Assembly: GCA_000002445.1 (NCBI GenBank)
Contig: CH464491.1
Location: 3,712,001 to 3,776,000 of the forward strand
Direction of reading: 5' to 3'
Length of the DNA stretch: 64,000 nt
DNA from: Trypanosoma brucei
Lineage: Eukaryota
Positions within the stretch are counted from its first letter, which is position 1. Every line of letters starts with the position of its first letter. This document shows positions 1 to 64,000 of the stretch, in pieces. The notes beneath the pieces are model-generated. The model searched no databases, was not told where the DNA came from, and worked only from the letters and a program-made list of their open reading frames with translations. Made by a program: the position numbers and the translations under genes.

Positions 1-692
1 GGTCTGTTTATATTTGTGCATTTGTAAGAAGTATTGTATCTGTTGTTGGTATGTAACGTGTTGCACCGCGTCGGCAACTCATTTCCCCCCCTTTATTCTT
101 TTATGCTTCTGCGCTTTTAATTCTCCCATTTTTCTTTTTCTTTACGTATGTGTCTATTTCCTCATCCCCTTTCTGCAACGATACTGCGGTAACGGGAACA
201 ATAGGACTTTAGGAGACAAAAAGAGAAAATAAAGCCACACAACGGGTAAGTGTGAAGGAAGGGAAACAACAGAAGAGTAAAAAACAAAGGAAGTGAAAAC
301 GAAGCAAGGAGAAATAAAAGAAAGGTCAGCGAAAATTGGGAAAAAAGTGCAAAAAAAGAAAAGGAATTAGAAAGCCCCCAAACAAAAACATACGTTTATA
401 GAAACAGCACCTATCAAGGAAAGTTAGAAGGAAGGAAATCCGTCCAAAAAGAAAAAAAAAGAGGTTGGTGCCAGTGACCGCAATCATAATCGCTTTTTGA
501 TCTCTCAAGGACTTTCCACAGGAGGAAAGGGAAAGGAGGAGAGAAAAGCACATCAGTTTGCGAGTTTCTTGCATAGCGTAGAAACAGAGAGAACGAGAAA
601 AGTGTTTCTGTCCCTAGTGATTTAAATAAGAGGAAGTTGACGCAAAGGGAGGAAACCAAGAGGAAGTGTAAAAGAGAGAGAGACGGAGGAGA

Positions 693-722
693 ATATATAT
701 ATATATATATAAATATATATAC
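693..722. repeat. (AT)n dinucleotide microsatellite inside a purine-rich upstream spacer
   Basis: Direct reading: gaatatatatatatatatatataaatatatatac. The surrounding 230-700 is A/G-rich on the + strand. Confidence 0.9.
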
Positions 723-951
723 TGTGTTTTTGTTTTTGAACTTTATTTTCCCATATTCGATAACCGGCGCGATTGTTTGATAAATCACTTCTGTCGTTGT
801 GTTGATTGATTTGAATCCCTTGAAAAGTATTGAACCCGGAAACATCCGTCGGTTTCTCTGCACAGAGCTGTACGCCTTGTGCTGAAAAGCCGCAGACATT
901 CAACCATAGGTATCCACTTCAACCCGAGCTTGTGCATCCTCCACGTGAGTA

Positions 952-2502
952 ATGGACAGCATCACTGCAAACGATTACGATACGGAGTCAATGAAAGGTT
1001 TGTACAATGTCACACTCGAGGTTACAAAGTCCCCCTCCGGGGTCCATAGTGACAACAATGGTGACGCCGATGAGGCAGAAACCAATAAAGGCTACAAAAA
1101 TGTCAATCCAGATTGTGTGAATGCATTAGCCGCCAATAACTCTCGCAAGCAGGAGGAGAAGTACCTCGCGATGTTTAACGATTTTAATTCACACAATCTA
1201 CTCGATGTCCCAGATTCTGCGAGTCCGCCAAGATATCAACCAACTCTCTCAGGTGTGGATTACACCTTTTCCTACGTGGGGTCATCCCCCTTCGCCTCTG
1301 TTGTGCAAACAAACGATGCAGATGGTACCCCGGAAGGAAGAATGGAGCCGCTTTCAGACGCGTACCCTTCTGCTAACGGAAACGCACATCAGTCGTCGGC
1401 AAATGAACCGTCAAACAATGCGCCCTGCGTTTACGCCTCCATTGAAACATCTCCACTGCAAGGCCGTCGTCTTAATTTTCGAGCGTTTCTCACGAAGAAA
1501 ACCGTCCCCACTTCGATTATGAAAGAGGGCCAGGCTGGAGTGTTTGTTGGGCAGCTTCCTTCCACTTACACGGAGGAGGATACTGCTGCGTTGCTACGGG
1601 CGATTGGTGACGACGCGGGTGTACCAGTTCACGTACGAGACGTGAAGAGTCACAACCAAAGCCGTACATGCGCCTTCGTAACAGTCAATCAAGGGGCTCT
1701 GCAGGTGCTACTTGGCTATTCGAAGCGTGTTTTGTGTGATTCCGTTTGCGTATGGGTTGTAGAACCTGAGAAGGCACAGTATCTGAAGGACTTTGTAGAT
1801 GGATTGGTGCGGGAGCGATTGCGTGGCGTCCCGAAGGCAGCACTTGTGTTGGAACAACTCACACCGCAGTATGTAAGAGGGCAGGCTAGTGGCGGAAAGG
1901 AGTGGAAAGGTGCAAGTCCCCATGGAAGAGATGTTATGGGTCCTGTGGATGGTTTCTTTATGGCAATGCCCACTATGATAACTTCCACCGCTCCTCCACC
2001 ACCGCCGCCCAATGGCTCCGAAGGCCAAGTTGTCGCAGGCACTCATATGCCGATGAGTGTTTTGATGCCTTCGTGGGGAGCCGTCCAGCAAACGGCGGGA
2101 AGACGACCCACCGCTGCTCCTAACGGGTCGCAGGTGGTGGGTGCATTTCCTGGTGCTAATATTTATGGTAATCCAGGTGCTTGCTTTATTGCGGTACCTC
2201 CACCAGGCCCTGTTGCGGCTCGTTCACAGCAAGTGAATCTTTGCGTGATGGCCCCGGGTACGGGCGCTATGCAACCGGTGCCATATGTAACAAATTATGC
2301 CGGTGGAAATATGTACGCCCAAGCCGCCACTGCTGGTAGTGCCCCTGCTACGGTAACTATGCAACAGGCGGGTACGAGTGCATCACCCGTGCAAGTTGGA
2401 ATGGGTGGTTTCGGCCAGCAGGTTGCAGGTGGCTCTACCGTATATTTGCAATCCGTCCCACCTTATGCGTTACATCAGGTATTGCAGCAGCCGCAACAAT
2501 AG
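952..2502 (+). CDS. RNA-binding protein with a single RRM-like domain and a Q/G/A/P-rich low-complexity C-terminal half
   Basis: ATG at 952 lies downstream of a polyY tract (~740-760) with AG. The ORF is 516 aa. The central region carries RNP2-like VFVGQL and RNP1-like RTCAFVTV in an RRM-like arrangement. The C-terminus is rich in PPPPPP, GA and Q repeats. Confidence 0.7.
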   Translation: MDSITANDYDTESMKGLYNVTLEVTKSPSGVHSDNNGDADEAETNKGYKNVNPDCVNALAANNSRKQEEKYLAMFNDFNSHNLLDVPDSASPPRYQPTLSGVDYTFSYVGSSPFASVVQTNDADGTPEGRMEPLSDAYPSANGNAHQSSANEPSNNAPCVYASIETSPLQGRRLNFRAFLTKKTVPTSIMKEGQAGVFVGQLPSTYTEEDTAALLRAIGDDAGVPVHVRDVKSHNQSRTCAFVTVNQGALQVLLGYSKRVLCDSVCVWVVEPEKAQYLKDFVDGLVRERLRGVPKAALVLEQLTPQYVRGQASGGKEWKGASPHGRDVMGPVDGFFMAMPTMITSTAPPPPPPNGSEGQVVAGTHMPMSVLMPSWGAVQQTAGRRPTAAPNGSQVVGAFPGANIYGNPGACFIAVPPPGPVAARSQQVNLCVMAPGTGAMQPVPYVTNYAGGNMYAQAATAGSAPATVTMQQAGTSASPVQVGMGGFGQQVAGGSTVYLQSVPPYALHQVLQQPQQ

Positions 2503-4284
2503 GGGGAAAGTGTGCGTGTGAGTAAAAACCTGCCCTTCGTCCTTTCGACTCATGTTTGCGTATATAAATATATATATATATATTTATTTTTATATGTGTG
2601 TGTGTTTGCGACATTTGATGGTGGAAACTATTTTGACACGAAACGCTTTTCTTTTCTTGACTGTATATTTACGTGATCGTACACCACTTCTTGTGCTTTT
2701 GTTTTTGTTTTTCTTGTTATTTATGATTCGAACAGTATTTGGGAAAGTTTGTTGGTTTGTTTGTTTTTTGTCGATATTGCTTTTTGGGAGTATTTTTGTT
2801 TTTTTTTTGTAGAAGATGATACTAATGCTAAACACAAGGGATATTTGTAAATACAGCAAAGATATGAAGTCGAAACAATAACAAAGAAAAAAAGCTTTAA
2901 AAAAAAATCACTCTACCAGCGTGAGCATCTTACAGAGTTTGGAGCAGTCGTAAATTTCCTCTTTTATTTGGTTGATCAAATCATTTGTCCTTTTTTTTTC
3001 TTTGTATCACTTCTATTTTTTCTTTATTTCTCGTTGAAAGAGGACAGAGACGAGAGGAATTCGCTGCTCTAATGATGTTGGGTGACTCAAAGGAATTGTG
3101 ATTTCTTTTTTTTTTTCCTTTTTTCCTTTTTTTTTCTTCGTTACCTTATTTGAATGGGAAAGGGAGGGAAAGGATGAGCGTTTGAAATGAAGGAGAGTTG
3201 AGTCTGACTCCCCCATTCCTTCAAAATATTATTTAAAAAAAATGACAAATAATATTTAATAACTAATATACGATAAAGTGAAGAAAAAAATGGGGATAAT
3301 TTTTTTTTTTATTTAAAACAAAGTCAAGAAAGAAAAAAAAGAAGGAAAGAAAATATCGACAATAGTGAACACGCTGCCTGTCGATTTTTTTTTTCTTTCC
3401 TTCTTTTTTTTCTTTTCTTTCATTTTCCTATTTTCTTGTGTGGGATTTGTGACGGTGGGGACATCACCCCAACTATGGGAACCGTGGGATATAATTTGGG
3501 AAGTGAAATAAATAAATAAATGGAAAAACTCATCGCACTGTTGTGGATAAAAACAATACCAATGGAGTGAATGAGTAAATTGAAAAAAAAATCAGATTTA
3601 AATAAATAAACAAAGGAATGGGGGAAAATGAAATTAAAATAAGGGAAAAAACAAAAATCATCCCGACAGCGCTTGAGTGGGTGAAGACGAAGTTAAAGCA
3701 TAATTAATGGGAGAAGGGAAGAGGGAAAAAATCAATGGCGTACGGAATATATAAATAAATTTAATATGTAAGTTGTAAGATGATATATAAATAAACAAAT
3801 ATATATATATATTAACACATACAAAAAAGGGCAAACGTAAAGTGAGGGGTATGTGTATGTTTTGTATACGTGGAGTGCGGTAGCTTTGGAATGAACGAGA
3901 GGGAAAAGGAAAACAAGAAGCGAGTCGGTGGGTGTACACAACAACAATATAAAAGAGAAATAATAATAATAATAATAATAATATATATATTTGTATAAAT
4001 ATGATAGAAAGTGTGATGAAAGGGAAGTGGTGCTGGTGCTTATTCGTTTAGGTTTTTCTTTTCTCTAAAAGTTTTCCACTTGTTTGGTTTTGTAAACTCA
4101 ATGATGCACATAATTGAAGTGTGACAACAGTTTTGAGCCGGTTATCTTTTTTTTTTGTTTTGCACGCTAGTGGAGGAAAAGAAATTGAGGACAAGAATAT
4201 GAAAGTTTCACACAAATACACAAATAAATAGTTAAAGCGCGCACATTTACAAAAAAATATGAGAGAAGGAAGCCCTGTCCTCAA

Positions 4285-4545
4285 TTGTTATCTTTATTAT
4301 TATTGTTATTATTATTTTTTTCCCCCTTAGCGTTGCTTTCTCATGTCTTCTCTTTTTTTCTTTTTTACTCTTTTTACTTTTTTTTACTTTTTTTTTTAAA
4401 AAAATATTTTACTTCTTCATTGTATTTGCCTCTGTTCGTTCACACCTTTCTTTTACTTTTTTTTTTCTCCCCGTTCGTGTTTTTTTTTTTGACTGCTTAC
4501 GCTTTCCTTTGTTTTTGTTTTTTGTTATATTATTTTGGTTGAACG
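4285..4545 (+). repeat. ~260-nt pyrimidine-rich (T>>C) tract with embedded (TTA)n/(TTG)n
   Basis: Direct reading: tctttattattattgttattattatttttttccccc...ttttgttttttgttatattattttgg, almost free of purines. Confidence 0.8.
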
Positions 4546-5260
4546 TATAACTTCTTCGCGTTGTCGTATACCATATGACCAGAAGAAAGGAGAATTAAAG
4601 GAAAAAAGAAAAAGAAAAAGAAAACAAAAATAAAAGAAAAGAAAGGACGCTTTCATTTTTTTTTTCCCCCTTTCCTTTTCTTTTGCAATCCCTTTTTTCT
4701 TTTCTTTTCTCTTTCCTTTTTTTTCTTTGCGTGTGTTTTTTTTTTTTTACATTTCCCTCACATTTTAAGAGATGAGAGAAGGAACGAGTTAGTGATGTAA
4801 TATGAAAAAAGAGGAAAAAAGAAAACAATATTGACGAGAGGATATATATATATATATGCTTTGAATGAAAAAAAAAATAAAGTAATGATTAAAAAATCAC
4901 TGATTTTATTATTACTATTATTATTACTGTTATTATTATTATTACTCATATCAGCTTACTCATAGTTGTCGTTGACTGTGTTTTGTTTCTTATTATTTTT
5001 ATTTCCGTGCTTCTTTTCGGTTTATTTCCGTTTGGTACACTTTTGGACCAATGGAAGAAAAAAAAAAAAAGAAAATAAATGAAACGAAAAGAGAGAATTT
5101 CTCACTCTTTGTTTATTTTACTTTCCTTACTTTTTCTCTTTTTCTTTTTTTTTCTCAAATTTTTTTGTTAAAATTCTTTTCTTTCTGTCGTTGTGTTCCC
5201 ATGAAACCGTGTTGGTAACACTGACAAAGAAAGAAAGGGGATTATTTTATATTTACCAGG

Positions 5261-5525
5261 GAGAAAAAGAAAAAAAAAAGGTAAATAACAATGAAGCAAC
5301 AGATGAAAACAGAAGCAACAAAATATAGATAAAAAGAAGGAAAAAAGAAAAAGAAAAAAAGGAGAAGAAAAAAAAAAGAGAAAGAACTTTTAGGACAAAA
5401 CATGAAACAAAGCAAAAAAAAAAGAAAAAATGAAAAAAAAAAGAACAAACACACACTAAAAACACGAAAGAAAGGAAAAGGAAAAGGAAAAGAAAAAGAA
5501 AAAATGAAAAAAAAAAGAAAAACAC
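5261..5525 (+). repeat. ~265-nt near-pure polypurine (A>>G) tract
   Basis: Direct reading: gagaaaaagaaaaaaaaaag...gaaaggaaaaggaaaaggaaaagaaaaag...aaaaaaaaagaaaaac, with only scattered C/T. Confidence 0.85.
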
Positions 5526-6082
5526 GTTTGTATTTAATAATGGGGAAATGGAGTCCCTTTCTTTTCATTTCATTTCTTTCCTTCTTTATTCTCTCTCACA
5601 TAGATGGACAGTACGAGATATGCATTCACAGCAAACCAAAAAAATAAATAAATAAATAAAACAACCACTAATGATAATAATAACAGCGACAGCTAAATAT
5701 ATTAGTTTATGTTGCTTTTTTTCTTTTTTCTTTTTTCTTTTTTGTTTTTAACACTTTCACTCACTCTTTCACTTTTCCTCTTGTGTTATATATTTTTACA
5801 TTTTTATATTTTGAAATTTTTTTTTTTAAAAAATGCGCGGGCCCCCCCTTTTATTAAAGTTCCACCCCCCATTTCCCTTTCCACTGGCCTTCTTTTTTTT
5901 TTTTTATCTTTTTTTTTTAAAGGAGGAAAAAAAAGCAACAACAGCAACGACAAAAAGAGAGAAGTGAAGGAATGAAAATGAAAATGAAATAAATGGAGGT
6001 GCGTGTGTTGGGGGTTTGGGGGAGGGAAAATGAAATTTCAGTTTTTGGGCCCGTGCTTCACCTCAAACAAAAATAAAAAATA

Positions 6083-6135
6083 AAAAAGAATAATAATAAT
6101 AATAACAACAACAACTATTATTATTACTGTTAAAA
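6083..6135. repeat. Compound trinucleotide repeat (AAT)5(AAC)4 followed by (TTA)n, with inverted-repeat character
   Basis: Direct reading: aataataataataataacaacaacaactattattattactgtt. (AAT)n and (TTA)n are reverse complements on the same strand, so a hairpin or cruciform could form. Confidence 0.7.
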
Positions 6136-9100
6136 AAAAGGAGATTTTTTTTCTTTTTTGGAGAGATGGAAGGAAGGGAAAATATTTTTGTGTTTGATGT
6201 TTGTGGGTGTGTGCGTTTTGATGTTCTTATGTCGTTTTTTTTGTTTTTTTGTTTTATTTTGTTCCCCTTTTGTATACTTATTTATGTAATGGAAGTGGAG
6301 AGGAAAAGAATGAGGAGAGAGGTGAATAAAATAAAGATAATAAAAAAAATAAAAGTAATAACACAACGTTATATCAAATGCAATGGAAGAGAGAAACAAG
6401 AGGAAGGGGGAAAAAATGAAAAAAAAAAAGGAAACACACATTTTTTGAACATGCACTTGAACGCTTGAATGAATAAGCGGATGTATGAATACAAATTAAA
6501 GAAAAAAAACAGGTGGAGTATATGAAAAATATGAATGGAGAAAATGAAAGACATGTTGAATTCGTTGAATTGCATTTGGTTGAAATGAAATGAAAAGAGA
6601 AGAAAAGAAAAGATGTACGTATGAATGAATGGATGATTGAAAGCATTACATTGACGAAAGAAAGAAAAGAGAGAAAAGTATACGAGAAAAAACACACATA
6701 CATACACATGAGTACATATATATATTTTTATACATTAGTATATGTTTATATAAATGTGTATGTATCAAACAAACAAACAAAAGAAAGTAAATATGTGATG
6801 GAGAGGCAGAACAAATTGAAGGAAATATTGCGAATGTTTCAGCAGAGAATAAAAACTGGAAAACAAAAAGAAAAAGGAAAAAGGAAAAAGAAAGAAAGAG
6901 AGGGAACGGAACAGCAATAGCACCCATACACACATACACAAACAGAAAAAAAAAAAAGAACAAAAGAAAAACAAAGGCAGAAACAAGAGCGATTAACAGA
7001 AACATTTTTTTTTAAAAAAAAGAGAAAGAAAGAAAGAAGGAAAGAGAAAGAAAATTTAAGTTGAAATTTTTATTTCTTTTCAACTTAAAACGTTTGTGGT
7101 GACGGCTGTGAAGGAAAGTAATAATAATGAGATGGATGATGGAGGGGAGCCCAACGTGGAGATGAAAAGAGCGTTTTATTTTGTTTTAATTTTTCCTTGA
7201 ACACTGAAGGGGGAGGGAAGCTTCTTTTTTTTTTTTCACTTAAAAAAAAAAAATTAAAACTCTGCGAGAGCAGAGAAGAGGGGAGGTGTGGAGATCTTCT
7301 TTTTTTTCTTTTTATCTTTAAATAAGTATCAATTAGATAATGGAGGGACGAGTTTATTAATATAAATTCTGTAGAAGGATACAGAACGACAAACTAATTG
7401 AAATATGAAAGGAAAAAAAAATGAAAATAATAACAATAATAATAATATTAAGGTAGGAGAAAGTCAGTTATTTACAAATTAATCAAACGTCTCACATGCA
7501 CCTCACACATTGAAAGGAAGGAAAGTAAATAGATCAATTAATTAATTAATTCAAAGGCCGATGGAAGTGAAAGGAGTGAAAGAAAAAGAAAAATGAAATA
7601 AAATAACAAAGACAGAAAAAAGAAAAAGACCAAACAAAAGAAGTGGTGTTGCGTATATTTGTACCGAATGGGAAGCCAATGGCGCAAGGCGGTGAGTTGA
7701 AGGGGACTTTTTTTTTTTGTGGAAGTTCCACCTTTTGCTCTTGCTTATTTTTTTTTTTTAAAAAAGAATTTAAATGCTTTTATTTTTCTTTTTTCTTTTT
7801 CTTCTTCTTTTTCGTTTTGTCACGCTGATATTATCAACTTCACCGTCCGTTTCGCTATTTTTGTTTTGTCTTCCTTCACTTCCTTTCCGTCAAAACGTTA
7901 AGCGGCAAAGCGAAAACAAAAAAAAGGTGTGGGGATGGGAGTGGGAAAAAAAAAATGGAAAATTTTCGTGAGAGTTTTTTTTTTTGTGGGAGAATTATAA
8001 TATTTGGTGGAAATTTTCTTTTTTCTTTTTGTTTTTTTTTAATTTTGTAAGTTGAACGAAACAAAATATATATATTTCTATGGATGAAAATGCGCATACA
8101 AAAGTGCATCGTAATTTTGAAAATATGAGGGATAATAAAAAAGGATTAAAAAAAAAAGAGAAGAGAAGCGTAGGGAATAGCTACTTTTCTTTTCCTTTTT
8201 TATTTTATTTTTCGTTGTAACATTAAACTATTTGAAGAAACTAAAGCGATGGGAGGGGAATAAATAATAATAATAATAATGATAAGAGAGAAAGAGATAT
8301 GGAGGAATAGATAAAAGATAAATTTTGCATTTTATGCGTATGTGTGAAGGAGATGGGAGAGGTGTGAAATATAAATTTATAAATAAAGGGAAATGGACCA
8401 AAAGGAGAGAGAGGGGTTGGAACAGAGGAGGAGGAGGAGGAGGAAAAAAAAAAGAAAGACAGGAAGAATAAAAATACAATTAAGAGGAAAACCTGAAGGA
8501 TAGCAAAAAATATATCAACAAAGAAACAAAAAAAAACAAAAAAAATAAAATGCTTGGTTGCATGACATAATATGAACATGCAATACTTTGATGGATTTTT
8601 CTTTTTCTTTTTTTTTTCTTTGGAGGGAGAGGTGTATGGGAGTGGGGTTTGCCTATCTTTTTGTTTAGTTTTGTACGCCATTCCTTTTTATTTTTATTTT
8701 GTTATTTACTTATATTCATTTATATTGTTGTATTTTTCCATTTGTACGCCATATGCACGTGTGAGATACGCGCTCACATTTTTGGCTCCCACTTGTTAAT
8801 TTCGTTCTTGTTTTTTTTTGTTTGTGTGTGTGGCTCCTTTTCCGCCCTCTTTTCTTTTCTTTCCCTTTTTTTTTGTTTTTTGCATTTGTATTTGCATTTG
8901 TGTGACTCATGCTGCTGCTTTGAATATCACATTTTTTTTTTTGTGAATCTGTAGAGTCGAAGACGGTGAGATGATGATATCAAAGAAAAAAAAAGAAAAG
9001 GGAAAACAAAAAAAATGTTAATGAAAAAAATGTATTGAAAAAAAAAGAGAAATACAAAAAAGGCACAAATGGAAATTAAGTCACGGAGGAAGTGGCTGTG

Positions 9101-11801
9101 TTAAGTTTTGTTTTCCTTTTGGCTCTTATAAATATATGTTTGCATTATATTGTGCCTTTTTTGTATTTCTTTTTTTTTTTTGTTAGGGAACTGCTTTTTA
9201 TTTTCCTTATTTTGGAGAGTCTCTGGAAAGAAAAAAAAACAATCGAAATAGGTGAATAGCGGAAATCGACAGTGCATGAAAAAAGAAAAAATGAAAAAAA
9301 AAGGAAAATGAGATTCATTTGAGGAAATATTTCGAAAAGAAAAGATTTGGTACATTACGGCTTCTCATTTGTGTTATGTTTTGAAGTTGATGAAAGCACA
9401 GACATGTAAGTGTGTGCTTGAAGATGTATATATTTATATATTTATATATGAATGGAGGATTTTTTTTTTCCAAGAGAAAAATCATTATTGTGAAGGTCAC
9501 GCACCGCTTCCTTTTCTTGTATATATTTGTATTGAAGAAAAAGAAAATGGAAATGGAAATCCATACGGTTGCTTATAATATAAATATGGACGACAGGACA
9601 GAAGATATAACATTGATATGAAGGAGGGAGAAAGAGAAAAAGAAAAAAAGAAAGAGAAAGGAATGTGATATTATTTTATCATATGGTACACAATGGTGAA
9701 ATGCATTGTCGTCCGCTTCTTCTTTCTTTCTTTTTTTTAAAAAAAAACTGTTTGTTTGATTTCTAATTTTATTCCTTAATGTGAAGCGATGCCACAGGCC
9801 TCGTTTTTTTCTTTTTCTTTTTCTCCTTGTTTTTTCGTGCTTTTTAACTTTCGCTACTCTTTCATTGCTTCTGTTGCTGCTGTCGTCAATATCATACTCG
9901 CTTTTTTTTTTCAAATTAATTCTCTTCCGCTACGGTGGGGCGGGCGGTGCCGCGTATCCCCTTCAACTTTCCAACATTTTAAGCGGTTCCTTCAAAATAT
10001 ATTTTTAAAAAATGAAAAAAATGAAAAAAAAATCAAGAGAAAACAGAAATGGAAATGTGAGAGAAGGGGGAGGGGAAAAAAAAAAAGAAGAAAAGGCACC
10101 ACCACGCTTTTGGATATCCGCACATGACTGATGTGCGTTTCTTTTTTTTTTTTTGCTGTGATAGGTTTATTATTATTATTAATATTATTAATATTACCAT
10201 CTTTTTTTTTTTTTAAAGAAAAAACTTTTTCGCTCTTCGCTCCTTTGAATAATATGCTAGCGGGAAGCGAAATATGTCCATTGTTCCTTTTGTTTCTTGC
10301 TTCTGTACGTGTTTTCTTTCCCCCCTCTTTTTTATTGCTTTGCTTCAGTAGGAAAATTAGTGGAGGTTGAATATATATTTCAGTTCGGAAGAAGAGGAGG
10401 AAATAAAATATGAAATGAAATAAAAAAAAATGAAATGAAAATTAAATTAAATTTGAGCAGAGAGAGGCTCCAAGGGAAGTAAATAAAATTAAGAAAACAA
10501 CAACAACAACAAAGAATGAATGATTTAATTAATTAACATAAATGAATAGGAGAGGAGTCAGGTGAGAAGATGAGAAGGAAGGGTAAAAGATTTGAATAAA
10601 TCGGAGAGATTTATCCGTTTGGTTGTTTTTGGAGAAGCGAAACTTTAAACTCTTTTCTTTCCTGATTTGTTTTTTTCTCCTGTACATTGTTTTCTATATA
10701 TATATAAATATATATATATGTATTCTTTATGTATGTATGCATTTATGTATTTGCTTCATCTTCTGCAGGCCCATCCATCCATTCATCCATCCTAAAATGA
10801 AAGTAATATATAAATATTGCAAACAACAAAAGGAAAATAATTTTATATAATTTTTTTTTTTCGTGTGGGGGTGTATGCAGATGAGATTTTATATTGCGTT
10901 TTGGTGCTCAATCAACACCATCACAGCTGGTGGAGAGTTTTTTTGTTAGAAGAAAAAAAAAGAAAGCAAAAAAGAGAAGAAAAGGATAATAATAAAAAAA
11001 AAGAGTGTTTTGGGGGAAATGGAGAGAATTAAAAAATAAGAAGAAATAATACCAGTGAGTTGCATGGGATTGTGGTACATAAATTATTCCGTAGCGATAT
11101 TTCTTCTTTTTTTTCTTTTTTACATTTTAATTGAAGGGCTGCCGCACAGACGCCTTCCTTTTATGCCTTTGGACTACAATAATTTATGGAGTTTCACTTT
11201 ACTTTTTTCTTTTGGGTTTTTTTGTTTTGTTTTCGGTGGAAACAATCCGTTGTTATAATTATAAATAAGTGAGTGTGAACAGGAGGTGTTATTTTATTAA
11301 TTTTCTCATTACTGTTGTTGTAAACGTTTATTACTGTTTTCTGTTTTGCATCGCTTGGGTGCTTGTGTGTGGTTTATTTGTATTTGTGTCGGAAGCATAT
11401 AAATATAAGTTTTTTTTTAAAAAAAAGAATAAATTTATTTGTATTTTGTTACTGTTTTTTTTTTCCCCTTTGCTTCCGCTGTTGTTGTTATTGCTGTTGT
11501 TCGGTTTTACATCCCTATGGCACGACGTTAAGCAAAATTTTTATTTTTCGATTCAAACGATTCTTCAGACGATTTCTTCGTATGCTTCTTCCATTTTCCC
11601 TAATCGCTTTTTCATGTCTGTTTTTGTTCGTTTTTTTTTTTGTACTTCACTGATTGCTCACTACTTCCGCTTCCCTCTTCCCTCTTTTCTCTTCTCCATT
11701 ACTTTTTATTTTTATTATTTTATTGTTATTATCAATATTATTATTATTATTACTGCTCGCATATTGCAGGGGTTTGAGCGAGGAGAAAAGGAGGAAAATA
11801 G

Positions 11802-11860
11802 TATATATATATATATATATATATAATTTATATAATATATATAATATATTTATATATTTT
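11802..11860. repeat. (AT)n / (TATAA)-type dinucleotide microsatellite
   Basis: Direct reading: gtatatatatatatatatatatataatttatataatatatataatatatttatatatt. Confidence 0.85.
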
Positions 11861-12702
11861 TCAGAGTGGTTGTGCACTTTAGGGACATCGTCTCGTTTTC
11901 GTATCTCCTCCCCACACACAAAAAGAAAAATTATGCAAATTTACGTCGCTGCTGTTAACTTCCTTTTGTTGTTTTTTTTTCTTATATTCATTCCTTATTT
12001 CATTTAAATTATATTGTAACCGTCTTACATCATTATTAGTGTCGTCATTACTATTATTATTATTATTACCGTTGAGTTGTTGTTGTTGTTGTTGTTGTTC
12101 TTTGTGTGTTTATTTATCTATGAAATGTTACTGTTACTATTACCTGATGTTCGTTGATGCCGTCTCTGTTTTTTTTCTTCTGTTTCTTATGTTTTATTTT
12201 CTTCTTTTTTTCCCCCTTTTTTTTTCCTCCTCCCCGCCATTACCCGTTGATTTGTTATTTCCGGCTCCTCCAACCTGCCGTCAACAACTATTTCTCTCTC
12301 TTTTTTCTCTCTCTCTTTTTTTTTGATTTATTATTTCGTTCACTGCCATCTTTTCTTTACCTTTTTAGTTTTTTTTTTGTTTTCCATTCCGTTACTTTGT
12401 GTATTTGATGCCGCTGCCGCTTTTGGAGGAAGGACAAATAACCCAAGTGGTGTGATGATTATCATCACAAAAAGTAATAGTAATATCAATATTTGTTTTT
12501 TTGTTGTTATTATTAATAATTAAGAGAAAAAAGTTATCATTTTTTTTTCTTGGTTTTTGATATTGAGTGGTATGGGAAAGCTGAATATAGAAATATATAT
12601 CTCGAAAGCGAAGAGTCGAAACGGTACATGAAACTTAAGATCATTTTCTTCTTTTTTTTAATTTGTTTTTTACTTTTTTCCTTCTTCTTTCACATATACA
12701 CA

Positions 12703-12708
12703 CATATA

Positions 12709-12739
<31 letters not shown>

Positions 12740-12740
12740 T
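12703..12740. repeat. (AT)n microsatellite flanked by (CA) units
   Basis: Direct reading: cacatatatatatatatatatatatacatatatatatatt. Confidence 0.85.
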
Positions 12741-15700
12741 GTGTAAGTGTATTTTTATGTATGTATGTGTGTAACCCTTCTATAAGGGCTCGGAGGAAAA
12801 AAAAGTAAAAGATAAAATAAAATAAAATGAAAAGAAATGCAATGGAATGGAATGAAATGAAATGGAAAGAAGTAAATTAAATGAGTGGAGGAAAATTTAT
12901 AAAGTTGATTACTTTGGTTTTTTTATATTTATTTATCGTTTGGTACGTGTGCGTGCATGCGTGTGAGGTGTGCTGTCCCAGAACATATCATATCATATTA
13001 TATTATAATATAATAAAATATATCTTTGCGTATCTTTTTTTTTTTTTGCACACAGGTATATATAAATATATAAATAAATAATAAATAAATAATAATAATA
13101 ATATATATATATATTTGGCATTTTCCCTGAAGGAAATGCTTTTATTATGTCAGAAGGAAGGGGGAAAACAAAAAAAAAATAATTTCATATGGACAACAAC
13201 AACAGCAACAAAACTTTTCTTTTAAAATGTCTGCTGAAAGCGAGGTGTTTGAATGTTTTTTTGTTTTTTCTTTAATTTTTACCTTCTTTCCGTTTCTTTT
13301 TATTCAAAGGGTTCCTCTTCATATACGGACGTAATATTATATATTATATCAAAATATTAACATGTTGTCCGGACCCTTGTGCGAGTGTGTTTTATTCATT
13401 TATTTTGTTTTATTTTGTTTTTAAAAATATATAATTCATGCATGGTGGCAGTTCCACCACGCTGAGCGATATTGGACAAACAAACATCGAAAGTGAAAAA
13501 TATTAATAAAAATAGTAATAATAATGATAATAGTGGTGATGAAGGAAATAAGAACAAAAAAAAGGTAAATAAGTGGAAAGTAAGAAGAAAAAGAAGTTGC
13601 AACTCAGAAAAATTATTAGAAATTTGAAAAAAAAATAAAGGAAGGTAAAGCAGCTGAACTTCCGTGATCCTTCCGCTGGATCATTTTTTTTTTTTAATCC
13701 TTCTTTTCTTTTCTTTTGTGCTTGCGCTTGCTTCCCTTTCTTTTCTCTGTTTCCCCCTTATTTTTGTTAAAATTTGTGTTAGCCACGGACCACGTCAGGG
13801 AATATCACAAAAAGAGAAAACAAAACAAAAAAATGAAATGAAATGATATGAAGTAAAAAATAAATACAGAAATAAATATAGTTAAACCCAAACATATTCA
13901 TATGCCTACAGCCTACTGTCAGGCGGGTCTGAAAGGAAAATGAGAAATGAATGTTTTCACTTTAAATTCTAATATTTACTGCACATTTTCTTTTTTGTCT
14001 GTCCTTTTTTTTCTTTATCCCCCTCTTCTCCTCTACCCTTCTTAAAATTCATTTTCCCCCGTGCACTTATTTGGCAAATATTACCATTACCATCACCATT
14101 ACAACTTCCACCTCTTCCTTTTTGCATCATTTGTTCCCACTTTTTTTCCCCCTCTTTTCTATTTTTCGTGTATTTGCCTTTCCCTTTGTCATTACTCTTC
14201 TTTTTTTCTTACTTTTTCTTTTTTTACTTTTTTTCCTTAATATTAAATATCATTTCTTATGCGCACAACCATTTCTTCGTGCTTCTTTTTTTTTTTGTTC
14301 CCCCATTTCCCCCTCCTTTTCCGCCTAAATATGCATTTACTTCGTGTTCCGCTGATGTATTTACTTTTTGTCTTAAGGTGAGACATGAGAGGACGTGAGA
14401 TAAAATGAAAAGGGGACGAAAAATACTGAAGGAATTTTATCGAATGATCGCCGATTATTATTACTATTATTACTACTACTATTATTATTATTATTACTAC
14501 TGTTTTTGTTATTTTTCATGTTGGCGCCGTCGTTTCGTCTTGGTTTCTTCACAGTGCATTTTTATTTTTGTCTCTTTGTTGTTTGGGTCGTTTTGCTCTT
14601 TTTTTTTTCTCTTTTTTTTTTTAAAAAAAAGGGGGGGAGGAGCAACCACTTCGGAATACCCGCGTATTGTTTTTTTTTCATTTAATCAGGAAGCGATTTT
14701 AAGGGAAAAGAATAGCGGAGTGAGGGGGAAAGAAAGCAAAAAAAAAAAGAACAAAAAAAGGAGGAAGAAAGAAAGTCAGCATAAGGTGAAGAAATGGGAG
14801 AGAAATGTAGTAAATTTTTTTTTAAAAAAAGAAAAGGTGTGCGCATAGGAAGTAATACGAGGGTGGAGGGAGGACCGAGTTTTTACTTACTTTTTTTTTT
14901 TTTACTTGTTGTTGTCGCTTACATGTGTTTCAGCAAAATAAATGTGTGGGGCAATGTATTTGCCATGTTTGGTGTTGTTTTCTTTTTTAATGGTTCGTGT
15001 TGTATTGTGTGAGTTCCTTTTTCTGTTTCGGATGTTGTTACGCTGATGGCTAGTTTTGTTGTTACACTGGCACTGAATAGCTCGCTATGTTATAACACTT
15101 ACATATCAATCAACATTTCCTTTATCTTACGTTGTTATATGGACATTAATTTTTGTAAGAGTTTTTTGTTGTAATCCCCCCCCTATTTCCTACATATTAT
15201 TATACAAGAGGCTTCCCTTCCTTTGCCACTGTTTTCTTTTCTTTTCTTTCTTCTTCTTCATGGTCTCGTCTGGATGACTTTCCATTTTGTTTGTTTTTCA
15301 TGTGTCTTGTGTGTTTCCTGCACGTCTACTTGTTAACATTATTCAGATATTGTTATTGTCATTATCATCACTTTCTTTCCTTTTCTTTTCCTCTTTTTTT
15401 AAAAAAATCTCTCTGACTGTTGGATTTTGTCCTCGTCGACTCACAGTGCTGACAAGAAAGTAAAAAAAAAGGAAAAAAAACATATATGCGCGTATATGCA
15501 TGTAAAGGTTGGATTTCTCCTGTACTTTCATTTATTCATGGATAATATGGATAATGTGGATAAATGGTTCTTGTTGATTTATTAATTCTACGTTTTTATC
15601 CTTACTTTTATCATTTTCTTCCCCCTCTCTTTCTCTTCCTCTCTGTGTCTGTTTATGTATCATTTTCAATAAAGATTTTGCGGCCTAGTCGAACTACCTT

Positions 15701-15993
15701 AAATTTGATCCTCATATCACCCGTTTCTATTCTCATTGTTATTGTTATCATTTTGAATGTTTTAAATTTGCGTGCTGCATTATTATTATTATTATTATTT
15801 GAATCGCAGCGAGTGAGTAATTCATTGAACTTAATCGAGGTATTTTAGCAAGGAAGGAAGGGGGAAAAGCAAAAAAAAAAACAAAAGAAGAAAACTACAT
15901 AAATTAACCGACCTACTGGAGATCGCAAAAAGGGACTTCACTTTGTTTTGTTTTCACTCTCCAGAAAGCAAAACATAACCAAAGTGGTGGTTT

Positions 15994-16013
15994 AATATTT
16001 TTTTTCTTTCAAG
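15994..16013 (+). promoter_or_regulatory. Polypyrimidine tract plus AG, the putative trans-splice acceptor for the downstream UEV/CUE gene
   Basis: taatattttttttctttcAAGg lies ~115 nt upstream of the first ATG (16130). This matches the kinetoplastid polyY-AG signal architecture. Confidence 0.5.
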
Positions 16014-16129
16014 GATATACACAAAAATAAGCCAAATTAGTGGAGGCGCTACAGTTAAGTTTTAGGGCCCAGTCTATACATATATATTTCTCTCTAGGTA
16101 CAGTTTCTCCTTCTGTTTCTTCTGAGAAA

Positions 16130-17494
16130 ATGAATGATAGGGAGTTGCGGGCTTACACAAAACTCGATGTCCTCAAGAGGCACTATAGCGCACTAGCGGC
16201 GGAAGCACTGCACGACTACATCAACGACTTTATGCCATACACAGAAAATTTCAAAAACATTTCATGTCACTTCTGCAACAATGACAAACAACTTCTTTTA
16301 ACTTTGGATTGTCCGATCTATGTGATGCCGCCAGGTGTAAATGCCGCTGCTGCACCCCGTCAGGGTTTGGTGCATCCGCTGCGTGTTGAAGTTGTTTTTT
16401 TGGCCAACTTCCCAAACTCTGCTCCCACCGTTAAACTCCTTCCGAATACGTTTCGTTGCGGCAATTTAACCGAATGGCGTGTGCGTCCGGCTTCTAGCAT
16501 CATGGATGAAGATGGTGCCATTCACTTGGAGAAGTTGGCGCTTCTTGAACAGGCTGTGGTCCCGTATTCTCTTTTAGAAATACTTGTGGCACTTACTGAG
16601 CAGTTCGAAGCGGAATTCCCGCTAACTCCATCAGAGAGGGAACCCATCGGACAAAACCCCCCCATAGCCACTGCCACGCCACCCGTTTCCTCGATTGTAA
16701 ATTCTGTTGTTAATAGTACTTTTTGTCCCACAGACGGTTCGGCTCCACCCAACGTTATGCCTGTGCCTGAAATGCCGACAAGTGACCCATCTGTTGTTGG
16801 CCCACATAACCAACTTATTCAAGGGGCGTGCGATGCAGTCATGATTCATTTGCTCTTCAAGGCAGATGCTTATTTGGATACGCGAGCTAAGGCTTTGGAA
16901 TACCTAAAAACGTTAGACAAGGCATCAAATGAACTGCGCAGTGCACTTGCAACACTTGAGAAGAATAAGGAAGAGCTACTGAAGTTCTCTCCCGCCCCCG
17001 GCAGAGTTGAAGACCTCACCACCACCCTGGAGCAAGTCGCGAATTCTATGGAAACACACTCCGATTGTATCGTACCAGCGGATGAGGTGCACGCTCGGGC
17101 GTTAGAGTTGTTAGGGGACATTCACTCCCTGGACGATGTGTTGGAGTTGTTGGAGCGGTCTCTACGGCATGGGCAAATAACGTGCGAGGAATACGTTCGT
17201 CGTGTTTCTGATGTTGGTCGGCAGCAATTTGAAGCTCGGTTTCTCTTTGACCGTTTAACGGCTGCGGTCCGTGGTACCCAAAGATGTGGTACGCCGCTTC
17301 CTTCTGATGTCGTGCCGACGGCAAATGCACGAGAAGAGCCATCCGCAACTCAACCGACAACACTGGCCGAGGTGATTAAACAGCTGCATGAGGAGTTTCC
17401 TGATGTTGAATTGGATGTTGTTAAAGCGGTGCTGGAGGTGACGGAGATGAACCTTTCTGAGACCCGCGTACAGCTTCATGCCATTATGTCGTAG
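16130..17494 (+). CDS. Protein with an N-terminal UEV (inactive E2 variant)-like domain, a central coiled coil and a C-terminal CUE-like ubiquitin-binding helix bundle; candidate ESCRT-I Vps23/TSG101-like
   Basis: The ORF track starts at GTG 16040; the first in-frame ATG is 16130 (MNDRELRAY...). The N-terminus has a UBC/UEV-like pattern: HPLRVEVVFLANFPNSAPTVKLLPNTFRCG ... DGAIHLEKLALLEQ. The C-terminus EVIKQLHEEFPDVELDVVKAVLEVTEMNLSETRVQL aligns with the CUE consensus (xxIKxLxxMFPxxxxxVIxxVLExxxxNxxxxxxxLL). Confidence 0.8.
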   Translation: MNDRELRAYTKLDVLKRHYSALAAEALHDYINDFMPYTENFKNISCHFCNNDKQLLLTLDCPIYVMPPGVNAAAAPRQGLVHPLRVEVVFLANFPNSAPTVKLLPNTFRCGNLTEWRVRPASSIMDEDGAIHLEKLALLEQAVVPYSLLEILVALTEQFEAEFPLTPSEREPIGQNPPIATATPPVSSIVNSVVNSTFCPTDGSAPPNVMPVPEMPTSDPSVVGPHNQLIQGACDAVMIHLLFKADAYLDTRAKALEYLKTLDKASNELRSALATLEKNKEELLKFSPAPGRVEDLTTTLEQVANSMETHSDCIVPADEVHARALELLGDIHSLDDVLELLERSLRHGQITCEEYVRRVSDVGRQQFEARFLFDRLTAAVRGTQRCGTPLPSDVVPTANAREEPSATQPTTLAEVIKQLHEEFPDVELDVVKAVLEVTEMNLSETRVQLHAIMS

Positions 17495-17646
17495 TGGAGA
17501 AGCAACTCTATTGGGATATGCGCGAACGTGTTGTGAGAAGTGGAATTGGTTGGTATGTTACGTACAATAGCGCTGCTGCACTCCCTACTTGTGTTGTAAC
17601 ATTTGGAGTGTTTGTATAAATTCGAGTGGTCAGTGTTTGTTTGTGC

Positions 17647-17668
17647 GTGTGTGTGTGTGTGTGTGTGT
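17647..17668 (+). repeat. (GT)11 microsatellite in the 3' flank of the UEV/CUE gene
   Basis: Direct reading: gcgtgtgtgtgtgtgtgtgtgtgttgagc. Confidence 0.9.
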
Positions 17669-18178
17669 TGAGCGCTTTTCCTTTTTATAGACGCCCGCGC
17701 CAACGGGGTCGCACGATAGGTGCGACTTATTAGCAGGAATTGGGAAGTAATAGCGATAGTAAACTACTGTCGATTTTGTTTTTAGTGATGCAGAGGTGGG
17801 CTGTTGGTTCCGTTTGCGTATTTAAAAAAAAAATTGTTATTCTGTGTAGTCGGACGGCGGGCTGTAACTCTCGTTTTTTTTTCTATGTCGGCTGCCTCCC
17901 GGCTACGTTATTTATTTGCTTGAGTGGGATATAGCTTGGCCGATGATTACTCAACTGTGATTAAAGTCCTTGACACCAGTTTAAATATTCAGTATTTCTT
18001 TTTCCCCCTTTTTTGTAGCTGCGCTGCTGCCTCGACAAGTTCAGTTTGAATACGTTGTTGTTGGAGACGAGGAAAAGATTGATTTTCTTCTCTCTTTTGG
18101 GCTTGTGGCCCTTAACCTCTTTTTGTACCCCTTCGTATAAAGGGAAAGGGAACGTCTCCCACCTCTTAAGACGTGTAA

Positions 18179-18196
18179 TGTGTGTGTGTGTGTGTG
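18179..18196 (+). repeat. (TG)9 microsatellite upstream of the WD40 gene; source of a spurious GTG-initiated N-terminal extension in the ORF track
   Basis: Direct reading: aatgtgtgtgtgtgtgtgtgcaag. ORF 18182 starts at GTG inside this repeat. Confidence 0.9.
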
Positions 18197-18466
18197 CAAG
18201 GGGGCGGGACCATATGTTATGCACGAAAAAGTTGTACCGTAATGTACGAATGCGTGGTGAAACCTAAAGGCACTCTTCTCCCTTTTCTGCCCATATGTAG
18301 GCTTATTCGTACCGTTGTCTTTGTTCTCTTTGCAACCATTTGTTACATTGGAAATGTTAGGCAAGATAAGGTGCCACTTCTTCGACATCTCCTGAGTTAC
18401 CACTTCCCTTTGTCGCCGTCAGGTAGCTCCCGTTCCGCAGTACCGAACATATTTTACAAAGCAAAC

Positions 18467-21427
18467 ATGACTAGCTTAAATGGCAGCAAGAGTTCTGCAT
18501 ATGGAACGTTGAAGTTCACTAACCGGATGGGTACGCCATTGCCATCACCTTCAAAGAAGTTGAAGTCGGCACCGGCAGCTACCGGCGTCCCACCGCCACC
18601 CTTCACTTTAGCGGTTGGGAATCGGACCTCCTCCACCAGCCCGAGGACACCTGTTGCCATGGGTGAAACTTCTGTGGTTTCTTCACCCAATGGTTACAAC
18701 CCTCCTTTGCCCACAATTTCAGATGCAGCTTCGGGGCAGGGGACTGGAAACGGTACTACGAACATAGACGGTGTCGCATATAACCACAGTCGTCGCCGTA
18801 GGCAGCGTGGGCCAACCGGAAAAGCGAGTACGGATAACAATAACACCGCGGAGGTTGCCGCATCATCTCCGGGTGCTCAACCATCTTGTAATTCGTACGA
18901 TTCCGGTGGCACATATAATTCATTCTGGTCCCCCAGAGCAACAAATGCGGATGTTTTAGGATGGCCAAAAGTTGAGGATCACCAAGTTCCTACGGATGAT
19001 GTGCAATTAGGCTCTCACACACGTAGATATGGTGGTTCCCTCGGAGCTGTACCGCGACTATCTGTAAAGGTGCTGGGGATGAGCCCACTTCACGCCAATC
19101 TGCTTGTTGCTCGTCCGTTCGTACGCGTATGGCTGCTAGACGGCCACACCGGGAGAAATCTGATCAAAACAGAGTTTCTACGTTCGTCTTTTGGGGTAAC
19201 GCACCCCGTTGATCTCCGGTGTCGTCACACAAGAGCGCCGTGGTGGGGTGCCGAGCTCCTTTTCTGTGTGCATTCATCTCTCATTGAGGAACCATCAGTA
19301 GATCCACTCTTACTGATGGAGGTGCTTGAAAGTGGTGAGGAGGCGATTAACGGTGTTCCCGTTCCGCGAGACGGTTTCTACCCCGTGTGTTGGGGATTCC
19401 TGAAGCTGAGGAGTGCGAATGGAAGGATGAACATGGGGAAACGTTTGAATATTCAAATGTTTCCTTTCCCCGGGCGTGTATCTGTTCTCACAAGGCTAAT
19501 GCAACAGTTGCCATCCTTCTTGTTTCGCTCCCGAAGGGGGGTGGACGGGGATGATATTGGGCCTTTACACAGCCAAGAAACCACAGAATACGAGATGTGT
19601 TGTGCCTCCGATGCGGTTAAAGGCAACGGTAACACGTCCACGCCACCGGCAATCTTTTACACGTACAAGCGCGCCCAAAACCGTCAGGTTCCATACGCTG
19701 CAACTCTACTCATTTCGCTGAGATGGGAAGATGACATTTCATATGTCCCCAGTGAAGCGCATATATTACCGAGTGAGGAATGTTTTCTCGATCAAATGCC
19801 GGTTTCGCAGGACCACAAACCCAGGAGCACCGCAAGAAGTGCATACTCCGGACGTCCGTGGTCCACGGAAGACAAGAGTGCCAGATATGGTATAAATACC
19901 ACAGCTTTAGGGAGATCTTACTTGCGCAATGAGGATGAGCGAGTGGTGCCTCCACCATTGGTTGTACAGAGCACTCAGATTGTCGGAAAAGTTACTTGTA
20001 TAACATTTGCCGGCGTTGAATCTCTGATGGCACTCGGTGTAACGGACGGAGCTGATTACTTGATTCAGCTTCGCCATGCGCTGGTGTGTGGCGCTCCGAT
20101 TTTTGGTGTTTGCCGTGGGCATGCTGGTCACATACATAGTGTTACATTTCGAAGGGATAGCCAACTGTTGCTATCTAGTTCATCAGACAAAACTGTGAGG
20201 GTGTGGCGGTTGGATAATTTTCCTTCCGCCACAATTTCCTACCAGGTGATGATCGTTCCGTGCCTATGTACCCTGCCACATAGTTTCCCGCTGTATGATA
20301 GCGTGTTCTTTGAAAGCGTTATTGTAACTTGCGGTTTTGATCCGCGGCTCTTTGTATGGAACTACAAAGAATTCGACAACCAAGAAGTGGAAACCACGAT
20401 TGAAAGGGAGCAGTACAACCACAGCGGTGCGGCATGGCAACCCGGAAGAGTTGGCAGCGTACCATTGAGTAGTACAAACTTCAACATCACCACGGCGGGG
20501 TGTGGTGTGGGGCAGGTTGTGTATGAAACAACTGGCGATGATGGAGTAGTCGTTCGTGCGCTTTCCGCTTCGGATCGTGGACGTCTCTGGTCTGTCGATA
20601 CTTTAGGGAATGTGTTGATTTGGCATTCTGAGGATGGTGTCACGCTTGATGGCAGTACCCAATGGAGGATAAGGACGCGCTACCGTTTCAAATGCCCAGG
20701 GGCTACTAAAGTAGAAGTGCATGGAGATAGGGCTTTAGTGACGTGTGAGAAACATCCTGTGGCGTATTTGATTGATGTCATGAGCCACCAACTGCTACAC
20801 ACCATTTATATGCATCAGAAACCGTACATCCCTGTCGTTACACTCCTCCCTGATGGCGAGGCATTTGTGGCGTGTACCTGTGATGGGCGGTTGCTGTATT
20901 GGGAGTGCTTCTCCGGTACGCTATGTACTCCACTTAGTGGTTATGGTGCCATTCGCACTCACGGGAGTCCTCGCCGCATTGTGTGGTCGCCCAACCAACA
21001 GCTAGCAGCCGTTCTCGGTTCGTGGAACCACAGCAGTTTGGCAAGGAGGGAATCACATAGTTCGTTTATGGCACTTACAATCGTTGGTGCTCCAAGGGAA
21101 GAGGGAAATGTTTTACTGCGGACAGATGCTCATTCTGAAGCTAAGTTTCGCTCTCGCCTTATCAGTGGTGAGGCGAGTCCTCCTCTAACGAGAGTCAGCT
21201 CAGCAGGAACGTCGGAATCACCCCTATGGGCCACCTCTGGCCAACCCCAGTCCTCGCGACCCGTCGGGGCGATGCCTTCCTCCATTTTTGAGAGTAAAAG
21301 TTCTCGCATAGACAACATCGTTGCTGTATGGAAGCAACTTACATCCCGTCACCGATGTCGTAGGAGTGAGGAACCTCCGTTTACTGCCAACAGTGGTATC
21401 GACAAGTATGTTGCAGAAAATGTGTAA
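18467..21427 (+). CDS. Large WD40-repeat protein
   Basis: Start trimmed to ATG 18467 (MTSLNGSK...), downstream of polyY tract 18260-18340 plus AG. The repeat HIHSVTFRRDSQLLLSSSSDKTVRVWRL fits the WD40 consensus, and a GRLWSVDTLGNVLIWH-type repeat occurs further on. The N-terminal ~150 aa are S/T/P/G-rich. Confidence 0.75.
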   Translation: MTSLNGSKSSAYGTLKFTNRMGTPLPSPSKKLKSAPAATGVPPPPFTLAVGNRTSSTSPRTPVAMGETSVVSSPNGYNPPLPTISDAASGQGTGNGTTNIDGVAYNHSRRRRQRGPTGKASTDNNNTAEVAASSPGAQPSCNSYDSGGTYNSFWSPRATNADVLGWPKVEDHQVPTDDVQLGSHTRRYGGSLGAVPRLSVKVLGMSPLHANLLVARPFVRVWLLDGHTGRNLIKTEFLRSSFGVTHPVDLRCRHTRAPWWGAELLFCVHSSLIEEPSVDPLLLMEVLESGEEAINGVPVPRDGFYPVCWGFLKLRSANGRMNMGKRLNIQMFPFPGRVSVLTRLMQQLPSFLFRSRRGVDGDDIGPLHSQETTEYEMCCASDAVKGNGNTSTPPAIFYTYKRAQNRQVPYAATLLISLRWEDDISYVPSEAHILPSEECFLDQMPVSQDHKPRSTARSAYSGRPWSTEDKSARYGINTTALGRSYLRNEDERVVPPPLVVQSTQIVGKVTCITFAGVESLMALGVTDGADYLIQLRHALVCGAPIFGVCRGHAGHIHSVTFRRDSQLLLSSSSDKTVRVWRLDNFPSATISYQVMIVPCLCTLPHSFPLYDSVFFESVIVTCGFDPRLFVWNYKEFDNQEVETTIEREQYNHSGAAWQPGRVGSVPLSSTNFNITTAGCGVGQVVYETTGDDGVVVRALSASDRGRLWSVDTLGNVLIWHSEDGVTLDGSTQWRIRTRYRFKCPGATKVEVHGDRALVTCEKHPVAYLIDVMSHQLLHTIYMHQKPYIPVVTLLPDGEAFVACTCDGRLLYWECFSGTLCTPLSGYGAIRTHGSPRRIVWSPNQQLAAVLGSWNHSSLARRESHSSFMALTIVGAPREEGNVLLRTDAHSEAKFRSRLISGEASPPLTRVSSAGTSESPLWATSGQPQSSRPVGAMPSSIFESKSSRIDNIVAVWKQLTSRHRCRRSEEPPFTANSGIDKYVAENV

Positions 21428-21847
21428 AGTTTTCATTTGGTTACTTCTTAACACTGCATAAGCGCGTTGTGGGGAACGTCACAACGCCGAGATAAGCACG
21501 CGTGCGATGTGTGAAAAAAAAATTGTCTGTTTGATTTGTTGTGCGCTATCACTCACTGCAAGCACTGCTGCAGTCACGTGCATTTTATTTTTACCCTTGA
21601 CCGTAGGGGGATGTTATTTTTTTTTTCTTGCTGTTGTGTCGTAGAAGAAGAGAGGTATGTATAGAGCGGTGGAGGAGACTGCTTTTCATTTTATCGGATC
21701 CATGGGTTTGTTGGGATAAACATTAACTTATTTTTTTTTATTCTTATGCCCTTCACCAATACAGTGCTTGCTGTGGCCACCAATGACATAGTTTCTGCGT
21801 ATTTGCTCACCTGCTACACTTACGAATTTGACTGTATGTGCCACACC

Positions 21848-21887
21848 CAACTTTTTCCCTCCCCCTTGTAATATCTTTCATTCGTAG
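21848..21887 (+). promoter_or_regulatory. Polypyrimidine tract plus AG, the putative trans-splice acceptor for the CCT epsilon gene
   Basis: caactttttccctcccccttgtaatatctttcattcgtAGag lies ~40 nt upstream of ATG 21928. Confidence 0.5.
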
Positions 21888-21927
21888 AGATAACCACTAC
21901 TGACATTATACACAGTTATAAGGAGAC

Positions 21928-23544
21928 ATGTCTCTGGCCTTTGATGAGTACGGCCGCCCCTTCCTTCTAGTGAAGGAGCAGGCAAATAAGGAGCGTGTGA
22001 CTGGCGTGGAGGCTCAGAAGGCAAACATACTCGCGGCCATAAGTGTATCCAACGTCTTAAAGACTAGCCTAGGTCCACGTGGAATGGACAAGATCCTTGT
22101 CACACAAGATAACGAGGTTGTCGTTACCAACGATGGGGCCACCATCATGGACCTCATGGACATTGACAACGAGATCGGGCAGCTTATGGTGGAACTCAGC
22201 AAGTCGCAGGATTCTGAGATCGGTGACGGTACCACTGGTGTTGTTTGCCTCGCTGGTGCTCTGTTGGAACAAGCGTCTGGCCTCCTTGACAAGGGGATCC
22301 ACAGCTCTCGCATCTCTGAGGGGTTTGAGAAGGCATGTGAAATTGCCTGTAAGCGGTTGGAGGAGATCGCAGACACCGTGCCCGTCAGCCGTGAGGAATA
22401 CAGTTATTTGCTGCAAACCGCGCGCTCAACACTCAACTCGAAGGTGGTAAACCGTGACCGTGATCGGTTGGCAAAGATATGTGTTGATGCGGTTCTTTCG
22501 GTCGCAGACATGGAACGCCGTGACGTCAATCTCGATCTAATTAAGATGGAGGGTAAAGTCGGTGGATGCCTTGAGGAAACATGCTTAGTGAACGGCATCG
22601 TCATTGACAAGGACTTCTCCCATCCTCAAATGCCCAAGGTGCTGAAGAATCCAAAGATTGCCATCCTCACATGCCCATTTGAGCCCCCGAAACCCAAAAC
22701 TAAACACACCGTGCACATTTCGAGTGCCGAGCACATGAAAGAAATTCACGAGCAAGAGCAGGAATACTTCCGCAACCAGGTCAAACTCTGCAAACAGGCG
22801 GGGGCAGACCTTGTCATCTGTCAGTGGGGATTCGACGATGAGGCAAATTATCTTCTCTATCGTAACGATCTACCAGCTGTGCGTTGGGTGGGTGGTGTAG
22901 AGCTTGAGATGATCGCCATTGCGACCGGCGGAAGGATTATTCCCCGCTTTGAAGATCTTCAGAGCGCCAAGCTTGGAACCTGTGGAACGGTGCGTGAGGT
23001 CGGGTTTGGAACCACAAAAGATCGTATGATCTTCATTGAGGAATGCCCAAGCAGCAAGGCTGTCACGATCTTCATTCGTGGTGGTAACAAAATGATGATT
23101 GAGGAGGCCAAACGTTCTCTTCATGACGCCGTTTGCATGGTCCGCAATCTCATTCGTGACAACCGTATCGTATATGGTGGTGGATCTGCGGAGATAGCGG
23201 CCTCAATGGCTGTGCTTAACTACGCCGATACGGTTTCCACAGTCGATCAGTACGCTATTCGGCGGTTTGCGGATGCCCTTGAGTCGATTCCCATCAACTT
23301 AGCCCTAAACAGTGGATTGGAACCCATCAAATGCCTCTCGCGTGCTCGCATTGAGCAAGTGGAGGGGAAGAACCCCTATGCCGGCGTGGACTGCATGGAT
23401 AGTGGAACACTTGACATGAAGAAGCAGCAGGTGTTCGAAACACTTCAGGGGAAGTGCTCACAACTCCGGCTCGCCACGCAGGTTGTGAAAATGATTTTGA
23501 AGGTTGATGACGTTATCGTAACAAAGCCCGAAGAGGAGGAATAG
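21928..23544 (+). CDS. CCT5: T-complex protein 1 (chaperonin CCT/TRiC) epsilon subunit
   Basis: 538 aa. It shows near-collinear similarity to CCT5. Matching segments: [148 protein letters not shown]. Confidence 0.95.
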
Positions 23545-24427
23545 ATGTGCTGTTGCAGGAGGTACGGGATGGAACGCTATGTTGGAGCGGGAGGGGGTCA
23601 TGCGCACGAACATATACACTTCGACTACTGTAAGGGCTGAAGGGAAATCAGGGGATCGTGTGGTTAGACCGTAGTCGTAGGGCACTTAAATGAATGATTA
23701 AGTAAACAAAAAAAAGAAGAGAATGAAGAAAGGACAAAAAAAACAACAAAAAAAACAAAAAGAGGTACGCGCTAGTCATTACACCCTTTGGCACACGTCT
23801 TTGTTCGCTTTTTACCGAGCTTTCAGGAATGGAGCGGGGAAGTGGATGCGGAGAGAAAGCTACTGAAGGTACACGGCGAGGAGAACAGGCAGAACATCAC
23901 GGTCGAACGGGTGGAGAAAGGTGAGGTGAAATAAAAATAAATGAAATATGATTAATATCTTTAAGTGGGATGCGCGAAATCAGACTGCAAGGGGAAGTAG
24001 AGGAATGCGTGGAAATGTGTAGACACCACCCCATTATTTGGATCGTGCACATCGACTCGCTCATTCTATATATTAACCCATTCATAGGAATGTGCAGGCG
24101 CTTTCCTTTACCCCCTTTTTTCTTTTCTTTTTTTAGCTTCTCTACTTGAAATAGCCGCTGTTGCCTCTGACGGTGATAGAACCCACCACAGGGCGTAGGG
24201 TGTTTGTGTGGAGGGTTCGGTGTTCCAATTAATGGTTTATTCGTGTTCTGAGAGCGTCTCTAAGTTTCTTTTCTTCTTTTCTATCTTTCTCCTCTTTTTC
24301 TTTATTTTACGCCATACCTTTCTGTCTCGTTGGTCACTCCGTACCAGCACTGTTACTTCAGTATAAACGTGGAGTGGTGGTTGTGGTAGAGGAGGTGAAG
24401 AACGGGGAGTAACTCCACGCCGTTTAT

Positions 24428-25513
24428 ATGTATCAAGGACGTAGTCAACAGCCGTTGTGGACCCCACCACCAAATTTTTCCCAGGTGGAAACCGGTATCT
24501 ATCGCAGTGCATACCCCACACTTGCGAGCGTCCCATTCCTCCACCATATTGGAATAAAAACGATTGTATTGCTTTCCATAGAGTTGTTACCAGTTCCTGT
24601 GGTAAGGGCAATCTCGGAGGGGGATGTGGTTGCAGGCACCACGTCCGTGTCGGATGACGTCCACGCATGGAAGGATAACGAGTGCATAAAGTGGCCCATA
24701 CGCATAGTTTCCACGGCTGATTTGTCAGAGTGGATGAATGAATACGTTTGTGCAAAAGACGATTTTGCTGTCTCAAGTGTTCAACGCGCTTTAGACTTTG
24801 CCTTGCAGCCAGACTTTCAACCTGTTCTTTTCACATGCCCGACGGGTGAGCTGCAGACCAGCGTTATTGTCGGATGTATGCGACGGCACCAGGGCTGGTC
24901 TCTAGCTGCCGTGCTTGCGGAGTGTGAGTTGTTTGTCAACGTTACGGGAGGCGTGCGCCAAAGTGTGATGAATTTTATAGAACAGTGGGACCCCGACGAA
25001 CATCCGGTTCGTGAAGAAGATATCGCGAAGAGAAAGCGTGAGTTGCTGTTGAGAGACCCTTCACTTTCTTATAGTGTCAAACGACACCGGAGGACGGTGA
25101 CCCACTCTGCGAGCGATCCTGATTCTGAATACGATGACCCTTTGGCTATGGGTACCTCACGACTTGGGCAAAAGGGTACCGCCGGAAACTCAGCGGGTAT
25201 GGGATTGTCACTATCGCCATATAAGAGTTCAGGATTCGATAGGTCTACATTGAGTTCGACGAGGGTAGGTGGTGACGAGTTGGGTTTGTCGCACTCGTCT
25301 CATGTCGTTATCAAACTCGCGTCCTGGTATACGGCTGCCATGAAGAGGCGTGCGGCTGCCGCTGAAGCAATCGTTGCGGCGAGGGCGAAGGTTCGTGCGC
25401 CCAGTGATCCCCTTCCAGAACCACACGAAAGGTATTTCGGTGTGCTGAATCCTCCGGCTTTGGATGAGCGCTCAACGTTTACAAAGAAGTCAATTGTCCA
25501 GGACCTTGACTAG
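24428..25513 (+). CDS. Tyrosine-phosphatase-fold protein of the PFA-DSP / Siw14-like (Y_phosphatase2) family with a degenerate catalytic loop; probable pseudophosphatase. Low-complexity S/G/A-rich C-terminal half
   Basis: ATG at 24428. NFSQVETGIYRSAYP...FLHHIGIKTIVLLS matches the Siw14 N-terminal signature (NFSxVxxxIYRSxxP...FL..L.LK.I..L). The P-loop position reads LFTCPTGELQTSVIVGCMRRHQGWSL, whereas Siw14 has [25 protein letters not shown]. Cys is kept, but the CX5R Arg and the basic residues are lost. Confidence 0.8.
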   Translation: MYQGRSQQPLWTPPPNFSQVETGIYRSAYPTLASVPFLHHIGIKTIVLLSIELLPVPVVRAISEGDVVAGTTSVSDDVHAWKDNECIKWPIRIVSTADLSEWMNEYVCAKDDFAVSSVQRALDFALQPDFQPVLFTCPTGELQTSVIVGCMRRHQGWSLAAVLAECELFVNVTGGVRQSVMNFIEQWDPDEHPVREEDIAKRKRELLLRDPSLSYSVKRHRRTVTHSASDPDSEYDDPLAMGTSRLGQKGTAGNSAGMGLSLSPYKSSGFDRSTLSSTRVGGDELGLSHSSHVVIKLASWYTAAMKRRAAAAEAIVAARAKVRAPSDPLPEPHERYFGVLNPPALDERSTFTKKSIVQDLD

Positions 25514-26055
25514 GGTATGCACTTTCGTGTATGCAAGTACCGTATGTGGCTACCGTGGCACCGAGAGTGCATTTATATGCACATGACTTTCAACTTTATT
25601 TGTGGTGTCGCCGTTGCAGTTTGTTACGCTGGTCACCTCACGACCCCTCCATAGTGCTGCTCCCATGCGTTTTTTTTTTGCGCGCGTGAAGTTGAGTAGC
25701 GAAGCACCTCATGCACACTGTCTATCTCTTCACTACGGCGTGTGTGTTGTTCAATTGTAGTGAGGATTGCATTTGTCAGGTTTCATTTATCTCGGCTATC
25801 TGCCGTTAGCCACATTTGAGGGTGCCTAACTCTATTGTAAGTGCTCACATATGCCTTTATCTTTTCACATCATCTGTTTTTCTTCCTTCTTGCCCTTGTC
25901 GTATAATCAATATACATCGCAAATGAAAAGGTTGATCGGGGTTTGATCCTTCTAACCTCGCCATTGCCTCCCACAAATTATCAGTGCTAACAATTCAACA
26001 AAGGATCAAGTCGGTGAAACTGTACTCCGTCAGTTAAGGTGGGTGGTGAAAGAAA

Positions 26056-28311
26056 ATGGTCTCTCTCCGGATCAGGAAAACACGACCCCCTCCTTTGGGG
26101 TTCTCTTTGGCTCTTCCTCCACCAAGTGTTGTAGGGGAGGTACGGGTCCAGCAGGGGAATGAGCTTTTTATTAACGTGGATGACACAAACATTTCACCCA
26201 TAATAACAATGGATGGTTCTCTTCCCACAGGGCAGTTCGTTCACGTGACTAATACAAATCTTTTTGTGCTTGTCGATGGTGCATCGTTGTTCACCGAGGC
26301 GAAAACGACACAGAGGGAAGAGCCACAATCTAATCATATTGGCGATTTGGTAGATAACAGTGCTTCCGCGGAGAAGGGAAGATCACCGCAGCGCTCTCCG
26401 TGCAGCAATTTGGGTGCGTCTGTAGACTCAGTTGAAGCAGCGATACGGGGCATTGAAGATGATAGCGGTGAGGTGCGCAGGGATTTATCGTCCTCCTTTA
26501 GTTTGTTGCCTAAAACTGAGGGCGATTCACCCGTACTGTCGCGGTGCTCTTCCCGCTGTCGGATGTCGTGCCAAGGCACGAAGGGGGTAAAATACCACGG
26601 CGGAGCGAGTCTGCCTCATCAGTACACGGCACTGTTTACAAAAGGGGCAGGTGCAGTGTCAGGGCTTGCTGCTGCCACAGCGGGCGCGAATAGGGTTGGT
26701 AATCGTGAAGTCAGGTGTAACGTTTTGCGTGGCAAGATACGTGGTTTCCTTCCTTGGTATGTTGTTGAACAGAACTGGACCACCTCACCAAAGTGTAGCA
26801 ATGCATCGACGAGTGGTACGCTAGGGGCGGCAACAGGTACATCGGCGGTGGCCTCACAATCCTCCGCTTCCTCTGTGCTTGTGGACACTGCCGTTGGCGA
26901 CAAAGTAGACAAGCATGCAAAGAGGAAAAACACCTTACTTGCCCGTGGGAGGGGGAATAACAGCAGATCAGCTTCGCTCTACGAAGTCGGACGCACTAAT
27001 CGATCATTGGATTTGAAAGAGGTAGAGGTTTTGGGGTTCGTAGGAAAGGGAACACAAGGAGCAGTGTACCGCGTTCTTCTGGACAACAAACTGTACGGCC
27101 TGAAGTGCATTGATGTAAGGGAGCTAACGGAGGCCAGCAGTTTGGTAGAGCACCAAAGCAGGAAGGGTGGACTCGTGAAAGAGCTCAATATGATTCGACT
27201 CCAAAGATCAAAAAGTCCACCACAATACCTGCTACGGTTGTTTGATGCCTCGGTTACAAGGGATCGTGAGAAGCTACACCTCCACATTCTCATGGAGCTA
27301 ATGAGTTTTAGCGTCGAGGACGCTCAGCGCATGGTTTCCCGTATCCCATCGGATGAAATGGTGAAGTTAACTGAGTCAGCCTTTCGAAAGCACATGGCTG
27401 GATCGCACTCCGTAAAGTTGAAACCCGATACATTCCTACAGAGGAACTCGGAATCCTGCGTGCATCTAACGGGAAGGAGGTCATACAAGACACCAGAGGA
27501 CTGGGAGATGAACATAGATCGACAAACGCCAGTACCGGAGATAATTCTGTCGATGCTTGCAGCTGATGTGCTTGGGGGCTTGAAAGAACTTCATGAAGAT
27601 TACGCTATTGTTCACTGTGACATCAAACCAGCAAATATATTAATTGACTACGATATGGAGCGCTTTCGACTTGCAGATTTTGGATGTGGTTGTCAGATGG
27701 ACCCACAGAGCCGGAAGACACGACCGGTGACTTTCGACTTGGGCTCAAAACTCTACAAGGCACCGGAGCGGCTGAGCAATGAGTTGTATAACGCAGGCGT
27801 TGAGGGTGGTTTATCGGAAGTAGAGTTCTCCTTCGATGCTGACGTATGGTCGTTGGGTGTAACGTTGCTTGAATTGAGAAATGGTGTTCATCCTTGCCAC
27901 CCTTTCAAGTCGGATTACTGGAACTACAGGAATAACCTTAAACTATCGCGTATGGTAAAGCCTGTTTCTTGGTCATATTCTTTCTACGACTTTATTGTTC
28001 GCTGCCTTATGAGGAAACCAGAACAGCGTTGGAGCGTCAGTAGGTTGCTGCAACACCCTTTTATTGTAAAATACAGCGAACTTCCCAGGGCCAAATTGAG
28101 GGTCTGGATGGAGAAGTTGAGAAGTGAGTCGGAGACCTTCCAGCGGCGACAGCAGCGTGAGTTGCTTGAGGAACATATTCTCTTGAGCACTGGCAGAAAA
28201 GGGCCGGACATGTACCGCCATCGGAGTCGCTCCAGCTGGGAGAGTTTCACGAAGTTCCTCAAAGTAGCTCCACATTATCAAGATGATGAAAAATTTCCCC
28301 ACTTGTGTTGA
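26056..28311 (+). CDS. Serine/threonine protein kinase (STE/MAP2K-like catalytic domain) with a ~310-aa N-terminal extension and a large insert between hinge and catalytic loop
   Basis: Kinase motifs: GKGTQGAVY (Gly loop), YGLKCI (beta3 Lys), HCDIKPANILID (catalytic loop), LADFGCG (DFG), KAPER (APE), DVWSLGVTLLEL. Confidence 0.85.
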   Translation: MVSLRIRKTRPPPLGFSLALPPPSVVGEVRVQQGNELFINVDDTNISPIITMDGSLPTGQFVHVTNTNLFVLVDGASLFTEAKTTQREEPQSNHIGDLVDNSASAEKGRSPQRSPCSNLGASVDSVEAAIRGIEDDSGEVRRDLSSSFSLLPKTEGDSPVLSRCSSRCRMSCQGTKGVKYHGGASLPHQYTALFTKGAGAVSGLAAATAGANRVGNREVRCNVLRGKIRGFLPWYVVEQNWTTSPKCSNASTSGTLGAATGTSAVASQSSASSVLVDTAVGDKVDKHAKRKNTLLARGRGNNSRSASLYEVGRTNRSLDLKEVEVLGFVGKGTQGAVYRVLLDNKLYGLKCIDVRELTEASSLVEHQSRKGGLVKELNMIRLQRSKSPPQYLLRLFDASVTRDREKLHLHILMELMSFSVEDAQRMVSRIPSDEMVKLTESAFRKHMAGSHSVKLKPDTFLQRNSESCVHLTGRRSYKTPEDWEMNIDRQTPVPEIILSMLAADVLGGLKELHEDYAIVHCDIKPANILIDYDMERFRLADFGCGCQMDPQSRKTRPVTFDLGSKLYKAPERLSNELYNAGVEGGLSEVEFSFDADVWSLGVTLLELRNGVHPCHPFKSDYWNYRNNLKLSRMVKPVSWSYSFYDFIVRCLMRKPEQRWSVSRLLQHPFIVKYSELPRAKLRVWMEKLRSESETFQRRQQRELLEEHILLSTGRKGPDMYRHRSRSSWESFTKFLKVAPHYQDDEKFPHLC

Positions 28312-29060
28312 CTGCGTTGATGTGTTGAATCTTGTTGTCTTTCTTCTTCGCTTTCTTTCCGTACCATCTTTCCTGTATCGTTCTAAGAAGAAGCGGCATG
28401 TCATATTAAAGTTCACGTGGGGGTGTGCATGCCCGGGACATCATTGAACACTATCGCGGAACAACATTTCTAGCCGTTCCGTTTTCGACCCGCAGGGTGT
28501 TGGCACGAATGGCCGTCTTTCTTTTACTTTTTGTCCGGTGGTTCTTTGAGATATCCTATTTGTTTCTACTCTTTTTACCGCGGGTGTGCTTGGGGTGTGA
28601 GTGTGTAGAGGGCTATGTGTACAGGCATCTGTTTAAAATTTCTGTTTTGAAGCTTTTCTGTATGTTTTTTTTGTTTCTACAACGTTACGTCATCATTCAA
28701 CCATTACACCATCCAACAGGGTTCCCCGCCGTGCTGGTTACTGGCTGCTGACAACTTTCTTTTTTTCGTTCTTATCTTTTTCGTGTAATAACAAATAATA
28801 AAGGGAATATATCCTTACTCCCTCCGTCCTCACAGCCGCTAAAGCAACCTTTTCTTTGTTTTTATATGAAATTCTCCCACTTCTTTTATTAGCTACTTTT
28901 TTCTTGTTGTACTGTGTGATATTTGTGATGCCACATTTATTGTGAAGCTCTTGTTGTGCATGGCTGTCTCCTCTTCAACTGCGTCCCTCTGCGCTGTCGG
29001 AAGAGACACAGAGAAGCAACAACAAAAAAAAAAGAAGGGGAGAGATCAAATTGCCTTTGA

Positions 29061-29681
<621 letters not shown>

Positions 29682-30749
29682 GAAAGGCACTTGGCACAGT
29701 GCTTTTTTTTCCCCCTTTCTTTCTCCCTTCCATTACATTGGAAAGGTAAGAGGTCTGTAGTAACGTCCCTGTCAGCTTTTTACAGAGCCACCGGCGGTCC
29801 CCATTCACAAAGTGCAGGCTTTATGGATGTGTGTGTGGACGGTCATTTAGTGTTGTTTCCGCTTTCGACCCTTTGTTGTTACTTTTTAAAATATTAAATG
29901 CTTAGCAGGTGGAGACGGCGCTAATTGTGAAGCCGCACCGATAGATTTTTTTTTTTTACTTTCTCACATCACTTGTGTCAGCACATGCCACTCGTTGATT
30001 TCTCTGAGCGGGAAGGTGAATTATGGGATATTCGGGGTTGGGGCACTTCGTTCATTAAAGCTGAATTCTGCATAGGTGAGAGTATACAACTGGTTGCATG
30101 TGCGAACCTCAATGACTTGTTGTGACTTGCTTGCGGTGAAAGCGCGAGAAGAAGTGGAAAACAAAAACAAAACGTTTTGTTGTGTTTGTGACTGGTGCTG
30201 TTCAAAAGCGTGGTGTGCGCGGTTGACTGGCACCTGGATGTTTCGTGCAGTCACAACCCCTGTGATCCGCTTTGAATGGTCGGTCGTGTGTTCACCCTTT
30301 GAGAAAAATGTTGGAACATAGTCTCCTTTTTTTTTTTACGTTAGTTTTTTGACCCTTAGAGTTTGCGACCTAGAATTCCCGATGACTGTGCCGCTGCTCC
30401 CGATACATTTAAGTAAGTAGATACATGCATGTTTATTTTTGTTTCTATTTGTTTATTTGTGACAAATCTGCATGGTAAACGCTTCCAATACCTTCAAAGT
30501 TTTTATGTTCGGTATTCCCCTTTTCTCCCCCGCCTTTCCTCTGGTGATTAATTGGAACGACACCGATCGTCATTTGGCAACTCCAAAATCAAGTTCTTTT
30601 TTTTCTTTTGTTTATTATACATATTGACATAAGTCTAATCTGGGAAGGAATACGCTAGTGCAAAAACAGCAGTGTCGGAAAGGAGTGTTTCGGTTCTGCG
30701 TGAGGAGTCTACTGGGGTTATTCTAGCTTAGAGAGAAGTGAAGGAAGAG

Positions 30750-31430
30750 ATGGTTCTTGTGCTTGTTGTTGGTGACCTCCATGTTCCGCAGCGTGCAGCC
30801 TCCATTCCGAAGGTATTCACTCAGATGTTTACACCTGGCCGCATACAGTTAGTACTAATAACCGGAAACGTAGGTTGTCGAGAGATGTATGACTACTTTC
30901 GCAGCATTGTACCGGATGTGTACTGCGCCAAGGGTGAGTTTGACTCGTGTTGGTGGCCTAACGTTAACAGTAAGCATGCTAGCGATACAGATAAGCTTTT
31001 GCAAGACACTCACGTGATAAATGTGGAATCACTGCGTATAGGCCTTATCCACGGCCACCAGGCGATACCGTGCGGTGACAGAGACATGCTTGCCATGCTG
31101 CAGCGCAAGTTAGATGTGGATGTATTAGTGTCTGGTGCAACGCACAACAACAAGGTATTTGAGTTTGGCGGGCACCTCTTTGTAAACCCTGGTTCAATCA
31201 CCGGTGCTTTTACAACAAGGAGGTTGGATGTTGTCCCAACGTTCGTGCTTTTGGATATTCAAGACAAGAAGGTAACATCATTTTCTTATGCCTACGCCCC
31301 CGGTGAGGGAGTGGGTGGAGAAGACTTTAAGATCAAACGGAAGACGTGGATCAAAGACGAGGAAGAGGAGGGAGAGGAGACACAAAAACCCCCTGCTTCC
31401 GCTGTTCCTCCTCCTCCACCTCCTGAATGA
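30750..31430 (+). CDS. VPS29: Retromer subunit Vps29 (calcineurin-like phosphoesterase fold) with a short acidic/proline C-terminal extension
   Basis: The ORF track start 30738 is GTG; the first ATG is 30750. MVLVLVVGDLHVPQR...LVLITGNVGC...YCAKGEFD closely matches the Vps29 N-terminus (MLVLVLGDLHIPHR...ILCTGNLC...VRGDFD). The C-terminus reads EEEEGEETQKPPASAVPPPPPPE. Confidence 0.9.
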   Translation: MVLVLVVGDLHVPQRAASIPKVFTQMFTPGRIQLVLITGNVGCREMYDYFRSIVPDVYCAKGEFDSCWWPNVNSKHASDTDKLLQDTHVINVESLRIGLIHGHQAIPCGDRDMLAMLQRKLDVDVLVSGATHNNKVFEFGGHLFVNPGSITGAFTTRRLDVVPTFVLLDIQDKKVTSFSYAYAPGEGVGGEDFKIKRKTWIKDEEEEGEETQKPPASAVPPPPPPE

Positions 31431-32145
31431 GTACGGTTGGGTAAGTGAGGGAAGGGGAGGGGGAAAAAAAAAGATGAGCATTGAATTCTCTACTCGCATT
31501 ACCATGTGAATCCGTGGGTAAGCGGAAACTTCGCACGTATCTTCGAGTAGGTGATATGTTCTACACTTCTGTAACGTGTTGTTCGACATCCTTTCCTTTT
31601 TTCCCTCCCCTCTTTCCCTTTTATTGCTGATTGTAAGAGACTACCTTGTGGCTCAGTGGTGGTTAAGTACCGTTATCAAGCGAGTTTGCTTGATTCATTA
31701 TGCTTCACAATTATGTGCCCTCCTGCAATTACAACTAAGAACCGCTGCGGTTGCGCGCCATTATTGCTTTAACTTTCTGTCGATTGGTCGCGACGACATC
31801 AGTGAAGTGACAGGATGTCAGAAGAGTGTACACTCACTGAGGTGTGCGCATGCGGCCCGAAACTGAAGCGCTAAGAGTCGATACGTGCCTCCGTCCATTG
31901 TGAAACACGATGGTTTCATGTCTATATTATCGTCATTTACACAATATCACACCCACCTTTTTTTTGTTTCTTTCCCATTTCCCGTCTTGTGGTGCGTATG
32001 AGAAGTTGAACCTTCGTCATCGGTGTGGTTCGAATAATAATAATTATTATTACACAGAGAAAGGCATTGTTACTAGACACTGAACTTAAATTTCGTTTGC
32101 GTGGTTGAGCACACACCTACACATCTTGTGTTGTTGTAACAACCG

Positions 32146-33954
32146 ATGACGGATGTGACGTACAGTTACTCACGACTCCGCAAGGAGTTTGGGCGGATGC
32201 CGGAGTTCCAGGCCAACGAAGGAGAAATTTTGGTGGACATCGCCCCCAACCGCAGTTTAAAAAACCACTATACCCAACTAGATCCCTGTGAGACGGTGAT
32301 CCAAAATGTACCATCGCTCTCCGAATCGGGAACAAATACAGAGCGCATTCAACTCAGACACCACGCGCAGTCGCACAGCGAAGGTGGATGGCCGCATGGT
32401 GTTGATCCCACTGAGTTTGAGGAAAAAATGAAATACTGCAGGAAGGTAGAGCGCGAGGAGAGTTATCTCTCTTCCTGCCGCCGCCTCATTCAGCAGTGCA
32501 CAGATAAGTACGTCAAGCAGAATAACGCCATAGACATTTATGGCACATACTTTCCTGAAGGTCCCCCAGTCGAAGATGAGTCTTTAGGGACAGCATCCGC
32601 AAAGATCACCTCTGTGTTCAAGGACCCCAGTGCGGAGAAGCGAACCGCGGCAGCGATTACGTGGCAGAACGATGGTCGGAGGTTTGCAGTGGCGTACTGC
32701 CGTTTGCGTTTCCAAAGCAATACCTCTACAATGAACACAAATTCTTTCGTCTGGGACGCACTGAATCCAAATGCACCGGTGGAAACTCTGGTTACTTCAT
32801 CACCGTTGTGTTGTATTGAGTACTACACAAAAGACCCCCATATCATTGCCGGCGGAAGCTGGAACGGAGTTGTGCAGTACTGGGACACACGGCAACCGAC
32901 GAGGCCTGCCTCCCGTTCCCTCATCGAGACAAGCCACAAGGACCCCGTGTGGGCCGTCAAATGGTTGCAAAGTAAGTCGGGTGAGTTGCTTTCAGTGTCC
33001 ACTGATGGTGACGTCCACGTATGGGACTGCCGTATTCCTGACAAGCCCGTAGAACTTCAGCGGCTCCCGGAAGACTCCGTGAGGTTGCAACCAAAGAACA
33101 ATGAAGGTGGCTCAAAAGGTGTTCTGGGAGGTCTGTGCTTGGACTATGACCCACAGGTGGGTGGTCCGTCGAAGTATATGATTGGAACCGAACAGGGAAC
33201 AATCCTTTCGTGTAACAGGAAGGGAAAAACACAAGCAGATAAACTGGGGCCGAACACATTCAACGGACATCATGGACCTGTGTATTCGGTGCAACGAAAT
33301 CCGTTCTTCTCCAAGTACTTCCTTTCGGTTGGTGATTGGACGGCGCGGATGTGGTTTGAGGACTTTAAATTTACGCCCTTGTTTAGTACCTTTTACCACA
33401 AATCTTACCTCACTAGCGGGGCATGGCATCCCGCACGACCGGGAGTTTTCTTCACAACGCGTATGGATGGTTACCTTGACCTATGGGACTTGATGTTGCG
33501 GCAAACAACGCCTGCGTTGAGCGTCCAGGTTTCTGATTACGCACTGCACACCGCTAAACCCACATCAGAGGGCAAACACATTGCTGTCGGTGGCATTGAC
33601 GGTAATGTAACACTGTTGGAGTTGTCGCCCTCCCTTTACACATGCATGAGTGACGAAAAGTTCCAAATTGGACAACTGTTGGAAAACCAGAGCATCCGTG
33701 ACAAGAACTTAGACCGTGCAGCCAAGGAAAAGAGGACCGCAGCCAGGCAACGTCAGCGTCGCAGCACAGTGCTAGGCGAAAGCCATAAGAGCTCTGATGA
33801 AGTCACAGAGCAGCTTGAAAAAGTTACCGAGGAGTACCAAACCACCGTAAAAAGTGAGAAGGAGCGCGATGACGAGCAACGCACGGAACTGGAGTGCGCC
33901 CGGATGAAATTACTGGAGGACATCAGTGGGGGAATAGATGTTGATTCGGATTGA
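32146..33954 (+). CDS. DNAI2: Axonemal outer-arm dynein intermediate chain 2 (IC69/DNAI2-type WD-repeat protein)
   Basis: The N-terminus MTDVTYSYSRLRKEFGR...EGGWPHGVDPTEFEE...KQNNAIDIYGTYF parallels DNAI2 MEIVYVYVKKRSEFGK...EGGWPKDVNPLELEQ...KQNNAIDIYEEYF. WD repeats follow, and the C-terminus is coiled-coil and acidic. Confidence 0.9.
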   Translation: MTDVTYSYSRLRKEFGRMPEFQANEGEILVDIAPNRSLKNHYTQLDPCETVIQNVPSLSESGTNTERIQLRHHAQSHSEGGWPHGVDPTEFEEKMKYCRKVEREESYLSSCRRLIQQCTDKYVKQNNAIDIYGTYFPEGPPVEDESLGTASAKITSVFKDPSAEKRTAAAITWQNDGRRFAVAYCRLRFQSNTSTMNTNSFVWDALNPNAPVETLVTSSPLCCIEYYTKDPHIIAGGSWNGVVQYWDTRQPTRPASRSLIETSHKDPVWAVKWLQSKSGELLSVSTDGDVHVWDCRIPDKPVELQRLPEDSVRLQPKNNEGGSKGVLGGLCLDYDPQVGGPSKYMIGTEQGTILSCNRKGKTQADKLGPNTFNGHHGPVYSVQRNPFFSKYFLSVGDWTARMWFEDFKFTPLFSTFYHKSYLTSGAWHPARPGVFFTTRMDGYLDLWDLMLRQTTPALSVQVSDYALHTAKPTSEGKHIAVGGIDGNVTLLELSPSLYTCMSDEKFQIGQLLENQSIRDKNLDRAAKEKRTAARQRQRRSTVLGESHKSSDEVTEQLEKVTEEYQTTVKSEKERDDEQRTELECARMKLLEDISGGIDVDSD

Positions 33955-34078
33955 GGGAGCACTCATTAATGTTGTATCCCACCCTCTAGGATATTTATGT
34001 AGATCACTGTTGGTGCCGTAGTTACGTTGTTATAACCGTTCAGTGGCGTCGTTGAAAAAAAAAAAATACTGACGTGTA

Positions 34079-34095
34079 TATGTGTGTGTGTGTGA
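34079..34095 (+). repeat. (GT)8 microsatellite in the 3' flank of DNAI2
   Basis: Direct reading: gtatatgtgtgtgtgtgtgtgagatg. Confidence 0.85.
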
Positions 34096-34814
34096 GATGC
34101 TGTGAAAAGGAAAGACATCTAGAAAAAAAAAGTGAGGCCGGAGGGAAGTGTGGTATAATTTCAATAGAAGGAGCAGGGAGAGAAGTTTTTTTTTCCCCTT
34201 TTCCCATCTTGTGTAGAAAATAAGAAACGGTTGGAATAAAATTGAACATCTCTTTCGTACCAAAAATTCCTTGCACACGATTTCCGTGTTGACGCCTCAG
34301 TCGCCATGTATAACTTGTGTTGCCGATACGTCGGTGAAGCTTAGCTGATTGCCCGCTACTGATGGGGGGAAGCGCCTCTTTTGGTGTTTTCAAGCCAACT
34401 TATTTTCCCACATGTGGTTCTGAACCTTTTGCCAATTTTTTCTTTTTTACACCTGCTCTTTTTTCTTTTTCTTGCTATTTCATTTTTTACCCAAGCGCAC
34501 GCAGACACACAAACGCACACACATACAAAAGGCACGTGGCTAATATATTTGTAAGTTGTGCTCTGGTTTGGTACATAAGGGCCTCTCCGTAGCCTCGTCA
34601 CTAGTTTGTGGACCACCGGCAGCGGCGAGCAAGGTGGGAGAAGGTGATAAATCCAGTAAAAAGGAAAAAAAAGGCAGAACAGCGTTGGCTTTGGCTTTTT
34701 AAAAAAAAAAATAAACAGATAAAAAAAGAAAGCATTCGCTGGTTTGAATCGGCAACAACTTGATTTTTTTTTCTTTATAAGGGGATCAGAGGGGAATACG
34801 TTTTGGAATCAACT

Positions 34815-35063
34815 ATGCCCGCCAAGAAGCGCATCGCTAACCTGAACCACTTCATGGAGAAGCGTGTAAAGGTAAAACTGACGAGTGGCCGATCCATCTC
34901 TGGTGAGCTACGTGGTGTCGATGAGTTTATGAGTATTGTTCTATACGATGCTGTCGATGAGACCCCAACATCGGGTACTGTCGAGAACGAAGATAAAACG
35001 TCTCTGGGAACTGCCGTTGTTCGAGGGGCTATGATTGTGGATATTGTCGGTCTTGAAGTGTAA
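34815..35063 (+). CDS. Sm-like protein (Sm/LSm fold; LSm7- or SmG-like)
   Basis: The ORF track start is TTG; the first ATG is 34815. The 82-aa protein [37 protein letters not shown]...[17 protein letters not shown] fits the Sm1/Sm2 motifs (GR..xG.L.GFD.fMNlVLdda.E ... iRG..I..I). Confidence 0.8.
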
Positions 35064-35750
35064 TGGCAAATATATTTGCGAGTTCAAATGGTTGCCCTTT
35101 CTTTGTGCGTGTTTGGGGCGGGGTTTGGTGTTTGGGGAACGATTATTCGTGTGTTTGTGTTTATGTTTGGCGAGGGGATGGGGGTTAGACACAATGTGTG
35201 GAAGGAAGAAACTAAAGCAAGCAAATCGTGCGGTACTTCAGGGGATTTTGAATGGTCACCGGCGCTTCAGTTTGATTTAGTGGAGTTGGTCCGCATTACC
35301 TTTGGGGTTTCGCTAGATATGGGGTCTGTAGACCCATAAACAAGGATCAGCAGCGGTGGGTGGAGTTGTTCCGAGTATACAAAAATGAAACGAAAACTCT
35401 GGTGTGCTGCACGACAAAAACGTTCAGACTTGTTTTATCTTGCCGTCTTTTGCCTGGTGCGTTCCATCGTTTCAACGAGATGGTCTTTTATAATCAATCG
35501 AATGGCTTCCACTACCGTAACCAAACACCTTTCCTTACACCACTGTTAATTGATGTATTTATGTATGTATGCGGGCGTTTCTTCCCCCTTGCAAATTGTG
35601 TATGCTACATCTTATGCGAATTAGTGGACTTGTTGTTTTGTTTTCTACATCCTTTTTGTTCAGTTCACGAGCAGGTTTTCTTGTTCGAAGGGATAAGATA
35701 TTCCTTTGCACTGGGCCCATAATCTACATTAGTCACAAAGTTGCAGAGCC

Positions 35751-36314
35751 ATGACCGGTTTTGACACTGTCTGGATCCCTTTTGCGGTGGTTTATCTGTT
35801 GTATCAGATCCCACCAACAATGATGGAGGTATACTCGTACTATAGTCGTGGTGGTCTTGTAAGCATTGAGGATATTAAATTTGATGACACCTTTACTTGT
35901 CATCATCAGTGGCTTAAGGACAAGGATGTGTATTTCAAGAGATTTTGTGACAGACCAACAAGTGAGGCAGGGAAAGCATTCTTCTCTTGGTTGGATTGGA
36001 GTGCCGAAGCATACGATCGTTCCATCTACGTTCTTCGGAGGAACCATGCTCGTCGCGACGGCGAGGTGTCGTTTTTGAAGCGGTACATTTACGGCCCTTT
36101 TGTTTTCAACTGGTCGAAGAAACAGTGGCTGCGAGGTGATGACAGTTGCGGGATGCGCATGCCCGCTTGGGGTGTCGGTGGTGAGGAGCGCGCCCGCGCT
36201 GAATTTGCCGCCGCAAAGGAAAAGGGGTTTGACAAGAACTGGCACTATCAGATCATGCGTAAGATACGCCGCGAACAGGCGCTGAGGACAGCAAAGGAGG
36301 TGCAGGCGCAATAG
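35751..36314 (+). CDS. Hypothetical 187-aa protein with an N-terminal hydrophobic segment; W/R/K-rich
   Basis: ATG at 35751 after a polyY-rich spacer. Codon usage looks like the other genes here. No recognisable family. The fully overlapping minus-strand ORF (35733..36311) looks non-protein-like. Confidence 0.55.
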   Translation: MTGFDTVWIPFAVVYLLYQIPPTMMEVYSYYSRGGLVSIEDIKFDDTFTCHHQWLKDKDVYFKRFCDRPTSEAGKAFFSWLDWSAEAYDRSIYVLRRNHARRDGEVSFLKRYIYGPFVFNWSKKQWLRGDDSCGMRMPAWGVGGEERARAEFAAAKEKGFDKNWHYQIMRKIRREQALRTAKEVQAQ

Positions 36315-37120
36315 TAAACATTGTGTGAGTATTGCTTCGTGTCACATTTGCTGTTGTGTAACGGGTGACAGATCTATGGTTCATTAGTTTTTTTTCCGTT
36401 TTGGTTCCTTTTATTGTTCAGGCACACGTGTTTGTGTGCAGGTTTGTTGTGGGTACCAAATCGCGGAGCTAAGTGAGCGCGCTTGGCTTGGGAGCCGCTA
36501 TTTATTGTTTTTGTTATCGGTTACGGTATATTTGTTATTAGCAGTAGACGTACGCGAGCGGGGTGGGAAGAAAAACGTTGGATAGCAAATTTTTTAATGA
36601 GATTGTTTTCTCATGCGTGAGTCATTATATGTTTTGTTGTTGGACACCCTTTGGTGTGTTGTTGTTCTTGAGTGCTTTTCTTGATCTCTTCTCAACATCC
36701 GCTTGCTTGGCATTTTACCCATTTTCTTCCTAACAAATACTCAACCTTGATATGGGGTATACGTGTTGATGGATACGAATATCAAAAAGAAGTTTTTTTT
36801 CTTTCAACACTGGGTGATCTACGCTTCAAGCACGATAATTTTGTTCGGGAAAGGAGTAACGTAGGATCGAGTGAGCCCTTTAAAGGTTTGGGAAGGGAAA
36901 AGGGATAAATAGGTGTCTAACAGTTTCCACCCTGTCCTCTTTTTCAAGGCGAAAACTTGTTGACGGTGCAGGGGAGGGATTGCCATTGTTGTTAGTGGTA
37001 TTTGCTCTTTGTTGCCATATTATAAAGGGTTCACCGAACACAGAGAAAATACATAATAACAGCTGAAAAAAAGAAAAAAAAGTGTACATATAATTAAATA
37101 TACGTTGGGGTGCTCGTTTA

Positions 37121-40100
37121 ATGGAGCATATTCTCAGCCGCCTTATGATGGATGCCGAAGGTGGTGGCTTGCAACGCCAGGCTATGAAGGACGTCATCAC
37201 CGCCAGAGAGAATTTGGCAAGCAACGATGAGGCCCGTGTAACAACAGGTTTGCTTGAGCTTTGTGATTTGCTCAACATGGCAACACCTATAACTATAGGA
37301 TCTATCCGCCCGAATGTGTTTGTTCCTCTTGTGGTGAACTGCATGAAGAAGGATAACATCGACCTTGTTATCCTCGCGGCACGGGCACTTACGTATATGG
37401 TAGACGCTATATCTTCTACGGTATTTGTTCTAGTCTCGGAGGGAGGAATCGACGTACTGCTTCAACATTTTCAAGAGGTGAAGGATATCGAGCTCTCTGA
37501 ACAGTGTTTAACATGTGTGGAGAAGATAACACAGAACTCTGTCTGTGCCGCTACGGTGCTGCAGAGTATGGGTGTGCCAGCTCTTTTGATGTACGTGGAT
37601 TTCTTTAATGCAGCTTCCCAGCGAAAAGCATGGACGAGCGTTGCAGCGATGTGCAGACGCGTTAACGAGTCGAATTTTGGTTGCGTAGAATGTTCACTTC
37701 AAGATATTAGTGCCCGAATTGATCATGATGATGCCAAAATATCAGAGAAAGCCATCACTTGCTTGTATCGTATCATATCGGGGGTTGGTAGTAACCCGGA
37801 ACTTGTGGCACGTGCATTTGGTGACAGTTGTAATCCACTTATCTCTGTCCTTAGCAGACAGGATTTGTCAGAGACAACTTTCACAACGGCACTATCGCTC
37901 ATTGCCTGTGCCATTGATTGCAGCACGGAAGCAGCTCGCCGAACTCTGGAATCTGGGATAGTGGAGTACATGTTTACACTGATCGCCAGTTCCTCCGAAC
38001 AGCAGCAGCGCCAAGATTTGGCCGGGTTCGCGGGTCGTACGGACGGGGTGTCGCGCGCCTCCGCTGCCAGGGAACCGTCAGCCCAACGGGAATCAGTGGA
38101 GACTGTCCCTCAACGAGATAGGCGACTTTCTGTTGAACAGACCAAAGCACTGTGTCTGGCTCTTACCGCTCTGCTGCCGAAGCTTAACAAGGGTTATCTT
38201 GTCCACGGTGACGCCCTTAACAAACTTATCGCAGAAGGACATGGTGAATCCCACCGACACGCCGGTGCTTCATCCTCGGAGGCAGATGAGGGTATGGGAG
38301 GTGATGATGATGAGGACGGGGACGGGGACATGGATGATGATGATGATGAGGAGGAGGAGGAGGAGTGTACTCACGAGGAAATTCTCTCACGGGTATCAGA
38401 ACGGGGTATTCTACTTGAAAATAACGAGAAGTACCGCACATGCCGCCTCAGGCACATGTGTGACGGTTGCGGTAAGTCGTGTATACCCACCAGCTGGTTT
38501 CGCTGTAATAAGTGCAGGGATTACGATTTGTGTGGGCGGTGCCTTCTTATGAACTGGGATAGCCACAGCCCAGACGGAGAGACCCATTCCTTCTGCGACA
38601 TGCTTGTCTTTTTCCCAAAGGTGAGTGATTCAGTAACTCCTGAAGAGGGCAAAGAGTCGAACAACAGTGACTTGACTGCCGAGCGCGAGAGGCTTTATGA
38701 AAGCAACCCACACCTTCTTGCCCTCATCCTTGGCGGTATCCCAACAGTTGTGGCACTGTTCAATGAATCTGAGGCACATCTCGTTCGGAATCATTGCTTG
38801 GCCTTTATTGACCGTGCTGTTGTTCTCGCGACGCCTGAACAATTGGCGGGGATCAAAGGACTCTCGGAGGCTGCTCTGTGCGAGATGATCGTGACGGCGA
38901 TGGTGGATAGCAGCCTCATCCTTAATGTACAGGTCATGTACCTCTGTCGTATGCTGCTGGAGAAGCTTCCCAAAGTGTACTTGCCTTGTTTTGTCCATGA
39001 GGGCGTCACGAATTCTCTAGTGAAGATACAGGAGCAAAATAAGTCGTTCGTGCATTGTAGTGAAGAGCCGACACCCGTTAAAGAACCCCCTTCCTCTGAG
39101 CGCTTCAACTCAGTTTCCGGATGGCGCGAACTGCTAGCAACGGAGGCGGAGGAAATGCTAGGTATGTTCACTTCCCTCAGTGACGACACAAGGATCCTTC
39201 GGTTAAAGGAGGTTGACCGGCTTTTGCGGGGGGGCAAGCTAAAGGAGGCATTTGACTCTCTCCGCGTTGCCCTCCTTGACGAAACTACCGCATTCGAACT
39301 GTCAGCGACTGATGTATTGCACAGTTTAGTGGAGGCTTTGAAGTCTGTGGATGATGTCAAGGCCATAGTGGCACTTCTCAAAACGTTGGCAAAACAGGAA
39401 CCAAACACCACCTCGACTCTGACACGATTTGTTCGGCTTCTTCAAACTGCGCTTTCACACCTTGATCAGTTCCAGTTACCCAATTTTGGCGCTGTGAACA
39501 CCATACAAACACAGATACCCCTTCGGCTCGTCCCACACGTAGCAGGTCACGCACCGAAACCGAAGGCATCCACTCCTCCAGCAAAAGGCAACGCCTCGAA
39601 ACGTGTGGCTTCCGGTTCCACTGCTGGTCCTCCGGTCCCCACACGGGAGGTGGTTACCAGGCGCCCCACAGGCACATCAGCGGCTCGTCCAGCCGCAGTC
39701 ACTAGCAGGAACAAGAAGGACCAATCGGCGTCACCGGCATCTACGAATACGGGTGGTGGAAAAAGTTCAGTGGAGAACCGAGAGGTTAGAGTTAGCGTAG
39801 AACCATTGACAAATCTGGAGGCACTAATGGGATTTGTAGGCTCAAACGTACTTTCCGGGGGTGGGGAATTTATTGGTAGCCCCGTCACTGGTGGTGGCCG
39901 TCGGCGCAACGATGACGACGAGGTGGAAGAGGTGTTGCCCGAGTTAGCCAACGGCGTGGACCCTGAGGGATTACCTAAAAAGAAAAAACCCGTGCAAGAG
40001 AAGTCGTGTAGGCCTGTTTACATGCGTTGCGGGAAATATGTGTTGCCGCCTTCATTGACGATTCTTCAGCTCCTACAGCGCTACCACACTCCATCACAGT

Positions 40101-41950
40101 CTTCTTCCAGAAAACGGAAGGCGCACAGCAAAGGTGCTAGCGCCTCACTGCGCCTTCTTGCGTTGCTAGAGGGCATGCAAACTAATGTGGGAGATATGAT
40201 TACATTACATTACAGTGTAGACCCCTTTGGACCTGAGTACGTCCATGTACCTGCGCTGATCGACGTACCTCTCGGAACACCTGCTCACCCGGTAGAAATT
40301 AAACTACCGTCTGATGATATCACACCGCCCGGGGCGTTTGAAGTGATGCGGGCGCTGCATAATGAGTACCCTTTTAGTAGTCAGTTTCTAACTGTTGCTC
40401 AGAAGGACATCCTTACGCTACTGGGTATTTTACACGCGGCCCTCCGCAACTGGTCGGCACTCATATCTTCAACAGCGGAAGCGACTACATCGGGGGGTGT
40501 GAGCGATGAAGCGTCAGCTCCGTCAACTTCGCTAGGCGAGTTTATTCACGGGAAACTCAATAATAAGGCCATGCGACACTGTTCGAACCTTCTTCTCGCT
40601 GGCCAGCACATGACAACATGGGCGGTCAATTTGGCTCTCGATTGCAACTTCCTATTCTCTTCGATGACGCGTAAGTATCTCTTTGATGTGGGGTTCTGTG
40701 GTTCCATCCGATCCCTTGTCCAAATGCAAGAAAACATGGAGAAATATGGTATGCGTGATACGTTAAATGCCGACCATCAGTTTGTTCGCTCATACCGACT
40801 TCAACGGGAAAAGAAACGTGTGTGGAGGGACAAAGCCTTGGCTTGCGCCATGCATATAATGGGAAAGGAACGTATTAGCGGTTCAGTGGTGCTTGAATTC
40901 GAGTACTACAATGAAAATGGGAGCGGAAGTGGACCAACAATGGAATTCTACACGCTGGTGTCAGATGAGCTACGGGAGACCAAATTACGTTTGTGGCGGC
41001 GGACGGATGAAACACCCGATGACAAGTACTACAGACCGCACGTCGGAGTATATCCGCGTCCTATTCCTCCCTCTTCCCCGGAGCTTGATGACATGGAGCG
41101 GTATTTCTCCCTGCTTGGACGGCTGATCGCCCGTGCACTTCTCGATAAGCGCATCCTCTCCATTCCACTGTCGCCTGTGTTGCTCAAAATGCTGAGGGGC
41201 GATCCGTGTGGGGTGCACGACTTGGCCGATATCAGTGAGTCGCTCGGTGCTTCTGTTTTGGCAATCGCCAGAGCCGCACGCAGGGGAGATGGTGCCGTGC
41301 AGATGCCAAATTCCACGGTGATGTGTTCGGTGGAAGATTTGGGTTTAGATTTCACCCTCCCTGGGGACGAGTTCGTTGAGTTAACCGAGGGTGGCGCATC
41401 CATACCAGTGACTAAGGTGAACGCGATGGAGTACTGTGACGCTGTCACAGAGTTTGTACTACGCCGGGGTGTGGAACGCTTTGTACACGCCTTACGCACT
41501 GGGTTCCACGACTATGTGCCACTTTATGCGCTCCGTATGCTTAGCATAGGTGAGTTGTTCGAGGTGCTGAACGGTCACCCAGCCCGTGTTACCGTCGAAG
41601 AGCTGGACGCCAACTGTCAGGCCGATCACGGCTATACAATGGGGTGCCGTCACGTGCGGCAACTGTTTGAGATCATAGCCTCTCTCACTGAAAAGGAGCA
41701 GAGCGCTTTTTTCCACTTCCTCACCGGCTCCGCGCACCTTCCAGCGGGTGGCCTCGCCAGCTTACGGCCAAAGTTCACCATTGTGCGGAAAGCCTCATCA
41801 GACCCTAACGTGCGTGAGCAGGATCAACTACCGTCGGCTATGACATGTCAGAATTACCTGAAACTTCCCGCGTACGATACCAAGCAGCAGATGGAGGAGA
41901 AACTGAAAATTGCCATCAACGAGGGTTGTGGTGAATTTCTTCTCACTTAA
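37121..41950 (+). CDS. Giant HECT-domain E3 ubiquitin ligase of the UFD4/TRIP12/UPL3 type with N-terminal armadillo-like repeats, an acidic D/E tract and a ZZ-type zinc finger
   Basis: 1609 aa. The C-terminus ...LPSAMTCQNYLKLPAYDTKQQMEEKLKIAINEGCGEFLLT matches the TRIP12/UFD4 HECT C-lobe (LPSVMTCVNYLKLPDY...) including the catalytic Cys. The ZZ finger reads CDGCGKSCIPTSWFRCNKCRDYDLCGRCL...H.H. The acidic tract reads DDDEDGDGDMDDDDDEEEEEE. Confidence 0.9.
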   Translation: MEHILSRLMMDAEGGGLQRQAMKDVITARENLASNDEARVTTGLLELCDLLNMATPITIGSIRPNVFVPLVVNCMKKDNIDLVILAARALTYMVDAISSTVFVLVSEGGIDVLLQHFQEVKDIELSEQCLTCVEKITQNSVCAATVLQSMGVPALLMYVDFFNAASQRKAWTSVAAMCRRVNESNFGCVECSLQDISARIDHDDAKISEKAITCLYRIISGVGSNPELVARAFGDSCNPLISVLSRQDLSETTFTTALSLIACAIDCSTEAARRTLESGIVEYMFTLIASSSEQQQRQDLAGFAGRTDGVSRASAAREPSAQRESVETVPQRDRRLSVEQTKALCLALTALLPKLNKGYLVHGDALNKLIAEGHGESHRHAGASSSEADEGMGGDDDEDGDGDMDDDDDEEEEEECTHEEILSRVSERGILLENNEKYRTCRLRHMCDGCGKSCIPTSWFRCNKCRDYDLCGRCLLMNWDSHSPDGETHSFCDMLVFFPKVSDSVTPEEGKESNNSDLTAERERLYESNPHLLALILGGIPTVVALFNESEAHLVRNHCLAFIDRAVVLATPEQLAGIKGLSEAALCEMIVTAMVDSSLILNVQVMYLCRMLLEKLPKVYLPCFVHEGVTNSLVKIQEQNKSFVHCSEEPTPVKEPPSSERFNSVSGWRELLATEAEEMLGMFTSLSDDTRILRLKEVDRLLRGGKLKEAFDSLRVALLDETTAFELSATDVLHSLVEALKSVDDVKAIVALLKTLAKQEPNTTSTLTRFVRLLQTALSHLDQFQLPNFGAVNTIQTQIPLRLVPHVAGHAPKPKASTPPAKGNASKRVASGSTAGPPVPTREVVTRRPTGTSAARPAAVTSRNKKDQSASPASTNTGGGKSSVENREVRVSVEPLTNLEALMGFVGSNVLSGGGEFIGSPVTGGGRRRNDDDEVEEVLPELANGVDPEGLPKKKKPVQEKSCRPVYMRCGKYVLPPSLTILQLLQRYHTPSQSSSRKRKAHSKGASASLRLLALLEGMQTNVGDMITLHYSVDPFGPEYVHVPALIDVPLGTPAHPVEIKLPSDDITPPGAFEVMRALHNEYPFSSQFLTVAQKDILTLLGILHAALRNWSALISSTAEATTSGGVSDEASAPSTSLGEFIHGKLNNKAMRHCSNLLLAGQHMTTWAVNLALDCNFLFSSMTRKYLFDVGFCGSIRSLVQMQENMEKYGMRDTLNADHQFVRSYRLQREKKRVWRDKALACAMHIMGKERISGSVVLEFEYYNENGSGSGPTMEFYTLVSDELRETKLRLWRRTDETPDDKYYRPHVGVYPRPIPPSSPELDDMERYFSLLGRLIARALLDKRILSIPLSPVLLKMLRGDPCGVHDLADISESLGASVLAIARAARRGDGAVQMPNSTVMCSVEDLGLDFTLPGDEFVELTEGGASIPVTKVNAMEYCDAVTEFVLRRGVERFVHALRTGFHDYVPLYALRMLSIGELFEVLNGHPARVTVEELDANCQADHGYTMGCRHVRQLFEIIASLTEKEQSAFFHFLTGSAHLPAGGLASLRPKFTIVRKASSDPNVREQDQLPSAMTCQNYLKLPAYDTKQQMEEKLKIAINEGCGEFLLT

Positions 41951-43564
41951 TAATCGATGCATTGCTGTGGACACCAATGGCCATATGTTCACGCGTATAC
42001 GACCATGTTTGTGCGTGATTGTGTTTAGCACATTGTGGAGAGGAGAGGTGAATTGTCATGAAGTTAGTTTCCTCAATTAGGATGTAATAACAGAGATTGG
42101 CTTTTTGTAGAGAGGCGTGGGCAAGTGAAGCGAAAAGGAAGGTAAGGTTTAAGGGGGAACACACCAAGAGATAATTGGGCACAGCAAAGGTGTGTGCTCA
42201 GTAGAGGAGGCGAAAGCAAAGAGAAGGGGGGAAATGCGCAAATGAGAGGGGTATGTTGGGATTGACCCCATGACTGCCGCGTTTAATGCACAGTTTCTGC
42301 TTCTGCGGCATATAATGACGTTTCGCCTGAAGATTTTGACTTCGCGGCTTCAGGATTAGTATGAAAATTGTTGTTGCTCTTAGTTATTGATGCAGTAGAC
42401 ATTGGGTTCACAACCGGTGGCAGTATGTGCCGCTTATTCACTGGTCTCTTTTACGCCTTGCCGCGCGCGGAACGAGAGCGAAACAAAGCAATAAATTAGG
42501 AAACGAAAAATAAGGCAACAATATATATATATATATATTTGTATATTGACAGTGTTGGTGCTCAAAATAATGTAGGTATTCGCATTGCCACTGAATAATG
42601 CAATAGTGGCGTTTTCTTTTTTGGTGTAGGGAGGAAGAAAGTCAAATAAGGAGAGAGTTGAATGTGCGCTATTGGAGGTGAGGAAGAAGTTGAAGTGAAG
42701 TGAAGTGAAATGAAGCGAACGGAGGAACGACGATATCATCTGTTGGTTGTGAGTTTCCTCACACAGAAAAAATATGTCCATTTATGTCTTTGCATATGCA
42801 TTTGTGGCTCTGTTATTAATATTATTATTACTGGTAGTTCTTTTTTGCGGCGCGAGATGTGATGTCCTTCATTTTTATCATTTTCAATGATCATTTGGAA
42901 GACTAGTGGCATCTGGCGGCGAGCCGACACCGCAGTGTTTTTTTTTTACCTTCGCCATCAGCATGCCGTAATGTTTGGGCGTAAAGAAGTGATGGTTGAA
43001 GCAGCTGGGGCATTAGCTAAAAATAACAGTTGTATAACTGATGAGAACGACAAACGAAGCAGCAACCACGTTTTCATGGTAGGAAAACGACGTCGCTCCG
43101 CAGTTTTTATTTCTCTCCTACTCATCGATTTGCTACTAAGTACACGTATTTCCTGTGCCTCTCCGCCACTCCACATTCAAACCTACGGAGGGGTCGTACA
43201 CACAGCAACAATAAAAAAAAAAGAAAAATATTCTTTTCTCATCTAATCCTTTCCTCTGCGCATAATCTTTATCATTGCGCTGATTCTGCACCCCTCACAA
43301 TTTTGTTGATATCCTACGTCCCAACGATTTCCCCCCCTTGGTTTTGTTCTTAATTATATGTATATGCTTATTTATATGACGGTAGGGAAGGTGACTGAAG
43401 ATACACGGGCACGGGAGTGCACTTCTTGTTCTTTACCTGTGTCGTCACGCGAGCGTACCATACGGGACCTTGTGTGTACACGATATTTTTTTTTAAAAAA
43501 ATAAAGACAAGTATATATATATATATTGTATCTAATAACTATTTAGAACTGTAAGAGAGAGCGG

Positions 43565-46500
43565 ATGGAAGATATTCTCGACTTCAGCAAGCCCGTCGAT
43601 GTGCAGCGTTTCGACCAGGTAGTGCAATACCTCTCAACAGGCTCACCACAAGAGATCGTGAGGGCGCAGGAGGTTCTTACCGCATTCAAGGAGAGACCCG
43701 ACTCCTTTTTACGCGTAGGAGACCTTCTCACCAAATCGGTGAACCTCACGACACGTTTTTTTGCACTTCAGGTTCTGGAGGACGCGATTCTACACCGATG
43801 GAACACATTCACTGCGGAACAGTGTCAGGAAATTCGTAACTTTGTTGTTAACATGATTGTAGGTGAATGCGTGAGCTTCAATCAAATTCGTAGTAGGAGG
43901 GCTCTTCTTATGAAGATGAATAGTGCGCTTGTGTCAATAGCGAAGCGTGAGTGGCCCGTTCGTTGGCCGACCTTCATAAAGGACGTGTGCAGTAGTGCTG
44001 GGCCAGATGAACCTCTTGTAGAAAACAACCTGAACATTCTCCGCATGGTGGGCGAGGAGATATTTGAATTTAGCGAGAAAACTTTAACGACTCGATGGTT
44101 GAAACGAAAGAAGGAGGCACTGCAAAGCGACTTTCAGGCAATTCTTCAATTGTGTCTTTCGATTCTATCCACTAGTGACGAGGCGCTTCTCAAAACCAAT
44201 CTGGAGTGCCTGGAGAAATATCTTTCCTGGGTAGAACCGGCGTCCGTGTTTAACGAGGAATTACTGAAGTATCTTGCGGGACTAATCGCACGGAAGTCTG
44301 CCGTATCGCGCTGCGCGGTGCGTTGTCTTACAGTTGCGTGCTCCGTGGAGACAGATCACGGCTCAGTTGGGGACGCGCAAGCGCAGGTGATGGTTCGTGT
44401 GTTTCGCACAATCCTCGATAATATTATGAACTTACTTCCCACGAATCACTCTTCTGTTGAAGCGCGTATCGTCCAGTTTTCCAACATGGAAGGGAGTGTG
44501 GATGCAGGCTTTGTTGGCGATCTCAATCTTTTGTTGGTTGCGTTTTTGAAGCACTATACGAGAAATATTATGTACGACGATCTCTTGTTGATATCTGCCA
44601 ACCAATTGATCGTGGGAATGAGTCATATTAACGACAAGGAGCTATTCAAATCCTGTGTTGACTACTGGTGGTGGCTTGGTGAAAAGATGGTGCGGTCCGC
44701 ATCACCTACACCGCTACACCGGAAGCTGGCACTTGTACTCAGCAATGTTCGCTTTACTCTCATCAAGAAAATGGCAAGACCGGAGGAAGTCATTATTGTA
44801 GTCGAAGACGGTGAGGTGCGCAGGGTGCACATGAAGGATGTGGAGGAACTACAACTCTACAAATTAATGCGGGAGACGCTTGTTTTTTTAACATACCTCG
44901 ATCCTCAAGATATGCAGGCGATTATGACTAAAATCGTTATGAAGCTTGAAGACCTTAGCGAATGGAGTTGGCACAACTGCAACACATTATCATGGGCAGT
45001 CGGGGCGATATCTGTGGCCCTGACTGAGGAACAAGAATCTTCACTATTTGTAGTTATTGTACGTGGCCTGCTAGATCTTTGTAGCAAGCTACAAGGAAAG
45101 GAAAACCGTGCCGTTGTTGCGAGTGGTATCATGTTTGTTGTTGGGCAGTACCCCCGTTTCCTGCGTGCTCATCAGCCCTTTTTCCGCGCAGTGGTGAAGA
45201 AGGTAATTGAATTCATGTGCGACTTATTCCCTGGTGTGCAGGAAATGGCTGTGGATACTCTTTTGAAGGTGGCCTCGCAGGTACCAGATCAGTTTGTTTG
45301 TGTCAAGAACAATGGGATTTCCCTCGCTGAGGAAACGGCGAAGCGGTGGACTGAAATAACGTCTTTGTTAAAACCCCAACATATGCACACATGTTTTGTT
45401 GCAGCTGGTTGGATGGTGAAGGGAGAGAAGCCAGAGCGGCAGCCGAGTCTGTTAGGCATGTTTCTCCAAGATGCGAACGACAGTTTTAGGATTATTGTGG
45501 AGCGAGCAGCCTCTAAAGGTCCGGCCTTTGGGGAAGACTTTTCTGGTATGGGGGAGTTAATACACATTTTACGTGTCTTTAGCAGCATTGCGTCATCTTG
45601 TGGAACATCGTTTGTGAATGAGATGGGGATTATAATTTACGACCTTCAAGGACTCTATCGTACATTCTTCTCCGCCCAAACTGCCCTAGTTGCGGACCAT
45701 GGAACAGATGCCATGGAGAGGCAGGAGGCACGGTATTTAAGGCTAGCGAAGCGGGAGATCTTGCGAATTTTCGAGTGCTTTGTTGACAATACGGAAGAAT
45801 GTGACTTTGTGGCAACAAATTGCATGCCGAGTATTCTGACAACTGTTCTTGAGGACTACCGTGACTCGCTTCCCATAGTGAAGGAGGCAGGAGCCCTAGC
45901 TCTTGTGACGGCGTGTGTCAACAAGTTGGGCACGCGGTTGGCCGGGGATTGTGCTGCCATTTTGGACCACACGTTTGATACAACCATATCGATGATCTGC
46001 GCAAACGCTGAGGATTTTCCCGAGTTTCGCGTGAATCTTTTCAAACTGCTACACGCACTGAATACTCGCTGTTTTTCCAATTTCTTGAGCTACGCCTCCA
46101 CTAAGGGGGACGTTATAAACGGTATGCTGTGGGTAATCAAACATACAGATTTTGCTATAATGGAGACGGGGTTGAAGACTTTAGATGCTTTCCTTGAGAA
46201 TGTCTCCCGGTCAGAGTTACTTCAACCCTTCTACGATGCCTTTATGCAGCAAATATTTGTCGAGGTTTTGGTGTCCGCTATGGATTCGCTTCATGCCGCA
46301 GGATTCGAACTGCATTGTAGCATCCTCATCAAACTCTTCACTGTGTCTAGCATGTTTCCCGTAGATTTGCCAAAGCTCGGCCGAAACGATATTGAGAGCT
46401 TTCTTTGTGAGAACCTTTCAACCATTGCCACACTCACACCTGTCCTTATTAAGCAGTTTATTGCTGGAGCGTATGAAAAGTATGGAGACCCTGTCGAATT

Positions 46501-46666
46501 CAGGCGGAGCTTTGCAGATTTCCTCATAGAAATGCAGGTTTGGGGTGCTGAGGAGGAAAACAGACTGCAACAAGAGGAAGAACAACGCAGACGGGAGGAA
46601 GATATTCCGGGATTTGCTGCCCTTTCCGTGAAGGGGCCGCCACCAACACCTTCTTTTTATCCCTGA
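43565..46666 (+). CDS. XPO1: Exportin-1 (CRM1) nuclear export receptor
   Basis: 1033 aa. Collinear with CRM1: WPTFIKDVCS, MARPEEVIIVVEDGEVRRVHMKD, LYKLMRETLVFLTYLD, EWSWHNCNTLSWAVGAIS, LLDLCSKLQGKENRAVVASGIMFVVGQYPRFLRAH. This last segment contains the Cys equivalent to the leptomycin-B-reactive Cys of human CRM1. Confidence 0.95.
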   Translation: MEDILDFSKPVDVQRFDQVVQYLSTGSPQEIVRAQEVLTAFKERPDSFLRVGDLLTKSVNLTTRFFALQVLEDAILHRWNTFTAEQCQEIRNFVVNMIVGECVSFNQIRSRRALLMKMNSALVSIAKREWPVRWPTFIKDVCSSAGPDEPLVENNLNILRMVGEEIFEFSEKTLTTRWLKRKKEALQSDFQAILQLCLSILSTSDEALLKTNLECLEKYLSWVEPASVFNEELLKYLAGLIARKSAVSRCAVRCLTVACSVETDHGSVGDAQAQVMVRVFRTILDNIMNLLPTNHSSVEARIVQFSNMEGSVDAGFVGDLNLLLVAFLKHYTRNIMYDDLLLISANQLIVGMSHINDKELFKSCVDYWWWLGEKMVRSASPTPLHRKLALVLSNVRFTLIKKMARPEEVIIVVEDGEVRRVHMKDVEELQLYKLMRETLVFLTYLDPQDMQAIMTKIVMKLEDLSEWSWHNCNTLSWAVGAISVALTEEQESSLFVVIVRGLLDLCSKLQGKENRAVVASGIMFVVGQYPRFLRAHQPFFRAVVKKVIEFMCDLFPGVQEMAVDTLLKVASQVPDQFVCVKNNGISLAEETAKRWTEITSLLKPQHMHTCFVAAGWMVKGEKPERQPSLLGMFLQDANDSFRIIVERAASKGPAFGEDFSGMGELIHILRVFSSIASSCGTSFVNEMGIIIYDLQGLYRTFFSAQTALVADHGTDAMERQEARYLRLAKREILRIFECFVDNTEECDFVATNCMPSILTTVLEDYRDSLPIVKEAGALALVTACVNKLGTRLAGDCAAILDHTFDTTISMICANAEDFPEFRVNLFKLLHALNTRCFSNFLSYASTKGDVINGMLWVIKHTDFAIMETGLKTLDAFLENVSRSELLQPFYDAFMQQIFVEVLVSAMDSLHAAGFELHCSILIKLFTVSSMFPVDLPKLGRNDIESFLCENLSTIATLTPVLIKQFIAGAYEKYGDPVEFRRSFADFLIEMQVWGAEEENRLQQEEEQRRREEDIPGFAALSVKGPPPTPSFYP

Positions 46667-47078
46667 GGCACAAGGGGTAGGTAGGTGGAGTGTGTTATAA
46701 TTCTAAGGGACTGGGTTTATGTGGTGAAGAGGTCCACATAAAATGGTTAGGGTTCGCGATCTTTCCGCCGTTTGGTTGAACAGAGTGGGGTGGTAAAGTT
46801 TTTTAAAAAAGGAAGAGATGGAAATAAATCCCCACAGCCCAGTTTCCGATCCTTGTTAGGGGAGACAAGACATTGTTTGGATAACTAAACGCCTACCCGC
46901 GAGGCGAGGGTGCTTAAGTCTTATAAGTGTAGCGCCTACTTAAGAAGGTGCATATATGTGCGGGCCCGAACGCGTGAAACGGGAAGAGGAAACATTGTTT
47001 CGTGGAAAAAAGGGGAGGGAGGACATTGGTGTGCCGTTCCCTCGTTGTGAGTGGGCGATACTTGTCTGTCTCTGTATC

Positions 47079-47096
47079 TGTGTGTGTGTGTGTGTT
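47079..47096 (+). repeat. (TG)9 microsatellite in the 3' flank of XPO1
   Basis: Direct reading: tctgtgtgtgtgtgtgtgtgtttaac. Confidence 0.85.
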
Positions 47097-47510
47097 TAAC
47101 TCACTGATGTGTATGCCGTGCAGCAGAAGCGGCTTCCGTCGTTTCTCCCTTTGGCACTGTCTTGTCGTCCAAATGTGTATGGTGCTCTTCTTGTTCGTTG
47201 TCGGCATCACTTGGTACCTTCCACGGGGAAGCTCTGAAATACACTCGTGTTGATGAACATGCAGCTCATGCCTTGGTGATATTTCGTTCCAATTCTTAAA
47301 CAAGTCAGTTTCGTTCCAACTTGGTGTATGACGATGTAACTTGGTTAATACGCAGAGTTACTGGGGTTTATATAAGCGCGTTTCGGCGACCGTCGCTAAT
47401 CTTCACGCACCTTTCCCCCGTTTTGCTCCACACTTCACAGCACTTACCCTTATGTTTCTTTTCACATCTACGTCATTCAGTATAGTTTTTTTGTGCAGTT
47501 GTGCGGCTGC

Positions 47511-48551
47511 ATGACAACCGCCCTACGAGATGAGTGTTCCCCCTTACAAATGTATTCCGAACTTAACCCTCCAGTGGCAATTATGGCGGCTGTACCAGCA
47601 GCGGATATGCAACCTGCGGAAACTGATAACAAACCACGGCAGAAGTCACCGTCATCACACATTCTCGCTTCACAACTAGCATCTGCCGTCAGCACTACTA
47701 TGTTTTACCCAATGGATACGCTGCGCATTCGGTACATGTCACAAGACGGCACCATTCAGCGACAGCACAATGGACAGACGTACCGGTCTATTTACAGAGC
47801 TGTGGGTGTGATATGGAAGGAGGAGGGATTGCGTGCTCTCTTTCGTGGATGTCACGTTGCGGTATTGGGGGCTGTTGTAGCGTGGGGCGTGTACATGTTC
47901 GTATACCGCAAATTATGCGAGGTTTATAACGTTTCGTCTTTTGCAAGTAGAACTGGGATGTCTGTTGTGGCCAGCGTTACGTCGGCGCTGTTGACGACGC
48001 CTATTTGGCTCCTAAAAACTCGGATGCAGATTGAGTGTAGGGCTATGGGTACCTGTGGGAGCTACAGCGGCTTCTTCAAGGGTTTCCACCACATGCTCGT
48101 AACAACAGGCGTTCGTTCGCTTTGGCGTGGAGCGTCTGCGCAGCTCCTACTCGTTTTGCCCAATTCGCTCGGCTTTCCTATTTACGACTCGCTAAAGGAC
48201 TGCATAAACCAAAACATAATAGGGATTTCCGCAGAATCCTGTAGTTGGGTGCATGGACGCGACCTAACCGTAATAGAGGCGTGCCTTTGCTCAGTCGTCG
48301 CGAAAGTTTTTGTGGTGACCCTCTCTCAGCCATTCACGATGCTGAAGGTCCGACTGCAGGATCAACGCTGGAATCAAGGGGAGGTAAGATACATGACGAT
48401 TAAACAGTCGATTCCGCTCATCATAAGACGAGAGGGTGTGTACGGCTTCACACGAGGGTTAGCTTCATCACTGTTATACTCGGTTCCGCGTGGTGTTGCA
48501 TATTACGTTCTCTACGAGAAGTCTCTGCAGTTCTTCTCCCGCCGCGTCTGA
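47511..48551 (+). CDS. Mitochondrial carrier family (SLC25) protein, paralogue A; MFT/Flx1/Ndt-like subfamily with a P-x-W signature in repeat 2
   Basis: The ORF track start is GTG 47493; the first ATG is 47511. It has three carrier repeats: PMDTLRIRY (Px[DE]xx[KR]), PIWLLKTRMQ (PxWxxK) and PFTMLKVRLQ. The N-terminal third is nearly nucleotide-identical to the downstream paralogue. Confidence 0.85.
   Translation: MTTALRDECSPLQMYSELNPPVAIMAAVPAADMQPAETDNKPRQKSPSSHILASQLASAVSTTMFYPMDTLRIRYMSQDGTIQRQHNGQTYRSIYRAVGVIWKEEGLRALFRGCHVAVLGAVVAWGVYMFVYRKLCEVYNVSSFASRTGMSVVASVTSALLTTPIWLLKTRMQIECRAMGTCGSYSGFFKGFHHMLVTTGVRSLWRGASAQLLLVLPNSLGFPIYDSLKDCINQNIIGISAESCSWVHGRDLTVIEACLCSVVAKVFVVTLSQPFTMLKVRLQDQRWNQGEVRYMTIKQSIPLIIRREGVYGFTRGLASSLLYSVPRGVAYYVLYEKSLQFFSRRV
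47613..47905 (+). repeat. 293-bp near-identical segment (1 mismatch) shared with 49334..49626; a gene-conversion patch between tandem carrier paralogues
   Basis: Direct comparison of cctgcggaaactgataacaaaccacgg...gtacatgttcgtata in both copies. Flanking sequence on both sides diverges. Confidence 0.9.
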
Positions 48552-49267
48552 TTGGCATCCCCTTACATCATTGCCACTGGCTAATGGTCACTCCCTTAGG
48601 TATGTGCCGCTACATCGTCAAGACGCTTTGGTGCTTGTGTAGAAATTGTTACTCCCTACACAGCAACTTCATTAAACTAAGAGAGGCATTAATATTGCTC
48701 ACTTTCGCCTGAGAAGTTGTTTATCATTATTAACTTACTTGTCACTTTTTTCAGTTATCGTGCCCTCTGTTTTCATCTGTACAGTTTTATCAGTGCAGAA
48801 TTCGTTGCATATTTTTCTGTATTTTCCTGTTATCTGAAGTTACTCCCAAGTTGAAGGGAAATGACTTGTGTACTTCCCCTTCCAGCAGAGGAGGATTGCA
48901 TTGGATTGATGGGGGGGAAGGAAGGAATTAAGAGGGCATGTTTGAAGGGGGGAAATTAAAACGTTAAACATGCCATGAGTTGAGTTTGTAGTAGTCCTGC
49001 TGTACGGTACGGAGAGGTGGGGGTGAGGGGATGTGCTACGGTGAACCGCAAGGCAAAAACTAGGTGAGGGAAGGGACCCCTACACTTGATCTTCAGCATC
49101 TTTCCTCTTGCTTTGAAATACGTTGTTTCTGTCGGAAGTTCTGCGGTCTTCACCTCTCTCATCAATGTTCACTTCTATATGCGCTTTTCACTAAGTGTAG
49201 GTGAAAGCCCGGAGGTTAATTTTTTTCCCCGCGGATATTACCCTGCTTGTATAGTTAATCACTTCAG

Positions 49268-50287
49268 ATGGCACAAAGTACTGCTCGTCACGTAATGAAC
49301 ACGCCGCAGTCCCAACAGGGTCAGAACTTAACACCTGCGGAAACTGATAACAAACCACGGCAGAAGTCACCGTCATCACACATTCTCGCTTCACAACTAG
49401 CATCTGCCGTCAGCACTACTATGTTTTACCCAATGGATACGCTGCGCATTCGGTACATGTCACAAGACGGCACCATTCAGCGACAGCACAATGGGCAGAC
49501 GTACCGGTCTATTTACAGAGCTGTGGGTGTGATATGGAAGGAGGAGGGATTGCGTGCTCTCTTTCGTGGATGTCACGTTGCGGTATTGGGGGCTGTTGTA
49601 GCGTGGGGCGTGTACATGTTCGTATATCACGCGCTGTGCGACCTGTACATCCCAACAAGTAACAAAAGAGCGGGGGACGATTTCTTGTTTCGCACTGTTC
49701 TTTCCAGTATTGCCAGTTGCAGTTGCGCAGTCGTGGGAAACCCTATTTGGCTCCTAAAAACTCGGATGCAGATCGAGGAAATCGCCTCACGTGAGGCGGC
49801 AGTGGCTGGAGCTTCTATCTTTCGAAACAGCAAAAATTACACGTCATTCTTTGGTGGGTTAAGATACGCTATTCAAACTGACGGTGTTTTGTCGCTGTGG
49901 CGTGGTGTCTCCGCACAGGTCCTGCTAGGTTTACCGAACGCACTTAACTTTCCCGCTTATGAGGCACTGAAGTCGTTCTGGTTGCAGCGCACTGACCGAG
50001 AAACCCTTTACAGTTATGAGGCGTGCATTTGTTCAACAGCCAGCAAAACTGCGGTTTCGATCATCGGGTATCCCCTACACGTTGTTAAGACAAGAATGCA
50101 AGATCAGAGAAGTCGCCGAGGTGATTTACAATATGTTTCGTTTCTGCAGTCAGCCTGGCTCGTGCTGCAGACCCATGGATTTGCTGGTTTGTACCGTGGC
50201 ATGGTGCCGTCCTTGCTGCACTCAGTCCCACGTCTCGCGCTCACATTCGTTCTGTACGAGAAGTTAATGCAGCAGAATTTTTTTTAG
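49268..50287 (+). CDS. Mitochondrial carrier family (SLC25) protein, paralogue B (tandem duplicate of 47511..48551)
   Basis: ATG at 49268. The motifs PMDTLRIRY, PIWLLKTRMQ and PLHVVKTRMQ are present. The protein is identical to paralogue A over ~97 aa (PAETDNKPRQ...VYMFVY) but has a different N-terminus and a diverged C-terminal two-thirds. Confidence 0.85.
   Translation: MAQSTARHVMNTPQSQQGQNLTPAETDNKPRQKSPSSHILASQLASAVSTTMFYPMDTLRIRYMSQDGTIQRQHNGQTYRSIYRAVGVIWKEEGLRALFRGCHVAVLGAVVAWGVYMFVYHALCDLYIPTSNKRAGDDFLFRTVLSSIASCSCAVVGNPIWLLKTRMQIEEIASREAAVAGASIFRNSKNYTSFFGGLRYAIQTDGVLSLWRGVSAQVLLGLPNALNFPAYEALKSFWLQRTDRETLYSYEACICSTASKTAVSIIGYPLHVVKTRMQDQRSRRGDLQYVSFLQSAWLVLQTHGFAGLYRGMVPSLLHSVPRLALTFVLYEKLMQQNFF
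49334..49626 (+). repeat. Second copy of the 293-bp conversion patch (see 47613..47905)
   Basis: Same as above; offset 1721 bp. Confidence 0.9.
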
Positions 50288-50770
50288 ATTGGGGCATATT
50301 ATTTAATGCATACGAGGTTAAAATGTTTTGATCCTTTTCTTTTTGCACATTCGTGAACATTCATTTCACTTGTCGGAGGGTATTTTGAGCGCGCTGAAGG
50401 TGCATCGTGTGCTAACATGTAGGGGCATGTAAGCGCGGGCGTGTGCCTGCGTTGTAATGCAATGGTGACTTACCATTTGTGGTGTTGCATGTGTTTTTAT
50501 TGTAAGGTTCTGTCTAATTTGTGAAGGAAATATTGGTCTTTAAGTCAGAGATTTTCATTCGTTGGTTTGTCACACCAATTTGGTGATACCTCATCCAGGC
50601 ACAAGTTTCAGTGCCCTCATTCGATTTTTTTTTTTAACACTTATTCAGCCTTGGTGAATAGCAACTTGTAAGTAGCAGTGACGGGGGGAAGACAACGAAA
50701 ATCAGAAAAGAAAAAAAAACACAGTAAAGAAGCGAACGACGTCTTTAACTTTACTATAGCTGTAGCGGTT

Positions 50771-53581
50771 ATGTCCAAGGAGGCTCCACATCGCTTTCTA
50801 CTGGAGACGCGGTCTCAGCAGCTCCATCGTCTTGAAGCTATACGACGTCGTCGTGAATTGTTGGAGCGTGAATCGCAAAAACCTGTTCAGATGCGATTCG
50901 GCATTGGGGGAAGGGGGCCTTCATGGTCTCCACCACCACGGATTCAATCGCCTGTGGTGACAACGGTGAACGGGGTCCAGAAAAGGCCCGCTGAAACGCG
51001 AAAGGGCTTCTCATCTTGTTCCCGATGTCCACGCAGCTGCGAGCCACGGAAGGCTACCCATGTTCCACTTGTCCGCTCACGATCGGCACCTCACATGAGG
51101 CTTTCTCAATGCTTTGCAACTCGTTCCACTTCAAACCGCCGTACTTCATTAGTGCCGCCGTTCGGATCGCTCTGCAATTTGCAACAAAAGAAAGATACGC
51201 CTCCGATCAAGAGGATGTTGAAGCGACAACGTTCGCGTACAGTGTCTACTTCACCGTCAACTTCACTTACATCAAGATTCCGCAGGCGTACACCTCTGGC
51301 GAGCGCCCGCAACAAGGAGAAGATGACACCATGGAACAACTTTCCTAATACATCGAGATCGGCGCAAATATTAACTCCGCCATTGGGTCCAAAACATGGG
51401 AAAAGAGTTTCCGCCCCGCGCGAAAGGTCACCATCTCCCCTACCGTCCTCTACCCAAACCACTGCGATAAACGGGACGACACACGACGAACAACGGCAGC
51501 CTGCAGTGACGCTGGGTTCAGAAACAGTTTCATCCTCGCCTACCAACCGGTTTCCTCTTCCGAGGTCTCGGAGTGTCTCCAACGCCGAACCTAAGGAAAT
51601 GGTGAATCAGCATGTGGGATCATCCCCATTGAGGTGTGTCTCGGACGAAAATATGGAAACGGTCACCGCATTTCGCGTAAGCGAGTTCCCCACACCGCGC
51701 ACCCCTAAACTTCGTGAGAGTCTGGCCGTTTCGCTGTCCCCAGCAACTTCTCAGGGCGTGTCCATTAAGCAAGAGTTGGTGGCGGAGACTCGCATCAGCA
51801 CTGACAGTTCTCCTCCGGTCGTGAAAGAGGAGGCAACCTGCAACCCCTGTGATGGATTGTTACTGCAGTCGTCTACATGTCAGTCGGTTTTTGTGGGCAG
51901 TTCTTCCGTTCTTACCGGTGGTTTATGTGAAGTTGATATTCATCTCAATGAGGAATCAGATGCGCCCCCACCCTGTGAAATTGAAACCAGTAGGGACAAT
52001 AAGGAGACCAGGGTGAGTGCCGCGGCTTCTCCTGCTGGTGAAAGTGATATCGTTTCAATGTCTCCATCGTCACCAGGATGCAAAGCTGCAGCTGCTTGCA
52101 GACCCTCCGCCATGACGTCGTATACGTTCGATTGCAGCCCCACCACAAGTGAATTCGACGGAACCGAAATTGAGAGGAATTCTCACCGACAGCTCATGTT
52201 TGATATGGAAGAAAGCCAGAGCTCTACTGTGGCAGTTGAGGATAAAAAGAATGCGGATGGTCAGCTGCACCAACACGTTAGTGGTGAAGACGAAGAGTTG
52301 GAAAACGACAGTGACCTAAATAATCGGGAAGAAGAGTTGTGTACTCCAAGGGATAACCGCGGCGAGTGGCTACCTGATACTTTGACGCACGGACTCGATG
52401 CCTCTGCAGAGTCGGAGAAACCACATGAATGTGTGAATGCCCTCTGCACACCCGTGGATCAAATACTGTATTCATCACCGTTGTGTGAAATGGTGTCGCC
52501 ACGGCCGCAAACACCCTTGTTGCAAGTGAGAATGGAGCATAAGCTCACCATGCTCAACACTGCAGAGCGGGAAGATGAGAATTCACGCGGGAGTTTACTG
52601 TTGGTTACCGGTGAAAGTCCCATTCCTCACACACCTGTTCTACAGGAACCGCACACACCGCCTCCAACAGAGGGAGTCCCGCTATTTATTTCTAATACAT
52701 CGAATCTCCCTCGTCCTGTGACACTAATATCGGCACTTCAGTCTCCAATGAGTGCCCGTCGATTGGTCCGTCCAGTGGCTGAATCTCCTATCGGAGAATG
52801 TGCAGTGTGGAATGGGGGAAAGTGGTCTCCCCCGATGCGCACAGACTTAAATAAGGAGCCAACGGTCCAACCGCGGGAAGTAGTTGATCTAGAGCGACGA
52901 TACCTGGAGGCAGGCTCAGGACTACAAGGGGAATCGGTACCTTCGAGTTCCTCATCGCCCTGCTCCGGCTCTCGCTTTAAAAACAAAAAACTGCCTACTG
53001 ATTTGCTAATGGTTTCACATATACTTGAGGCAAGCGAAGAGGCTCACCAGCCAATAACGTCTGAGACATCGTGTTGTACACCGTCACATTCTCAGGGCAA
53101 TGATCAGGCGTCAGGACAGCTGTCAGGAAGTTCATCCACTGCACAGACCGCGGCTTCCCAACCGCGGAAGCATTATTACGAAAAAACTCACTGGGAGCAA
53201 CACCAACTGGGGACCACAGCAAGCAACATTGCGAAGGAACATCGTCGGAGTGAGAAGGTAGTAGGTAAAGTTGAGCTATGCGCCTCAAAGGTTTCAGAGG
53301 CTGTTGCTGCCTCCCTGAATTTCACAGCAGGTGAGAAAAGGGAAAGGGAAGCCAGTTCTGATACTGACCGGACTTCACAATCCCCACACATTTTGAAGGC
53401 GAATGCAGCTCCCAGCCGAGACTTACGACAAGCAGGGGCCTCTCCTCAAGGGTCATCACAATCCTCCACAGGTGACGATCCAATTGGAAGCACTACGCAA
53501 ACGAAACTTGTGTCAGAGAAACGCCACGCAAAGAAACACAGACGCCGGCGCGTTCGTCGCTTCAACAAGGGAGGAAAGTAG
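50771..53581 (+). CDS. Large S/P/T-rich, probably intrinsically disordered protein with basic N- and C-terminal tails; no recognisable domain
   Basis: The ORF track start is GTG 50678; the first ATG is 50771 (MSKEAPHRF...). It carries dozens of SP/TP dipeptides, and the C-terminus reads KRHAKKHRRRRVRRFNKGGK (NLS-like). Confidence 0.65.
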   Translation: MSKEAPHRFLLETRSQQLHRLEAIRRRRELLERESQKPVQMRFGIGGRGPSWSPPPRIQSPVVTTVNGVQKRPAETRKGFSSCSRCPRSCEPRKATHVPLVRSRSAPHMRLSQCFATRSTSNRRTSLVPPFGSLCNLQQKKDTPPIKRMLKRQRSRTVSTSPSTSLTSRFRRRTPLASARNKEKMTPWNNFPNTSRSAQILTPPLGPKHGKRVSAPRERSPSPLPSSTQTTAINGTTHDEQRQPAVTLGSETVSSSPTNRFPLPRSRSVSNAEPKEMVNQHVGSSPLRCVSDENMETVTAFRVSEFPTPRTPKLRESLAVSLSPATSQGVSIKQELVAETRISTDSSPPVVKEEATCNPCDGLLLQSSTCQSVFVGSSSVLTGGLCEVDIHLNEESDAPPPCEIETSRDNKETRVSAAASPAGESDIVSMSPSSPGCKAAAACRPSAMTSYTFDCSPTTSEFDGTEIERNSHRQLMFDMEESQSSTVAVEDKKNADGQLHQHVSGEDEELENDSDLNNREEELCTPRDNRGEWLPDTLTHGLDASAESEKPHECVNALCTPVDQILYSSPLCEMVSPRPQTPLLQVRMEHKLTMLNTAEREDENSRGSLLLVTGESPIPHTPVLQEPHTPPPTEGVPLFISNTSNLPRPVTLISALQSPMSARRLVRPVAESPIGECAVWNGGKWSPPMRTDLNKEPTVQPREVVDLERRYLEAGSGLQGESVPSSSSSPCSGSRFKNKKLPTDLLMVSHILEASEEAHQPITSETSCCTPSHSQGNDQASGQLSGSSSTAQTAASQPRKHYYEKTHWEQHQLGTTASNIAKEHRRSEKVVGKVELCASKVSEAVAASLNFTAGEKREREASSDTDRTSQSPHILKANAAPSRDLRQAGASPQGSSQSSTGDDPIGSTTQTKLVSEKRHAKKHRRRRVRRFNKGGK

Positions 53582-54567
53582 AATTGTCTAATTTCACAAC
53601 GGTTACCGTGTATATACTTCACAACCCTATAATGAACGACGTGGGATACGTCACGTGCCACACCAACAGGAAAGGGGAAAAGGTAAAATGAGAAAATGGA
53701 GTATTATTTAGTTAAACCTACGATGTCAGAGTGGTGGTGAGACGTGTATTAGTCCTCTATTTTTCACCAGGTGGCGCGGCGGTCGGTTGTACATACCCGT
53801 GACCGCGTACTGATGTGTGAAGTGAACACAGCAAAAATGTACCAGAGGAAAGGTGACCAGGGTCACGAAAACCGGTGGTAAGGAGGGGGTGAATATGATT
53901 TAGTGTATTTTTAGTAGATTCATTGTGTAACTTTACTTTTTCTCTACCTCCTTCCCTTTCTTAGAAATTATTTTCTTATTCCTATATTGACCTTTAGAGT
54001 ACCTTAATCATTACTCCGTAGTAGTGGGTGTGAGCAATTTTTAGGTCGTGGGGGTTATTTTTCCTTCATTTTACTTTCTTCAAACAACGGTGAAAGCGGA
54101 AGATATTAAGAAGTAATTCGTTGTTTTTTTTAACGAGAAATAAGGTCTGTCGAGCGCGCTGTGTAAAGCCAAAAAGTGAGTGAATGAAAGTGGACCGATG
54201 GTTCTCAGGAGTTACGATTAAAACTCGTTCGGTTGACTGTCCGGTGCTTATTCATATAAGAAGAAAATGTGGGTGCAAAATCCGCTCTTGTTCTCGATTT
54301 AATAATTCGGTAGTGCTGAAAAGCGTTCCTTGTAGTTTGTGACAACCTCTACATGATAGTTCACAGTGTTCTGTGTGGAGGAGGATACCCAACTACCTCT
54401 ATCTTATTTCGTTAAAACGGAATCGCTTGTTTTGTCTGTTATTTTCACATTTTTATGACTTATCGGCAACCACAGAGACTGTAGATATATAGTTTGCCTC
54501 TCCAACTTAGGTAGGGTCGTAGGAAGCGGTACGGGCAGAGGAGGAGGTAAATCATCGGGTAAAATCA

Positions 54568-56499
54568 ATGTTTGCCTGTCGTCGGCTACTGGGACTAACG
54601 GCAGTTGGTGCCCCGACACATGTGAGATTCAATCACAGTAACAACTCCACAGAATCAACACGAGACACCGACAAAACCGCTGCCTCTGTGGGTGACCCTT
54701 CAAAAGTAGTTTCTTCCGATTCCGCTCAAAAGCTGAATCTTTCCTTAAGGCTCACGGATGCGGATTTCGGCGCGATGGTGAAGGCCACGAAAGCGGCCAT
54801 GGCTAAGGAGAGATTGTGGAGGGACCTGACGGTGGGAAGTGAAGTGGATATCTCTAGTGAATCAGGTCCTAATGTAGCGATTATCCCCAAACACACAGTT
54901 CTGCCTAAACCCCTTGGAGACAGATCCAGTTGCTTTACAACGGTGGCTGCGGAGCCCCAGGGAGCGAGGGTAGATTTGTCAGGTGATACAAGAGACAATG
55001 TGTTGGGTAATGACAATCCTATGAGCTCTACGGTTACAAGCGCGGTTCAAGATCGGACTTTGACACCTGGAGTGCGTTATGGATTGATGGACACGCTACG
55101 GGACTGTCTCATTTCTGGGGATTGGCCAAAGTCGATGCGCATGTTTGAGTCGGCGATTCAAACTGCCTGCAATAATGGTAAGGGCGCAGAGACTTCGTTT
55201 ACCGCCATGAGGAGCAGTGACAGTGTAATAAACAATGAAATGCTTGAGGGGTTGCACCGTTTTAACGCTACGACGCCAGTAGGAAGTTTTGCAATGAATC
55301 TGGAGCGATATCGCGGCATACTTCGATGGAGTGGTGGCCACTACTACTTACTGATGAAGTTGCTGCTTAGCAGACACCGCATTGAGGAGGTGGAAAGGGT
55401 GTGGGATGTGATGAAACGCATCGGTTACGTAGAATATCGCATGAATGAGCGGACGTGTAACCAGTTAATAGCTTTGTGTCGCACAGATACAAAACAGGAT
55501 ATTGTGTCTCCACTTCTACATCCCACGAAGGAAACACATAACCGTGAGAAGGAGTTTCGCACCTCATTAGTACTGGAGTTAGAAAACTGGGCGGAGAAAA
55601 AACATGTAACGCTTAGTGGTCGCAACGAAACCACTGCACGGGTAGCCAGAGTCGCACACATGCTGAGGTCCGAGGGTTCTAAAGATGGGAAGGACGAAGC
55701 AGTGGGTTCTATTGGTCATGGGCTCAGGGTAGGTGACTTTTCCGGTCTTCTGCGGCGATGCAATAGTGAAGAATCAACTGCACGTGTACTCCAAATGATG
55801 GAGAAACTGAATGTTCCACGTGATGGCCAAATATACAGTGCCCTCATAGCCGCGCTTCGGCAACCGCATTATCAACTGTGCGGCAGTGAAGAGAATTTGT
55901 CTCAATCTGATGGAACAAAAGAAGCATACGATGCGCATCGCAAGAGGCGGCTTAAGCGTGCGCGACAGTGGTACGACGAGTGCCCTGAGGAATCCCGTAC
56001 CATTGATGTTTGCAACGAGATGCTTCTTATTACACGCGGTGGGAGTGCTGAGGATGTGGATTATGCCAACCTCCTCACGGATATCCGTGGCACCCCTTTG
56101 ACTATTTTAGGTTCTGATGATACTGGGAGTGACACCATTGCATTTTCGAAAAATGAGGGGCGAAGTAGACCGCAAATTCCTGTCCCAAGGTGGAGAATTC
56201 CACCGAACGGAAGGACGTATGAAGTAATGGTTTTGCATTGCAGGCACCATGAAGAATGGCCTGTTGTGTGGGCGTTGTATGATGAGATGATGGAGCGGAA
56301 CGTCAAGGGGACGCAACGCCTGTATCAGATGCTGCTGGAAATTGTGCAGCGGCACCCTCCTTGTGGACGGGACAGAAACACGGTGGTTTTAGAACTGTAC
56401 GAAGATATGAAGCGCTTCGGTTTGGATGTGACCGATATCAAGAGTACAGCTAGTGTCGTGAATTCTTGGTGTGCTACGCGACGCAAAAGACGGTGGTAA
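54568..56499 (+). CDS. Mitochondrion-targeted helical-repeat (PPR-like) protein
   Basis: The N-terminus MFACRRLLGLTAVGAPTHVRFNHS is presequence-like (Arg-rich, no acidic residues). Repeated ~35-aa helical units of PPR character occur: YSALIAALRQ, YEVMVLHCRHHEEWPVVWALYDEMMERNV, VVLELYEDMKRFGLDVTD. Confidence 0.6.
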   Translation: MFACRRLLGLTAVGAPTHVRFNHSNNSTESTRDTDKTAASVGDPSKVVSSDSAQKLNLSLRLTDADFGAMVKATKAAMAKERLWRDLTVGSEVDISSESGPNVAIIPKHTVLPKPLGDRSSCFTTVAAEPQGARVDLSGDTRDNVLGNDNPMSSTVTSAVQDRTLTPGVRYGLMDTLRDCLISGDWPKSMRMFESAIQTACNNGKGAETSFTAMRSSDSVINNEMLEGLHRFNATTPVGSFAMNLERYRGILRWSGGHYYLLMKLLLSRHRIEEVERVWDVMKRIGYVEYRMNERTCNQLIALCRTDTKQDIVSPLLHPTKETHNREKEFRTSLVLELENWAEKKHVTLSGRNETTARVARVAHMLRSEGSKDGKDEAVGSIGHGLRVGDFSGLLRRCNSEESTARVLQMMEKLNVPRDGQIYSALIAALRQPHYQLCGSEENLSQSDGTKEAYDAHRKRRLKRARQWYDECPEESRTIDVCNEMLLITRGGSAEDVDYANLLTDIRGTPLTILGSDDTGSDTIAFSKNEGRSRPQIPVPRWRIPPNGRTYEVMVLHCRHHEEWPVVWALYDEMMERNVKGTQRLYQMLLEIVQRHPPCGRDRNTVVLELYEDMKRFGLDVTDIKSTASVVNSWCATRRKRRW

Positions 56500-56968
56500 C
56501 CACCTGATATTACCCATCTTTTGCCCTCTCTCAGATTGATATCTCCACTGTGATGGTTAGGTTGTAACGGAATGTTGGGTGCCCCGGCTTGAGGGAATTC
56601 GTGCGTGACTGTGTGTGGTAGCACACCACAAAGTAAATGAGATCCTCCTTGCGGCGCTGAAATTTGTTGCATTGCAATCAACGATTTGGTTTTTTCTGAC
56701 CTATTCATCTCTAAATCATTGTCTCCCGTTATTTCATCTACCTGACATATATATATATATATATAGCTTTTCTCCGTAGCGCCACCTCCCTCGTAGGTTG
56801 GGTCATTGTAAGGATACCTGGTAACCGCTTGTTTGCGCCCGCCAGGTGTTGTTGGATAAACCGGGCACGTGTGTGTGTGGCCTTAGGCATCTTAGTTAAG
56901 TTCTTGGATAATCTGTTGGCTGTTACGTCAGTGTTTTCAACTGGCTTTCGCCTTCCAAAATCGCAGAC

Positions 56969-57766
56969 ATGGCCACACTTCAAGTGCGAGATTTTGATCC
57001 ACGAACGGCAACGCATTATTATCACTGCATACTCGCAGGTATTCCCCACCCCGTTACTCTACAGTCAATATCCTCCGCAATTGTTCCTGATAGTGAATGT
57101 GAGTCTGTGCAAAACCTCGAGAAAATCGGCTGTCAGATTGTACCATACCGCCTTCATGTGTTTAAGGAAACCCTTTCGCTGAAGTTTGGTGTGGTTGATT
57201 TCTTTATTCATCACTCGACTTCTGGGGAGTCTGCAAATCCCGCCGAGGTTCACGAACTATTTTTACAGTGGTTTGGTTCTTCCTTGACTAGGGGGGTGAT
57301 GTCACTTAATTCGTGGATAAGTTTAGGTCAGCCTCGTGAATTACACTCAGCTACCCCGTTTGTGTCAGCGCTAATGGAGAAGTGCTCGTTCTTCGATGCA
57401 AAAGTGGTTTCTGATATTGAGAAGTTAAGAACGTTTATTCTGTCGAAAGTGCGGTTTGATAATAGGGGTTTGAACGCCCATGCCAATAACAGGTCACGTG
57501 TGGCCGCTTCTGAGGACTCTTCACTTCAAGAGGAACAAACAAGGACTGACTGCGGGAATGACCCGTCCGTCGAGTGGAAAAGTGTTGGAACACTGTCAGC
57601 ATCATCGTTGGATTCACAGGAACTCGCTTGGCTTAGTCGTCAGCACCGTCAGTTTCCGTCCATTGCGCCGGCAAATGAAAGGGAGGCCTCTGCAACGTGG
57701 GAGCTGGAGCCTGTACGCACGTTTCTACAAAAGGCACTGACTCCACTCGTTGAAGTGGTAAAGTAA
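56969..57766 (+). CDS. Hypothetical 265-aa protein
   Basis: ATG at 56969 downstream of a pyrimidine-rich spacer. A clean ORF with complex amino-acid composition. No family recognised. Confidence 0.55.
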   Translation: MATLQVRDFDPRTATHYYHCILAGIPHPVTLQSISSAIVPDSECESVQNLEKIGCQIVPYRLHVFKETLSLKFGVVDFFIHHSTSGESANPAEVHELFLQWFGSSLTRGVMSLNSWISLGQPRELHSATPFVSALMEKCSFFDAKVVSDIEKLRTFILSKVRFDNRGLNAHANNRSRVAASEDSSLQEEQTRTDCGNDPSVEWKSVGTLSASSLDSQELAWLSRQHRQFPSIAPANEREASATWELEPVRTFLQKALTPLVEVVK

Positions 57767-58969
57767 GTCAACTGATTATGTGACTTTTACCAGTGCTGGC
57801 CCACGTCAATGCAGGTTGTTTGTCTCACACTAGTAAATATGTCGGATTGAGCACTCTCCTCAAAAACGTATGGGTATACTGCGTCGGTGGTATGTTGTAC
57901 TTTTCGCCTATTTATCTCCGTGCTTTCGCAGGTCCCTGCACACAAAATGCCAGTTGTAGTGTACACATATGCATATAGACGAGTGCTTTTGTCGTCTCTC
58001 GTTTTCACACATCGCTTCAAAGTTTCATTTGGGGTTGTTGTTCAAGCAGCTACACGCGCTGGTTCCCTGCTTTTCACACCATAACTGTTGTGCTTTTGCC
58101 AACTGACACGTTGATCAGAGCTGCCTCTCAACCCTTTGGAGCTTTTTCCAGCTTCCGTTTGTTCGTTGTGGTGCACGAACCACAGTTAGCCGAGTGGGGG
58201 AATAAAACAATGAACTGGCAGATCATGTTTTTTTTTTGATGGGTGCCGCAGTTATTGCTGGAGCCCGTCCCTTTGGAGGGGTTGACATGAATGCGTTTTT
58301 TTTTCCTTTTCGTTAGTTCTTTCTGTCCCCCTTTCTTGCAGCGTTTACGCATCTGTTGTACTTTGTAGGTCCCTAACGACTGACACGTCTTTAGAGCGGT
58401 AAATTTAAAGAGTTTAAAAAAAAAAACAATTCTGCTCACCTTAAGGTTTGGTACTCCACACCACTAACCGCACACTTTCGCGGTCATACGGTCTTGTGTC
58501 CCAACCTCGCTTTCGATTTTGATCTTCCTCTCTTTCATTGGGGAGTTTTGACTCCATTTTATTTCGCTTCTTCTTTCACTATTGCTTTTTTATGTTTAGC
58601 AGTGGGAGTTCCAATAGCCGCATTAAAGGTGAAGTGTACGTTTATGGTTCCGCGCTCATGGTTTTGGGAAGAGTAGGCTGTTGGCCCTACTAGGTGGTTC
58701 ATGCCGTTGGTTTGGTTACCGCTAAAAAGAAGATAAACACGGTGAGCTGGTGAAGTGTCCACTGTGTGACGGAAAGCAGGTGATTTTTGTTGCACGAATC
58801 AGCGAAAGCGGGGCGGACTTATTCCTGTCCTTTACAATTTTGATTATATTTGCATACCTCTGCTCAACGTGTGATTTAACTTTCGGTGACGTTAGCTTAT
58901 TTTACTTACGCATTCACTTTTCCTTCTTTCTGTTTAGGGCTCTCCTCTCACCATTTCCAGCTTTGATGG

Positions 58970-59995
58970 ATGAGTTACGAAAATTTCGCTGCACATGCAC
59001 ATGATAGAGCGCTCGCCAGTGGAAACATCAAGCCACCTCCACCGGCGTCGTACCTGTTGATATGGTCATTACCCCTGCTGGCTTCCTTCTTTGTTTTTGG
59101 CATTGCTCGACCGCTGGTTGCCGATAGGGAAGTGACTCCAAGTTTGACGCACATCGGCTCCGGGCGTTCGAAACGGTGGTGGGTTGTTCGGTTGCATTTA
59201 TGCGTGTCGACATGGCTTTTATTTTACTGCAACTTTTGTGTATGTGCTTACCTTCTTCTTCCGACACGGGTCCTGCTACGGCTTCGCATGCTTCCGTTGA
59301 GTAACAACACTACGTACGGCTGGTGCATGAGAGAGCTACGCCGTGCTTTGTCCTTTGGCATACATCTCTACGATTGGGACGACAAGATATATACGGGCCG
59401 CATATCTGTGGTGAAGTCCGTTGAGTCATTGGCATCTTCTGATGGCCCTGTAAGGGATGAACTTGCACCAGTTGTTCCTCTAACTAACTCAGAAATGTGG
59501 AAGTACAGAGCGGTGGTTCTTGCAGCGCTGGTTGTCACGCTGTTTACTTTGTACTTTCTAGCATCTATGATATTCCGTTTGTCGCTTGGTTTACCCCCAT
59601 GTGGAGAGCACAGAAGCAACTTGGCACTTCCTCAGGGAAGTGAAGAGGAGGAACACGATGAAGATGATGATAAAAACGATGAGTTTGATATAAGTTTTTT
59701 TAGCGTCGACAGTGAATGGTGGAACATGGGCAACCCCGATGATGCGTGTGTCGATAGCCCAGAGGCGCAGGCAGAGGAAGAGCGTTTGAGATCAAGAGAA
59801 CAAAAGAGACAAAACAGGCAACTCCCCGAAAAGAAGACACAAAGTGTTCGTTCGGTGGTGTGGGAATGCTGGCCATTGTTTGCCTCGGTGTGCTATTCGG
59901 CACTTTATGCAATCAGCGGCGGAGTTGCGCCGTTTATGTGGTGGGTTTTCCCCTCTTCTGTGGTGATTGTAATTGTTGGTTCTGTGCTCGTCTAA
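58970..59995 (+). CDS. Hypothetical multi-pass membrane protein (about 4 predicted TM helices) with an acidic central loop
   Basis: ATG at 58970 after polyY/AG (58900-58960). Hydrophobic segments: LLIWSLPLLASFFVFGIA, WLLFYCNFCVCAYLLL, AVVLAALVVTLFTLYFLASMIF, VVIVIVGSVLV. The acidic stretch reads SEEEEHDEDDDKNDEFD. Confidence 0.55.
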   Translation: MSYENFAAHAHDRALASGNIKPPPPASYLLIWSLPLLASFFVFGIARPLVADREVTPSLTHIGSGRSKRWWVVRLHLCVSTWLLFYCNFCVCAYLLLPTRVLLRLRMLPLSNNTTYGWCMRELRRALSFGIHLYDWDDKIYTGRISVVKSVESLASSDGPVRDELAPVVPLTNSEMWKYRAVVLAALVVTLFTLYFLASMIFRLSLGLPPCGEHRSNLALPQGSEEEEHDEDDDKNDEFDISFFSVDSEWWNMGNPDDACVDSPEAQAEEERLRSREQKRQNRQLPEKKTQSVRSVVWECWPLFASVCYSALYAISGGVAPFMWWVFPSSVVIVIVGSVLV

Positions 59996-60827
59996 CCTAT
60001 GCGTTTTCTCCGTATTGGTTACGTTTGGCAAGAACAGCAGCTGGTCTCACAGCTTAGTCTTGCGACTCCAAAATCACAATCTGTAGCGTTCTTGCAGTTG
60101 TGTACGATTTTGAATGCTGCAGAAAGGGAGGTGGCTCTGAGTTTCACATGTCTCAAAAATTTTGAGTGATGCAGCGCGATATCTGACACCGGCAGTGCAT
60201 AGCGTACAGATACTGGACCACCCAGAGGCTTGCGTCCTTTTTCGTTACCTAGGTACATAAACCATATCCCTTCACAATTATTTTTGTAACTTTCATGTGG
60301 GTGATACACTGCTTGCCTTTATCGGAGCGAAATCGTTTTTGTCCGTGGTTCACATGAGGTATGATATGGACTACAGGTAGTTGATTGGGGGCTTGTATGG
60401 CGATAATATGGTGAGGGATGCGTTGCAATTTTGAACTTGTAGATATACGTTGGGTTTAACGTAAATAATTTCGTAAGTGCACGTGCATTTTGGGAGGTTC
60501 ATTCCACAGAACTTTCTTTTTCTGTATTTATTCGGTCAGGTGGTGCTTTTTGGTGTCTTGGTGAAGTTACCTTGACGACAGAACTGCTGTTGGGGCGGAA
60601 TGTCGTCTATTCGTTACATTTTATCTGATGGACAGCCTGGATTTGTTGTTGGTCATTGAGCATGTTGCATTTCTACGACGACACTTAAGGTCTCAGTTTA
60701 CCTTGGGGTTTTGTTTCTTTTTCAACTGGTTGTCGCGTAGACACCTTATGCCGAAAAAAGAAACAACAACAATGGCTTCAAATCATCTACAGTTTTCCCT
60801 TTCCACTTTCCCTTGTACAAAGTGGCC

Positions 60828-62411
60828 ATGAACGGCGTAGAAATAAACGAAAGGGATGCACCAATTATTTGGAAAGAAAAGGCTGTGGGGGTCGTCTGCC
60901 GCAACTTCGATGAGGATATGCAGAATGCTGTGAGGACACTTAAGACCGGTGATGAGCAGAGTGTTGAACGTATGTTGAGGAGTTACAACAACGTAAACTG
61001 GAAAAGTTCTGATGGAAACACGCTGCTTCATTGGGCCGCTACCCTTGGTCATATGTGCGCTGTTAGGTTACTCTTGGATGCGGGGGCCAACTGTGATTCC
61101 CCAAATGTGGTTGGTGCGACACCGCTTCACTGCGCTGCCTTCGGAGGTTCTGTTGCGGTGATTGATGAATTGTTGCTTCGTGGTGCCAATGCGATGGCAA
61201 AAAATCGCAAGGGTCATACGATGTTCGACTTCCTGAAGGACCTGTGGGGTGGCGATTTGTACAAACGTTATGAGGGTCTCGAAAGACTTCTCACGGCATT
61301 GAGTGGAAGTTGCTACGATCTTCCCAGCCCGGTAACAAAGCCGGGAGAACCTCCTGAAGGCACGTTGGCTTCTCAAAGGAGCTTCCGTGGGAAAATTGCC
61401 TCTTGCTTCCTGCAAAATATGCACGAAAGGCAATCAGTTCCCTTTGAAAACTTCCAATACGAGGAACGTGATGAGGATAACGACGATGGATTGTTGCAGA
61501 AGTACCACTTACTGGAAGTGAAGGAATTACTGATGGACGAGTCTGCGAAACGTAATGAGTTGGTTCGTGAACACCTTACTTGGGCTGTTGACGTTATGAC
61601 GCAACTAAGGAATCTTGCATATCCTGTCCGTTGTGTTGAAGAAGTGGTTGAAGTACTTGCTAAGAAAGATTCTCCCGAGGGTGATCGCTGGTTGCTGTTG
61701 CGTGCCAAAGGCGCTAGTGAAGGTTCTGAGGTTTGGGTCCGGTTGAAGGATCTCTGCGAATGTTACCCCACTCGTACTGATGAGCAGGGCCATATTCCCT
61801 CCCTTCGACATTCGCCTGCTCCAACGAATTTGACTAAGCGTTGTCATGCGTATAACCAATCAAATGTTGATGTTTATCGGAATAGTGTTGTACAGCGGGT
61901 GATGCGGTTACTTAAGGATGCCTCGGCGAGGTCGCTTAGGTACCAGAGGAAGCCATTTTCAAATTCTCTTCCTCGTTTTTTAGAGGTATCGGAAGACGAA
62001 AGTGAGAGGGTTTTGCGGAGGGTTGTTAGTTCACCCTGGCACTCTCAGACACCTAAGAGTGACCGTGGATCAGACGCGTCATTTTCAACCGGTGTTCGCA
62101 GCGTAAAGGAAAGCGTAATGAAAAGTAGAAGAAATAGCGGTATTGTGTCTGCTGGTCGTGATTTGTGGGGCGGTGTAAGCCAATCTCCAAAAAGTGTGTT
62201 GCACTCATTCAGCCCCTCCATTTCTCCAGTCTGCAGAGAGAAATTCGATTTGTCTACGAGATCATATGATCCTTTTAGGGCACCAGACTATTGTGCTCCT
62301 ACGGAGTCTAGCAGGCAGCGCGCAGGTGATGGGGGTAAGATAGAGCGGCTTCGCCGCATTTATGCTTCGCAATACTTGAAGCGCAGATTTGACATTTCAA
62401 AGAAATCGTAG
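60828..62411 (+). CDS. Ankyrin-repeat protein (about 4 N-terminal ANK repeats) with an S/R-rich C-terminal region
   Basis: The ORF track start is TTG 60813; the first ATG is 60828. ANK consensus segments: DGNTLLHWAATLGHMCAVRLLLDAGANCD, VGATPLHCAAFGGSVAVIDELLLRGANA, NRKGHTMFDF. Confidence 0.8.
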   Translation: MNGVEINERDAPIIWKEKAVGVVCRNFDEDMQNAVRTLKTGDEQSVERMLRSYNNVNWKSSDGNTLLHWAATLGHMCAVRLLLDAGANCDSPNVVGATPLHCAAFGGSVAVIDELLLRGANAMAKNRKGHTMFDFLKDLWGGDLYKRYEGLERLLTALSGSCYDLPSPVTKPGEPPEGTLASQRSFRGKIASCFLQNMHERQSVPFENFQYEERDEDNDDGLLQKYHLLEVKELLMDESAKRNELVREHLTWAVDVMTQLRNLAYPVRCVEEVVEVLAKKDSPEGDRWLLLRAKGASEGSEVWVRLKDLCECYPTRTDEQGHIPSLRHSPAPTNLTKRCHAYNQSNVDVYRNSVVQRVMRLLKDASARSLRYQRKPFSNSLPRFLEVSEDESERVLRRVVSSPWHSQTPKSDRGSDASFSTGVRSVKESVMKSRRNSGIVSAGRDLWGGVSQSPKSVLHSFSPSISPVCREKFDLSTRSYDPFRAPDYCAPTESSRQRAGDGGKIERLRRIYASQYLKRRFDISKKS

Positions 62412-63691
62412 GTGATTTTACCATGTAAATGTGTGCACACCGTGTTGCGTCGCAATGATAATTGACATATTTGTCTGTTAAAATAGATAGCCCCAATTGG
62501 TTACTGACTGAAGCTTTTTTTCTTTTTAGGCATGTTCCCATATGAGGGTTCGTGTCTGTCTCTAGTACCTTTTTTTTATATTAATAGAATCCTGGGGGTC
62601 GCTATATGTCTTTACCACCACTATTCCTACTACTTTACCTAAGTGTAGTATTTACCTCCCTTTTTTAATCGAAAATATTATATTCGTGTTGTCAATCGAG
62701 CTAATGATGACAGGACACCTTTGTCCTTTCGTGGAATCATCTATCAGCACTTTGATCGTGGAGATGGTATTTTTTTTTCCACTTATTTTCCTTGTTCTTC
62801 TCCGATGAGTTTAGTCAACTTCTTCTGTTTGCTTTCCCTCTTTGTGTTTAAGGGATCACGTAGATTTGTCATTTGTGTCATTTACAATCCTACACAGTCT
62901 GATGGTGGTCTTGCACTATTTTCTTCATTTTCCTTTTCCCCTGTTGTTTGCATTCAGTTTCTGTGGCTCCTAAGGTTTAGTAGTTGCATCATGTGGATTG
63001 GTCGCAAAGACGCGAGAGGACTCAAAAGTTTGTCAGTATGGTTCTTTTACCATTTAGAGGCAACATATTGGTAAAATAAACAGACCTGTCACATTCATCG
63101 GAAAATGGTTCTATGGGGACGCTTTTAAATTCTATTGGCTTCACTTGATTAAGGTTCTATCGATATGGTACTTTCTGTCAGGTAATACAATTGACAAGCG
63201 TTTTTTCTTCTGTATTTACGCTGGTACTGAAAAAAGTGGGAGTCTACTTTGATCGCCGAAATCGCCAGTCATTTAACTTTATCGAATATTACAGAAACTC
63301 ACGTTTTGAGAGTGATGATTCAGCTCACTGGTTGTGATGTATTGTTCAGTTGCTAGCGGTGTTTTGCCGTTTATTTTGAATACCAGTAATGTTTTTCGTG
63401 GGATTTTTTTGAATGCTATTTGATTTCCCCTCCCTGCGCGAGTGCCTTCGTCGATACCAGCGGCGGAAATATATCGAATATTTTGGATGTTGCCATTGTT
63501 TGTGGCATTCTGCGGATAATGTTTTTGAGCCACATGATCCCGCGGTGTGCGCTAGTAGTTCTTTCCCGTTTCTCCTGTTGTTCTATCTCCAGTGCTTAAA
63601 AATTTTACTCTTTCCCTTCCTGCTGCTCCGTTACTTTTCGTATTAGGATCAGCCCTCAACGAGAGTACCATTTGACCACCTGGACGTGAAA

Positions 63692-63709
63692 GTGTGTGTG
63701 TGTGTGTGT
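63692..63709 (+). repeat. (GT)9 microsatellite
   Basis: Direct reading: aagtgtgtgtgtgtgtgtgtgtttgtgcag. Confidence 0.85.
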
Positions 63710-63819
63710 TTGTGCAGGGAAACACCTTCCGTTCCCTGTTTTTTAATAACGGTCCCTTGAGTATTCGTTCTCTCTTTCTTTTGGCGTGTATTCGCAAGAG
63801 GATTTGATTGTTGAATTGG

Positions 63820-64000
63820 ATGGGTGACTGCGACAGGTTGAAGTGCCTTATAGGCGAGTTGGATGGGTACGCGCAGGTGCTAAGTGAGCGCGTGCAGCAG
63901 AAGGAAGCTGAGTTGGGACTACTGCTGGTGCAGGTCGCAACCATGGGTGGAGCAGCCCTTCGAGCAGATGGAGGGCAAACCTCCCCGGTTGTCCTCCCGG
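63820..64000 (+). CDS. 5' end of a further + strand ORF running off the window (partial; MGDCDRLKCLIGELDGYAQVLSERVQQKEAELGLLLVQ...)
   Basis: ATG at 63820 and an open frame to the window end (60 codons, no stop). It is absent from the ORF track only because it is unterminated. Upstream lie a pyrimidine-rich tract and (GT)n. Confidence 0.4.
   Translation, partial: MGDCDRLKCLIGELDGYAQVLSERVQQKEAELGLLLVQVATMGGAALRADGGQTSPVVLP

Follow-up and report, generated by a model that had tools for sequence, protein, structure and literature searches.

A 13.6-kb AT-rich interval downstream of REG9.1 in Trypanosoma brucei as a probable long, alternatively processed 3'-UTR

A stretch of 64,000 nucleotides from chromosome 11 of Trypanosoma brucei TREU927 (hereafter the window), all of it assigned to that chromosome, carries an AT-rich, gene-free interval of 13,627 bp between the gene encoding REG9.1 and that of a Vps23-core protein. 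This interval is probably a very long, alternatively processed 3'-UTR of REG9.1, together with by-products of its processing, lying inside one Pol II polycistronic unit, and it most likely takes a known trypanosome habit to an extreme and is not an element of a novel type. What is new here is the comparative result, namely that the gap is oversized in all trypanosomatids examined and longest in African trypanosomes, without shared sequence. REG9.1 decides when bloodstream trypanosomes turn into transmissible stumpy forms; it is an RRM-type protein that represses ESAG9 and other stumpy-enriched mRNAs (PMC5380359, PMC5568443).

Results

Every gene and ORF of the window lies on the + strand, and exact matches for REG9.1, Vps23, TCP1-epsilon and a kinase were found among the TREU927 chromosome 11 proteins. 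Coordinates of the features are collected in Table 1. The Vps23 frame has a credible ATG at 16130, and its mechanical ORF begins earlier, at a GTG at 16040. RNA-derived Vps23 ORFs from Logan also begin at this GTG, which places the 5' end of the VPS23 mRNA upstream of 16040. The spliced leader is present on Logan contigs from this neighbourhood.

Table 1. Features of the REG9.1–Vps23 interval and its flanking genes (positions in the window).
Feature	Position	Strand	Details
REG9.1 (Tb927.11.14220) CDS	952..2502	+	516 aa; exact match EAN80366.1/XP_829478.1/Q382B5
AT-rich low-complexity intercoding region	2503..16129	+	13,627 bp; proposed REG9.1 3'-UTR (alternative lengths) and VPS23 5' processing region
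Inverted repeat (hairpin), near-perfect, stem roughly 38 bp	3326..3419	+	25-nt arms 100% complementary; RNA fold -42.1 kcal/mol, z = -8.4
T10A7 junction	4388..4404		run-junction scan and permutations
Largest purine (A/G) block, 295 nt	5238..5532	+	TRF: degenerate (AAAGAA)n-type arrays there
T11A6 junction	5817..5833		run-junction scan and permutations
T9A8 junction	7005..7021		run-junction scan and permutations
T12A6 junction	7748..7765		run-junction scan and permutations
Inverted repeat (hairpin), near-perfect, 31-nt arms, 81-nt loop	9037..9181	+	97% complementary; RNA fold -53.3 kcal/mol, z = -8.2
T8A9 junction	9731..9747		run-junction scan and permutations
T9A8 junction	11410..11426		run-junction scan and permutations
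Largest pyrimidine block, 273 nt	14078..14350	+	block scan, >=60 nt
T11A8 junction	14612..14630		run-junction scan and permutations
T9A7 junction	14815..14830		run-junction scan and permutations
T7A7 junction	15394..15407		run-junction scan and permutations
Candidate VPS23 trans-splice signal	15996..16013	+	U-rich polypyrimidine tract TATTTTTTTTCTTTC then AAG; inferred from sequence
Vps23-core (ESCRT-I) protein CDS	16130..17494	+	454 aa; Pfam PF09454 E = 3e-16; exact match EAN80367.1

The 17 other same-strand gaps of the window measure 390–1,796 bp (median 806), and the REG9.1–Vps23 gap is 6.9 s.d. away from them in log space. An earlier sequence-only reading had described a gene-free gap of about 13.6 kb between an RRM and a UEV/CUE gene, which these measurements bear out; it had put the other gaps at 0.5–1.6 kb, correctly far smaller than the large one, although this range was slightly too narrow. 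The locus is collinear in T. b. gambiense DAL972, with a gap of 13,658 bp, and in T. b. equiperdum IVM-t1, where it contains zero Ns and the distance from REG9.1 to TCP1-epsilon is 19,388 bp versus 19,425 bp in TREU927. Mis-assembly, which the same reading had named as a possible source of the tract, was ruled out by this agreement in length to within about 40 bp in T. b. gambiense and T. b. equiperdum IVM-t1. The tract is real, with three T. brucei-group assemblies agreeing.

The reported lack of a credible ORF or RNA gene also stood. All ORFs of >=90 aa in the interval are junk rich in F, L and K, and neither a conserved peptide nor retroelement-type long ORFs were found there. ARAGORN detected no tRNA anywhere in the window, and no rRNA was found in the window with Rfam. 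Within the interval no Rfam family reached its gathering score, relaxed E-value matches falling far below it, and the Rfam search yielded no snoRNA-like or other conserved RNA structure. When RNA-seq-derived ORFs from the interval were searched for in a protein collection no match was obtained, a result that is uninformative either way.

The GC content of the interval is 0.304, lower than in the remaining intergenic DNA of the window taken together (0.430) and in its CDSs (0.504). Homopolymer runs of >=6 account for 0.119 of the bases of the interval (0.035 in other intergenic DNA), and in 37% of its 100-nt windows either purines or pyrimidines make up 70% or more, compared with about 4% elsewhere between genes. 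Blocks of homopurine or homopyrimidine, said earlier to be 100–500 nt long, are present, but the 45 blocks of >=60 nt (24 purine, 21 pyrimidine) span 60–295 nt. TRF identified (AT)n, (TTA)n, (AAT)n and (AAATG)14, with a maximum of 29.5 copies for a 2-nt unit and otherwise degenerate low-complexity arrays; the (CAA)n and (GGA)n listed in the sequence-only reading were seen by eye. No repeat family with a fixed unit length was found in the interval by TRF and a repeat-family search, all 'families' being low-complexity matches. These searches returned only microsatellites and low-complexity matches, in line with the previous view that a classical centromeric array is unlikely. As a candidate, a classical centromeric satellite was rejected, there being no kb-scale fixed-unit array and the flanks being same-strand protein genes.

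Polypyrimidine tracts of >=15 nt number 41 on the + strand of the interval, that is 3.0 per kb versus 0.81 per kb in ordinary intergenic DNA, and 32 on the - strand. Many of those in the sense orientation have an AG close behind. Polypyrimidine tracts make up 0.100 of the bases and polypurine tracts 0.105, nearly the same share, and therefore the interval bears little sense-strand signature.

Local fold-back repeats are abundant, 38 in the 13.6 kb of the interval versus 1 in 47.9 kb, an excess that suggests a mutational origin. The two strongly folded hairpins of Table 1 are both kept in T. b. gambiense. Palindromic T(n)A(n) junctions occur nine times where 1.5 were expected, a count reached in 0 of 3000 permutations, and there is no A(n)T(n) junction in the interval. 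Such junctions of T-runs and A-runs, like poly(dA:dT) tracts, typically disfavour nucleosomes. The nine resemble a junction that precedes the XPO1 start codon by about 65 nt.

The gap between REG9.1 and Vps23 was then measured in relatives. It spans 13.7 kb in T. b. gambiense, about 8.9–9.3 kb in T. vivax and 5.4 kb in T. cruzi, falling to 3.9 kb in T. melophagium, 3.7 kb in Leptomonas and 1.3 kb in Angomonas. No other local gap is as wide in any of the species examined, and the ratio to the median of the neighbouring gaps runs from 1.5 to 17. The syntenic comparison proposed at the outset thus found an oversized gap after the REG9.1 orthologue retained from Angomonas to T. brucei. The composition of that gap matches the remaining intergenic DNA in T. 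cruzi, T. melophagium, T. vivax and Leptomonas. The claim that the composition of the interval is nothing like the rest is accordingly correct for the window and specific to T. brucei.

Compared at the nucleotide level with T. vivax, T. cruzi, T. melophagium and Leptomonas, the interval showed no conservation exceeding that of a reversed-sequence control, with the exception of one purine-rich low-complexity match. When T. b. brucei is aligned with T. b. gambiense, substitutions amount to 1.27% in the interval versus 0.96% in other intergenic DNA, and gap bases to 35 versus 9 per kb. By these figures the interval diverges no more slowly than the rest of the intergenic DNA, with no visible sequence constraint. 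Taken together, the comparisons suggest that selection on the region downstream of REG9.1 acts on its length or composition, not on motifs.

Discussion

Among the three explanations offered for the interval by the sequence-only reading, a long 3'-UTR of REG9.1 is the best supported, by a transcript of >6 kb, by the habit of mRNAs for RNA-binding proteins and by the syntenic gap; its continuity over all 13.6 kb is presumed. The interval lies on the same strand as REG9.1, directly downstream of the CDS with no gene between; it is of low complexity and contains many internal polypyrimidine tracts, and a long region is retained at orthologous loci. The REG9.1 transcript was described from published northern blots as 'larger than 6 kb'. 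Since the CDS takes up 1.55 kb and the sequence before it no more than about 1.3 kb, a minimum of about 3 kb of the interval must then be 3'-UTR. A 3'-UTR of 3–5 kb would satisfy the blot figure and leave 8–10 kb unexplained. Several-kb 3'-UTRs are common among T. brucei mRNAs for RNA-binding proteins and kinases (PMC6597758), and those of trypanosome RNA-binding proteins are typically of low complexity. REG9.1 protein is more abundant in procyclic forms but its mRNA in bloodstream forms, by about 1.9-fold, and the transcript is enriched 6.8-fold in starvation granules (Table S1, PMC6597758). This stage discordance between protein and mRNA fits post-transcriptional control. In DRBD3-depleted procyclics the REG9.1 mRNA and the neighbouring lncRNA KS17gene_4296a are altered. 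DRBD3 is known to hide cryptic splice sites, and UTR pieces account for many of the annotated lncRNAs (PMC12592628, PMC10048164); UTR-internal transcripts were reported in T. brucei already in 2010 (PMC2936537). Against the 3'-UTR reading stand the GC content of 0.30, unlike the 0.43 of the ordinary UTR and intergenic DNA of the window, the scarcity of sense-strand signature, the lack of cross-species conservation and the fast divergence from T. b. gambiense, as well as the models KS17gene_4295a, 4296a and 4297a near REG9.1, at least one of which may lie in the interval as a separate RNA.

Polyadenylation in trypanosomes is positioned by whichever trans-splicing signal is used next downstream. 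The interval would be transcribed with the polycistronic unit, and most of it would belong to the 3'-UTR of the REG9.1 mRNA, the full-length isoform being expected to extend to the A-rich sequence immediately before the VPS23 splice signal at about 16.0 kb. For this, the internal tracts would have to be masked, by analogy with the action of DRBD18 and DRBD3/PTB1 on other long 3'-UTRs, and where they are used, shorter REG9.1 mRNAs and spliced-leader-capped non-coding fragments of the kind annotated as lncRNAs should arise. A long tail would be expected to make the mRNA scarce and to offer many binding sites for regulators, and could allow post-transcriptional tuning of REG9.1 as a gate of slender-to-stumpy and bloodstream-to-procyclic differentiation. 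The DNA itself may have grown by replication slippage and small fold-back duplications, with constraint probably on length or composition rather than on sequence. The longest 3'-UTRs in early transcriptome maps measured about 6 kb; should all 13.6 kb be 3'-UTR, that of REG9.1 would be among the longest in T. brucei. Its tail would then be a natural test case for how dozens of internal splicing signals are ignored and for the regulation of regulators. The finding leaves the current picture of trypanosome gene expression unchanged.

It is possible, though not likely, that only the proximal few kb are 3'-UTR and that the rest yields independent trans-spliced, polyadenylated lncRNAs from internal polypyrimidine/AG signals, perhaps functional in differentiation, a role that has been suggested for grumpy beside RBP7. 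The 41 strong sense-strand tracts, often followed closely by AG, and the nine XPO1-like T-run/A-run junctions would suit such transcripts, as would the three KS17gene models around REG9.1 and their response to DRBD3 depletion. UTR-internal non-coding transcripts are documented in T. brucei (PMC9380746, PMC10048164, PMC12592628, PMC2936537), and the northern blot gives a lower bound only, 6 kb. There are also parallels in UTR-embedded or adjacent lncRNAs such as grumpy, upstream of RBP7, and the KS17gene models, which are non-coding, spliced-leader-capped and polyadenylated, originate from polypyrimidine/AG signals in long intercoding regions and adjoin differentiation regulators, with models beside REG9.1 too; an independent RNA from the REG9.1 interval is hypothetical, the sequence offering candidate signals but no snoRNA-like or other conserved structure. 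However, two described KS17gene models sit 5' of REG9.1, about 20% of the lncRNAs in annotations in fact belong to UTRs (PMC10048164), and the interval has neither conserved sequence nor Rfam-like structure. What is annotated as lncRNA in T. brucei is often a fragment of a long UTR, and for this reason the present reading, together with that of an AT island, overlaps the long 3'-UTR instead of excluding it. About as doubtful is a functionally neutral spacer, produced by runaway expansion of microsatellites and homopolymers, transcribed with the unit and having no regulatory role beyond its length. The very high indel rate between subspecies, substitutions at or above the intergenic level, the absence of conservation across species, the microsatellites and low-complexity 'families' all along the interval and the apparently mutational excess of fold-back repeats are what a spacer would show. 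Yet an oversized gap is kept at the same syntenic position in all species examined, which argues that some property of a long region downstream of REG9.1 is maintained, and despite many indels three T. brucei-group assemblies differ by no more than about 40 bp in total length.

Readings at the level of the chromosome fare worse. A head-to-tail boundary of Pol II units, with termination after REG9.1, re-initiation before VPS23 and the AT-rich DNA as a nucleosome-poor zone, is very unlikely. Internal initiation sites do exist within same-strand clusters of T. brucei (PMC2936537), and the interval resembles them in its same-strand flanking genes and unusually wide gene-free stretch. It has about the size of a transcription start region, a composition unlike ordinary intergenic DNA, and T-run/A-run junctions and poly(dA:dT) tracts, which tend to exclude nucleosomes. 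What defines such sites, by contrast, is histone variants, modifications and base J, and they often harbour tRNA or other Pol III genes; no such gene lies in the interval, so that the sequence lends no support; the REG9.1 mRNA reaches several kb into the tract; and the oversized gap follows REG9.1 across genomes of widely differing composition, scaling like a UTR and having ordinary intergenic composition there. Unit boundaries are, in addition, a small minority of intergenic regions. Least credible of all is a DNA-level element such as a centromere, a replication origin or another structural AT island. AT-richness over several kb is shared with the centromeric arrays of T. brucei, and the homopurine/homopyrimidine blocks and palindromic T(n)A(n) junctions might be read in the same sense, but the interval differs from those arrays in having no fixed-length tandem unit, strand switch, retroelements or rRNA genes. 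It lies within a co-directional cluster, the syntenic gap elsewhere has ordinary composition, and mapped replication origins sit at unit boundaries. A more far-reaching reading, which we regard as improbable, is that the tract is an active RNA locus: regulated use of its ca. 41 internal splice/poly(A) signals, through masking or unmasking by DRBD18, DRBD3 or similar proteins, would switch REG9.1 between long and short isoforms and free non-coding RNAs, some with double-stranded hairpins of 30–40 bp, that sponge U-rich or purine-rich RNA-binding proteins or feed RNAi, setting the slender-to-stumpy threshold.

As a long 3'-UTR of REG9.1, the interval has its closest counterpart in that of RBP10 (Tb927.8.2780), which is 7.3–8.5 kb long, of low complexity and full of polypyrimidine tracts, and whose processing is altered on DRBD18 depletion (PMC9380746). 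Both follow a single-RRM differentiation regulator on the same strand within a polycistronic unit, and both are multi-kb, low-complexity regions with many internal polypyrimidine tracts; the RBP10 mRNA is smeared or heterogeneous on northern blots, and its processing is tied to polypyrimidine-binding proteins, features presumably shared. The REG9.1 interval, if all of it is 3'-UTR, would be roughly 1.6–1.9 times longer. Continuity, regulatory fragments and DRBD18 dependence are proven experimentally for RBP10, whereas the figure for REG9.1 in the literature searched is 'larger than 6 kb'; RBP10 is moreover bloodstream-specific, unlike REG9.1, whose protein is higher in procyclic forms. The mRNAs of ZC3H20/21/22 and of other RNA-binding proteins and kinases, with 3'-UTRs over 4 kb, are similar as regulators with long 3'-UTRs, many binding sites and low abundance, but their 3'-UTRs are shorter and their regulation is explained by specific RBP10 motifs. 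In the 13.6 kb of the REG9.1 interval, UAUUUUUU motifs occur 4 times in sense versus 12 times in antisense orientation.

Gene content and size of the REG9.1-VPS23 interval

Exact protein look-ups assigned the window to chromosome 11 of Trypanosoma brucei brucei TREU927 and identified the two genes flanking the interval. The upstream gene, REG9.1, encodes an RRM-type repressor that came from a screen for ESAG9 regulators and whose depletion leads to premature stumpy formation (PMC5380359; PMC5568443); when tethered, REG9.1 represses a reporter (PMC4055773). Its RRM, placed at amino acids 195-244 in the literature, was undetected by Pfam at E ≤ 0.01 in the REG9.1 coding sequence. The downstream gene encodes the Vps23-core protein and is followed on the same strand by genes for TCP1-epsilon, a Y_phosphatase2 protein, a kinase, Maf, a metallophosphatase, a WD40 protein, a HECT ligase and exportin-1.

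The two coding sequences are 13,627 bp apart, whereas the 17 other same-strand gaps of the window measure 390-1,796 bp (median 806), which places the interval 6.9 standard deviations from them in log space. Its GC content is 0.304, against 0.430 for the other intergenic DNA pooled and 0.504 for coding sequences, and homopolymer runs of at least 6 nt hold 0.119 of its bases versus 0.035 in other intergenic DNA. At least 70% purine or at least 70% pyrimidine was found in 37% of its 100-nt windows, versus about 4% elsewhere; purine or pyrimidine blocks numbered 45 and spanned 60-295 nt. TRF picked out (AT)n, (TTA)n, (AAT)n and (AAATG)14 together with degenerate arrays of A/G or T/C; none was a satellite of fixed unit, and all 'repeat families' of the interval were low-complexity matches, on which grounds a satellite or centromere was rejected. 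ORFs reaching 90 aa or more are junk rich in F, L and K, and Pfam gave nothing for the longest one. No tRNA genes were found by ARAGORN, and Rfam returned no matches at gathering thresholds and only chance miRNA-like matches on AT hairpins at E ≤ 1. When interval ORFs were compared with the protein collection, a concatenated query gave no matches and exact look-ups 0 of 10, a result with no bearing on transcription.

A sequence-only reading had described this gap as a gene desert of about 13.6 kb, AT-rich and of low complexity unlike the rest of the window, with no credible ORF or RNA gene and no fixed-unit tandem satellite. Each of these points is upheld by the measurements and searches described here, including the tblastn comparison reported below. 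The outlying gap and the block structure were likewise correctly seen, and only the ranges quoted for the other gaps and for block length needed small corrections, to the values reported here.

Coordinates of features at the REG9.1-VPS23 locus and its counterparts (window positions unless a contig is named)
Feature	Position (strand)	Remarks
REG9.1 (Tb927.11.14220) CDS	952-2502 (+)	exact match EAN80366.1/Q382B5
Interval	2503-16129 (+)
VPS23 CDS	16130-17494 (+)	exact match EAN80367.1; Pfam PF09454
Candidate VPS23 splice signal	15996-16013	U-rich tract, then AAG
Additional Vps23 codons	16040-16129	30 codons; probably 5'-UTR
TCP1-epsilon Logan contigs L013-L015	~21860-23750
T(≥6)A(≥6) junctions, interval	4388, 5817, 7005, 7748, 9731, 11410, 14612, 14815, 15394
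T(≥6)A(≥6) junctions, outside	43486, 46799
Near-perfect hairpin	3326-3419	stem ~38 bp; -42 kcal/mol, z = -8.4
Near-perfect hairpin	9037-9181	stem ~31 bp; -53 kcal/mol, z = -8.2
T. b. gambiense gene model, contig L002	13572-14000 (-)	142 aa
T. b. gambiense gene model, contig L002	14198-14530 (-)	110 aa
T. b. gambiense gene model, contig L002	20687-21328 (+)	213 aa
T. b. gambiense gene model, contig L003	7829-8254 (+)	141 aa
T. vivax REG9.1 orthologue, L004	10001-11520	annotated 360 aa
T. melophagium tandem Vps23-core genes, L006	15852-17159; 17511-18905

Assembly and variation among subspecies

The tract was reproduced in two independent collinear assemblies, T. b. gambiense DAL972, with a gap of 13,658 bp, and T. 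b. equiperdum IVM-t1, which contains no Ns and differs by 37 bp in the REG9.1-to-TCP1-epsilon distance. Mis-assembly, an artefact against which the sequence-only reading had advised a check, is thereby ruled out. Two more fragmented, short-read assemblies are interrupted here: that of T. equiperdum OVI breaks inside the gap, with about 2.8 kb missing between the end of one contig (L001) and the start of another (L008), and the T. grayi contig (L016) ends 2.3 kb past the REG9.1 orthologue. In drafts such as these two, assembly across the tract is evidently difficult.

Substitutions between T. b. brucei and T. b. gambiense amount to 1.27% in the interval, 0.48% in coding sequences and 0.96% in other intergenic DNA, and gap bases per kb to 35 in the interval versus 9 in other intergenic DNA. 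The interval is evolving by slippage and without visible sequence constraint; its total length is stable all the same. The DAL972 annotation holds four protein-coding models inside the equivalent interval, where TREU927 has none. Pfam found no match in these four ORFs, and they appear to be spurious, arising from low-complexity sequence.

Synteny across trypanosomatids

Orthologous loci were retrieved via REG9.1 homologues, and gene order and strand were identical everywhere (Tudor-SN, UBC, calpain-like, REG9.1, Vps23, WD40). The REG9.1-to-Vps23 gap spans 13.6 kb in T. b. brucei (16.9 times the median neighbouring gap), 9.3 kb as annotated in T. vivax, or about 8.9 kb after correction of a frameshift-truncated gene model (ratio 10.5), 5.4 kb in T. 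cruzi (6.6), 3.9 kb in T. melophagium (7.0), 3.7 kb in Leptomonas pyrrhocoris (1.5) and 1.3 kb in Angomonas deanei (3.5). It is the largest gap of the locus in each of these six species, and therefore the oversized downstream region of REG9.1 is ancestral; it is largest in African trypanosomes.

At the nucleotide level, blastn of the interval against the gaps of four other species did not rise above a reversed-sequence control, with one exception, a purine-rich match in T. vivax that lies about equally far from the stop codon (69.7 bits versus at most 50 in controls), which was treated as low-complexity similarity. The composition of the gap is distinct only in T. brucei, being that of ordinary intergenic DNA in the other species. 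The sequence-only reading had also asked whether a conserved gene was missed; tblastn of 371 stop-to-stop interval peptides against the syntenic gaps of the four species yielded low-complexity noise only. Combined with the Pfam result on the longest ORF, this rules out a missed conserved gene.

Two observations concern gene models at these loci. For the T. vivax REG9.1 orthologue, homology to the C-terminus of the T. brucei protein carries on in a different frame from the annotated one, up to ~11505 of L004, a sign of a frameshift in either the assembly or the gene model. T. melophagium carries two tandem Vps23-core genes, in contrast to one in the other species.

Splice-like signals and hairpins

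The interval contains 41 sense-strand polypyrimidine tracts (15 nt or longer, U content of 60% or more), or 3.0/kb, where ordinary intergenic DNA has 0.81/kb, roughly one for each gene; as the antisense strand holds 32, this enrichment is not strand-specific. The U-rich tract at 15996-16013, with AAG after it, is the likely splice signal for VPS23. RNA-derived Logan ORFs of Vps23 start at GTG 16040, and the mechanical ORF from this codon (484 aa) is the one used by RNA-derived gene calls, the annotated protein starting at ATG 16130 (454 aa).

Palindromic T(≥6)A(≥6) junctions number 9 in the interval versus 1.5 expected, a count reached in none of 3000 length permutations; the whole window has 11, and none in the reverse order A(n)T(n). 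The junction at 43486 sits about 65 nt 5' of the XPO1 start codon, so junctions of this kind may be splice-signal-like. Their role may be that of splice signals of the polypyrimidine-plus-spacer type, or they may reflect mutational bias.

The interval holds 38 local inverted repeats (≥24 nt, ≤120 nt apart), and the other 47.9 kb hold 1. The two near-perfect hairpins are both retained in T. b. gambiense, and are possibly scars left by fold-back duplication, or else short elements of double-stranded RNA. Windows of 1.2 kb folded better than dinucleotide shuffles (z -0.7 to -9.4), weakly so per nucleotide, because purine blocks pair with pyrimidine blocks; these z-scores accordingly do not speak for a functional RNA structure. 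Enrichment of the RBP10 motif was unsupported, UAUUUUUU occurring 4 times on the sense and 12 times on the antisense strand of the interval.

Transcription and interpretation of the interval

The REG9.1 transcript is reported as larger than 6 kb on northern blots. The coding sequence (1.55 kb) and the intercoding DNA 5' of it (no more than about 1.3 kb) leave about 3 kb or more of this transcript that must be 3'-UTR within the interval. The reading with most support, more likely right than not, is that the interval is transcribed within the Pol II polycistronic unit and is mostly alternatively processed 3'-UTR of REG9.1. A long 3'-UTR was among the three options of the sequence-only reading, next to a head-to-tail unit boundary and a non-coding RNA locus or AT island, but no choice was made between them.

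In early maps the median 3'-UTR was 388 nt and the longest reached about 6,000 nt; UTR-internal transcripts were described even then (PMC2936537). According to Clayton's review, 3'-UTRs of several kb are frequent in mRNAs of RNA-binding proteins and kinases (PMC6597758). Its nearest known counterpart, the RBP10 3'-UTR, measures 7.3-8.5 kb, is of low complexity and rich in polypyrimidine tracts; depletion of DRBD18 shortens it and sets non-coding fragments from further downstream free (PMC9380746). Cryptic splice sites are masked in a similar manner by DRBD3 (PMC12592628). Position, strand, low complexity, polypyrimidine load and class of upstream gene are shared by the interval and the RBP10 3'-UTR. 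The REG9.1 interval is about 1.6-1.9 times longer, and it is the RBP10 3'-UTR that has been dissected experimentally. The interval would be an extreme case of an already known type, of little surprise to the specialist; small additions are its T(n)A(n) junctions, its hairpins and the pattern seen across species.

By this model, the full-length REG9.1 mRNA would run without a break to just 5' of the VPS23 splice signal, with polypyrimidine-binding proteins normally keeping the signals inside the interval masked. Unmasking would produce a shorter REG9.1 mRNA and free non-coding fragments. The flanking genes, the size, composition and emptiness of the interval, its synteny and a transcript above 6 kb are established, and an unbroken transcript across 13.6 kb, the masking and a function are inferred. 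The long tail might keep the mRNA scarce and offer regulators many binding sites, and the underlying DNA may have grown through slippage and fold-back duplication. REG9.1 protein is higher in procyclics and its mRNA about 1.9-fold higher in bloodstream forms, and the mRNA is enriched 6.8-fold in starvation granules (Table S1, PMC6597758), which fits post-transcriptional control.

That the distal part yields independent lncRNAs is a rather unlikely alternative that overlaps with the 3'-UTR reading. The sub-polysomal lncRNA models KS17gene_4295a/4296a lie on the 5' side of REG9.1 (PMC8240603), a flank of which the window includes positions 1-951. In DRBD3-depleted procyclic forms KS17gene_4296a rises 5.7-fold and REG9.1 mRNA 2-fold (supplement, PMC12592628), and in the bloodstream-form depletion data KS17gene_4297a falls (PMC12592628). 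Of the lncRNAs down-regulated by DRBD3, 50-60% are UTR-embedded (PMC12592628), and about 20% of annotated lncRNAs appear solely as parts of UTRs in nanopore data (PMC10048164). A functionally neutral expansion of the interval is, in our estimation, just as unlikely. A head-to-tail boundary between units is improbable, given that no tRNA gene is present and that the upstream REG9.1 mRNA reaches into the tract, and an element acting at the DNA level, such as a centromere or origin, is scarcely credible in a tract with neither satellite nor strand switch.

Among the Logan contigs of TCP1-epsilon, L014 begins with the 3' portion of the spliced leader, after which genomic sequence follows from about 40 nt 5' of the ATG, and L015 ends in a poly(A) run, so these contigs are transcripts. 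L014 maps the TCP1-epsilon splice acceptor, and the collection holds T. brucei RNA-seq assemblies. As a separate observation on the REG9.1 protein, it appears in the list of RBP10 yeast two-hybrid partners (S1 Table of PMC5568443).

Follow-up and report, generated by a model that had tools for sequence, protein, structure and literature searches.

The gene Tb11.01.5870 of Trypanosoma brucei probably encodes an anciently fixed, selectively maintained and non-catalytic paralogue of the Siw14/PFA-DSP phosphatases, of the OCA type and with a regulatory or scaffolding role. The gene lies in a 64,000-nucleotide stretch of T. brucei chromosome 11 (the window) and was identified by matching its P-loop string to Table S4 of the TriTryp phosphatome and by synteny. 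The CCT subunit gene Tb11.01.5860 is located upstream of it, and the kinase gene Tb11.01.5880 and the Maf gene Tb11.01.5890 (PDB 2AMH) are located downstream. The AT-rich stretch of the window at 2.5-16 kb was searched for tandem arrays, with a centromere-like region in mind, and none was found.

Tb11.01.5870 was catalogued in the TriTryp phosphatome of 2007 (Brenchley et al., PMC2175518) as an atypical DSP of group 4, with the P-loop FTCPTGELQT and without the catalytic Arg. This group comprises Tb11.01.5870, Tc00.1047053511725.240 and LmjF32.1010. The Arg-less P-loop is therefore not new, since the same observation on the same gene has been published, and the gene is one more example of a recognised class of "dead" phosphatases, the Arg-less Siw14 relatives having been reviewed as predicted pseudophosphatases. 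Neither the C-terminal motif nor the lost GNKEPF loop is treated in the phosphatome paper, and relatives from outside the kinetoplastids are not covered there. The features added here are the trypanosomatid-wide invariance of the degenerate loop, the loss of the substrate pocket beyond the P-loop, a conserved helix with a Trp, and a motif fixed relative to the free C-terminus. A literature search on Tb11.01.5870 returned no biochemical, interaction, localisation or phenotype data. The features of the gene and its product are listed in Table 1.

Table 1. Features of Tb11.01.5870, with positions in the window
Feature	Residues	Positions	Strand	Basis
Complete intronless open reading frame	361 aa + stop	24428..25513	+	ORF listing; orthologues share the start Met
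PFA-DSP / Y_phosphatase2-fold domain	~9-195	24452..25012	+	Pfam, PDB sequence matches, AF2, Foldseek
Lineage-variable insert, predicted disordered	67-84	24626..24679	+	pLDDT <50
Literal CX5R string C86-IKWPI-R92, not the P-loop	86-92	24683..24703	+	Translation
Region aligned to the canonical G-N-K-E-P-F loop (EWMNEYVCAK)	101-110	24728..24757	+	Subfamily comparison
Degenerate P-loop T136-C-P-T-G-E-L-Q-T-S145	136-145	24833..24862	+	Aligned to canonical H-C-x-x-G-K-H-R-T-G
S/A/R-rich disordered linker	214-290	25067..25297	+	pLDDT <50, mean identity 0.17-0.30
Conserved amphipathic helix, SWYTAAMKRRAAAAEAIVAARA	299-320	25322..25387	+	AF2 pLDDT 77-78
C-terminal linear motif	330-361	25415..25510	+	Translation, orthologue conservation

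The Tb11.01.5870 protein has the PFA-DSP fold. The Pfam profile Y_phosphatase2 (PF03162) matches residues 13-192 with E=5.7e-24, and the score of 85 bits against a gathering cutoff of 27 places the match far beyond chance. In a phmmer search against PDB sequences, residues 118-191 align to Siw14 (6byf) and AtPFA-DSP1 (7mok, 1xri) with E ~1e-13. The AF2 model of the domain has a pLDDT of 85-93 at residues 11-60 and ~81-89 across most of residues 91-170, with a drop to 65 at residues 101-110. When this model was submitted to Foldseek, the best matches were 7moj and 6byf (TM-score 0.79-0.89, normalised to the target), and the top 24 matches were AtPFA-DSP1 or Siw14 without exception (E ~1e-10). 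Core motifs outside the P-loop (PPxNFxxV-G-YRSxxP, HPxL, GCxR-xQxW and FIE) are kept in the canonical and tail-bearing subfamilies alike. The N-terminal family motifs on which a previous, sequence-only reading of this DNA had based its assignment to the Siw14/PFA-DSP family are present (NFSQVETGIYRSAYP, FLHHIGIKTIVLL and GCMRRHQGWSL), and the assignment itself is borne out by the significant Y_phosphatase2 match, the PDB alignments and the confident, superposable AF2 model. The domain is interrupted by an insert that follows the N-terminal beta-alpha units and precedes the strand at residues 92-95. The columns of this insert are gaps in 100% of the canonical sequences, and mean identity among orthologues is 0.12 at residues 61-80.

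The segment 'lftcptgelqtsvivgcmrrhqgwsl' of the query aligns over the P-loop of Siw14 and AtPFA-DSP1 in the phmmer search. The loop register is correct because the alignments to PDB sequences place TCPTGELQTS on HCxxGKHRTG, which agrees with the pairing to HCxxGKxRTG proposed by the sequence-only reading. Cys137, Gly140 and Thr144 of the P-loop are kept, and the His, Lys, Lys, His and Arg of the canonical loop are lost. Gln143 takes the place of the Arg, Glu141 that of a Lys, Leu142 that of a His and Thr136 that of the His preceding the Cys, and the canonical Lys139 is missing at residue 139. The proposed loss of the CX5R Arg and of the basic P-loop residues, with the Cys retained, is thus confirmed residue by residue. 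A canonical CX5R elsewhere in the protein, which would have spoken against that proposal, was also looked for, and only the string C86-IKWPI-R92 was found. This string lacks the Gly, is confined to T. brucei and T. congolense and sits at the margin of the poorly conserved, low-confidence insert before the strand at residues 92-95, not in a strand-loop-helix arrangement. Its lack of conservation and of the Gly and its unsuitable structural surroundings mark it as a chance match.

The orthologue sample comprised 27 trypanosomatid-type proteins, ranging from Trypanosoma to Leishmania, Leptomonas and Novymonas. Pro138, Gly140, Gln143 and Thr144 are invariant in this sample, Cys137 is at least 90% conserved, and mean identity is 0.69-0.75 around the P-loop versus 0.12-0.3 in the linkers. 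The Arg-less loop is fixed in all orthologues examined and is essentially invariant in the trypanosomatids, with Gln143 at the Arg position throughout; conservation of the loop in orthologues was one of the checks proposed in the sequence-only reading. Selection on the degenerate state of the loop appears to be purifying. The lost catalytic residues and the long low-complexity linkers might also be expected of a gene relic, a former phosphatase gene decaying without function. However, no sampled trypanosomatid has a disrupted open reading frame, and the degenerate loop and the C-terminal motif have hardly changed since Trypanosoma and Leishmania diverged and can still be recognised in proteins of diplonemids, heteroloboseans and rhizarians. 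The relic is effectively refuted by this conservation and is given almost no credence.

The C-terminal ~150 residues had been described in the sequence-only reading as a disordered, S/G/A-rich tail. This description holds for residues 214-290 (pLDDT <50), a linker that is highly variable in length among the orthologues and nearly missing from compact homologues of 233-254 aa, but it fails for the helix at residues 299-320 and for the conserved last ~30 residues. The helix carries an invariant Trp300, and its equivalent in the compact homologue P0030 has a pLDDT of ~90. Judged from the models, the helix probably extends the domain as an integral part of it. The last ~30 residues (PHERYFGVLNPPALDERSTFTKKSIVQDLD) rank among the most conserved parts of the protein. 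They follow the pattern P-x-P-H-x-R-Y-x-G-V-x-N-P-P-A-L-D-x-R-S-T-F-T-K-x-S-I-V-[acidic x4-5]-COOH, in which N341, P342, P343, F351 and K353 are invariant in the orthologue alignment. The terminal part, …F-T-K-E-S-[ILV]-V-E-E-D-D-D-COOH, is anchored to the free C-terminus and ends in SIVQDLD in T. brucei. Counted from the C-terminus in 64 proteins, S is found at -8 in 47, V at -6 in 45, and D at -3, -2 and -1 in 54, 55 and 54, respectively. The moderate-to-low pLDDT of the motif (51-69 in the query and 54-68 in P0030) fits a flexible motif. A Pfam search of the C-terminal region gave no family match even at E up to 1, and none of the SIM, LIR, RVxF and 14-3-3 consensus patterns fits the tail. 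In salivarian trypanosomes the protein ends in …EDVD or …QDLD, similar to the EEVD of Hsp70 and Hsp90.

The C-terminal motif was detected in none of 76 relatives with CX5R (0/76) and in at least 56 of ~98 Arg-less relatives, a share that is inflated because the relatives were retrieved with a profile that included the tail; the 0/76 is unaffected. The bearers of the motif include diplonemid, heterolobosean and rhizarian proteins. At the level of sequence, the motif is a hallmark of the Arg-less subfamily. Domain-only HMMs with the P-loop masked point to the same placement of the query, with 139 bits for the tail-bearing non-kinetoplastid proteins, 94 for the canonical enzymes, 81 for the Oca1-like proteins and 51 for Oca6. 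Arg-less groups were favoured at 139 and 120 bits against 94 for the canonical group, and the NJ topology agrees at bootstrap values of only 37-60%. All 42 tail-bearing sequences (42/42) fall on the query's side of one split in the NJ tree, together with one Arg+ sequence, and bootstrap support is weak (37-43% for this 61-taxon split and 48-60% for the next).

The canonical paralogue in the T. brucei genome is Tb09.v1.0350, which has the loop IHCNKGKHRT and is named TbPTP3 in the literature, where an RNAi phenotype has been reported. Canonical and degenerate paralogues co-occur in the TriTryp genomes. The conservation of an Arg-less loop in trypanosomatids and in related proteins of other protists, beside a canonical paralogue, supports the OCA-type reading.

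The loss of canonical residues extends beyond the P-loop. The G-N-K-E-P-F loop of the canonical enzymes has a clear consensus (G 0.90, N 0.77, K 0.93, E 0.85, P 0.95 and F 0.85), whereas W (0.81) is the only consensus residue in the aligned loop of the tail-bearing subfamily, the canonical residues being gone. Trp102 is a subfamily-specific gain and is invariant in the trypanosomatid-type orthologue alignment. A conserved canonical Lys aligned to residue 175 is also lost in the query. With H136, K139, K141, H142, the GNKEPF-aligned loop and the residue-175 Lys all lost, the polybasic substrate pocket is absent. The pocket, once strongly basic, has become neutral or acidic and would be a poor site for a ligand with more than 10 negative charges.

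This loss bears on the suggestion of the sequence-only reading that the protein is a substrate-trapping pseudophosphatase, in which the old active site would bind inositol pyrophosphates or phosphoproteins and shield them from the active enzyme. Such trapping has a general precedent among the pseudophosphatases covered in trypanosomatid and PP-InsP reviews, and it would be served by the retained P-loop backbone and fold. However, all basic side chains of the P-loop are gone, one of them having become Glu, and neither the G-N-K-E-P-F loop nor the Lys at the position of residue 175 has been kept, so that little is left to hold a polyanion. Substrate trapping is not favoured and is considered very improbable.

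The retention of Cys137, Gly140 and Thr144 would equally fit residual or altered catalysis, and it counts against the non-catalytic reading. In an enzyme with changed chemistry, the Cys137 thiolate and Gln143 would handle a substrate that is less anionic or not a phosphate, or would work as a slow phosphatase or in thiol transfer. The invariance of Gln143 in trypanosomatids is consistent with such an enzyme, as are the intact P-loop residues of the tail-bearing subfamily, in which Cys137 is ~95%, Gly140 98% and Thr144 86% conserved and in which the Cys is invariant in a cross-phylum alignment of 24 sequences. In the wider subfamily, however, the Arg position is filled by any of Q, E, L, T, S and V, which means that one particular substitute chemistry has not been conserved. 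The Cys is replaced by Asp in several members (P0013, P0049 and P0107), which argues for a conserved negative charge or a structural role and not for a nucleophile. Loss of the CX5R Arg cuts the kcat of PTPs by orders of magnitude, the second pocket loop is lost too, and recombinant Oca1 is inactive, with no detectable activity, although it keeps CX5R. Changed chemistry is accordingly rated as quite unlikely.

The same Cys might instead serve as a redox sensor, with a low-pKa Cys137, possibly together with the nearby Cys150 of the GC-x-R helix, being reversibly oxidised and switching interactions. Such a switch could link oxidative stress to PP-InsP or TOR-type signalling, as suggested by the name of the yeast genes, 'oxidant-induced cell-cycle arrest'. 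Cys137 and Cys150 are each ~95% conserved, reversible oxidation of the active-site Cys of active family members has been documented in the literature, and yeast siw14, oca1 and oca2 mutants have been reported to be sensitive to lipid hydroperoxide. On the other hand, Cys150 is conserved equally in the canonical enzymes and is therefore not subfamily-specific, and a redox switch could not operate in those members in which the Cys has become Asp. Since the Arg and the basic environment of the thiol are gone, a lowering of its pKa like that in active PTPs would be unlikely. A redox sensor is judged unlikely as the main function of the protein.

A non-catalytic, OCA-type regulator or scaffold is the reading preferred here. 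The protein would not hydrolyse PP-InsP or phosphoprotein substrates at a useful rate, and its binding of these ligands has probably been lost also. By analogy with the yeast Oca proteins, it may act as a regulatory or scaffolding subunit. Partners would be contacted chiefly through the flexible acidic C-terminal motif, besides the subfamily-specific surface with Trp102 and the Trp300 helix. The retained Cys/Gly/Thr scaffold of the P-loop would most simply be structural, or possibly redox-sensing. As far as can be judged from the sequence, the pseudophosphatase status suggested earlier is supported, given the fixed Arg-less loop, the loss of a second pocket loop and the classification in the literature. 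The regulatory scaffold was the better-supported half of that suggestion, and the conserved C-terminal motif, which is its likeliest mediator, had been dismissed as disordered.

More speculatively, the acidic C-terminal motif may define an ancient and previously undescribed regulatory subunit of inositol-pyrophosphate turnover, the tail of which docks in trans; this possibility is entertained with low confidence. The tail could be a pseudosubstrate plug in the polybasic pocket of TbPTP3, the active Siw14-type paralogue, or a ligand for a carboxylate-clamp (TPR-type) partner. If such docking occurs, a dead domain would control when and where PP-InsPs are degraded.

Tb11.01.5870 offers an entry point to the function of OCA-type pseudophosphatases. 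Trypanosomes have one canonical PFA-DSP (TbPTP3), few degenerate paralogues and genetic tractability, and their PP-InsP metabolism is tied to the biology of polyphosphate and acidocalcisomes. The conserved terminal motif of ~8 residues provides a concrete and cheap handle on OCA-type function. Since the family is absent from animals, an essential role, if one were demonstrated, would be of interest as a parasite-specific target.

Siw14 of S. cerevisiae and AtPFA-DSP1 are active 5-beta-phosphate PP-InsP phosphatases (PDB 6byf, 7moj and others). They share with the query the fold, the core motifs PP-NF-V-G-YRS-P, HP-L, GC-R-Q-W and FIE, and the C, G and T of the P-loop. The query differs from them in lacking His136, Lys139, Lys141, His142, Arg143, the G-N-K-E-P-F loop and the residue-175 Lys, and in having a disordered insert, a C-terminal helix and an acidic terminal motif. 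Another Arg-less SIW14-like paralogue of the same genomes, Tb09.211.0210/LmjF04.0840, belongs to group 5 of the atypical DSPs (IHCLDGRHTT; PMC2175518). Unlike the query, it has a different loop and keeps the His before the Cys.

Proteins of the STYX type have lost the Cys (typically to Gly or Ser) and kept the Arg, whereas the query has kept the Cys and lost the Arg. The TriTryp STYX proteins form a separate group 6, and the query has no STYX-type substitution. Inactive myotubularins (such as MTMR5, MTMR9 and MTMR13) and STYX-type proteins bind or regulate an active paralogue or anchor partners (PMC13573052; PMC13216928). They resemble the query in having a PTP fold with lost catalytic residues, but they are members of other DSP subfamilies and lack a C-terminal motif of this kind.

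Orthology to yeast Oca6, as suggested by its published loop HCTNGELI, was considered and not adopted. The Oca6-family set consisted of the database entries returned from a sequence search. The most distant match of this search was a protein with the loop IHCLDGRGITSL, which is similar to IHCLDGRHTT. The Oca6 loop HC[TS]NGEL[VI]TS and the CPTGELQTS of the query share the core C-x-x-G-E-L-x-T-S, but Oca6 keeps the His before the Cys and has Val/Ile in place of Gln143. Its C-terminus, …LPKLKFHS[LV], is unrelated to the acidic motif of the query. Because these C-termini are unrelated and the overall similarity is the lowest of the groups tested (at most 46 bits pairwise and 51-61 bits by HMM), the query is not filed as Oca6.

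The OCA clade (Oca1, Oca2, Oca4 and Oca6) is the sister of Siw14/PFA-DSP and consists of predicted pseudophosphatases, defined as PFA-DSP-like proteins in which critical active-site residues are substituted or deleted (PMC13573052; PMC13216928). Interaction assays have shown yeast Oca proteins to associate with one another, genetic links connect them to Siw14 (PMC13573052; PMC13216928), and oca mutants are suppressed by overexpression of SIW14. The query fits the definition of the clade, having a PFA-DSP-like sequence and fold with critical active-site residues substituted. Like the query, the yeast OCA clade combines a PFA-DSP-like fold and a substituted active site with one canonical Siw14-type enzyme alongside.

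The gene encoding the 361-aa query protein is Tb11.01.5870, because its neighbours are Tb11.01.5860 (upstream, CCT/HSP60 family), Tb11.01.5880 (downstream, a kinase) and Tb11.01.5890. The last of these, a 203-aa open reading frame three genes along, matches the T. brucei Maf protein (PDB 2AMH) over its full length (440 bits), which places the window on T. brucei chromosome 11. All long open reading frames of the window are intronless and lie on one strand, and the closest homologues of the query are Trypanosoma proteins (67% identity in T. congolense). The TriTryp phosphatome (PMC2175518, Additional file 5) lists Tb11.01.5870 in atypical-DSP group 4 with the P-loop FTCPTGELQT, beside orthologues from T. 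cruzi (FTCPTGDIQT) and L. major (FACPLGELQT). The core of the sequence-only reading, a Siw14-fold phosphatase homologue without the CX5R arginine, has therefore been public since 2007. Gene and feature are already catalogued, and such pseudoenzymes are a recognised class of the family. No functional data on Tb11.01.5870 were found in the searchable literature.

Selected features of the window (Pfam-identified genes are drawn from the same-strand array at 16040-62411, +)
Feature	Position	Strand	Remark
516-aa ORF	952-2502	+	borders the AT-rich stretch on its upstream side; no Pfam hit at E ≤ 1e-5
Vps23-core (ESCRT-I-like)	16040..17494	+	Pfam
WD40 protein	18182..21427	+	Pfam
Tb11.01.5870	24428..25513	+	361 codons, no interruption
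Maf protein Tb11.01.5890	29070..29681	+	203 aa
Metallophos_2	30738..31430	+	Pfam
WD40 protein	32146..33954	+	Pfam
HECT E3 ligase, TRIP12-like N-terminus	37121..41950	+	Pfam
CRM1/exportin-1	43565..46666	+	Pfam

Within the same-strand gene array, positions 2500-16000 form a stretch of about 13.5 kb, an unusual length for intergenic DNA in T. brucei, and contain no open reading frame of 200 aa or more. The GC content of the stretch is 0.28-0.31 versus about 0.47-0.50 in the gene-dense flanks, with strongly positive GC skew at 6-10 kb, and it is composed of homopurine/homopyrimidine tracts and of AAT and TA microsatellites. No tandem arrays with a period of up to 500 were detected in it.

Residues 13-192 of the query match Y_phosphatase2 (PF03162) in Pfam (E=5.7e-24), and alignment to the sequences of two proteins of known structure, yeast Siw14 and Arabidopsis PFA-DSP1, gives E of about 1e-13. 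The 26-letter segment LFTCPTGELQTSVIVGCMRRHQGWSL aligns residue for residue with the P-loop segment of both enzymes, so the loop register proposed earlier is correct. Cys137 sits at the nucleophile position. Where the canonical loops have the CX5R arginine, the query has Gln143, and its Glu141 and Leu142 stand in place of Lys and His; Thr136 takes the place of the His before the Cys. The observation of an arginine-less P-loop is correct and statistically highly significant. An AlphaFold2 model built with 27 orthologues as input is confident over the domain (pLDDT 85-93 at residues 11-60, about 81-89 over most of 91-170), and in a structure search all of its top hits were AtPFA-DSP1 or Siw14 (TM-score 0.79-0.89, normalised to target). 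The sole literal CX5R string in the query, C86-IKWPI-R92, was rejected as a real P-loop: it has no P-loop glycine, lies where a variable insert ends and model confidence is low, and among the aligned orthologues is shared by T. brucei and T. congolense alone. It is a chance string, and the loss of the arginine stands.

Among the 27 orthologues, which include Trypanosoma, Leishmania, Leptomonas and Novymonas, the loop reads C-P-[TL]-G-[ED]-x-Q-T-[SN] everywhere. No orthologue departs from Pro138, Gly140, Gln143 or Thr144, and at least 90% keep Cys137. Around the P-loop, identity to the query averages 0.69-0.75, versus 0.12-0.30 in the insert and linker. By this pattern, the degenerate state arose long ago and is maintained by purifying selection, so the gene is not a decaying phosphatase relic.

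The substrate pocket was compared between 42 members of the query's subfamily and 61 canonical HCxxGKxR proteins. Both groups share a core (PP-F-V-G-YRS-P, Glu52, HP-L, Cys137, Gly140, Thr144, the GC-R-Q-W helix, Glu165, Arg177 and FIE). Lost from the subfamily are five P-loop residues (His, Lys, Lys, His and Arg), Asn16, Tyr54, Phe61 and a conserved Lys at the position of residue 175. A second loop, which in 77-95% of canonical proteins reads G-N-K-E-P-F and which corresponds to query residues 101-110, is also gone. Trp102 is a gain specific to the subfamily. A pocket with an added Glu and without any basic side chain is ill suited to binding an inositol pyrophosphate. The same changes argue against the earlier proposal of a substrate-trapping pseudophosphatase, which is disfavoured.

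The C-terminal ~150 aa had been described as an S/G/A-rich disordered tail. This holds for residues 214-290 (pLDDT <50, poorly conserved) but not for residues 299-320, a predicted helix with the invariant Trp300 at its start, nor for the last ~30 residues. These read P-H-x-R-Y-x-G-V-x-N-P-P-A-L-D-x-R-S-T-F-T-K-x-S-I-V, followed by an acidic C-terminus, and Asn341, Pro342, Pro343, Phe351 and Lys353 are invariant in the 27 orthologues. The model of P0030, a compact homologue of 254 aa without the linker, gives the helix a pLDDT of ~90 and the terminal motif one of 54-68. On these models, the helix probably belongs to the fold, which it extends, whereas the terminal motif is probably linear and flexible. 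T. brucei ends in …SIVQDLD (last seven codons, window 25490-25510) and the T. congolense and T. vivax orthologues (P0002, P0006) in …SIVEDVD; these salivarian endings differ from the otherwise near-universal …VEEDDD. Hsp70 and Hsp90 end in EEVD-COOH, which is read by TPR carboxylate clamps, and the salivarian endings resemble it in sequence.

The orthologue profile was run with HMMER against the full set of 1.84 billion representative proteins and gave 2,028 relatives with E no higher than 0.001; P-loop and C-terminus were taken from the best 150. Among 174 proteins compared, the acidic terminal motif was present in at least 56 of about 98 arginine-less proteins, a share inflated by inclusion of the tail in the search profile, and in 0/76 CX5R-arginine proteins, a count unaffected by it. 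The motif is conserved, exclusive to the subfamily and anchored to the C-terminus, with a fixed register from the free end (Ser at -8 in 47/64, Val at -6 in 45/64, Asp at -3, -2 and -1 in 54-55/64). Tail-bearing members include proteins of Willaertia magna (Heterolobosea), Namystynia karyoxenos (Diplonemea) and the Rhizaria Papus ankaliazontas and Paulinella micropora. As a control for circularity, subfamily HMMs were built from the domain alone with the P-loop masked; the query scored 139 bits with non-kinetoplastid tail-bearing proteins, 120 with other arginine-less proteins, 94 with canonical, 81 with Oca1-like and 51 with yeast Oca6 proteins. In a neighbour-joining tree, one split groups the query with 42/42 tail-bearing sequences, one arginine-containing sequence and no Oca6; its bootstrap support is low at 37-43% (next split 48-60%).

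Four relatives (P0013, P0049, P0085 and P0107) carry Asp at the nucleophile position (loops FCDPTGELQTS, MDPSGESEVS, CDTSGVQRVG and CDASGMHQIG), often with a Cys one position upstream. This recurrent swap may mean that negative charge, rather than a nucleophile, is what is conserved at this position, so the conserved Cys, Gly and Thr of the P-loop are most simply structural. Possibly the Cys serves redox sensing, or the protein keeps residual or altered chemistry. The query would be catalytically inert towards inositol pyrophosphates and phosphoproteins. Its role would be that of a scaffold or regulator, with the active Siw14-type enzyme and/or the other degenerate paralogues as the most plausible partners and the terminal acidic motif as a putative docking element. 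What is added here is modest: the pocket loss beyond the P-loop, the conserved helix with Trp300 and the acidic motif common to distant protists. Together these provide a testable handle on the function of OCA-type pseudophosphatases.

The OCA clade of yeast consists of predicted pseudophosphatases and is sister to PFA-DSP (2026 review, PMC13573052); a 2026 fungal pseudophosphatome paper concurs. The loops are CCGMGRHR in Oca1, HSNKGKHR in Oca2 and HCTNGELI in Oca6, and that of Oca4 is deleted. OCA proteins interact among themselves, recombinant Oca1 is inactive and oca mutants are suppressed by SIW14 overexpression; the roles of these proteins 'have not been defined' (PMC13573052). The yeast arrangement of one canonical enzyme with degenerate paralogues is reproduced in trypanosome genomes: T. 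brucei contains the canonical Tb09.v1.0350 (IHCNKGKHRT), already named TbPTP3 and with an RNAi phenotype in the literature, as well as Tb11.03.0500 (LTCSMGRYRT), the query gene and the arginine-less Tb09.211.0210 of aDSP group 5 (IHCLDGRHTT). The query is classed as OCA-type by definition, being PFA-DSP-like with active-site substitutions. It is not filed as an orthologue of any one yeast Oca because Oca6, which shares the C-x-x-G-E-L-x-T-S loop core (HC[TS]NGEL[VI]TS in Oca6-family database sequences), has an unrelated ending (…LPKLKFHSL rather than acidic) and is the group least similar to the query overall. The farthest match of a yeast-Oca6 search, P0247, has the loop IHCLDGRGITSL, close to that of Tb09.211.0210. 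Judged by the loop, the T. brucei relative of Oca6 may be this group 5 paralogue rather than Tb11.01.5870.

Follow-up and report, generated by a model that had tools for sequence, protein, structure and literature searches.

Evidence for recurrent gene conversion restricted to the first carrier repeat of two ancient tandem SLC25 genes in Trypanosoma

The phosphoglycerate kinase genes PGKB and PGKC of Trypanosoma brucei are a classical example of gene conversion, and bounded conversion tracts are also found in vertebrate duplicates such as human G-gamma/A-gamma globin, RHD/RHCE and the red/green opsins. The mitochondrial carrier pair described here, genes A and B, resembles PGKB/PGKC in that both are tandem paralogues of differing function or location, lie in a polycistronic unit and have partly homogenised coding regions; however, most of the PGK coding region is homogenised, with differences at the ends, whereas only ~28% of the gene is homogenised in the A-B pair. 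As in the vertebrate duplicates, a sharply bounded identical segment recurs across lineages, with edges attributable to loss of homology or to selection, but vertebrate edges often fall at introns or simple repeats, whereas the A-B pair is intronless and its 3' edge falls at an in-frame insertion.

Jackson's study of T. brucei tandem arrays deals with the same organism and the same process: tandem copies are chimaeric, copies from one species group together, orthology persists in flanking or divergent parts, as in the A-B pair, and divergence is expected to let parts of genes 'escape conversion'. PGK is array 1 in that catalogue, and the A-B pair is array 118 (mitochondrial carrier protein, chromosome 11, 2 copies, 1564064-1566840), whose span of 2777 bp corresponds exactly to positions 47511-50287 of the window, by which we mean the whole 64-kb stretch of DNA analysed here. 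Jackson analysed only the 47 arrays with at least 4 copies, and the conversion tables are without the carrier pair. Our literature search, which did not extend to the inventory of Colasante et al. 2009, returned an antifolate screen and Jackson's catalogue, and no paper on conversion in this pair. The pair is not a dosage array: its paralogues differ in function and diverged long ago, and a single structural repeat is all that is homogenised in them, genus-wide.

The tandem SLC25 pair, on T. brucei chromosome 11, comprises the following features:

47511-48551, + strand: gene A, mitochondrial carrier (SLC25) paralogue, open reading frame of 346 aa
49268-50287, + strand: gene B, mitochondrial carrier paralogue, open reading frame of 339 aa
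48552-49267, + strand: intergenic spacer between A and B, without similarity to the flanks of either gene
47612-47905, + strand: conversion tract, gene A copy, 294 nt, residues 35-132
49333-49626, + strand: conversion tract, gene B copy, 294 nt, residues 23-120
47774 (A) versus 49495 (G), + strand: sole mismatch of the tract, synonymous (GGA/GGG)
48000-48035, + strand: second short tract, gene A, encoding PIWLLKTRMQIE, the signature motif of repeat 2
49742-49777, + strand: second short tract, gene B, 35 of 36 nt identical to 48000-48035

Both products have the SLC25 (PF00153) architecture of three tandem repeats of ~100 residues, all matching Mito_carr with scores well over the gathering cutoff (E 3.6e-50, A; 8.8e-52, B), an architecture shared with the SLC25A32/Flx1-type folate/FAD carriers. 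In the translations, the signature P-x-[DE]-x-x-[KR]-x-[KR] is canonical in repeat 1 of both proteins (P-M-D-T-L-R-I-R); in repeat 2 of both (P-I-W-L-L-K-T-R) W replaces D/E, as is usual for the folate/FAD/NAD/pyrimidine-nucleotide carrier clade, and in repeat 3 (P-F-T-M-L-K-V-R in A, P-L-H-V-V-K-T-R in B) the acidic residue is absent. The product of gene A matches protein P0007 of T. b. brucei TREU927 at every residue and groups with its syntenic orthologues in an A clade; the gene is presumably Tb927.11.14350, and it is a kinetoplastid-specific sister paralogue. The product of gene B is 99% identical to a T. b. gambiense protein. Since gene B sits immediately upstream of MAP103 (Tb927.11.14370) and MCP2 is Tb927.11.14360 (PMC5114424), we infer from this position that gene B is TbMCP2, an SLC25A32/folate-carrier-like protein. 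TbMCP2 branches with the human folate carrier SLC25A32 and was a hit in methotrexate and raltitrexed RNAi screens (PMC5114424). Transport of folate (or FAD) is predicted from that study and from the folate-carrier names that kinetoplastid homologues bear in databases.

The two copies of the main tract are 99.66% identical, with one mismatch in 294 nt, as found concordantly by reading the sequence, repeat search, blastn and codon alignment. The tract encodes a short pre-helix segment, helix 1 (H1), the matrix loop and helix 2 (H2), that is, the first carrier repeat (Pfam repeat 1 spans residues 44-139 of gene A). Outside it, the Mito_carr genes A and B are ~50% identical and saturated at synonymous sites. 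Both edges are sharp: after 47905, five of the seven following bases differ, and upstream of the tract the N-terminal tails are unalignable. An earlier note on this DNA had thus correctly described unrelated N-termini and a patch, one base off, in otherwise diverged genes, its 293 bp now extended to 294 nt. Uniform divergence along the genes, which it had named as the outcome that would contradict it, is not what we found, as A-B synonymous difference (pS) is 0-0.05 in the tract versus ~0.75 outside. No run above 39 nt arose when the columns were permuted 20,000 times, whereas the longest identical run is 162 nt (296 nt in another strain), and at third codon positions only, a run of 54 compares with a maximum of 26, which excludes a chance origin of the identity. 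Besides the two tracts, repeat search and blastn in the 64-kb window gave no match between the spacer and flanks, in agreement with the earlier reading that the intergenic and 3' flanks are not shared; because the spacer lacks similarity to the flanks of either gene, the A-B unit is not a duplicated block. The same searches detected no third copy or ectopic donor of the patch in the window.

Comparison across species separates the tract from the rest of the genes. In a 57-codon core of the tract, A-B pS was 0-0.085 in T. brucei, T. vivax, T. theileri, T. melophagium, T. rangeli and T. cruzi, and 0.64-0.76 in T. grayi, Phytomonas and L. major, while beyond the tract it was 0.69-0.80 in every species compared, values so saturated that they preclude dating of the events. 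Between species, pS in the core was 0.37-1.07, resembling the rest of the gene (T. theileri-T. melophagium: core 0.37-0.47 versus rest 0.36-0.39; T. cruzi-T. rangeli: core 0.44-0.49 versus rest 0.57-0.58). Synonymous sites are thus homogenised within a species yet change between species, as expected of gene conversion. A Sawyer/GENECONV-type permutation test, of the kind the earlier note had suggested, was significant in six Trypanosoma species, with none of 20,000 permutations reaching the observed run at all sites or at third positions (T. brucei in three assemblies, T. vivax, T. theileri, T. melophagium, T. rangeli and T. cruzi), and was not significant in T. grayi, Phytomonas and L. major. 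The other species own near-identical tracts of 179-288 nt at 95-99% (blastn), and these hold species-specific substitutions common to the A and B copies; the amino-acid replacements are likewise species-specific and common to both. At the protein level, A-B identity in the core was 93-100% in eight Trypanosoma species, with the pattern in T. congolense and T. conorhini established on proteins only, compared to 75% in T. grayi and 55-64% in 13 other trypanosomatid pairs; outside the core it was 40-49% in all taxa compared. Homogenisation is therefore specific to the genus Trypanosoma, being absent from all 13 non-Trypanosoma pairs, and T. grayi has escaped it. We rejected a footprint of GC-biased conversion, as GC3 in the tract showed no consistent excess over the rest (T. 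brucei, 0.56 versus 0.52-0.59; T. theileri, 0.14-0.18 versus 0.25-0.30).

Trees and synteny place the pair itself far back in time. In simple NJ trees, the C-terminal 199 columns separated A from B in two clades (bootstrap 84 for A, 78 for B), both following the species tree, whereas the 58-column core paired A with B within each species (T. brucei 100, T. congolense 100, T. vivax 99, T. rangeli 99, T. cruzi 97, T. conorhini 95). Within the tract, then, the paralogues of a species are closest to each other, and beyond it the orthologous relationships persist. All loci of Trypanosoma, Phytomonas and Leishmania keep the order CRM1 - A - B - hypothetical/MAP103 - PPR; the pair is thus old and orthologous, and its duplication predates the split of these three genera. 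Recent duplication with birth-and-death turnover is ruled out by the synteny and the A/B clades, and the earlier note was right, on this and the cross-species and cross-strain data, to set aside a recent whole-gene duplication. It was also right that the remainder had diverged, but the remainder is not simply free to diverge: the divergence is ancient, preceding the trypanosomatid radiation, and orthologues outside the tract are under purifying selection (pN/pS ~0.2 for T. theileri versus T. melophagium and for T. cruzi versus T. rangeli).

The edges of the tract differ in behaviour, the 3' boundary being nearly fixed across species and the 5' boundary lineage-specific. The 3' end always lies within ~8 codons of a B-specific insertion, an in-frame indel just past H2 with which the edge coincides, and for the 5' end there are three classes, each specific to a lineage. 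An island in H2 stands out in T. theileri and T. melophagium: the 159 nt on its left show 0-1 A-B differences versus 19-20 between the species, and the 45 nt on its right show 0-1 versus 3, indicating that both flanks were homogenised after the species split. The 18-nt island itself keeps 7 of 18 A-B differences in both species (A: M-M/V-S; B: V-A-A). Helix 2 of the carriers bears one substrate contact point, and the motif register with the ADP/ATP carrier would put the island at or beside contact point I; phmmer against solved carrier structures aligned the repeats out of register, so that motif register is the sole basis of this placement. The suggestion that the substrate-specificity regions lie outside the patch is consequently only partly right, as the patch includes helix 2. 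Diagnostic residues give a fragmentary view of direction: the H1 part is A-type (SQLASA, DTLRIR) in T. brucei and T. congolense, and the H2 part is not polarisable, since A and B states overlap in the outgroups.

A second island, previously put at 31 bp, consists of 32 identical nt (48000-48031 and 49742-49773) and reaches 36 nt if a single mismatch (48032 T / 49774 C) is allowed. Nine of 10 degenerate codons for the same amino acid are identical in it, versus a background of 36% (P ~7e-4 before correcting for the choice of window). Gene A of T. brucei and T. congolense carries the B-type LLKT, and other A orthologues carry the A-type LIKS. Judged from these codons and residues, the island is weaker evidence than the main tract but probably real, and a micro-conversion from B to A is its probable origin.

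Among three T. brucei-group assemblies, GCA_003543875.1 being named in this context, four patch sites vary, two of them in A as well as in B. The G/A state at column 169 changes with the strain in step in the two copies, and at column 158 both alleles are present in both genes (A = T,C,C; B = T,T,C). The A at the sole mismatch, 47774, is private to gene A of the strain studied here, as both copies carry G in both other assemblies. These two shared SNPs suggest that conversion may still be active in T. brucei, with the provisos that two sites in three assemblies are too small a sample for a firm conclusion and that cross-mapping of short reads during polishing could mimic SNP sharing within the identical patch.

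Collectively, these data demonstrate tract-specific concerted evolution with independent events in each lineage and ancient orthology outside the tract, and we regard recurrent, domain-restricted conversion between the paralogues in Trypanosoma as very probably its cause. The conversion of the first repeat that the earlier note had proposed is thus supported by the comparison of species and strains, its ongoing character more tentatively, with the refinement that it is not a single recent event in T. brucei but recurs independently across the genus. A break or stalled fork in one copy would be repaired from the other copy 1.7 kb away by non-reciprocal homologous recombination without crossover, so that the segment from H1 through the matrix loop to H2 is repeatedly overwritten. 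Homologous recombination in T. brucei is strictly length-dependent and impeded by mismatches, and mismatch repair is short-patch (PMC1904282). Strand invasion would require a long near-identical stretch, which only the already homogenised repeat 1 supplies, and heteroduplex extension would halt where mismatch density rises, on the 3' side at the B-specific insertion just after H2, which would account for the sharp edges. Every conversion would reset divergence and allow the patch to perpetuate itself, while a lineage passing a divergence threshold, as T. grayi may have done, would escape. The latest T. brucei events may be as young as the divergence among T. brucei strains.

Selection may contribute to this pattern. 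Conversion could supply the variation, with selection keeping repeat 1 the same in both carriers, for instance to fit the same partner or biogenesis factor or to share one optimised H1-H2 module, and protecting paralogue-specific residues. The persistence of the pattern in almost every lineage of a genus-wide radiation, the conserved 3' limit and the retention of the 18-nt island between flanks homogenised after the split would fit such adaptive homogenisation. Equal persistence, however, is predicted by a neutral, self-perpetuating, homology-dependent process, the indel at the 3' edge would block heteroduplex extension regardless, and short-patch mismatch repair (PMC1904282) could leave unconverted islands without selection. 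Moreover, T. grayi has lost homogeneity with both genes intact, and all 13 non-Trypanosoma pairs function with cores that are 55-64% identical. We therefore consider an adaptive role unlikely.

The remaining explanations fare considerably worse. One recent event confined to the T. brucei lineage, be it conversion or segmental replacement, with ordinary protein conservation elsewhere, would suffice for the data of the window, but it is refuted by the nucleotide-level tracts that other species own, with species-specific substitutions in both copies, and by core trees joining A with B in each species, and it retains very little credence. A reading without recombination, in which the protein or an embedded nucleic-acid element is under strong purifying selection, could draw on the fact that, even in taxa without conversion, no part of the protein is as well conserved as repeat 1 (55-64% versus 40-46%). 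This reading is refuted, and hardly credible at all, as codons that are synonymously identical within a species are saturated or strongly diverged between species, so that nucleotide-level constraint is not the cause, and as the replacements are species-specific yet common to both copies. Assemblies are indeed disturbed by repeats as long as these: in T. conorhini the contig breaks off 139 nt upstream of gene B and A sits on a separate contig, and the tract carries indels in one T. cruzi assembly and in gene A of T. vivax. Nevertheless, the same mosaic recurs in assemblies from different projects, three of the T. brucei group, three of T. cruzi and those of five further species, as well as in independent T. 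congolense protein records, and a collapse would merge or truncate the genes rather than leave two intact reading frames with sharp in-frame boundaries; collapse or mis-polishing of two diverged paralogues is accordingly an exceedingly improbable source of the patch.

In summary, recurrent conversion makes the A-B pair a clean new example of a well-known process rather than new biology. As a natural experiment it is unusually clean for studying the bounds and the persistence of conversion tracts, with ancient duplicates, known orthology outside the tract, at least six independent homogenisations supported by DNA (eight if protein-only evidence is included), one escaped lineage (T. grayi) and thirteen unconverted outgroup pairs. 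If the adaptive reading were true, conversion would be a device for the adaptive co-evolution of a protein domain and not a neutral by-product of homology. Full-length phylogenies or orthology calls for these carriers will be distorted by the mosaic. TbMCP2 is the candidate mitochondrial folate carrier and a hit in antifolate resistance screens (PMC5114424), and its first third is indistinguishable from its neighbour for RNAi fragments, RIT-seq reads, probes, guide RNAs, short reads and peptides. Given these 294 bases, identical but for one, phenotypes assigned to MCP2 may reflect the knock-down of both genes.

Gene A and gene B are adjacent mitochondrial-carrier genes on the same strand, and the elements of the locus, in window positions, are as follows.

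43565-46666, exportin-1/CRM1, upstream of gene A
47511-48551, forward strand, gene A, mitochondrial carrier, ORF of 346 aa with three Pfam Mito_carr repeats
49268-50287, forward strand, gene B, mitochondrial carrier, ORF of 339 aa with three Pfam Mito_carr repeats
48000-48035 (A) and 49742-49777 (B), second island, 35/36 bases identical, encoding PIWLLKTRMQIE
50678-53581, ORF downstream of gene B corresponding to MAP103, Tb927.11.14370 (936-967 aa)

A T. brucei brucei TREU927 protein matched the gene A product identically, and a T. b. gambiense protein was 99% identical to the gene B product. The MAP103 ORF (50678-53581) carries no Pfam domain; as mechanically called, it has a GTG start and 967 aa, against 936 aa in the annotated T. 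b. gambiense gene. Because gene order places gene B next to MAP103, gene B corresponds to Tb927.11.14360, TbMCP2, and gene A is presumably Tb927.11.14350. TbMCP2 is mitochondrial by Myc tagging, was a hit in methotrexate and raltitrexed RNAi screens, and branches together with the human folate carrier SLC25A32 (PMC5114424). In NCBI, the A-type and B-type proteins of L. donovani (records P0070 and P0031) are both labelled MCP2/mitochondrial carrier protein, and the name therefore cannot tell the paralogues apart in database annotation.

Codon alignment, repeat search and blastn revealed that 47612-47905 and 49333-49626 (294 nt) differ solely at 47774 A/49495 G, a synonymous GGA/GGG change. Outside both islands, A-B nucleotide identity was 44-50% with saturated synonymous differences, the N-terminal tails were unalignable, and the 3' edge was abrupt, with five of the seven bases past 47905 differing. 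In a Sawyer-type test in which alignment columns were permuted, the longest identical runs (162 nt in the window strain, rising to 225 and 296 nt in two further ones) were reached in 0/20,000 shuffles, the permuted maximum being 39, and the observed run was likewise never reached at third codon positions alone. Repeat search and blastn found no sharing between A and B in the intergenic spacer and flanks, and no third patch copy in the 64-kb window. The earlier note, which had described a sharply bounded, near-identical patch and a second identical island within otherwise diverged genes with unshared flanks, is thus borne out, and divergence along the genes is not uniform.

The spacer contains a purine-rich, G-run-rich stretch at 48860-49075 (GGGGGGGAAGGAAGG…, GGTGGGGGTGAGGGG), and the repeat search found similar short motifs at 47003-47031, upstream of gene A; these may be related to processing signals or reflect composition only. 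At 48204-48245, T. brucei gene A encodes about 11 extra residues (…NQNIIGISAESCS…) in the linker before helix H5, a stretch that other A orthologues have in shorter form and gene B lacks.

We compared the locus with those of T. b. gambiense, a third T. brucei-group assembly, T. vivax, T. theileri, T. melophagium, T. grayi, T. rangeli, three T. cruzi assemblies, T. conorhini (B only), Phytomonas EM1 and L. major. The order CRM1-A-B was found in every locus with both genes on one contig, followed on longer contigs by a hypothetical (MAP103-like) gene and then, in Trypanosoma loci, a PPR gene. When the 199 columns running from the repeat-2 motif to the C-terminus were analysed by neighbour joining, an A clade (bootstrap 84) separated from a B clade (78), each mirroring species relationships; in this part, non-synonymous difference (pN) was lower between orthologues than between paralogues. 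Judged from these comparisons, the tandem pair is ancient; synteny and the separate A and B clades rule out a recent duplication. Close orthologues showed a pN/pS of ~0.2 in the C-terminal part (pS, synonymous difference), indicating that purifying selection maintains both genes.

The comparison with related genomes that the earlier note proposed uncovered near-identical tracts at the same place in other species, each genome having its own.

Within-genome A-B tracts (blastn): species, length, identity
T. brucei (3 assemblies), 294-296 nt, 99.7-100%
T. vivax, 288 nt, 99%
T. theileri, 240 nt, 95.4%
T. melophagium, 231 nt, 96.5%
T. rangeli, 188 nt, 98.9%
T. cruzi, 179 nt, 98.9-99.4%
T. grayi, 194 nt, 78%

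In Phytomonas and L. major, blastn of A against B found no tract. Across the 57-codon core common to the tracts, A-B pS was 0-0.085 in the six converted species and 0.64-0.76 in T. grayi, Phytomonas and L. major. Among the 22 species pairs surveyed at the protein level, core identity was 93-100% in eight Trypanosoma species (rest of protein, 42-49%), 75% in T. grayi (45%) and 55-64% in 13 non-Trypanosoma trypanosomatids (40-46%). In the core tree, A and B paired by species in T. brucei (100), T. congolense (100), T. vivax (99), T. rangeli (99), T. cruzi (97) and T. conorhini (95), the support for T. congolense and T. conorhini being at the protein level only. At the level of sequence comparison, the first repeat is thus shown to undergo segment-specific concerted evolution, with independent events in each lineage. 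T. grayi is nested inside Trypanosoma in the tree of the remaining sequence, and its core A-B pN was 0.12, compared with 0.29 in outgroups; these intermediate core values suggest a lineage formerly homogenised that later escaped.

Purifying selection at the nucleotide level is refuted as the cause of the identity, as the same core codons diverge between species about as much as the rest of the gene: pS was 0.37-0.47 for T. theileri-T. melophagium and 0.44-0.49 for T. cruzi-T. rangeli, and more distant pairs gave 0.7-1.07. The core codons are not constrained between species, and homogenisation must therefore postdate each of these splits. A single conversion confined to T. brucei is refuted by the tracts, low core pS and A-B pairing of other species. 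Assembly collapse, which the earlier note had named as an alternative, is refuted by the recurrence of the mosaic across >10 assemblies and independent protein records. That adaptation keeps the module identical in both genes is a possible, though less likely, reading.

Conversion between the tandem copies also appears recent. Among three T. brucei-group assemblies (window strain, T. b. gambiense DAL972 and GCA_003543875.1), four sites vary inside the patch: column 169 is G in both copies of two strains and A in both copies of the third, both alleles of column 158 occur in both genes, and at two sites only gene A of the window strain differs, one being the 47774/49495 mismatch and the other shifting the 3' edge. 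Patch A-B divergence (0-1 per 296 nt) did not exceed strain-to-strain divergence. The alleles common to both copies suggest that conversion may still be active in T. brucei, as the earlier note had claimed, in a small sample of three assemblies with possible polishing artefacts in GCA_003543875.1.

Tract boundaries, which the earlier note had proposed to compare across strains and species, differ by 2-3 nt at the 3' edge between T. brucei strains and are lineage-specific at the 5' end. T. brucei, T. congolense and T. vivax have this end ahead of H1, the T. theileri clade has it at YPFD, and the T. cruzi clade at RFMSQDG. In the common alignment, every 3' end lies within about 8 codons of a B-specific insertion after helix 2. 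This insertion between H2 and H3 (49627-49741; columns 190-222) is present in all B orthologues and absent from A; it measures some 10 residues in Trypanosoma and reaches roughly 45 in Leishmania and Phytomonas. The H2-H3 linker of carriers is normally short, and the B-type insertion is unusually long.

In T. theileri and T. melophagium (genes at L004:3541-4479/5001-6014 and L005:3619-4557/5001-5993 of the compared loci), an 18-nt H2 island (columns 168-173; M-M/V-S in A, V-A-A in B) breaks the tract, and each species keeps 7/18 A-B differences there. On the left of the island, 159 nt showed 0-1 A-B differences versus 19-20 between the species, and on its right, 45 nt showed 0 versus 3; homogenisation of both flanks therefore postdates the separation of these species. 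This hints that certain H2 residues are protected by selection or by short-patch mismatch repair; in helix 2, the island may fall on substrate contact point I.

Within the 36-nt second island, 9/10 degenerate codons for identical residues use the same codon, compared with a 36% background (P about 7e-4 before correction for window choice). Gene A encodes the B-type LLKT in T. brucei and T. congolense, and LIKS or LIKT in other orthologues. A short B-to-A conversion in the T. brucei/T. congolense ancestor, or repeated events, likely produced this island.

Mechanistically, non-crossover homologous recombination would homogenise the tandem copies. It would require a long near-identical substrate, would be rejected where mismatches trigger this, and would be halted on the 3' side by the B-specific indel. 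These limits agree with the finding that recombination in T. brucei depends strictly on length, is hindered by mismatches and goes along with short-patch mismatch repair (Barnes and McCulloch, PMC1904282). Homogenisation would then be self-perpetuating, with escape as in T. grayi its expected failure mode. No GC3 excess was found in the tract.

Several assemblies show peculiarities at the locus. The annotated T. vivax gene A protein (L003:3373-3490) has 266 aa and takes an internal Met as its start; upstream of it, a 1-nt gap against B within the tract disrupts the reading frame, and the H1 segment is still encoded there in another frame. Either the assembly has an indel here or the frameshift in A is genuine. 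In T. cruzi GCA_003177105.1 (L009:4399-4614), gene A is annotated as 71 aa, compared with the full 329 aa in two other assemblies, and the tract has a 1-nt gap by blastn that probably stems from an indel error in long reads. The T. conorhini contig (L013:1-140) stops 139 nt upstream of gene B, with gene A on a separate 17.8-kb contig; the assembly seems broken between the paralogues, which would be expected of short-read assembly confused by the identical patch.

That tandem arrays of T. brucei undergo partial gene conversion has been amply documented (Jackson 2007, PMC1855330). The A-B pair is array 118 of that study, spanning exactly 2777 bp as here; only arrays of four or more copies were analysed there, and the pair is absent from its conversion tables. 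We found no published description of the mosaic in the literature covered, the carrier inventory paper lying outside that scope, and the pair is a newly described, well-resolved example of a known process. The pair is also a warning, since any reagent or read derived from the first third of TbMCP2 will hit neighbouring gene A as well; the chief value of the pair is as a model for bounded, long-lived conversion.

Follow-up and report, generated by a model that had tools for sequence, protein, structure and literature searches.

The odd signature motifs of two tandem Trypanosoma brucei mitochondrial carriers are inherited traits of a Trp-group subfamily probably related to the folate and FAD carriers

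Mitochondrial carriers are built from three tandem repeats of approximately 100 amino acids each. A tryptophan at the acidic position of the second signature motif is the hallmark of the NAD+, FAD, folate and pyrimidine-nucleotide carriers and likewise marks the CoA and peroxisomal carriers (PMC8231866, PMC9104175); a cation-pi role has been proposed for this residue (PMC9104175; PMC8231866). In the FAD/folate carriers the [DE] position of the third motif is occupied by [QNAT] according to a review, in which an incomplete Px[DE]xx[KR] set is regarded as a known and tolerated deviation in SLC25 and no ground for exclusion (PMC9104175). Both the Trp hallmark and the non-acidic third motif of the folate/FAD carriers are already known. 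In T. brucei, the carrier MCP2 (Tb927.11.14360) has been reported to be mitochondrial and was picked up by two RNAi screens, one with methotrexate and one with raltitrexed, in which its RNAi fragments were enriched (PMC5114424); in the published tree described in that paper's citation of Colasante 2009, TbMCP2 lies on a branch with human SLC25A32.

The window, that is, the whole 64,000-nt stretch of DNA analysed here, derives from chromosome 11 of T. brucei brucei TREU927 and carries two intact carrier ORFs, arranged in tandem on the + strand:

47511-48551, + strand: carrier gene A, the 'A-type' paralogue, 346 aa, identical to TREU927 XP_829491.1
49268-50287, + strand: carrier gene B, the 'B-type' paralogue, 339 aa, identical to TREU927 XP_829492.1

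The deposited TREU927 protein of 346 aa starts with the ATG at position 47511 and is identical to the window translation of A, and both genes are TREU927 carrier genes already present in the annotation. The pair lies just downstream of an ORF encoding CRM1/exportin 1, which in T. brucei is Tb927.11.14340 (PMC11361705). From this gene order, the single basis of the identification, B is most likely Tb927.11.14360 (MCP2), and by the same gene order A would be Tb927.11.14350. A pseudogene or a sequencing artefact was rejected for both, as the ORFs are intact, match the deposited proteins exactly and are conserved throughout the Euglenozoa.

The signature motifs reported in the initial annotation (PMDTLR in repeat 1 and PIWLLK in repeat 2 of both proteins; PFTMLK or PLHVVK in repeat 3) were all confirmed, at the following positions:

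47709-47726, + strand: A repeat 1, PMDTLR, aa 67-72, canonical (D69, R72)
48000-48017, + strand: A repeat 2, PIWLLK, aa 164-169, W166 at the acidic position, K169
48330-48347, + strand: A repeat 3, PFTMLK, aa 274-279, T276 at the acidic position, K279
49430-49447, + strand: B repeat 1, PMDTLR, aa 55-60, canonical (D57, R60)
49742-49759, + strand: B repeat 2, PIWLLK, aa 159-164, W161 at the acidic position, K164
50072-50089, + strand: B repeat 3, PLHVVK, aa 269-274, H271 at the acidic position, K274

The register was checked by phmmer alignment to yeast ADP/ATP carrier 2 (PDB 4c9g), in which YPMDTLRIRYM pairs with YPLDTVRRRMM in repeat 1, NPIWLLKTRMQ with SPIERVKLLIQ in repeat 2, the W standing opposite the E of PIERVK, and YPLHVVKTRMQ with YSLDYARTRLA in repeat 3. 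The W and the H therefore occupy exactly the [DE] position and repeat 3 is in register; a mis-registration of the third repeat was ruled out by this alignment.

Membership of SLC25 is clear from the three tandem PF00153 (Mito_carr) repeats found in each protein; the E-values are 3.8e-50 (A) and 8.8e-52 (B), and the scores of 168 and 173 bits lie far above the cut-off of 22.3 bits. The AlphaFold2 model of B (pLDDT 84.9, pTM 0.81) has the six-helix carrier fold, and among PDB entries it matches UCP1 and ADP/ATP carriers best, at TM-scores of 0.71-0.81 when normalised to the target. The complete matrix network of three Px[DE]xx[KR] motifs is absent from both proteins, which are canonical at repeat 1 only.

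With W166 in A and W161 in B, both proteins carry the Trp that the initial annotation had taken as a clade hallmark, as indeed already published, and both fall inside a 166-sequence Trp-group clade, at 90% bootstrap in a neighbour-joining tree with a small outgroup sample of ADP/ATP and six other canonical carriers. Within the same tree the euglenozoan clade is recovered at 98% bootstrap, and A and B belong to this Euglenozoa-wide branch of the Trp group of SLC25. Among characterised carriers, those closest to the pair are probably the FAD/folate carriers SLC25A32/MFT and Flx1. Outside the clade the nearest relatives are mostly of the D/W/Q type, that is, with these residues at the acidic positions of the three motifs (62/93 matches at 150-215 bits), and a profile of the clade scores the best D/W/Q relative at 203 bits versus 190 for the best D/W/E relative, a modest preference in which the D/W/E relatives are classed by motif and not by database name; relatives P0043-P0050 are presumably 'Rim2-like'. 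Motif 1 is followed by 'RF..S/Q-DG' and motif 3 by 'RLQD[QH]' both in the clade and in the named folate carriers; the D/W/E sequences have neither of these flanking signatures.

The same pattern of residues runs through the whole clade. Across 42 kinetoplastid homologues, every sequence that includes the repeat-1 segment has PxD there, and repeat 2 is PxW, except for PxF in four, whilst an acid at the [DE] position of repeat 3 was found in none of the 42. An exhaustive search with the clade profile gave the same D / W (or F) / non-acidic pattern in its 58 best matches (>300 bits), none of which has D or E at the repeat-3 position. The named vertebrate SLC25A32 proteins, 120 of the 120 examined, read PxD / PxW / PYQ, with PYQV[VI]R as third motif, and the named vertebrate folate carrier motifs are PLDLVK / P[IL]WVTK / PYQVVR. 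The Thr of A is among the [QNAT] listed for FAD/folate carriers; the His of B is likewise non-acidic, yet outside that list. The loss of the repeat-3 acid, which the initial annotation had considered an additional and unusual step, is thus the rule in folate carriers, and the odd signatures of A and B are inherited subfamily traits and not a new gating mechanism.

Which residue occupies the site is another matter. A-type orthologues have T, V or M there, B-type orthologues H, Y, L or N, and sequences of the Leishmania group L, V, I, M or A; clade-wide, eleven different residues occur between flanking P, K, R, Q and D that are invariant or nearly so. At a conservation of at least 80%, A-type and B-type sequences can be told apart at no more than four alignment positions; the repeat-3 acidic site is not among these four, nor is any recognised contact point. 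Because the residue varies within both orthologue groups, the Thr of A and the His of B look like drift at a site freed from its charge constraint, as judged from the aligned sequences, and no marker of substrate class.

The arrangement of conserved residues suggests what such carriers might do. Q168, Q278, Y231, Y330 and E331 are invariant and K235 nearly so. Reading conserved positions against the carrier model, we infer gate energetics, cation-pi contact, transport mode and substrate of A and B as follows. In the cytoplasmic-open state the matrix gate would be held by just one true salt bridge, joining the Asp of helix 1 to the Lys of helix 3, together with the proposed cation-pi contact of the helix-3 Trp with the helix-5 Lys and a pair of glutamine braces (in B, Q168 and Q278), and helix 5 would have no link to helix 1. 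The cytoplasmic gate would likewise contain at most one canonical salt bridge; neither charged position is present in helix 2, helix 4 carries Y-[DE]-x-x-K and helix 6 a Y-E without a base. Weak gates are tied by the carrier field to net, uniport-like import of cofactors, and for this reason the most likely job of A and B would be the mitochondrial import of folate and/or flavin cofactors. Overall, we think it probable that the pair are folate-type carriers of the Trp group, with inherited signatures, a most likely role in the import of folate and/or flavin cofactors, and a repeat-3 residue that is unconstrained.

The duplication which gave rise to A and B is ancient, and both paralogues have been kept across the trypanosomatids. 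Repeat 1 of the two genes has been homogenised by gene conversion, whilst repeats 2-3 diverge and are only 46% identical. The conversion tracts are:

47612-47911, + strand: gene-conversion tract, A copy, 300 nt, covers repeat 1, 98% identical to 49333-49632
49333-49632, + strand: gene-conversion tract, B copy, 98% identical to 47612-47911

Given the age of the duplication and the low identity of repeats 2-3, a functional difference between A and B is plausible on sequence grounds.

In the predicted binding site the pair departs from the folate carriers. At contact point III in helix 6, an Arg is present in ADP/ATP carriers as well as in the named folate carriers (LIRVTP in the named MFTs), but is absent from A and B:

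48477-48491, + strand: A helix 6, 'YSVPR', Y323 at the contact-point-III position, R327 four residues later
50219-50233, + strand: B helix 6, 'HSVPR', H318 at the contact-point-III position, R322 four residues later

P321 and R322 of B are invariant in the 42 kinetoplastid homologues, and throughout the euglenozoan clade H, Y, Q, L or V stands at contact point III, followed four residues on by the invariant Arg. The clade further keeps SAQ...LPN in helix 4, versus VPG...SHG in folate carriers, and has a conserved GCH in helix 2. With the contact-point-III Arg gone and LPN in place of SHG, the binding site is not simply that of MFT. Since the Arg has moved by one helical turn, and in view of GCH, SAQ/LPN and at most one salt bridge per gate, the MCP2 clade may form a subfamily of cofactor carriers in its own right, as yet uncharacterised, in which the binding site has been remodelled and two ancient paralogues may have divided two cofactors, such as folate and FAD, a suggestion that we make only tentatively.

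It is similarly possible, if rather unlikely, that the euglenozoan carriers have switched to a substrate outside those of the known Trp-group carriers and that A and B divide two cofactors, e.g., folate and FAD. The exchange of the contact-point-III Arg for H, Y, Q or L, the changes in helices 4 and 2 and an ancient duplication homogenised in repeat 1 only would all be in keeping with such a shift. However, folate is favoured by the published tree as well as by the RNAi phenotype under antifolates, and PMP34-like peroxisomal carriers also do without this Arg, yet are cofactor carriers. Less probable still is that the pair are carriers of NAD+ or pyrimidine nucleotides, of the Ndt1p/Rim2p/SLC25A33-36 type, rather than of folate/FAD. 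The repeat-2 Trp is common to those carriers and A/B, the deep nodes of the Trp group have bootstrap values of 0-30% in the neighbour-joining tree, so that folate/FAD-type and Ndt/Rim2-type sisters are not separated, and non-kinetoplastid matches from a word-based search include fungal proteins with PIWLIK / PHEVVR. However, the motif-3 acid is kept in Ndt1p (E300; PMC9104175) and in all PHE-type relatives and occurs in 0/58 of the best profile matches, the sequences flanking the motifs fit the named folate carriers and not the D/W/E sequences, and the antifolate RNAi phenotype again favours folate. That Thr in A and His in B are adaptive, paralogue-specific changes altering gating or substrate class, as proposed in the initial annotation, is very improbable: although old paralogues have been retained across trypanosomatids with repeats 2-3 just 46% identical, and a His could in principle confer a pH-sensitive gate, the residue is unconserved within either orthologue group, takes eleven forms between near-invariant flanks and is not one of the four positions that separate A-type from B-type.

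For carrier biology the preferred reading, folate-type Trp-group carriers, changes little: motif deviations of this kind are textbook knowledge for the folate/FAD group, and the genes are in the annotation and have in part been studied. In trypanosomes the locus matters as MCP2 is tied to antifolate susceptibility. The near-identical 300-nt tract in the tandem paralogue means that published RNAi data may not tell the two genes apart, and the MCP2 hit could stem from the knock-down of both. In addition, the predicted binding site differs from that of human SLC25A32 in a key arginine, which bears on both the assignment of substrate and selective inhibition.

Compared with known systems, Ndt1p/Ndt2p, Rim2p and SLC25A33/36 share with the pair the second-motif Trp and the broad Trp group, but the Ndt1p/Rim2p type keeps the acid of motif 3 (E300 of Ndt1p; PHE-type) where the pair has T or H, and lacks only the salt bridge between helices 3 and 5, whereas two of three are missing in the pair. 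SLC25A17/PMP34, a peroxisomal carrier of CoA/FAD/NAD+, is similar in its PxD / PxW / PxQ motifs and has a non-basic Q at the helix-6 contact point, comparable to the H/Y of the pair; however, its motif 2 ends in N (PLWVAN) rather than K, and it stands apart from the trypanosome clade in the neighbour-joining tree. The helix-6 Arg of MFT (LIRVTP) is H/Y in the pair, with an Arg four residues later (HSVPR), SHG in helix 4 of MFT corresponds to LPN, and helix 2 of the pair, unlike that of MFT, is without the basic residue of the cytoplasmic network; the third-motif residue, Q in 120/120 named vertebrate MFTs, varies within the trypanosome clade and is for the most part hydrophobic there. SLC25A32/MFT and Flx1p nonetheless have, like A and B, three repeats with PxD / PxW and a non-acidic third motif, and in SLC25A32/MFT, as in the pair, the basic motif positions remain Lys or Arg and 'RF..S-DG' follows motif 1 and 'RLQDQ' motif 3.

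Two mitochondrial carriers, A and B, are encoded in tandem and share 57% overall protein identity. The gene directly upstream anchors the locus on Trypanosoma brucei chromosome 11.

43565-46666, CRM1/exportin 1 ORF, directly upstream of A
47511-48551, + strand, carrier A ORF (346 aa; three Pfam Mito_carr repeats, 168 bits)
49268-50287, + strand, carrier B ORF (339 aa; three Pfam Mito_carr repeats, 173 bits)

The translations of A and B are identical to XP_829491.1 and XP_829492.1 of Trypanosoma brucei brucei TREU927, respectively, and the window is therefore from chromosome 11 of that strain. The CRM1/exportin 1 gene is Tb927.11.14340 (PMC11361705); by inference from gene order and the consecutive protein accessions, we assign Tb927.11.14350 to A and Tb927.11.14360 to B. 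The latter is MCP2, which genome-wide RNAi screening picked up for resistance to methotrexate as well as to raltitrexed, and a Myc-tagged version localised to the mitochondrion (PMC5114424). In a 2009 carrier inventory, as that paper reports, MCP2 shares a branch with human SLC25A32. Both genes are already annotated and one is partly characterised. Directly downstream of B is a 967-aa ORF (50678-53581), Ser/Pro-rich and seemingly of low complexity, for which Pfam gave no match. Elsewhere, the otherwise continuous + strand gene array is interrupted at 2503-16039 (~13.5 kb), where there is no ORF of at least 200 aa and only short A/T-rich microrepeats are found; GC content is 28-31% over ~4-14 kb but 43-53% beyond 16 kb, and the GC skew is strongly positive between 6 and 10 kb. 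No Rfam family matched anywhere in the 64-kb window.

The initial annotation had read the Px[DE]xx[KR] signatures of the three repeats as PMDTLR, PIWLLK and either PFTMLK (A) or PLHVVK (B), and these motifs were confirmed in just that form. The register of the third repeat, which it had considered open to error, is right: when the sequence is aligned to that of yeast ADP/ATP carrier 2, whose structure is solved, the H of PLHVVK pairs with the D of SLDYAR, just as PMDTLR pairs with PLDTVR and the W of PIWLLK with the E of PIERVK. AlphaFold2 models B with the six-helix carrier fold (pLDDT 84.9, pTM 0.81), the closest solved structures being UCP1 and ADP/ATP carriers. Across 42 kinetoplastid homologues, PxD is present in repeat 1 wherever that segment exists, repeat 2 carries PxW (PxF in 4/42), and none has D or E in repeat 3. 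When 1.84 billion representative proteins were searched exhaustively with a profile, 58 scored above 300 bits, and all of them combine D, then W (50) or F (8), then a non-acidic residue. The motif deviations are properties of the lineage, not noise.

In a neighbour-joining tree (Kimura distances, 176 sequences, 302 columns, 200 bootstraps), a 90% bootstrap divides the carriers with Trp in motif 2 from a set of ADP/ATP carriers plus six other canonical carriers, which agrees with the proposed membership of the MFT/Flx1/Ndt/Rim2 group. The kinetoplastid homologues all fall, together with their closest relatives, into a 65-sequence clade (98%), the euglenozoan MCP2 group. Branching order within the Trp group has bootstraps of 0-30%, and a specific sisterhood with SLC25A32 would draw on motif characters, score ranking and the published tree rather than on the neighbour-joining tree.

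The different repeat-3 substitutions, T in A and H in B, had been taken as a possible sign of altered gating or distinct substrates. A paralogue-defining adaptation is unlikely, as the residue varies even among orthologues: in A-type proteins it is T in T. brucei, T. grayi, T. theileri and T. melophagium, V in T. congolense and M in the T. cruzi group, while in B-type proteins it is H in T. brucei and T. congolense, Y in the T. cruzi group and T. vivax, and L or N in others. In the clade as a whole, the residue at this once acidic site is L, V, I, M, A, F, Y, H, T, N or Q, with the adjacent P, K, R, Q and D invariant or nearly so. There is no conserved signal in T and H themselves, and their difference is most readily explained by drift at a site freed from the charge requirement.

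The paralogues are old. In a second tree restricted to repeats 2-3 (180 columns, 300 bootstraps), Trypanosoma B-type proteins group at 95%, and the A-type join a second Phytomonas and Leishmania martiniquensis set at 82%, which places the duplication before the split of the Trypanosoma and Leishmania lineages. Repeat 1 is nevertheless nearly the same in both copies:

47612-47911, + strand, homogenised repeat-1 tract of A
49333-49632, + strand, homogenised repeat-1 tract of B (300 nt, 98% DNA identity between the two)

Within species, A and B are 100% identical in repeat 1 in T. brucei, 99% in T. congolense and 82-87% in the T. cruzi and T. theileri groups, whereas repeats 2-3 of those pairs match at 41-48% and repeat-1 orthologues from different species at only 63-81%. 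The same codon is used for 96/98 identical amino acids in the tract, as against 27/78 elsewhere. Such homogenisation in each of these lineages indicates recurrent gene conversion confined to repeat 1. A separate 36-nt island (48000-48035 in A, 49742-49777 in B; 35/36 identical) encodes PIWLLKTRMQIE and has 11/12 codons identical, compared with the 27/78 seen for identical residues in the remaining sequence beyond the tract; this reflects either a patch of micro-conversion or constraint on the nucleotide sequence itself. Only four positions cleanly separate A-type from B-type. That both copies have been kept for so long while diverging only in repeats 2-3 would fit some division of labour. An RNAi fragment spanning the homogenised tract would knock down A and B together, and thus the published MCP2 phenotype may not be paralogue-specific.

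With regard to gating, the matrix side would close in the cytoplasmic-open state through a single salt bridge between D69/D57 (A/B numbering) of helix 1 and K169/K164 of helix 3, a proposed cation-pi contact between W166/W161 and K279/K274, and bracing glutamines in helices 3 and 5 (in B, Q168 and Q278, both invariant among kinetoplastid homologues), leaving helix-1 R72/R60 presumably with no acidic partner. The cytoplasmic network reads Y-R/H-x-x-C in helix 2, Y-[DE]-x-x-K in helix 4 and Y-E-x-x-[LM] in helix 6, residues so sparse that at most one canonical salt bridge can form. In the framework current in the carrier field, weak networks lower the barrier to conformational change in the absence of a counter-substrate, which would suit net cofactor import.

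Compared with known carriers, the motif feature is ordinary and already explained, though a few minor side observations deserve mention. The Trp hallmark had been correctly identified, though it is already published: in motif 2, a "rare tryptophan" takes the place of the first acid in Flx1p, Rim2p, Ndt1p/2p, AtNDT1/2, SLC25A17, PXN and SLC25A33/36 (PMC8231866), and this residue is conserved among carriers of NAD+, pyrimidine nucleotides, FAD/folate and CoA, where it may engage the basic residue of motif 3 in a cation-pi contact (PMC9104175). Loss of the repeat-3 acid, previously called unusual, is the expected state in folate/FAD carriers, which have [QNAT] instead of [DE] (PMC9104175). Among 120 vertebrate proteins retrieved with a human SLC25A32 query (best match 98% identical; most named "mitochondrial folate transporter/carrier" or "solute carrier family 25 member 32"), motif 1 is PLDLVK in 113, motif 2 P[IL]WVTK in 115 and motif 3 PYQV[VI]R in all 120; the loss is therefore normal in genuine folate carriers. 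The closest relatives outside Euglenozoa mostly have D/W/Q at the acidic positions of the three motifs (62/93 matches at 150-215 bits), D/W/E, the Ndt1p pattern, being a minority. Named folate carriers also resemble the trypanosome proteins after motif 1 (IRFAVSDG, trypanosome IRYMSQDG) and share RLQD[QH] after motif 3, both lacking in D/W/E sequences.

The binding site differs, as judged by alignment of the even-numbered helices with contact points that we take to correspond to ADP/ATP carrier residues R79, G182-I183 and R279.

48477-48491, + strand, helix 6 contact site of A (Y323)
50219-50233, + strand, helix 6 contact site of B (H318)

At contact point III, MFT ("LIRVTP") and ADP/ATP carriers ("ILRGVAG") have a helix-6 Arg in place of this Tyr or His, and the rest of the clade has H, Y, Q, L or V; a Pro-Arg pair 3-4 residues further on ("HSVPR"; P321, R322) is kept in 42/42 kinetoplastid sequences and runs through the whole euglenozoan clade. 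In helix 4 the VPG...SHG of folate carriers gives way to a conserved SAQ...LPN, and helix 2 has a conserved GCH, unlike MFT. The site thus appears remodelled relative to SLC25A32, whose substrate would not be simply transferable to the trypanosome carriers.
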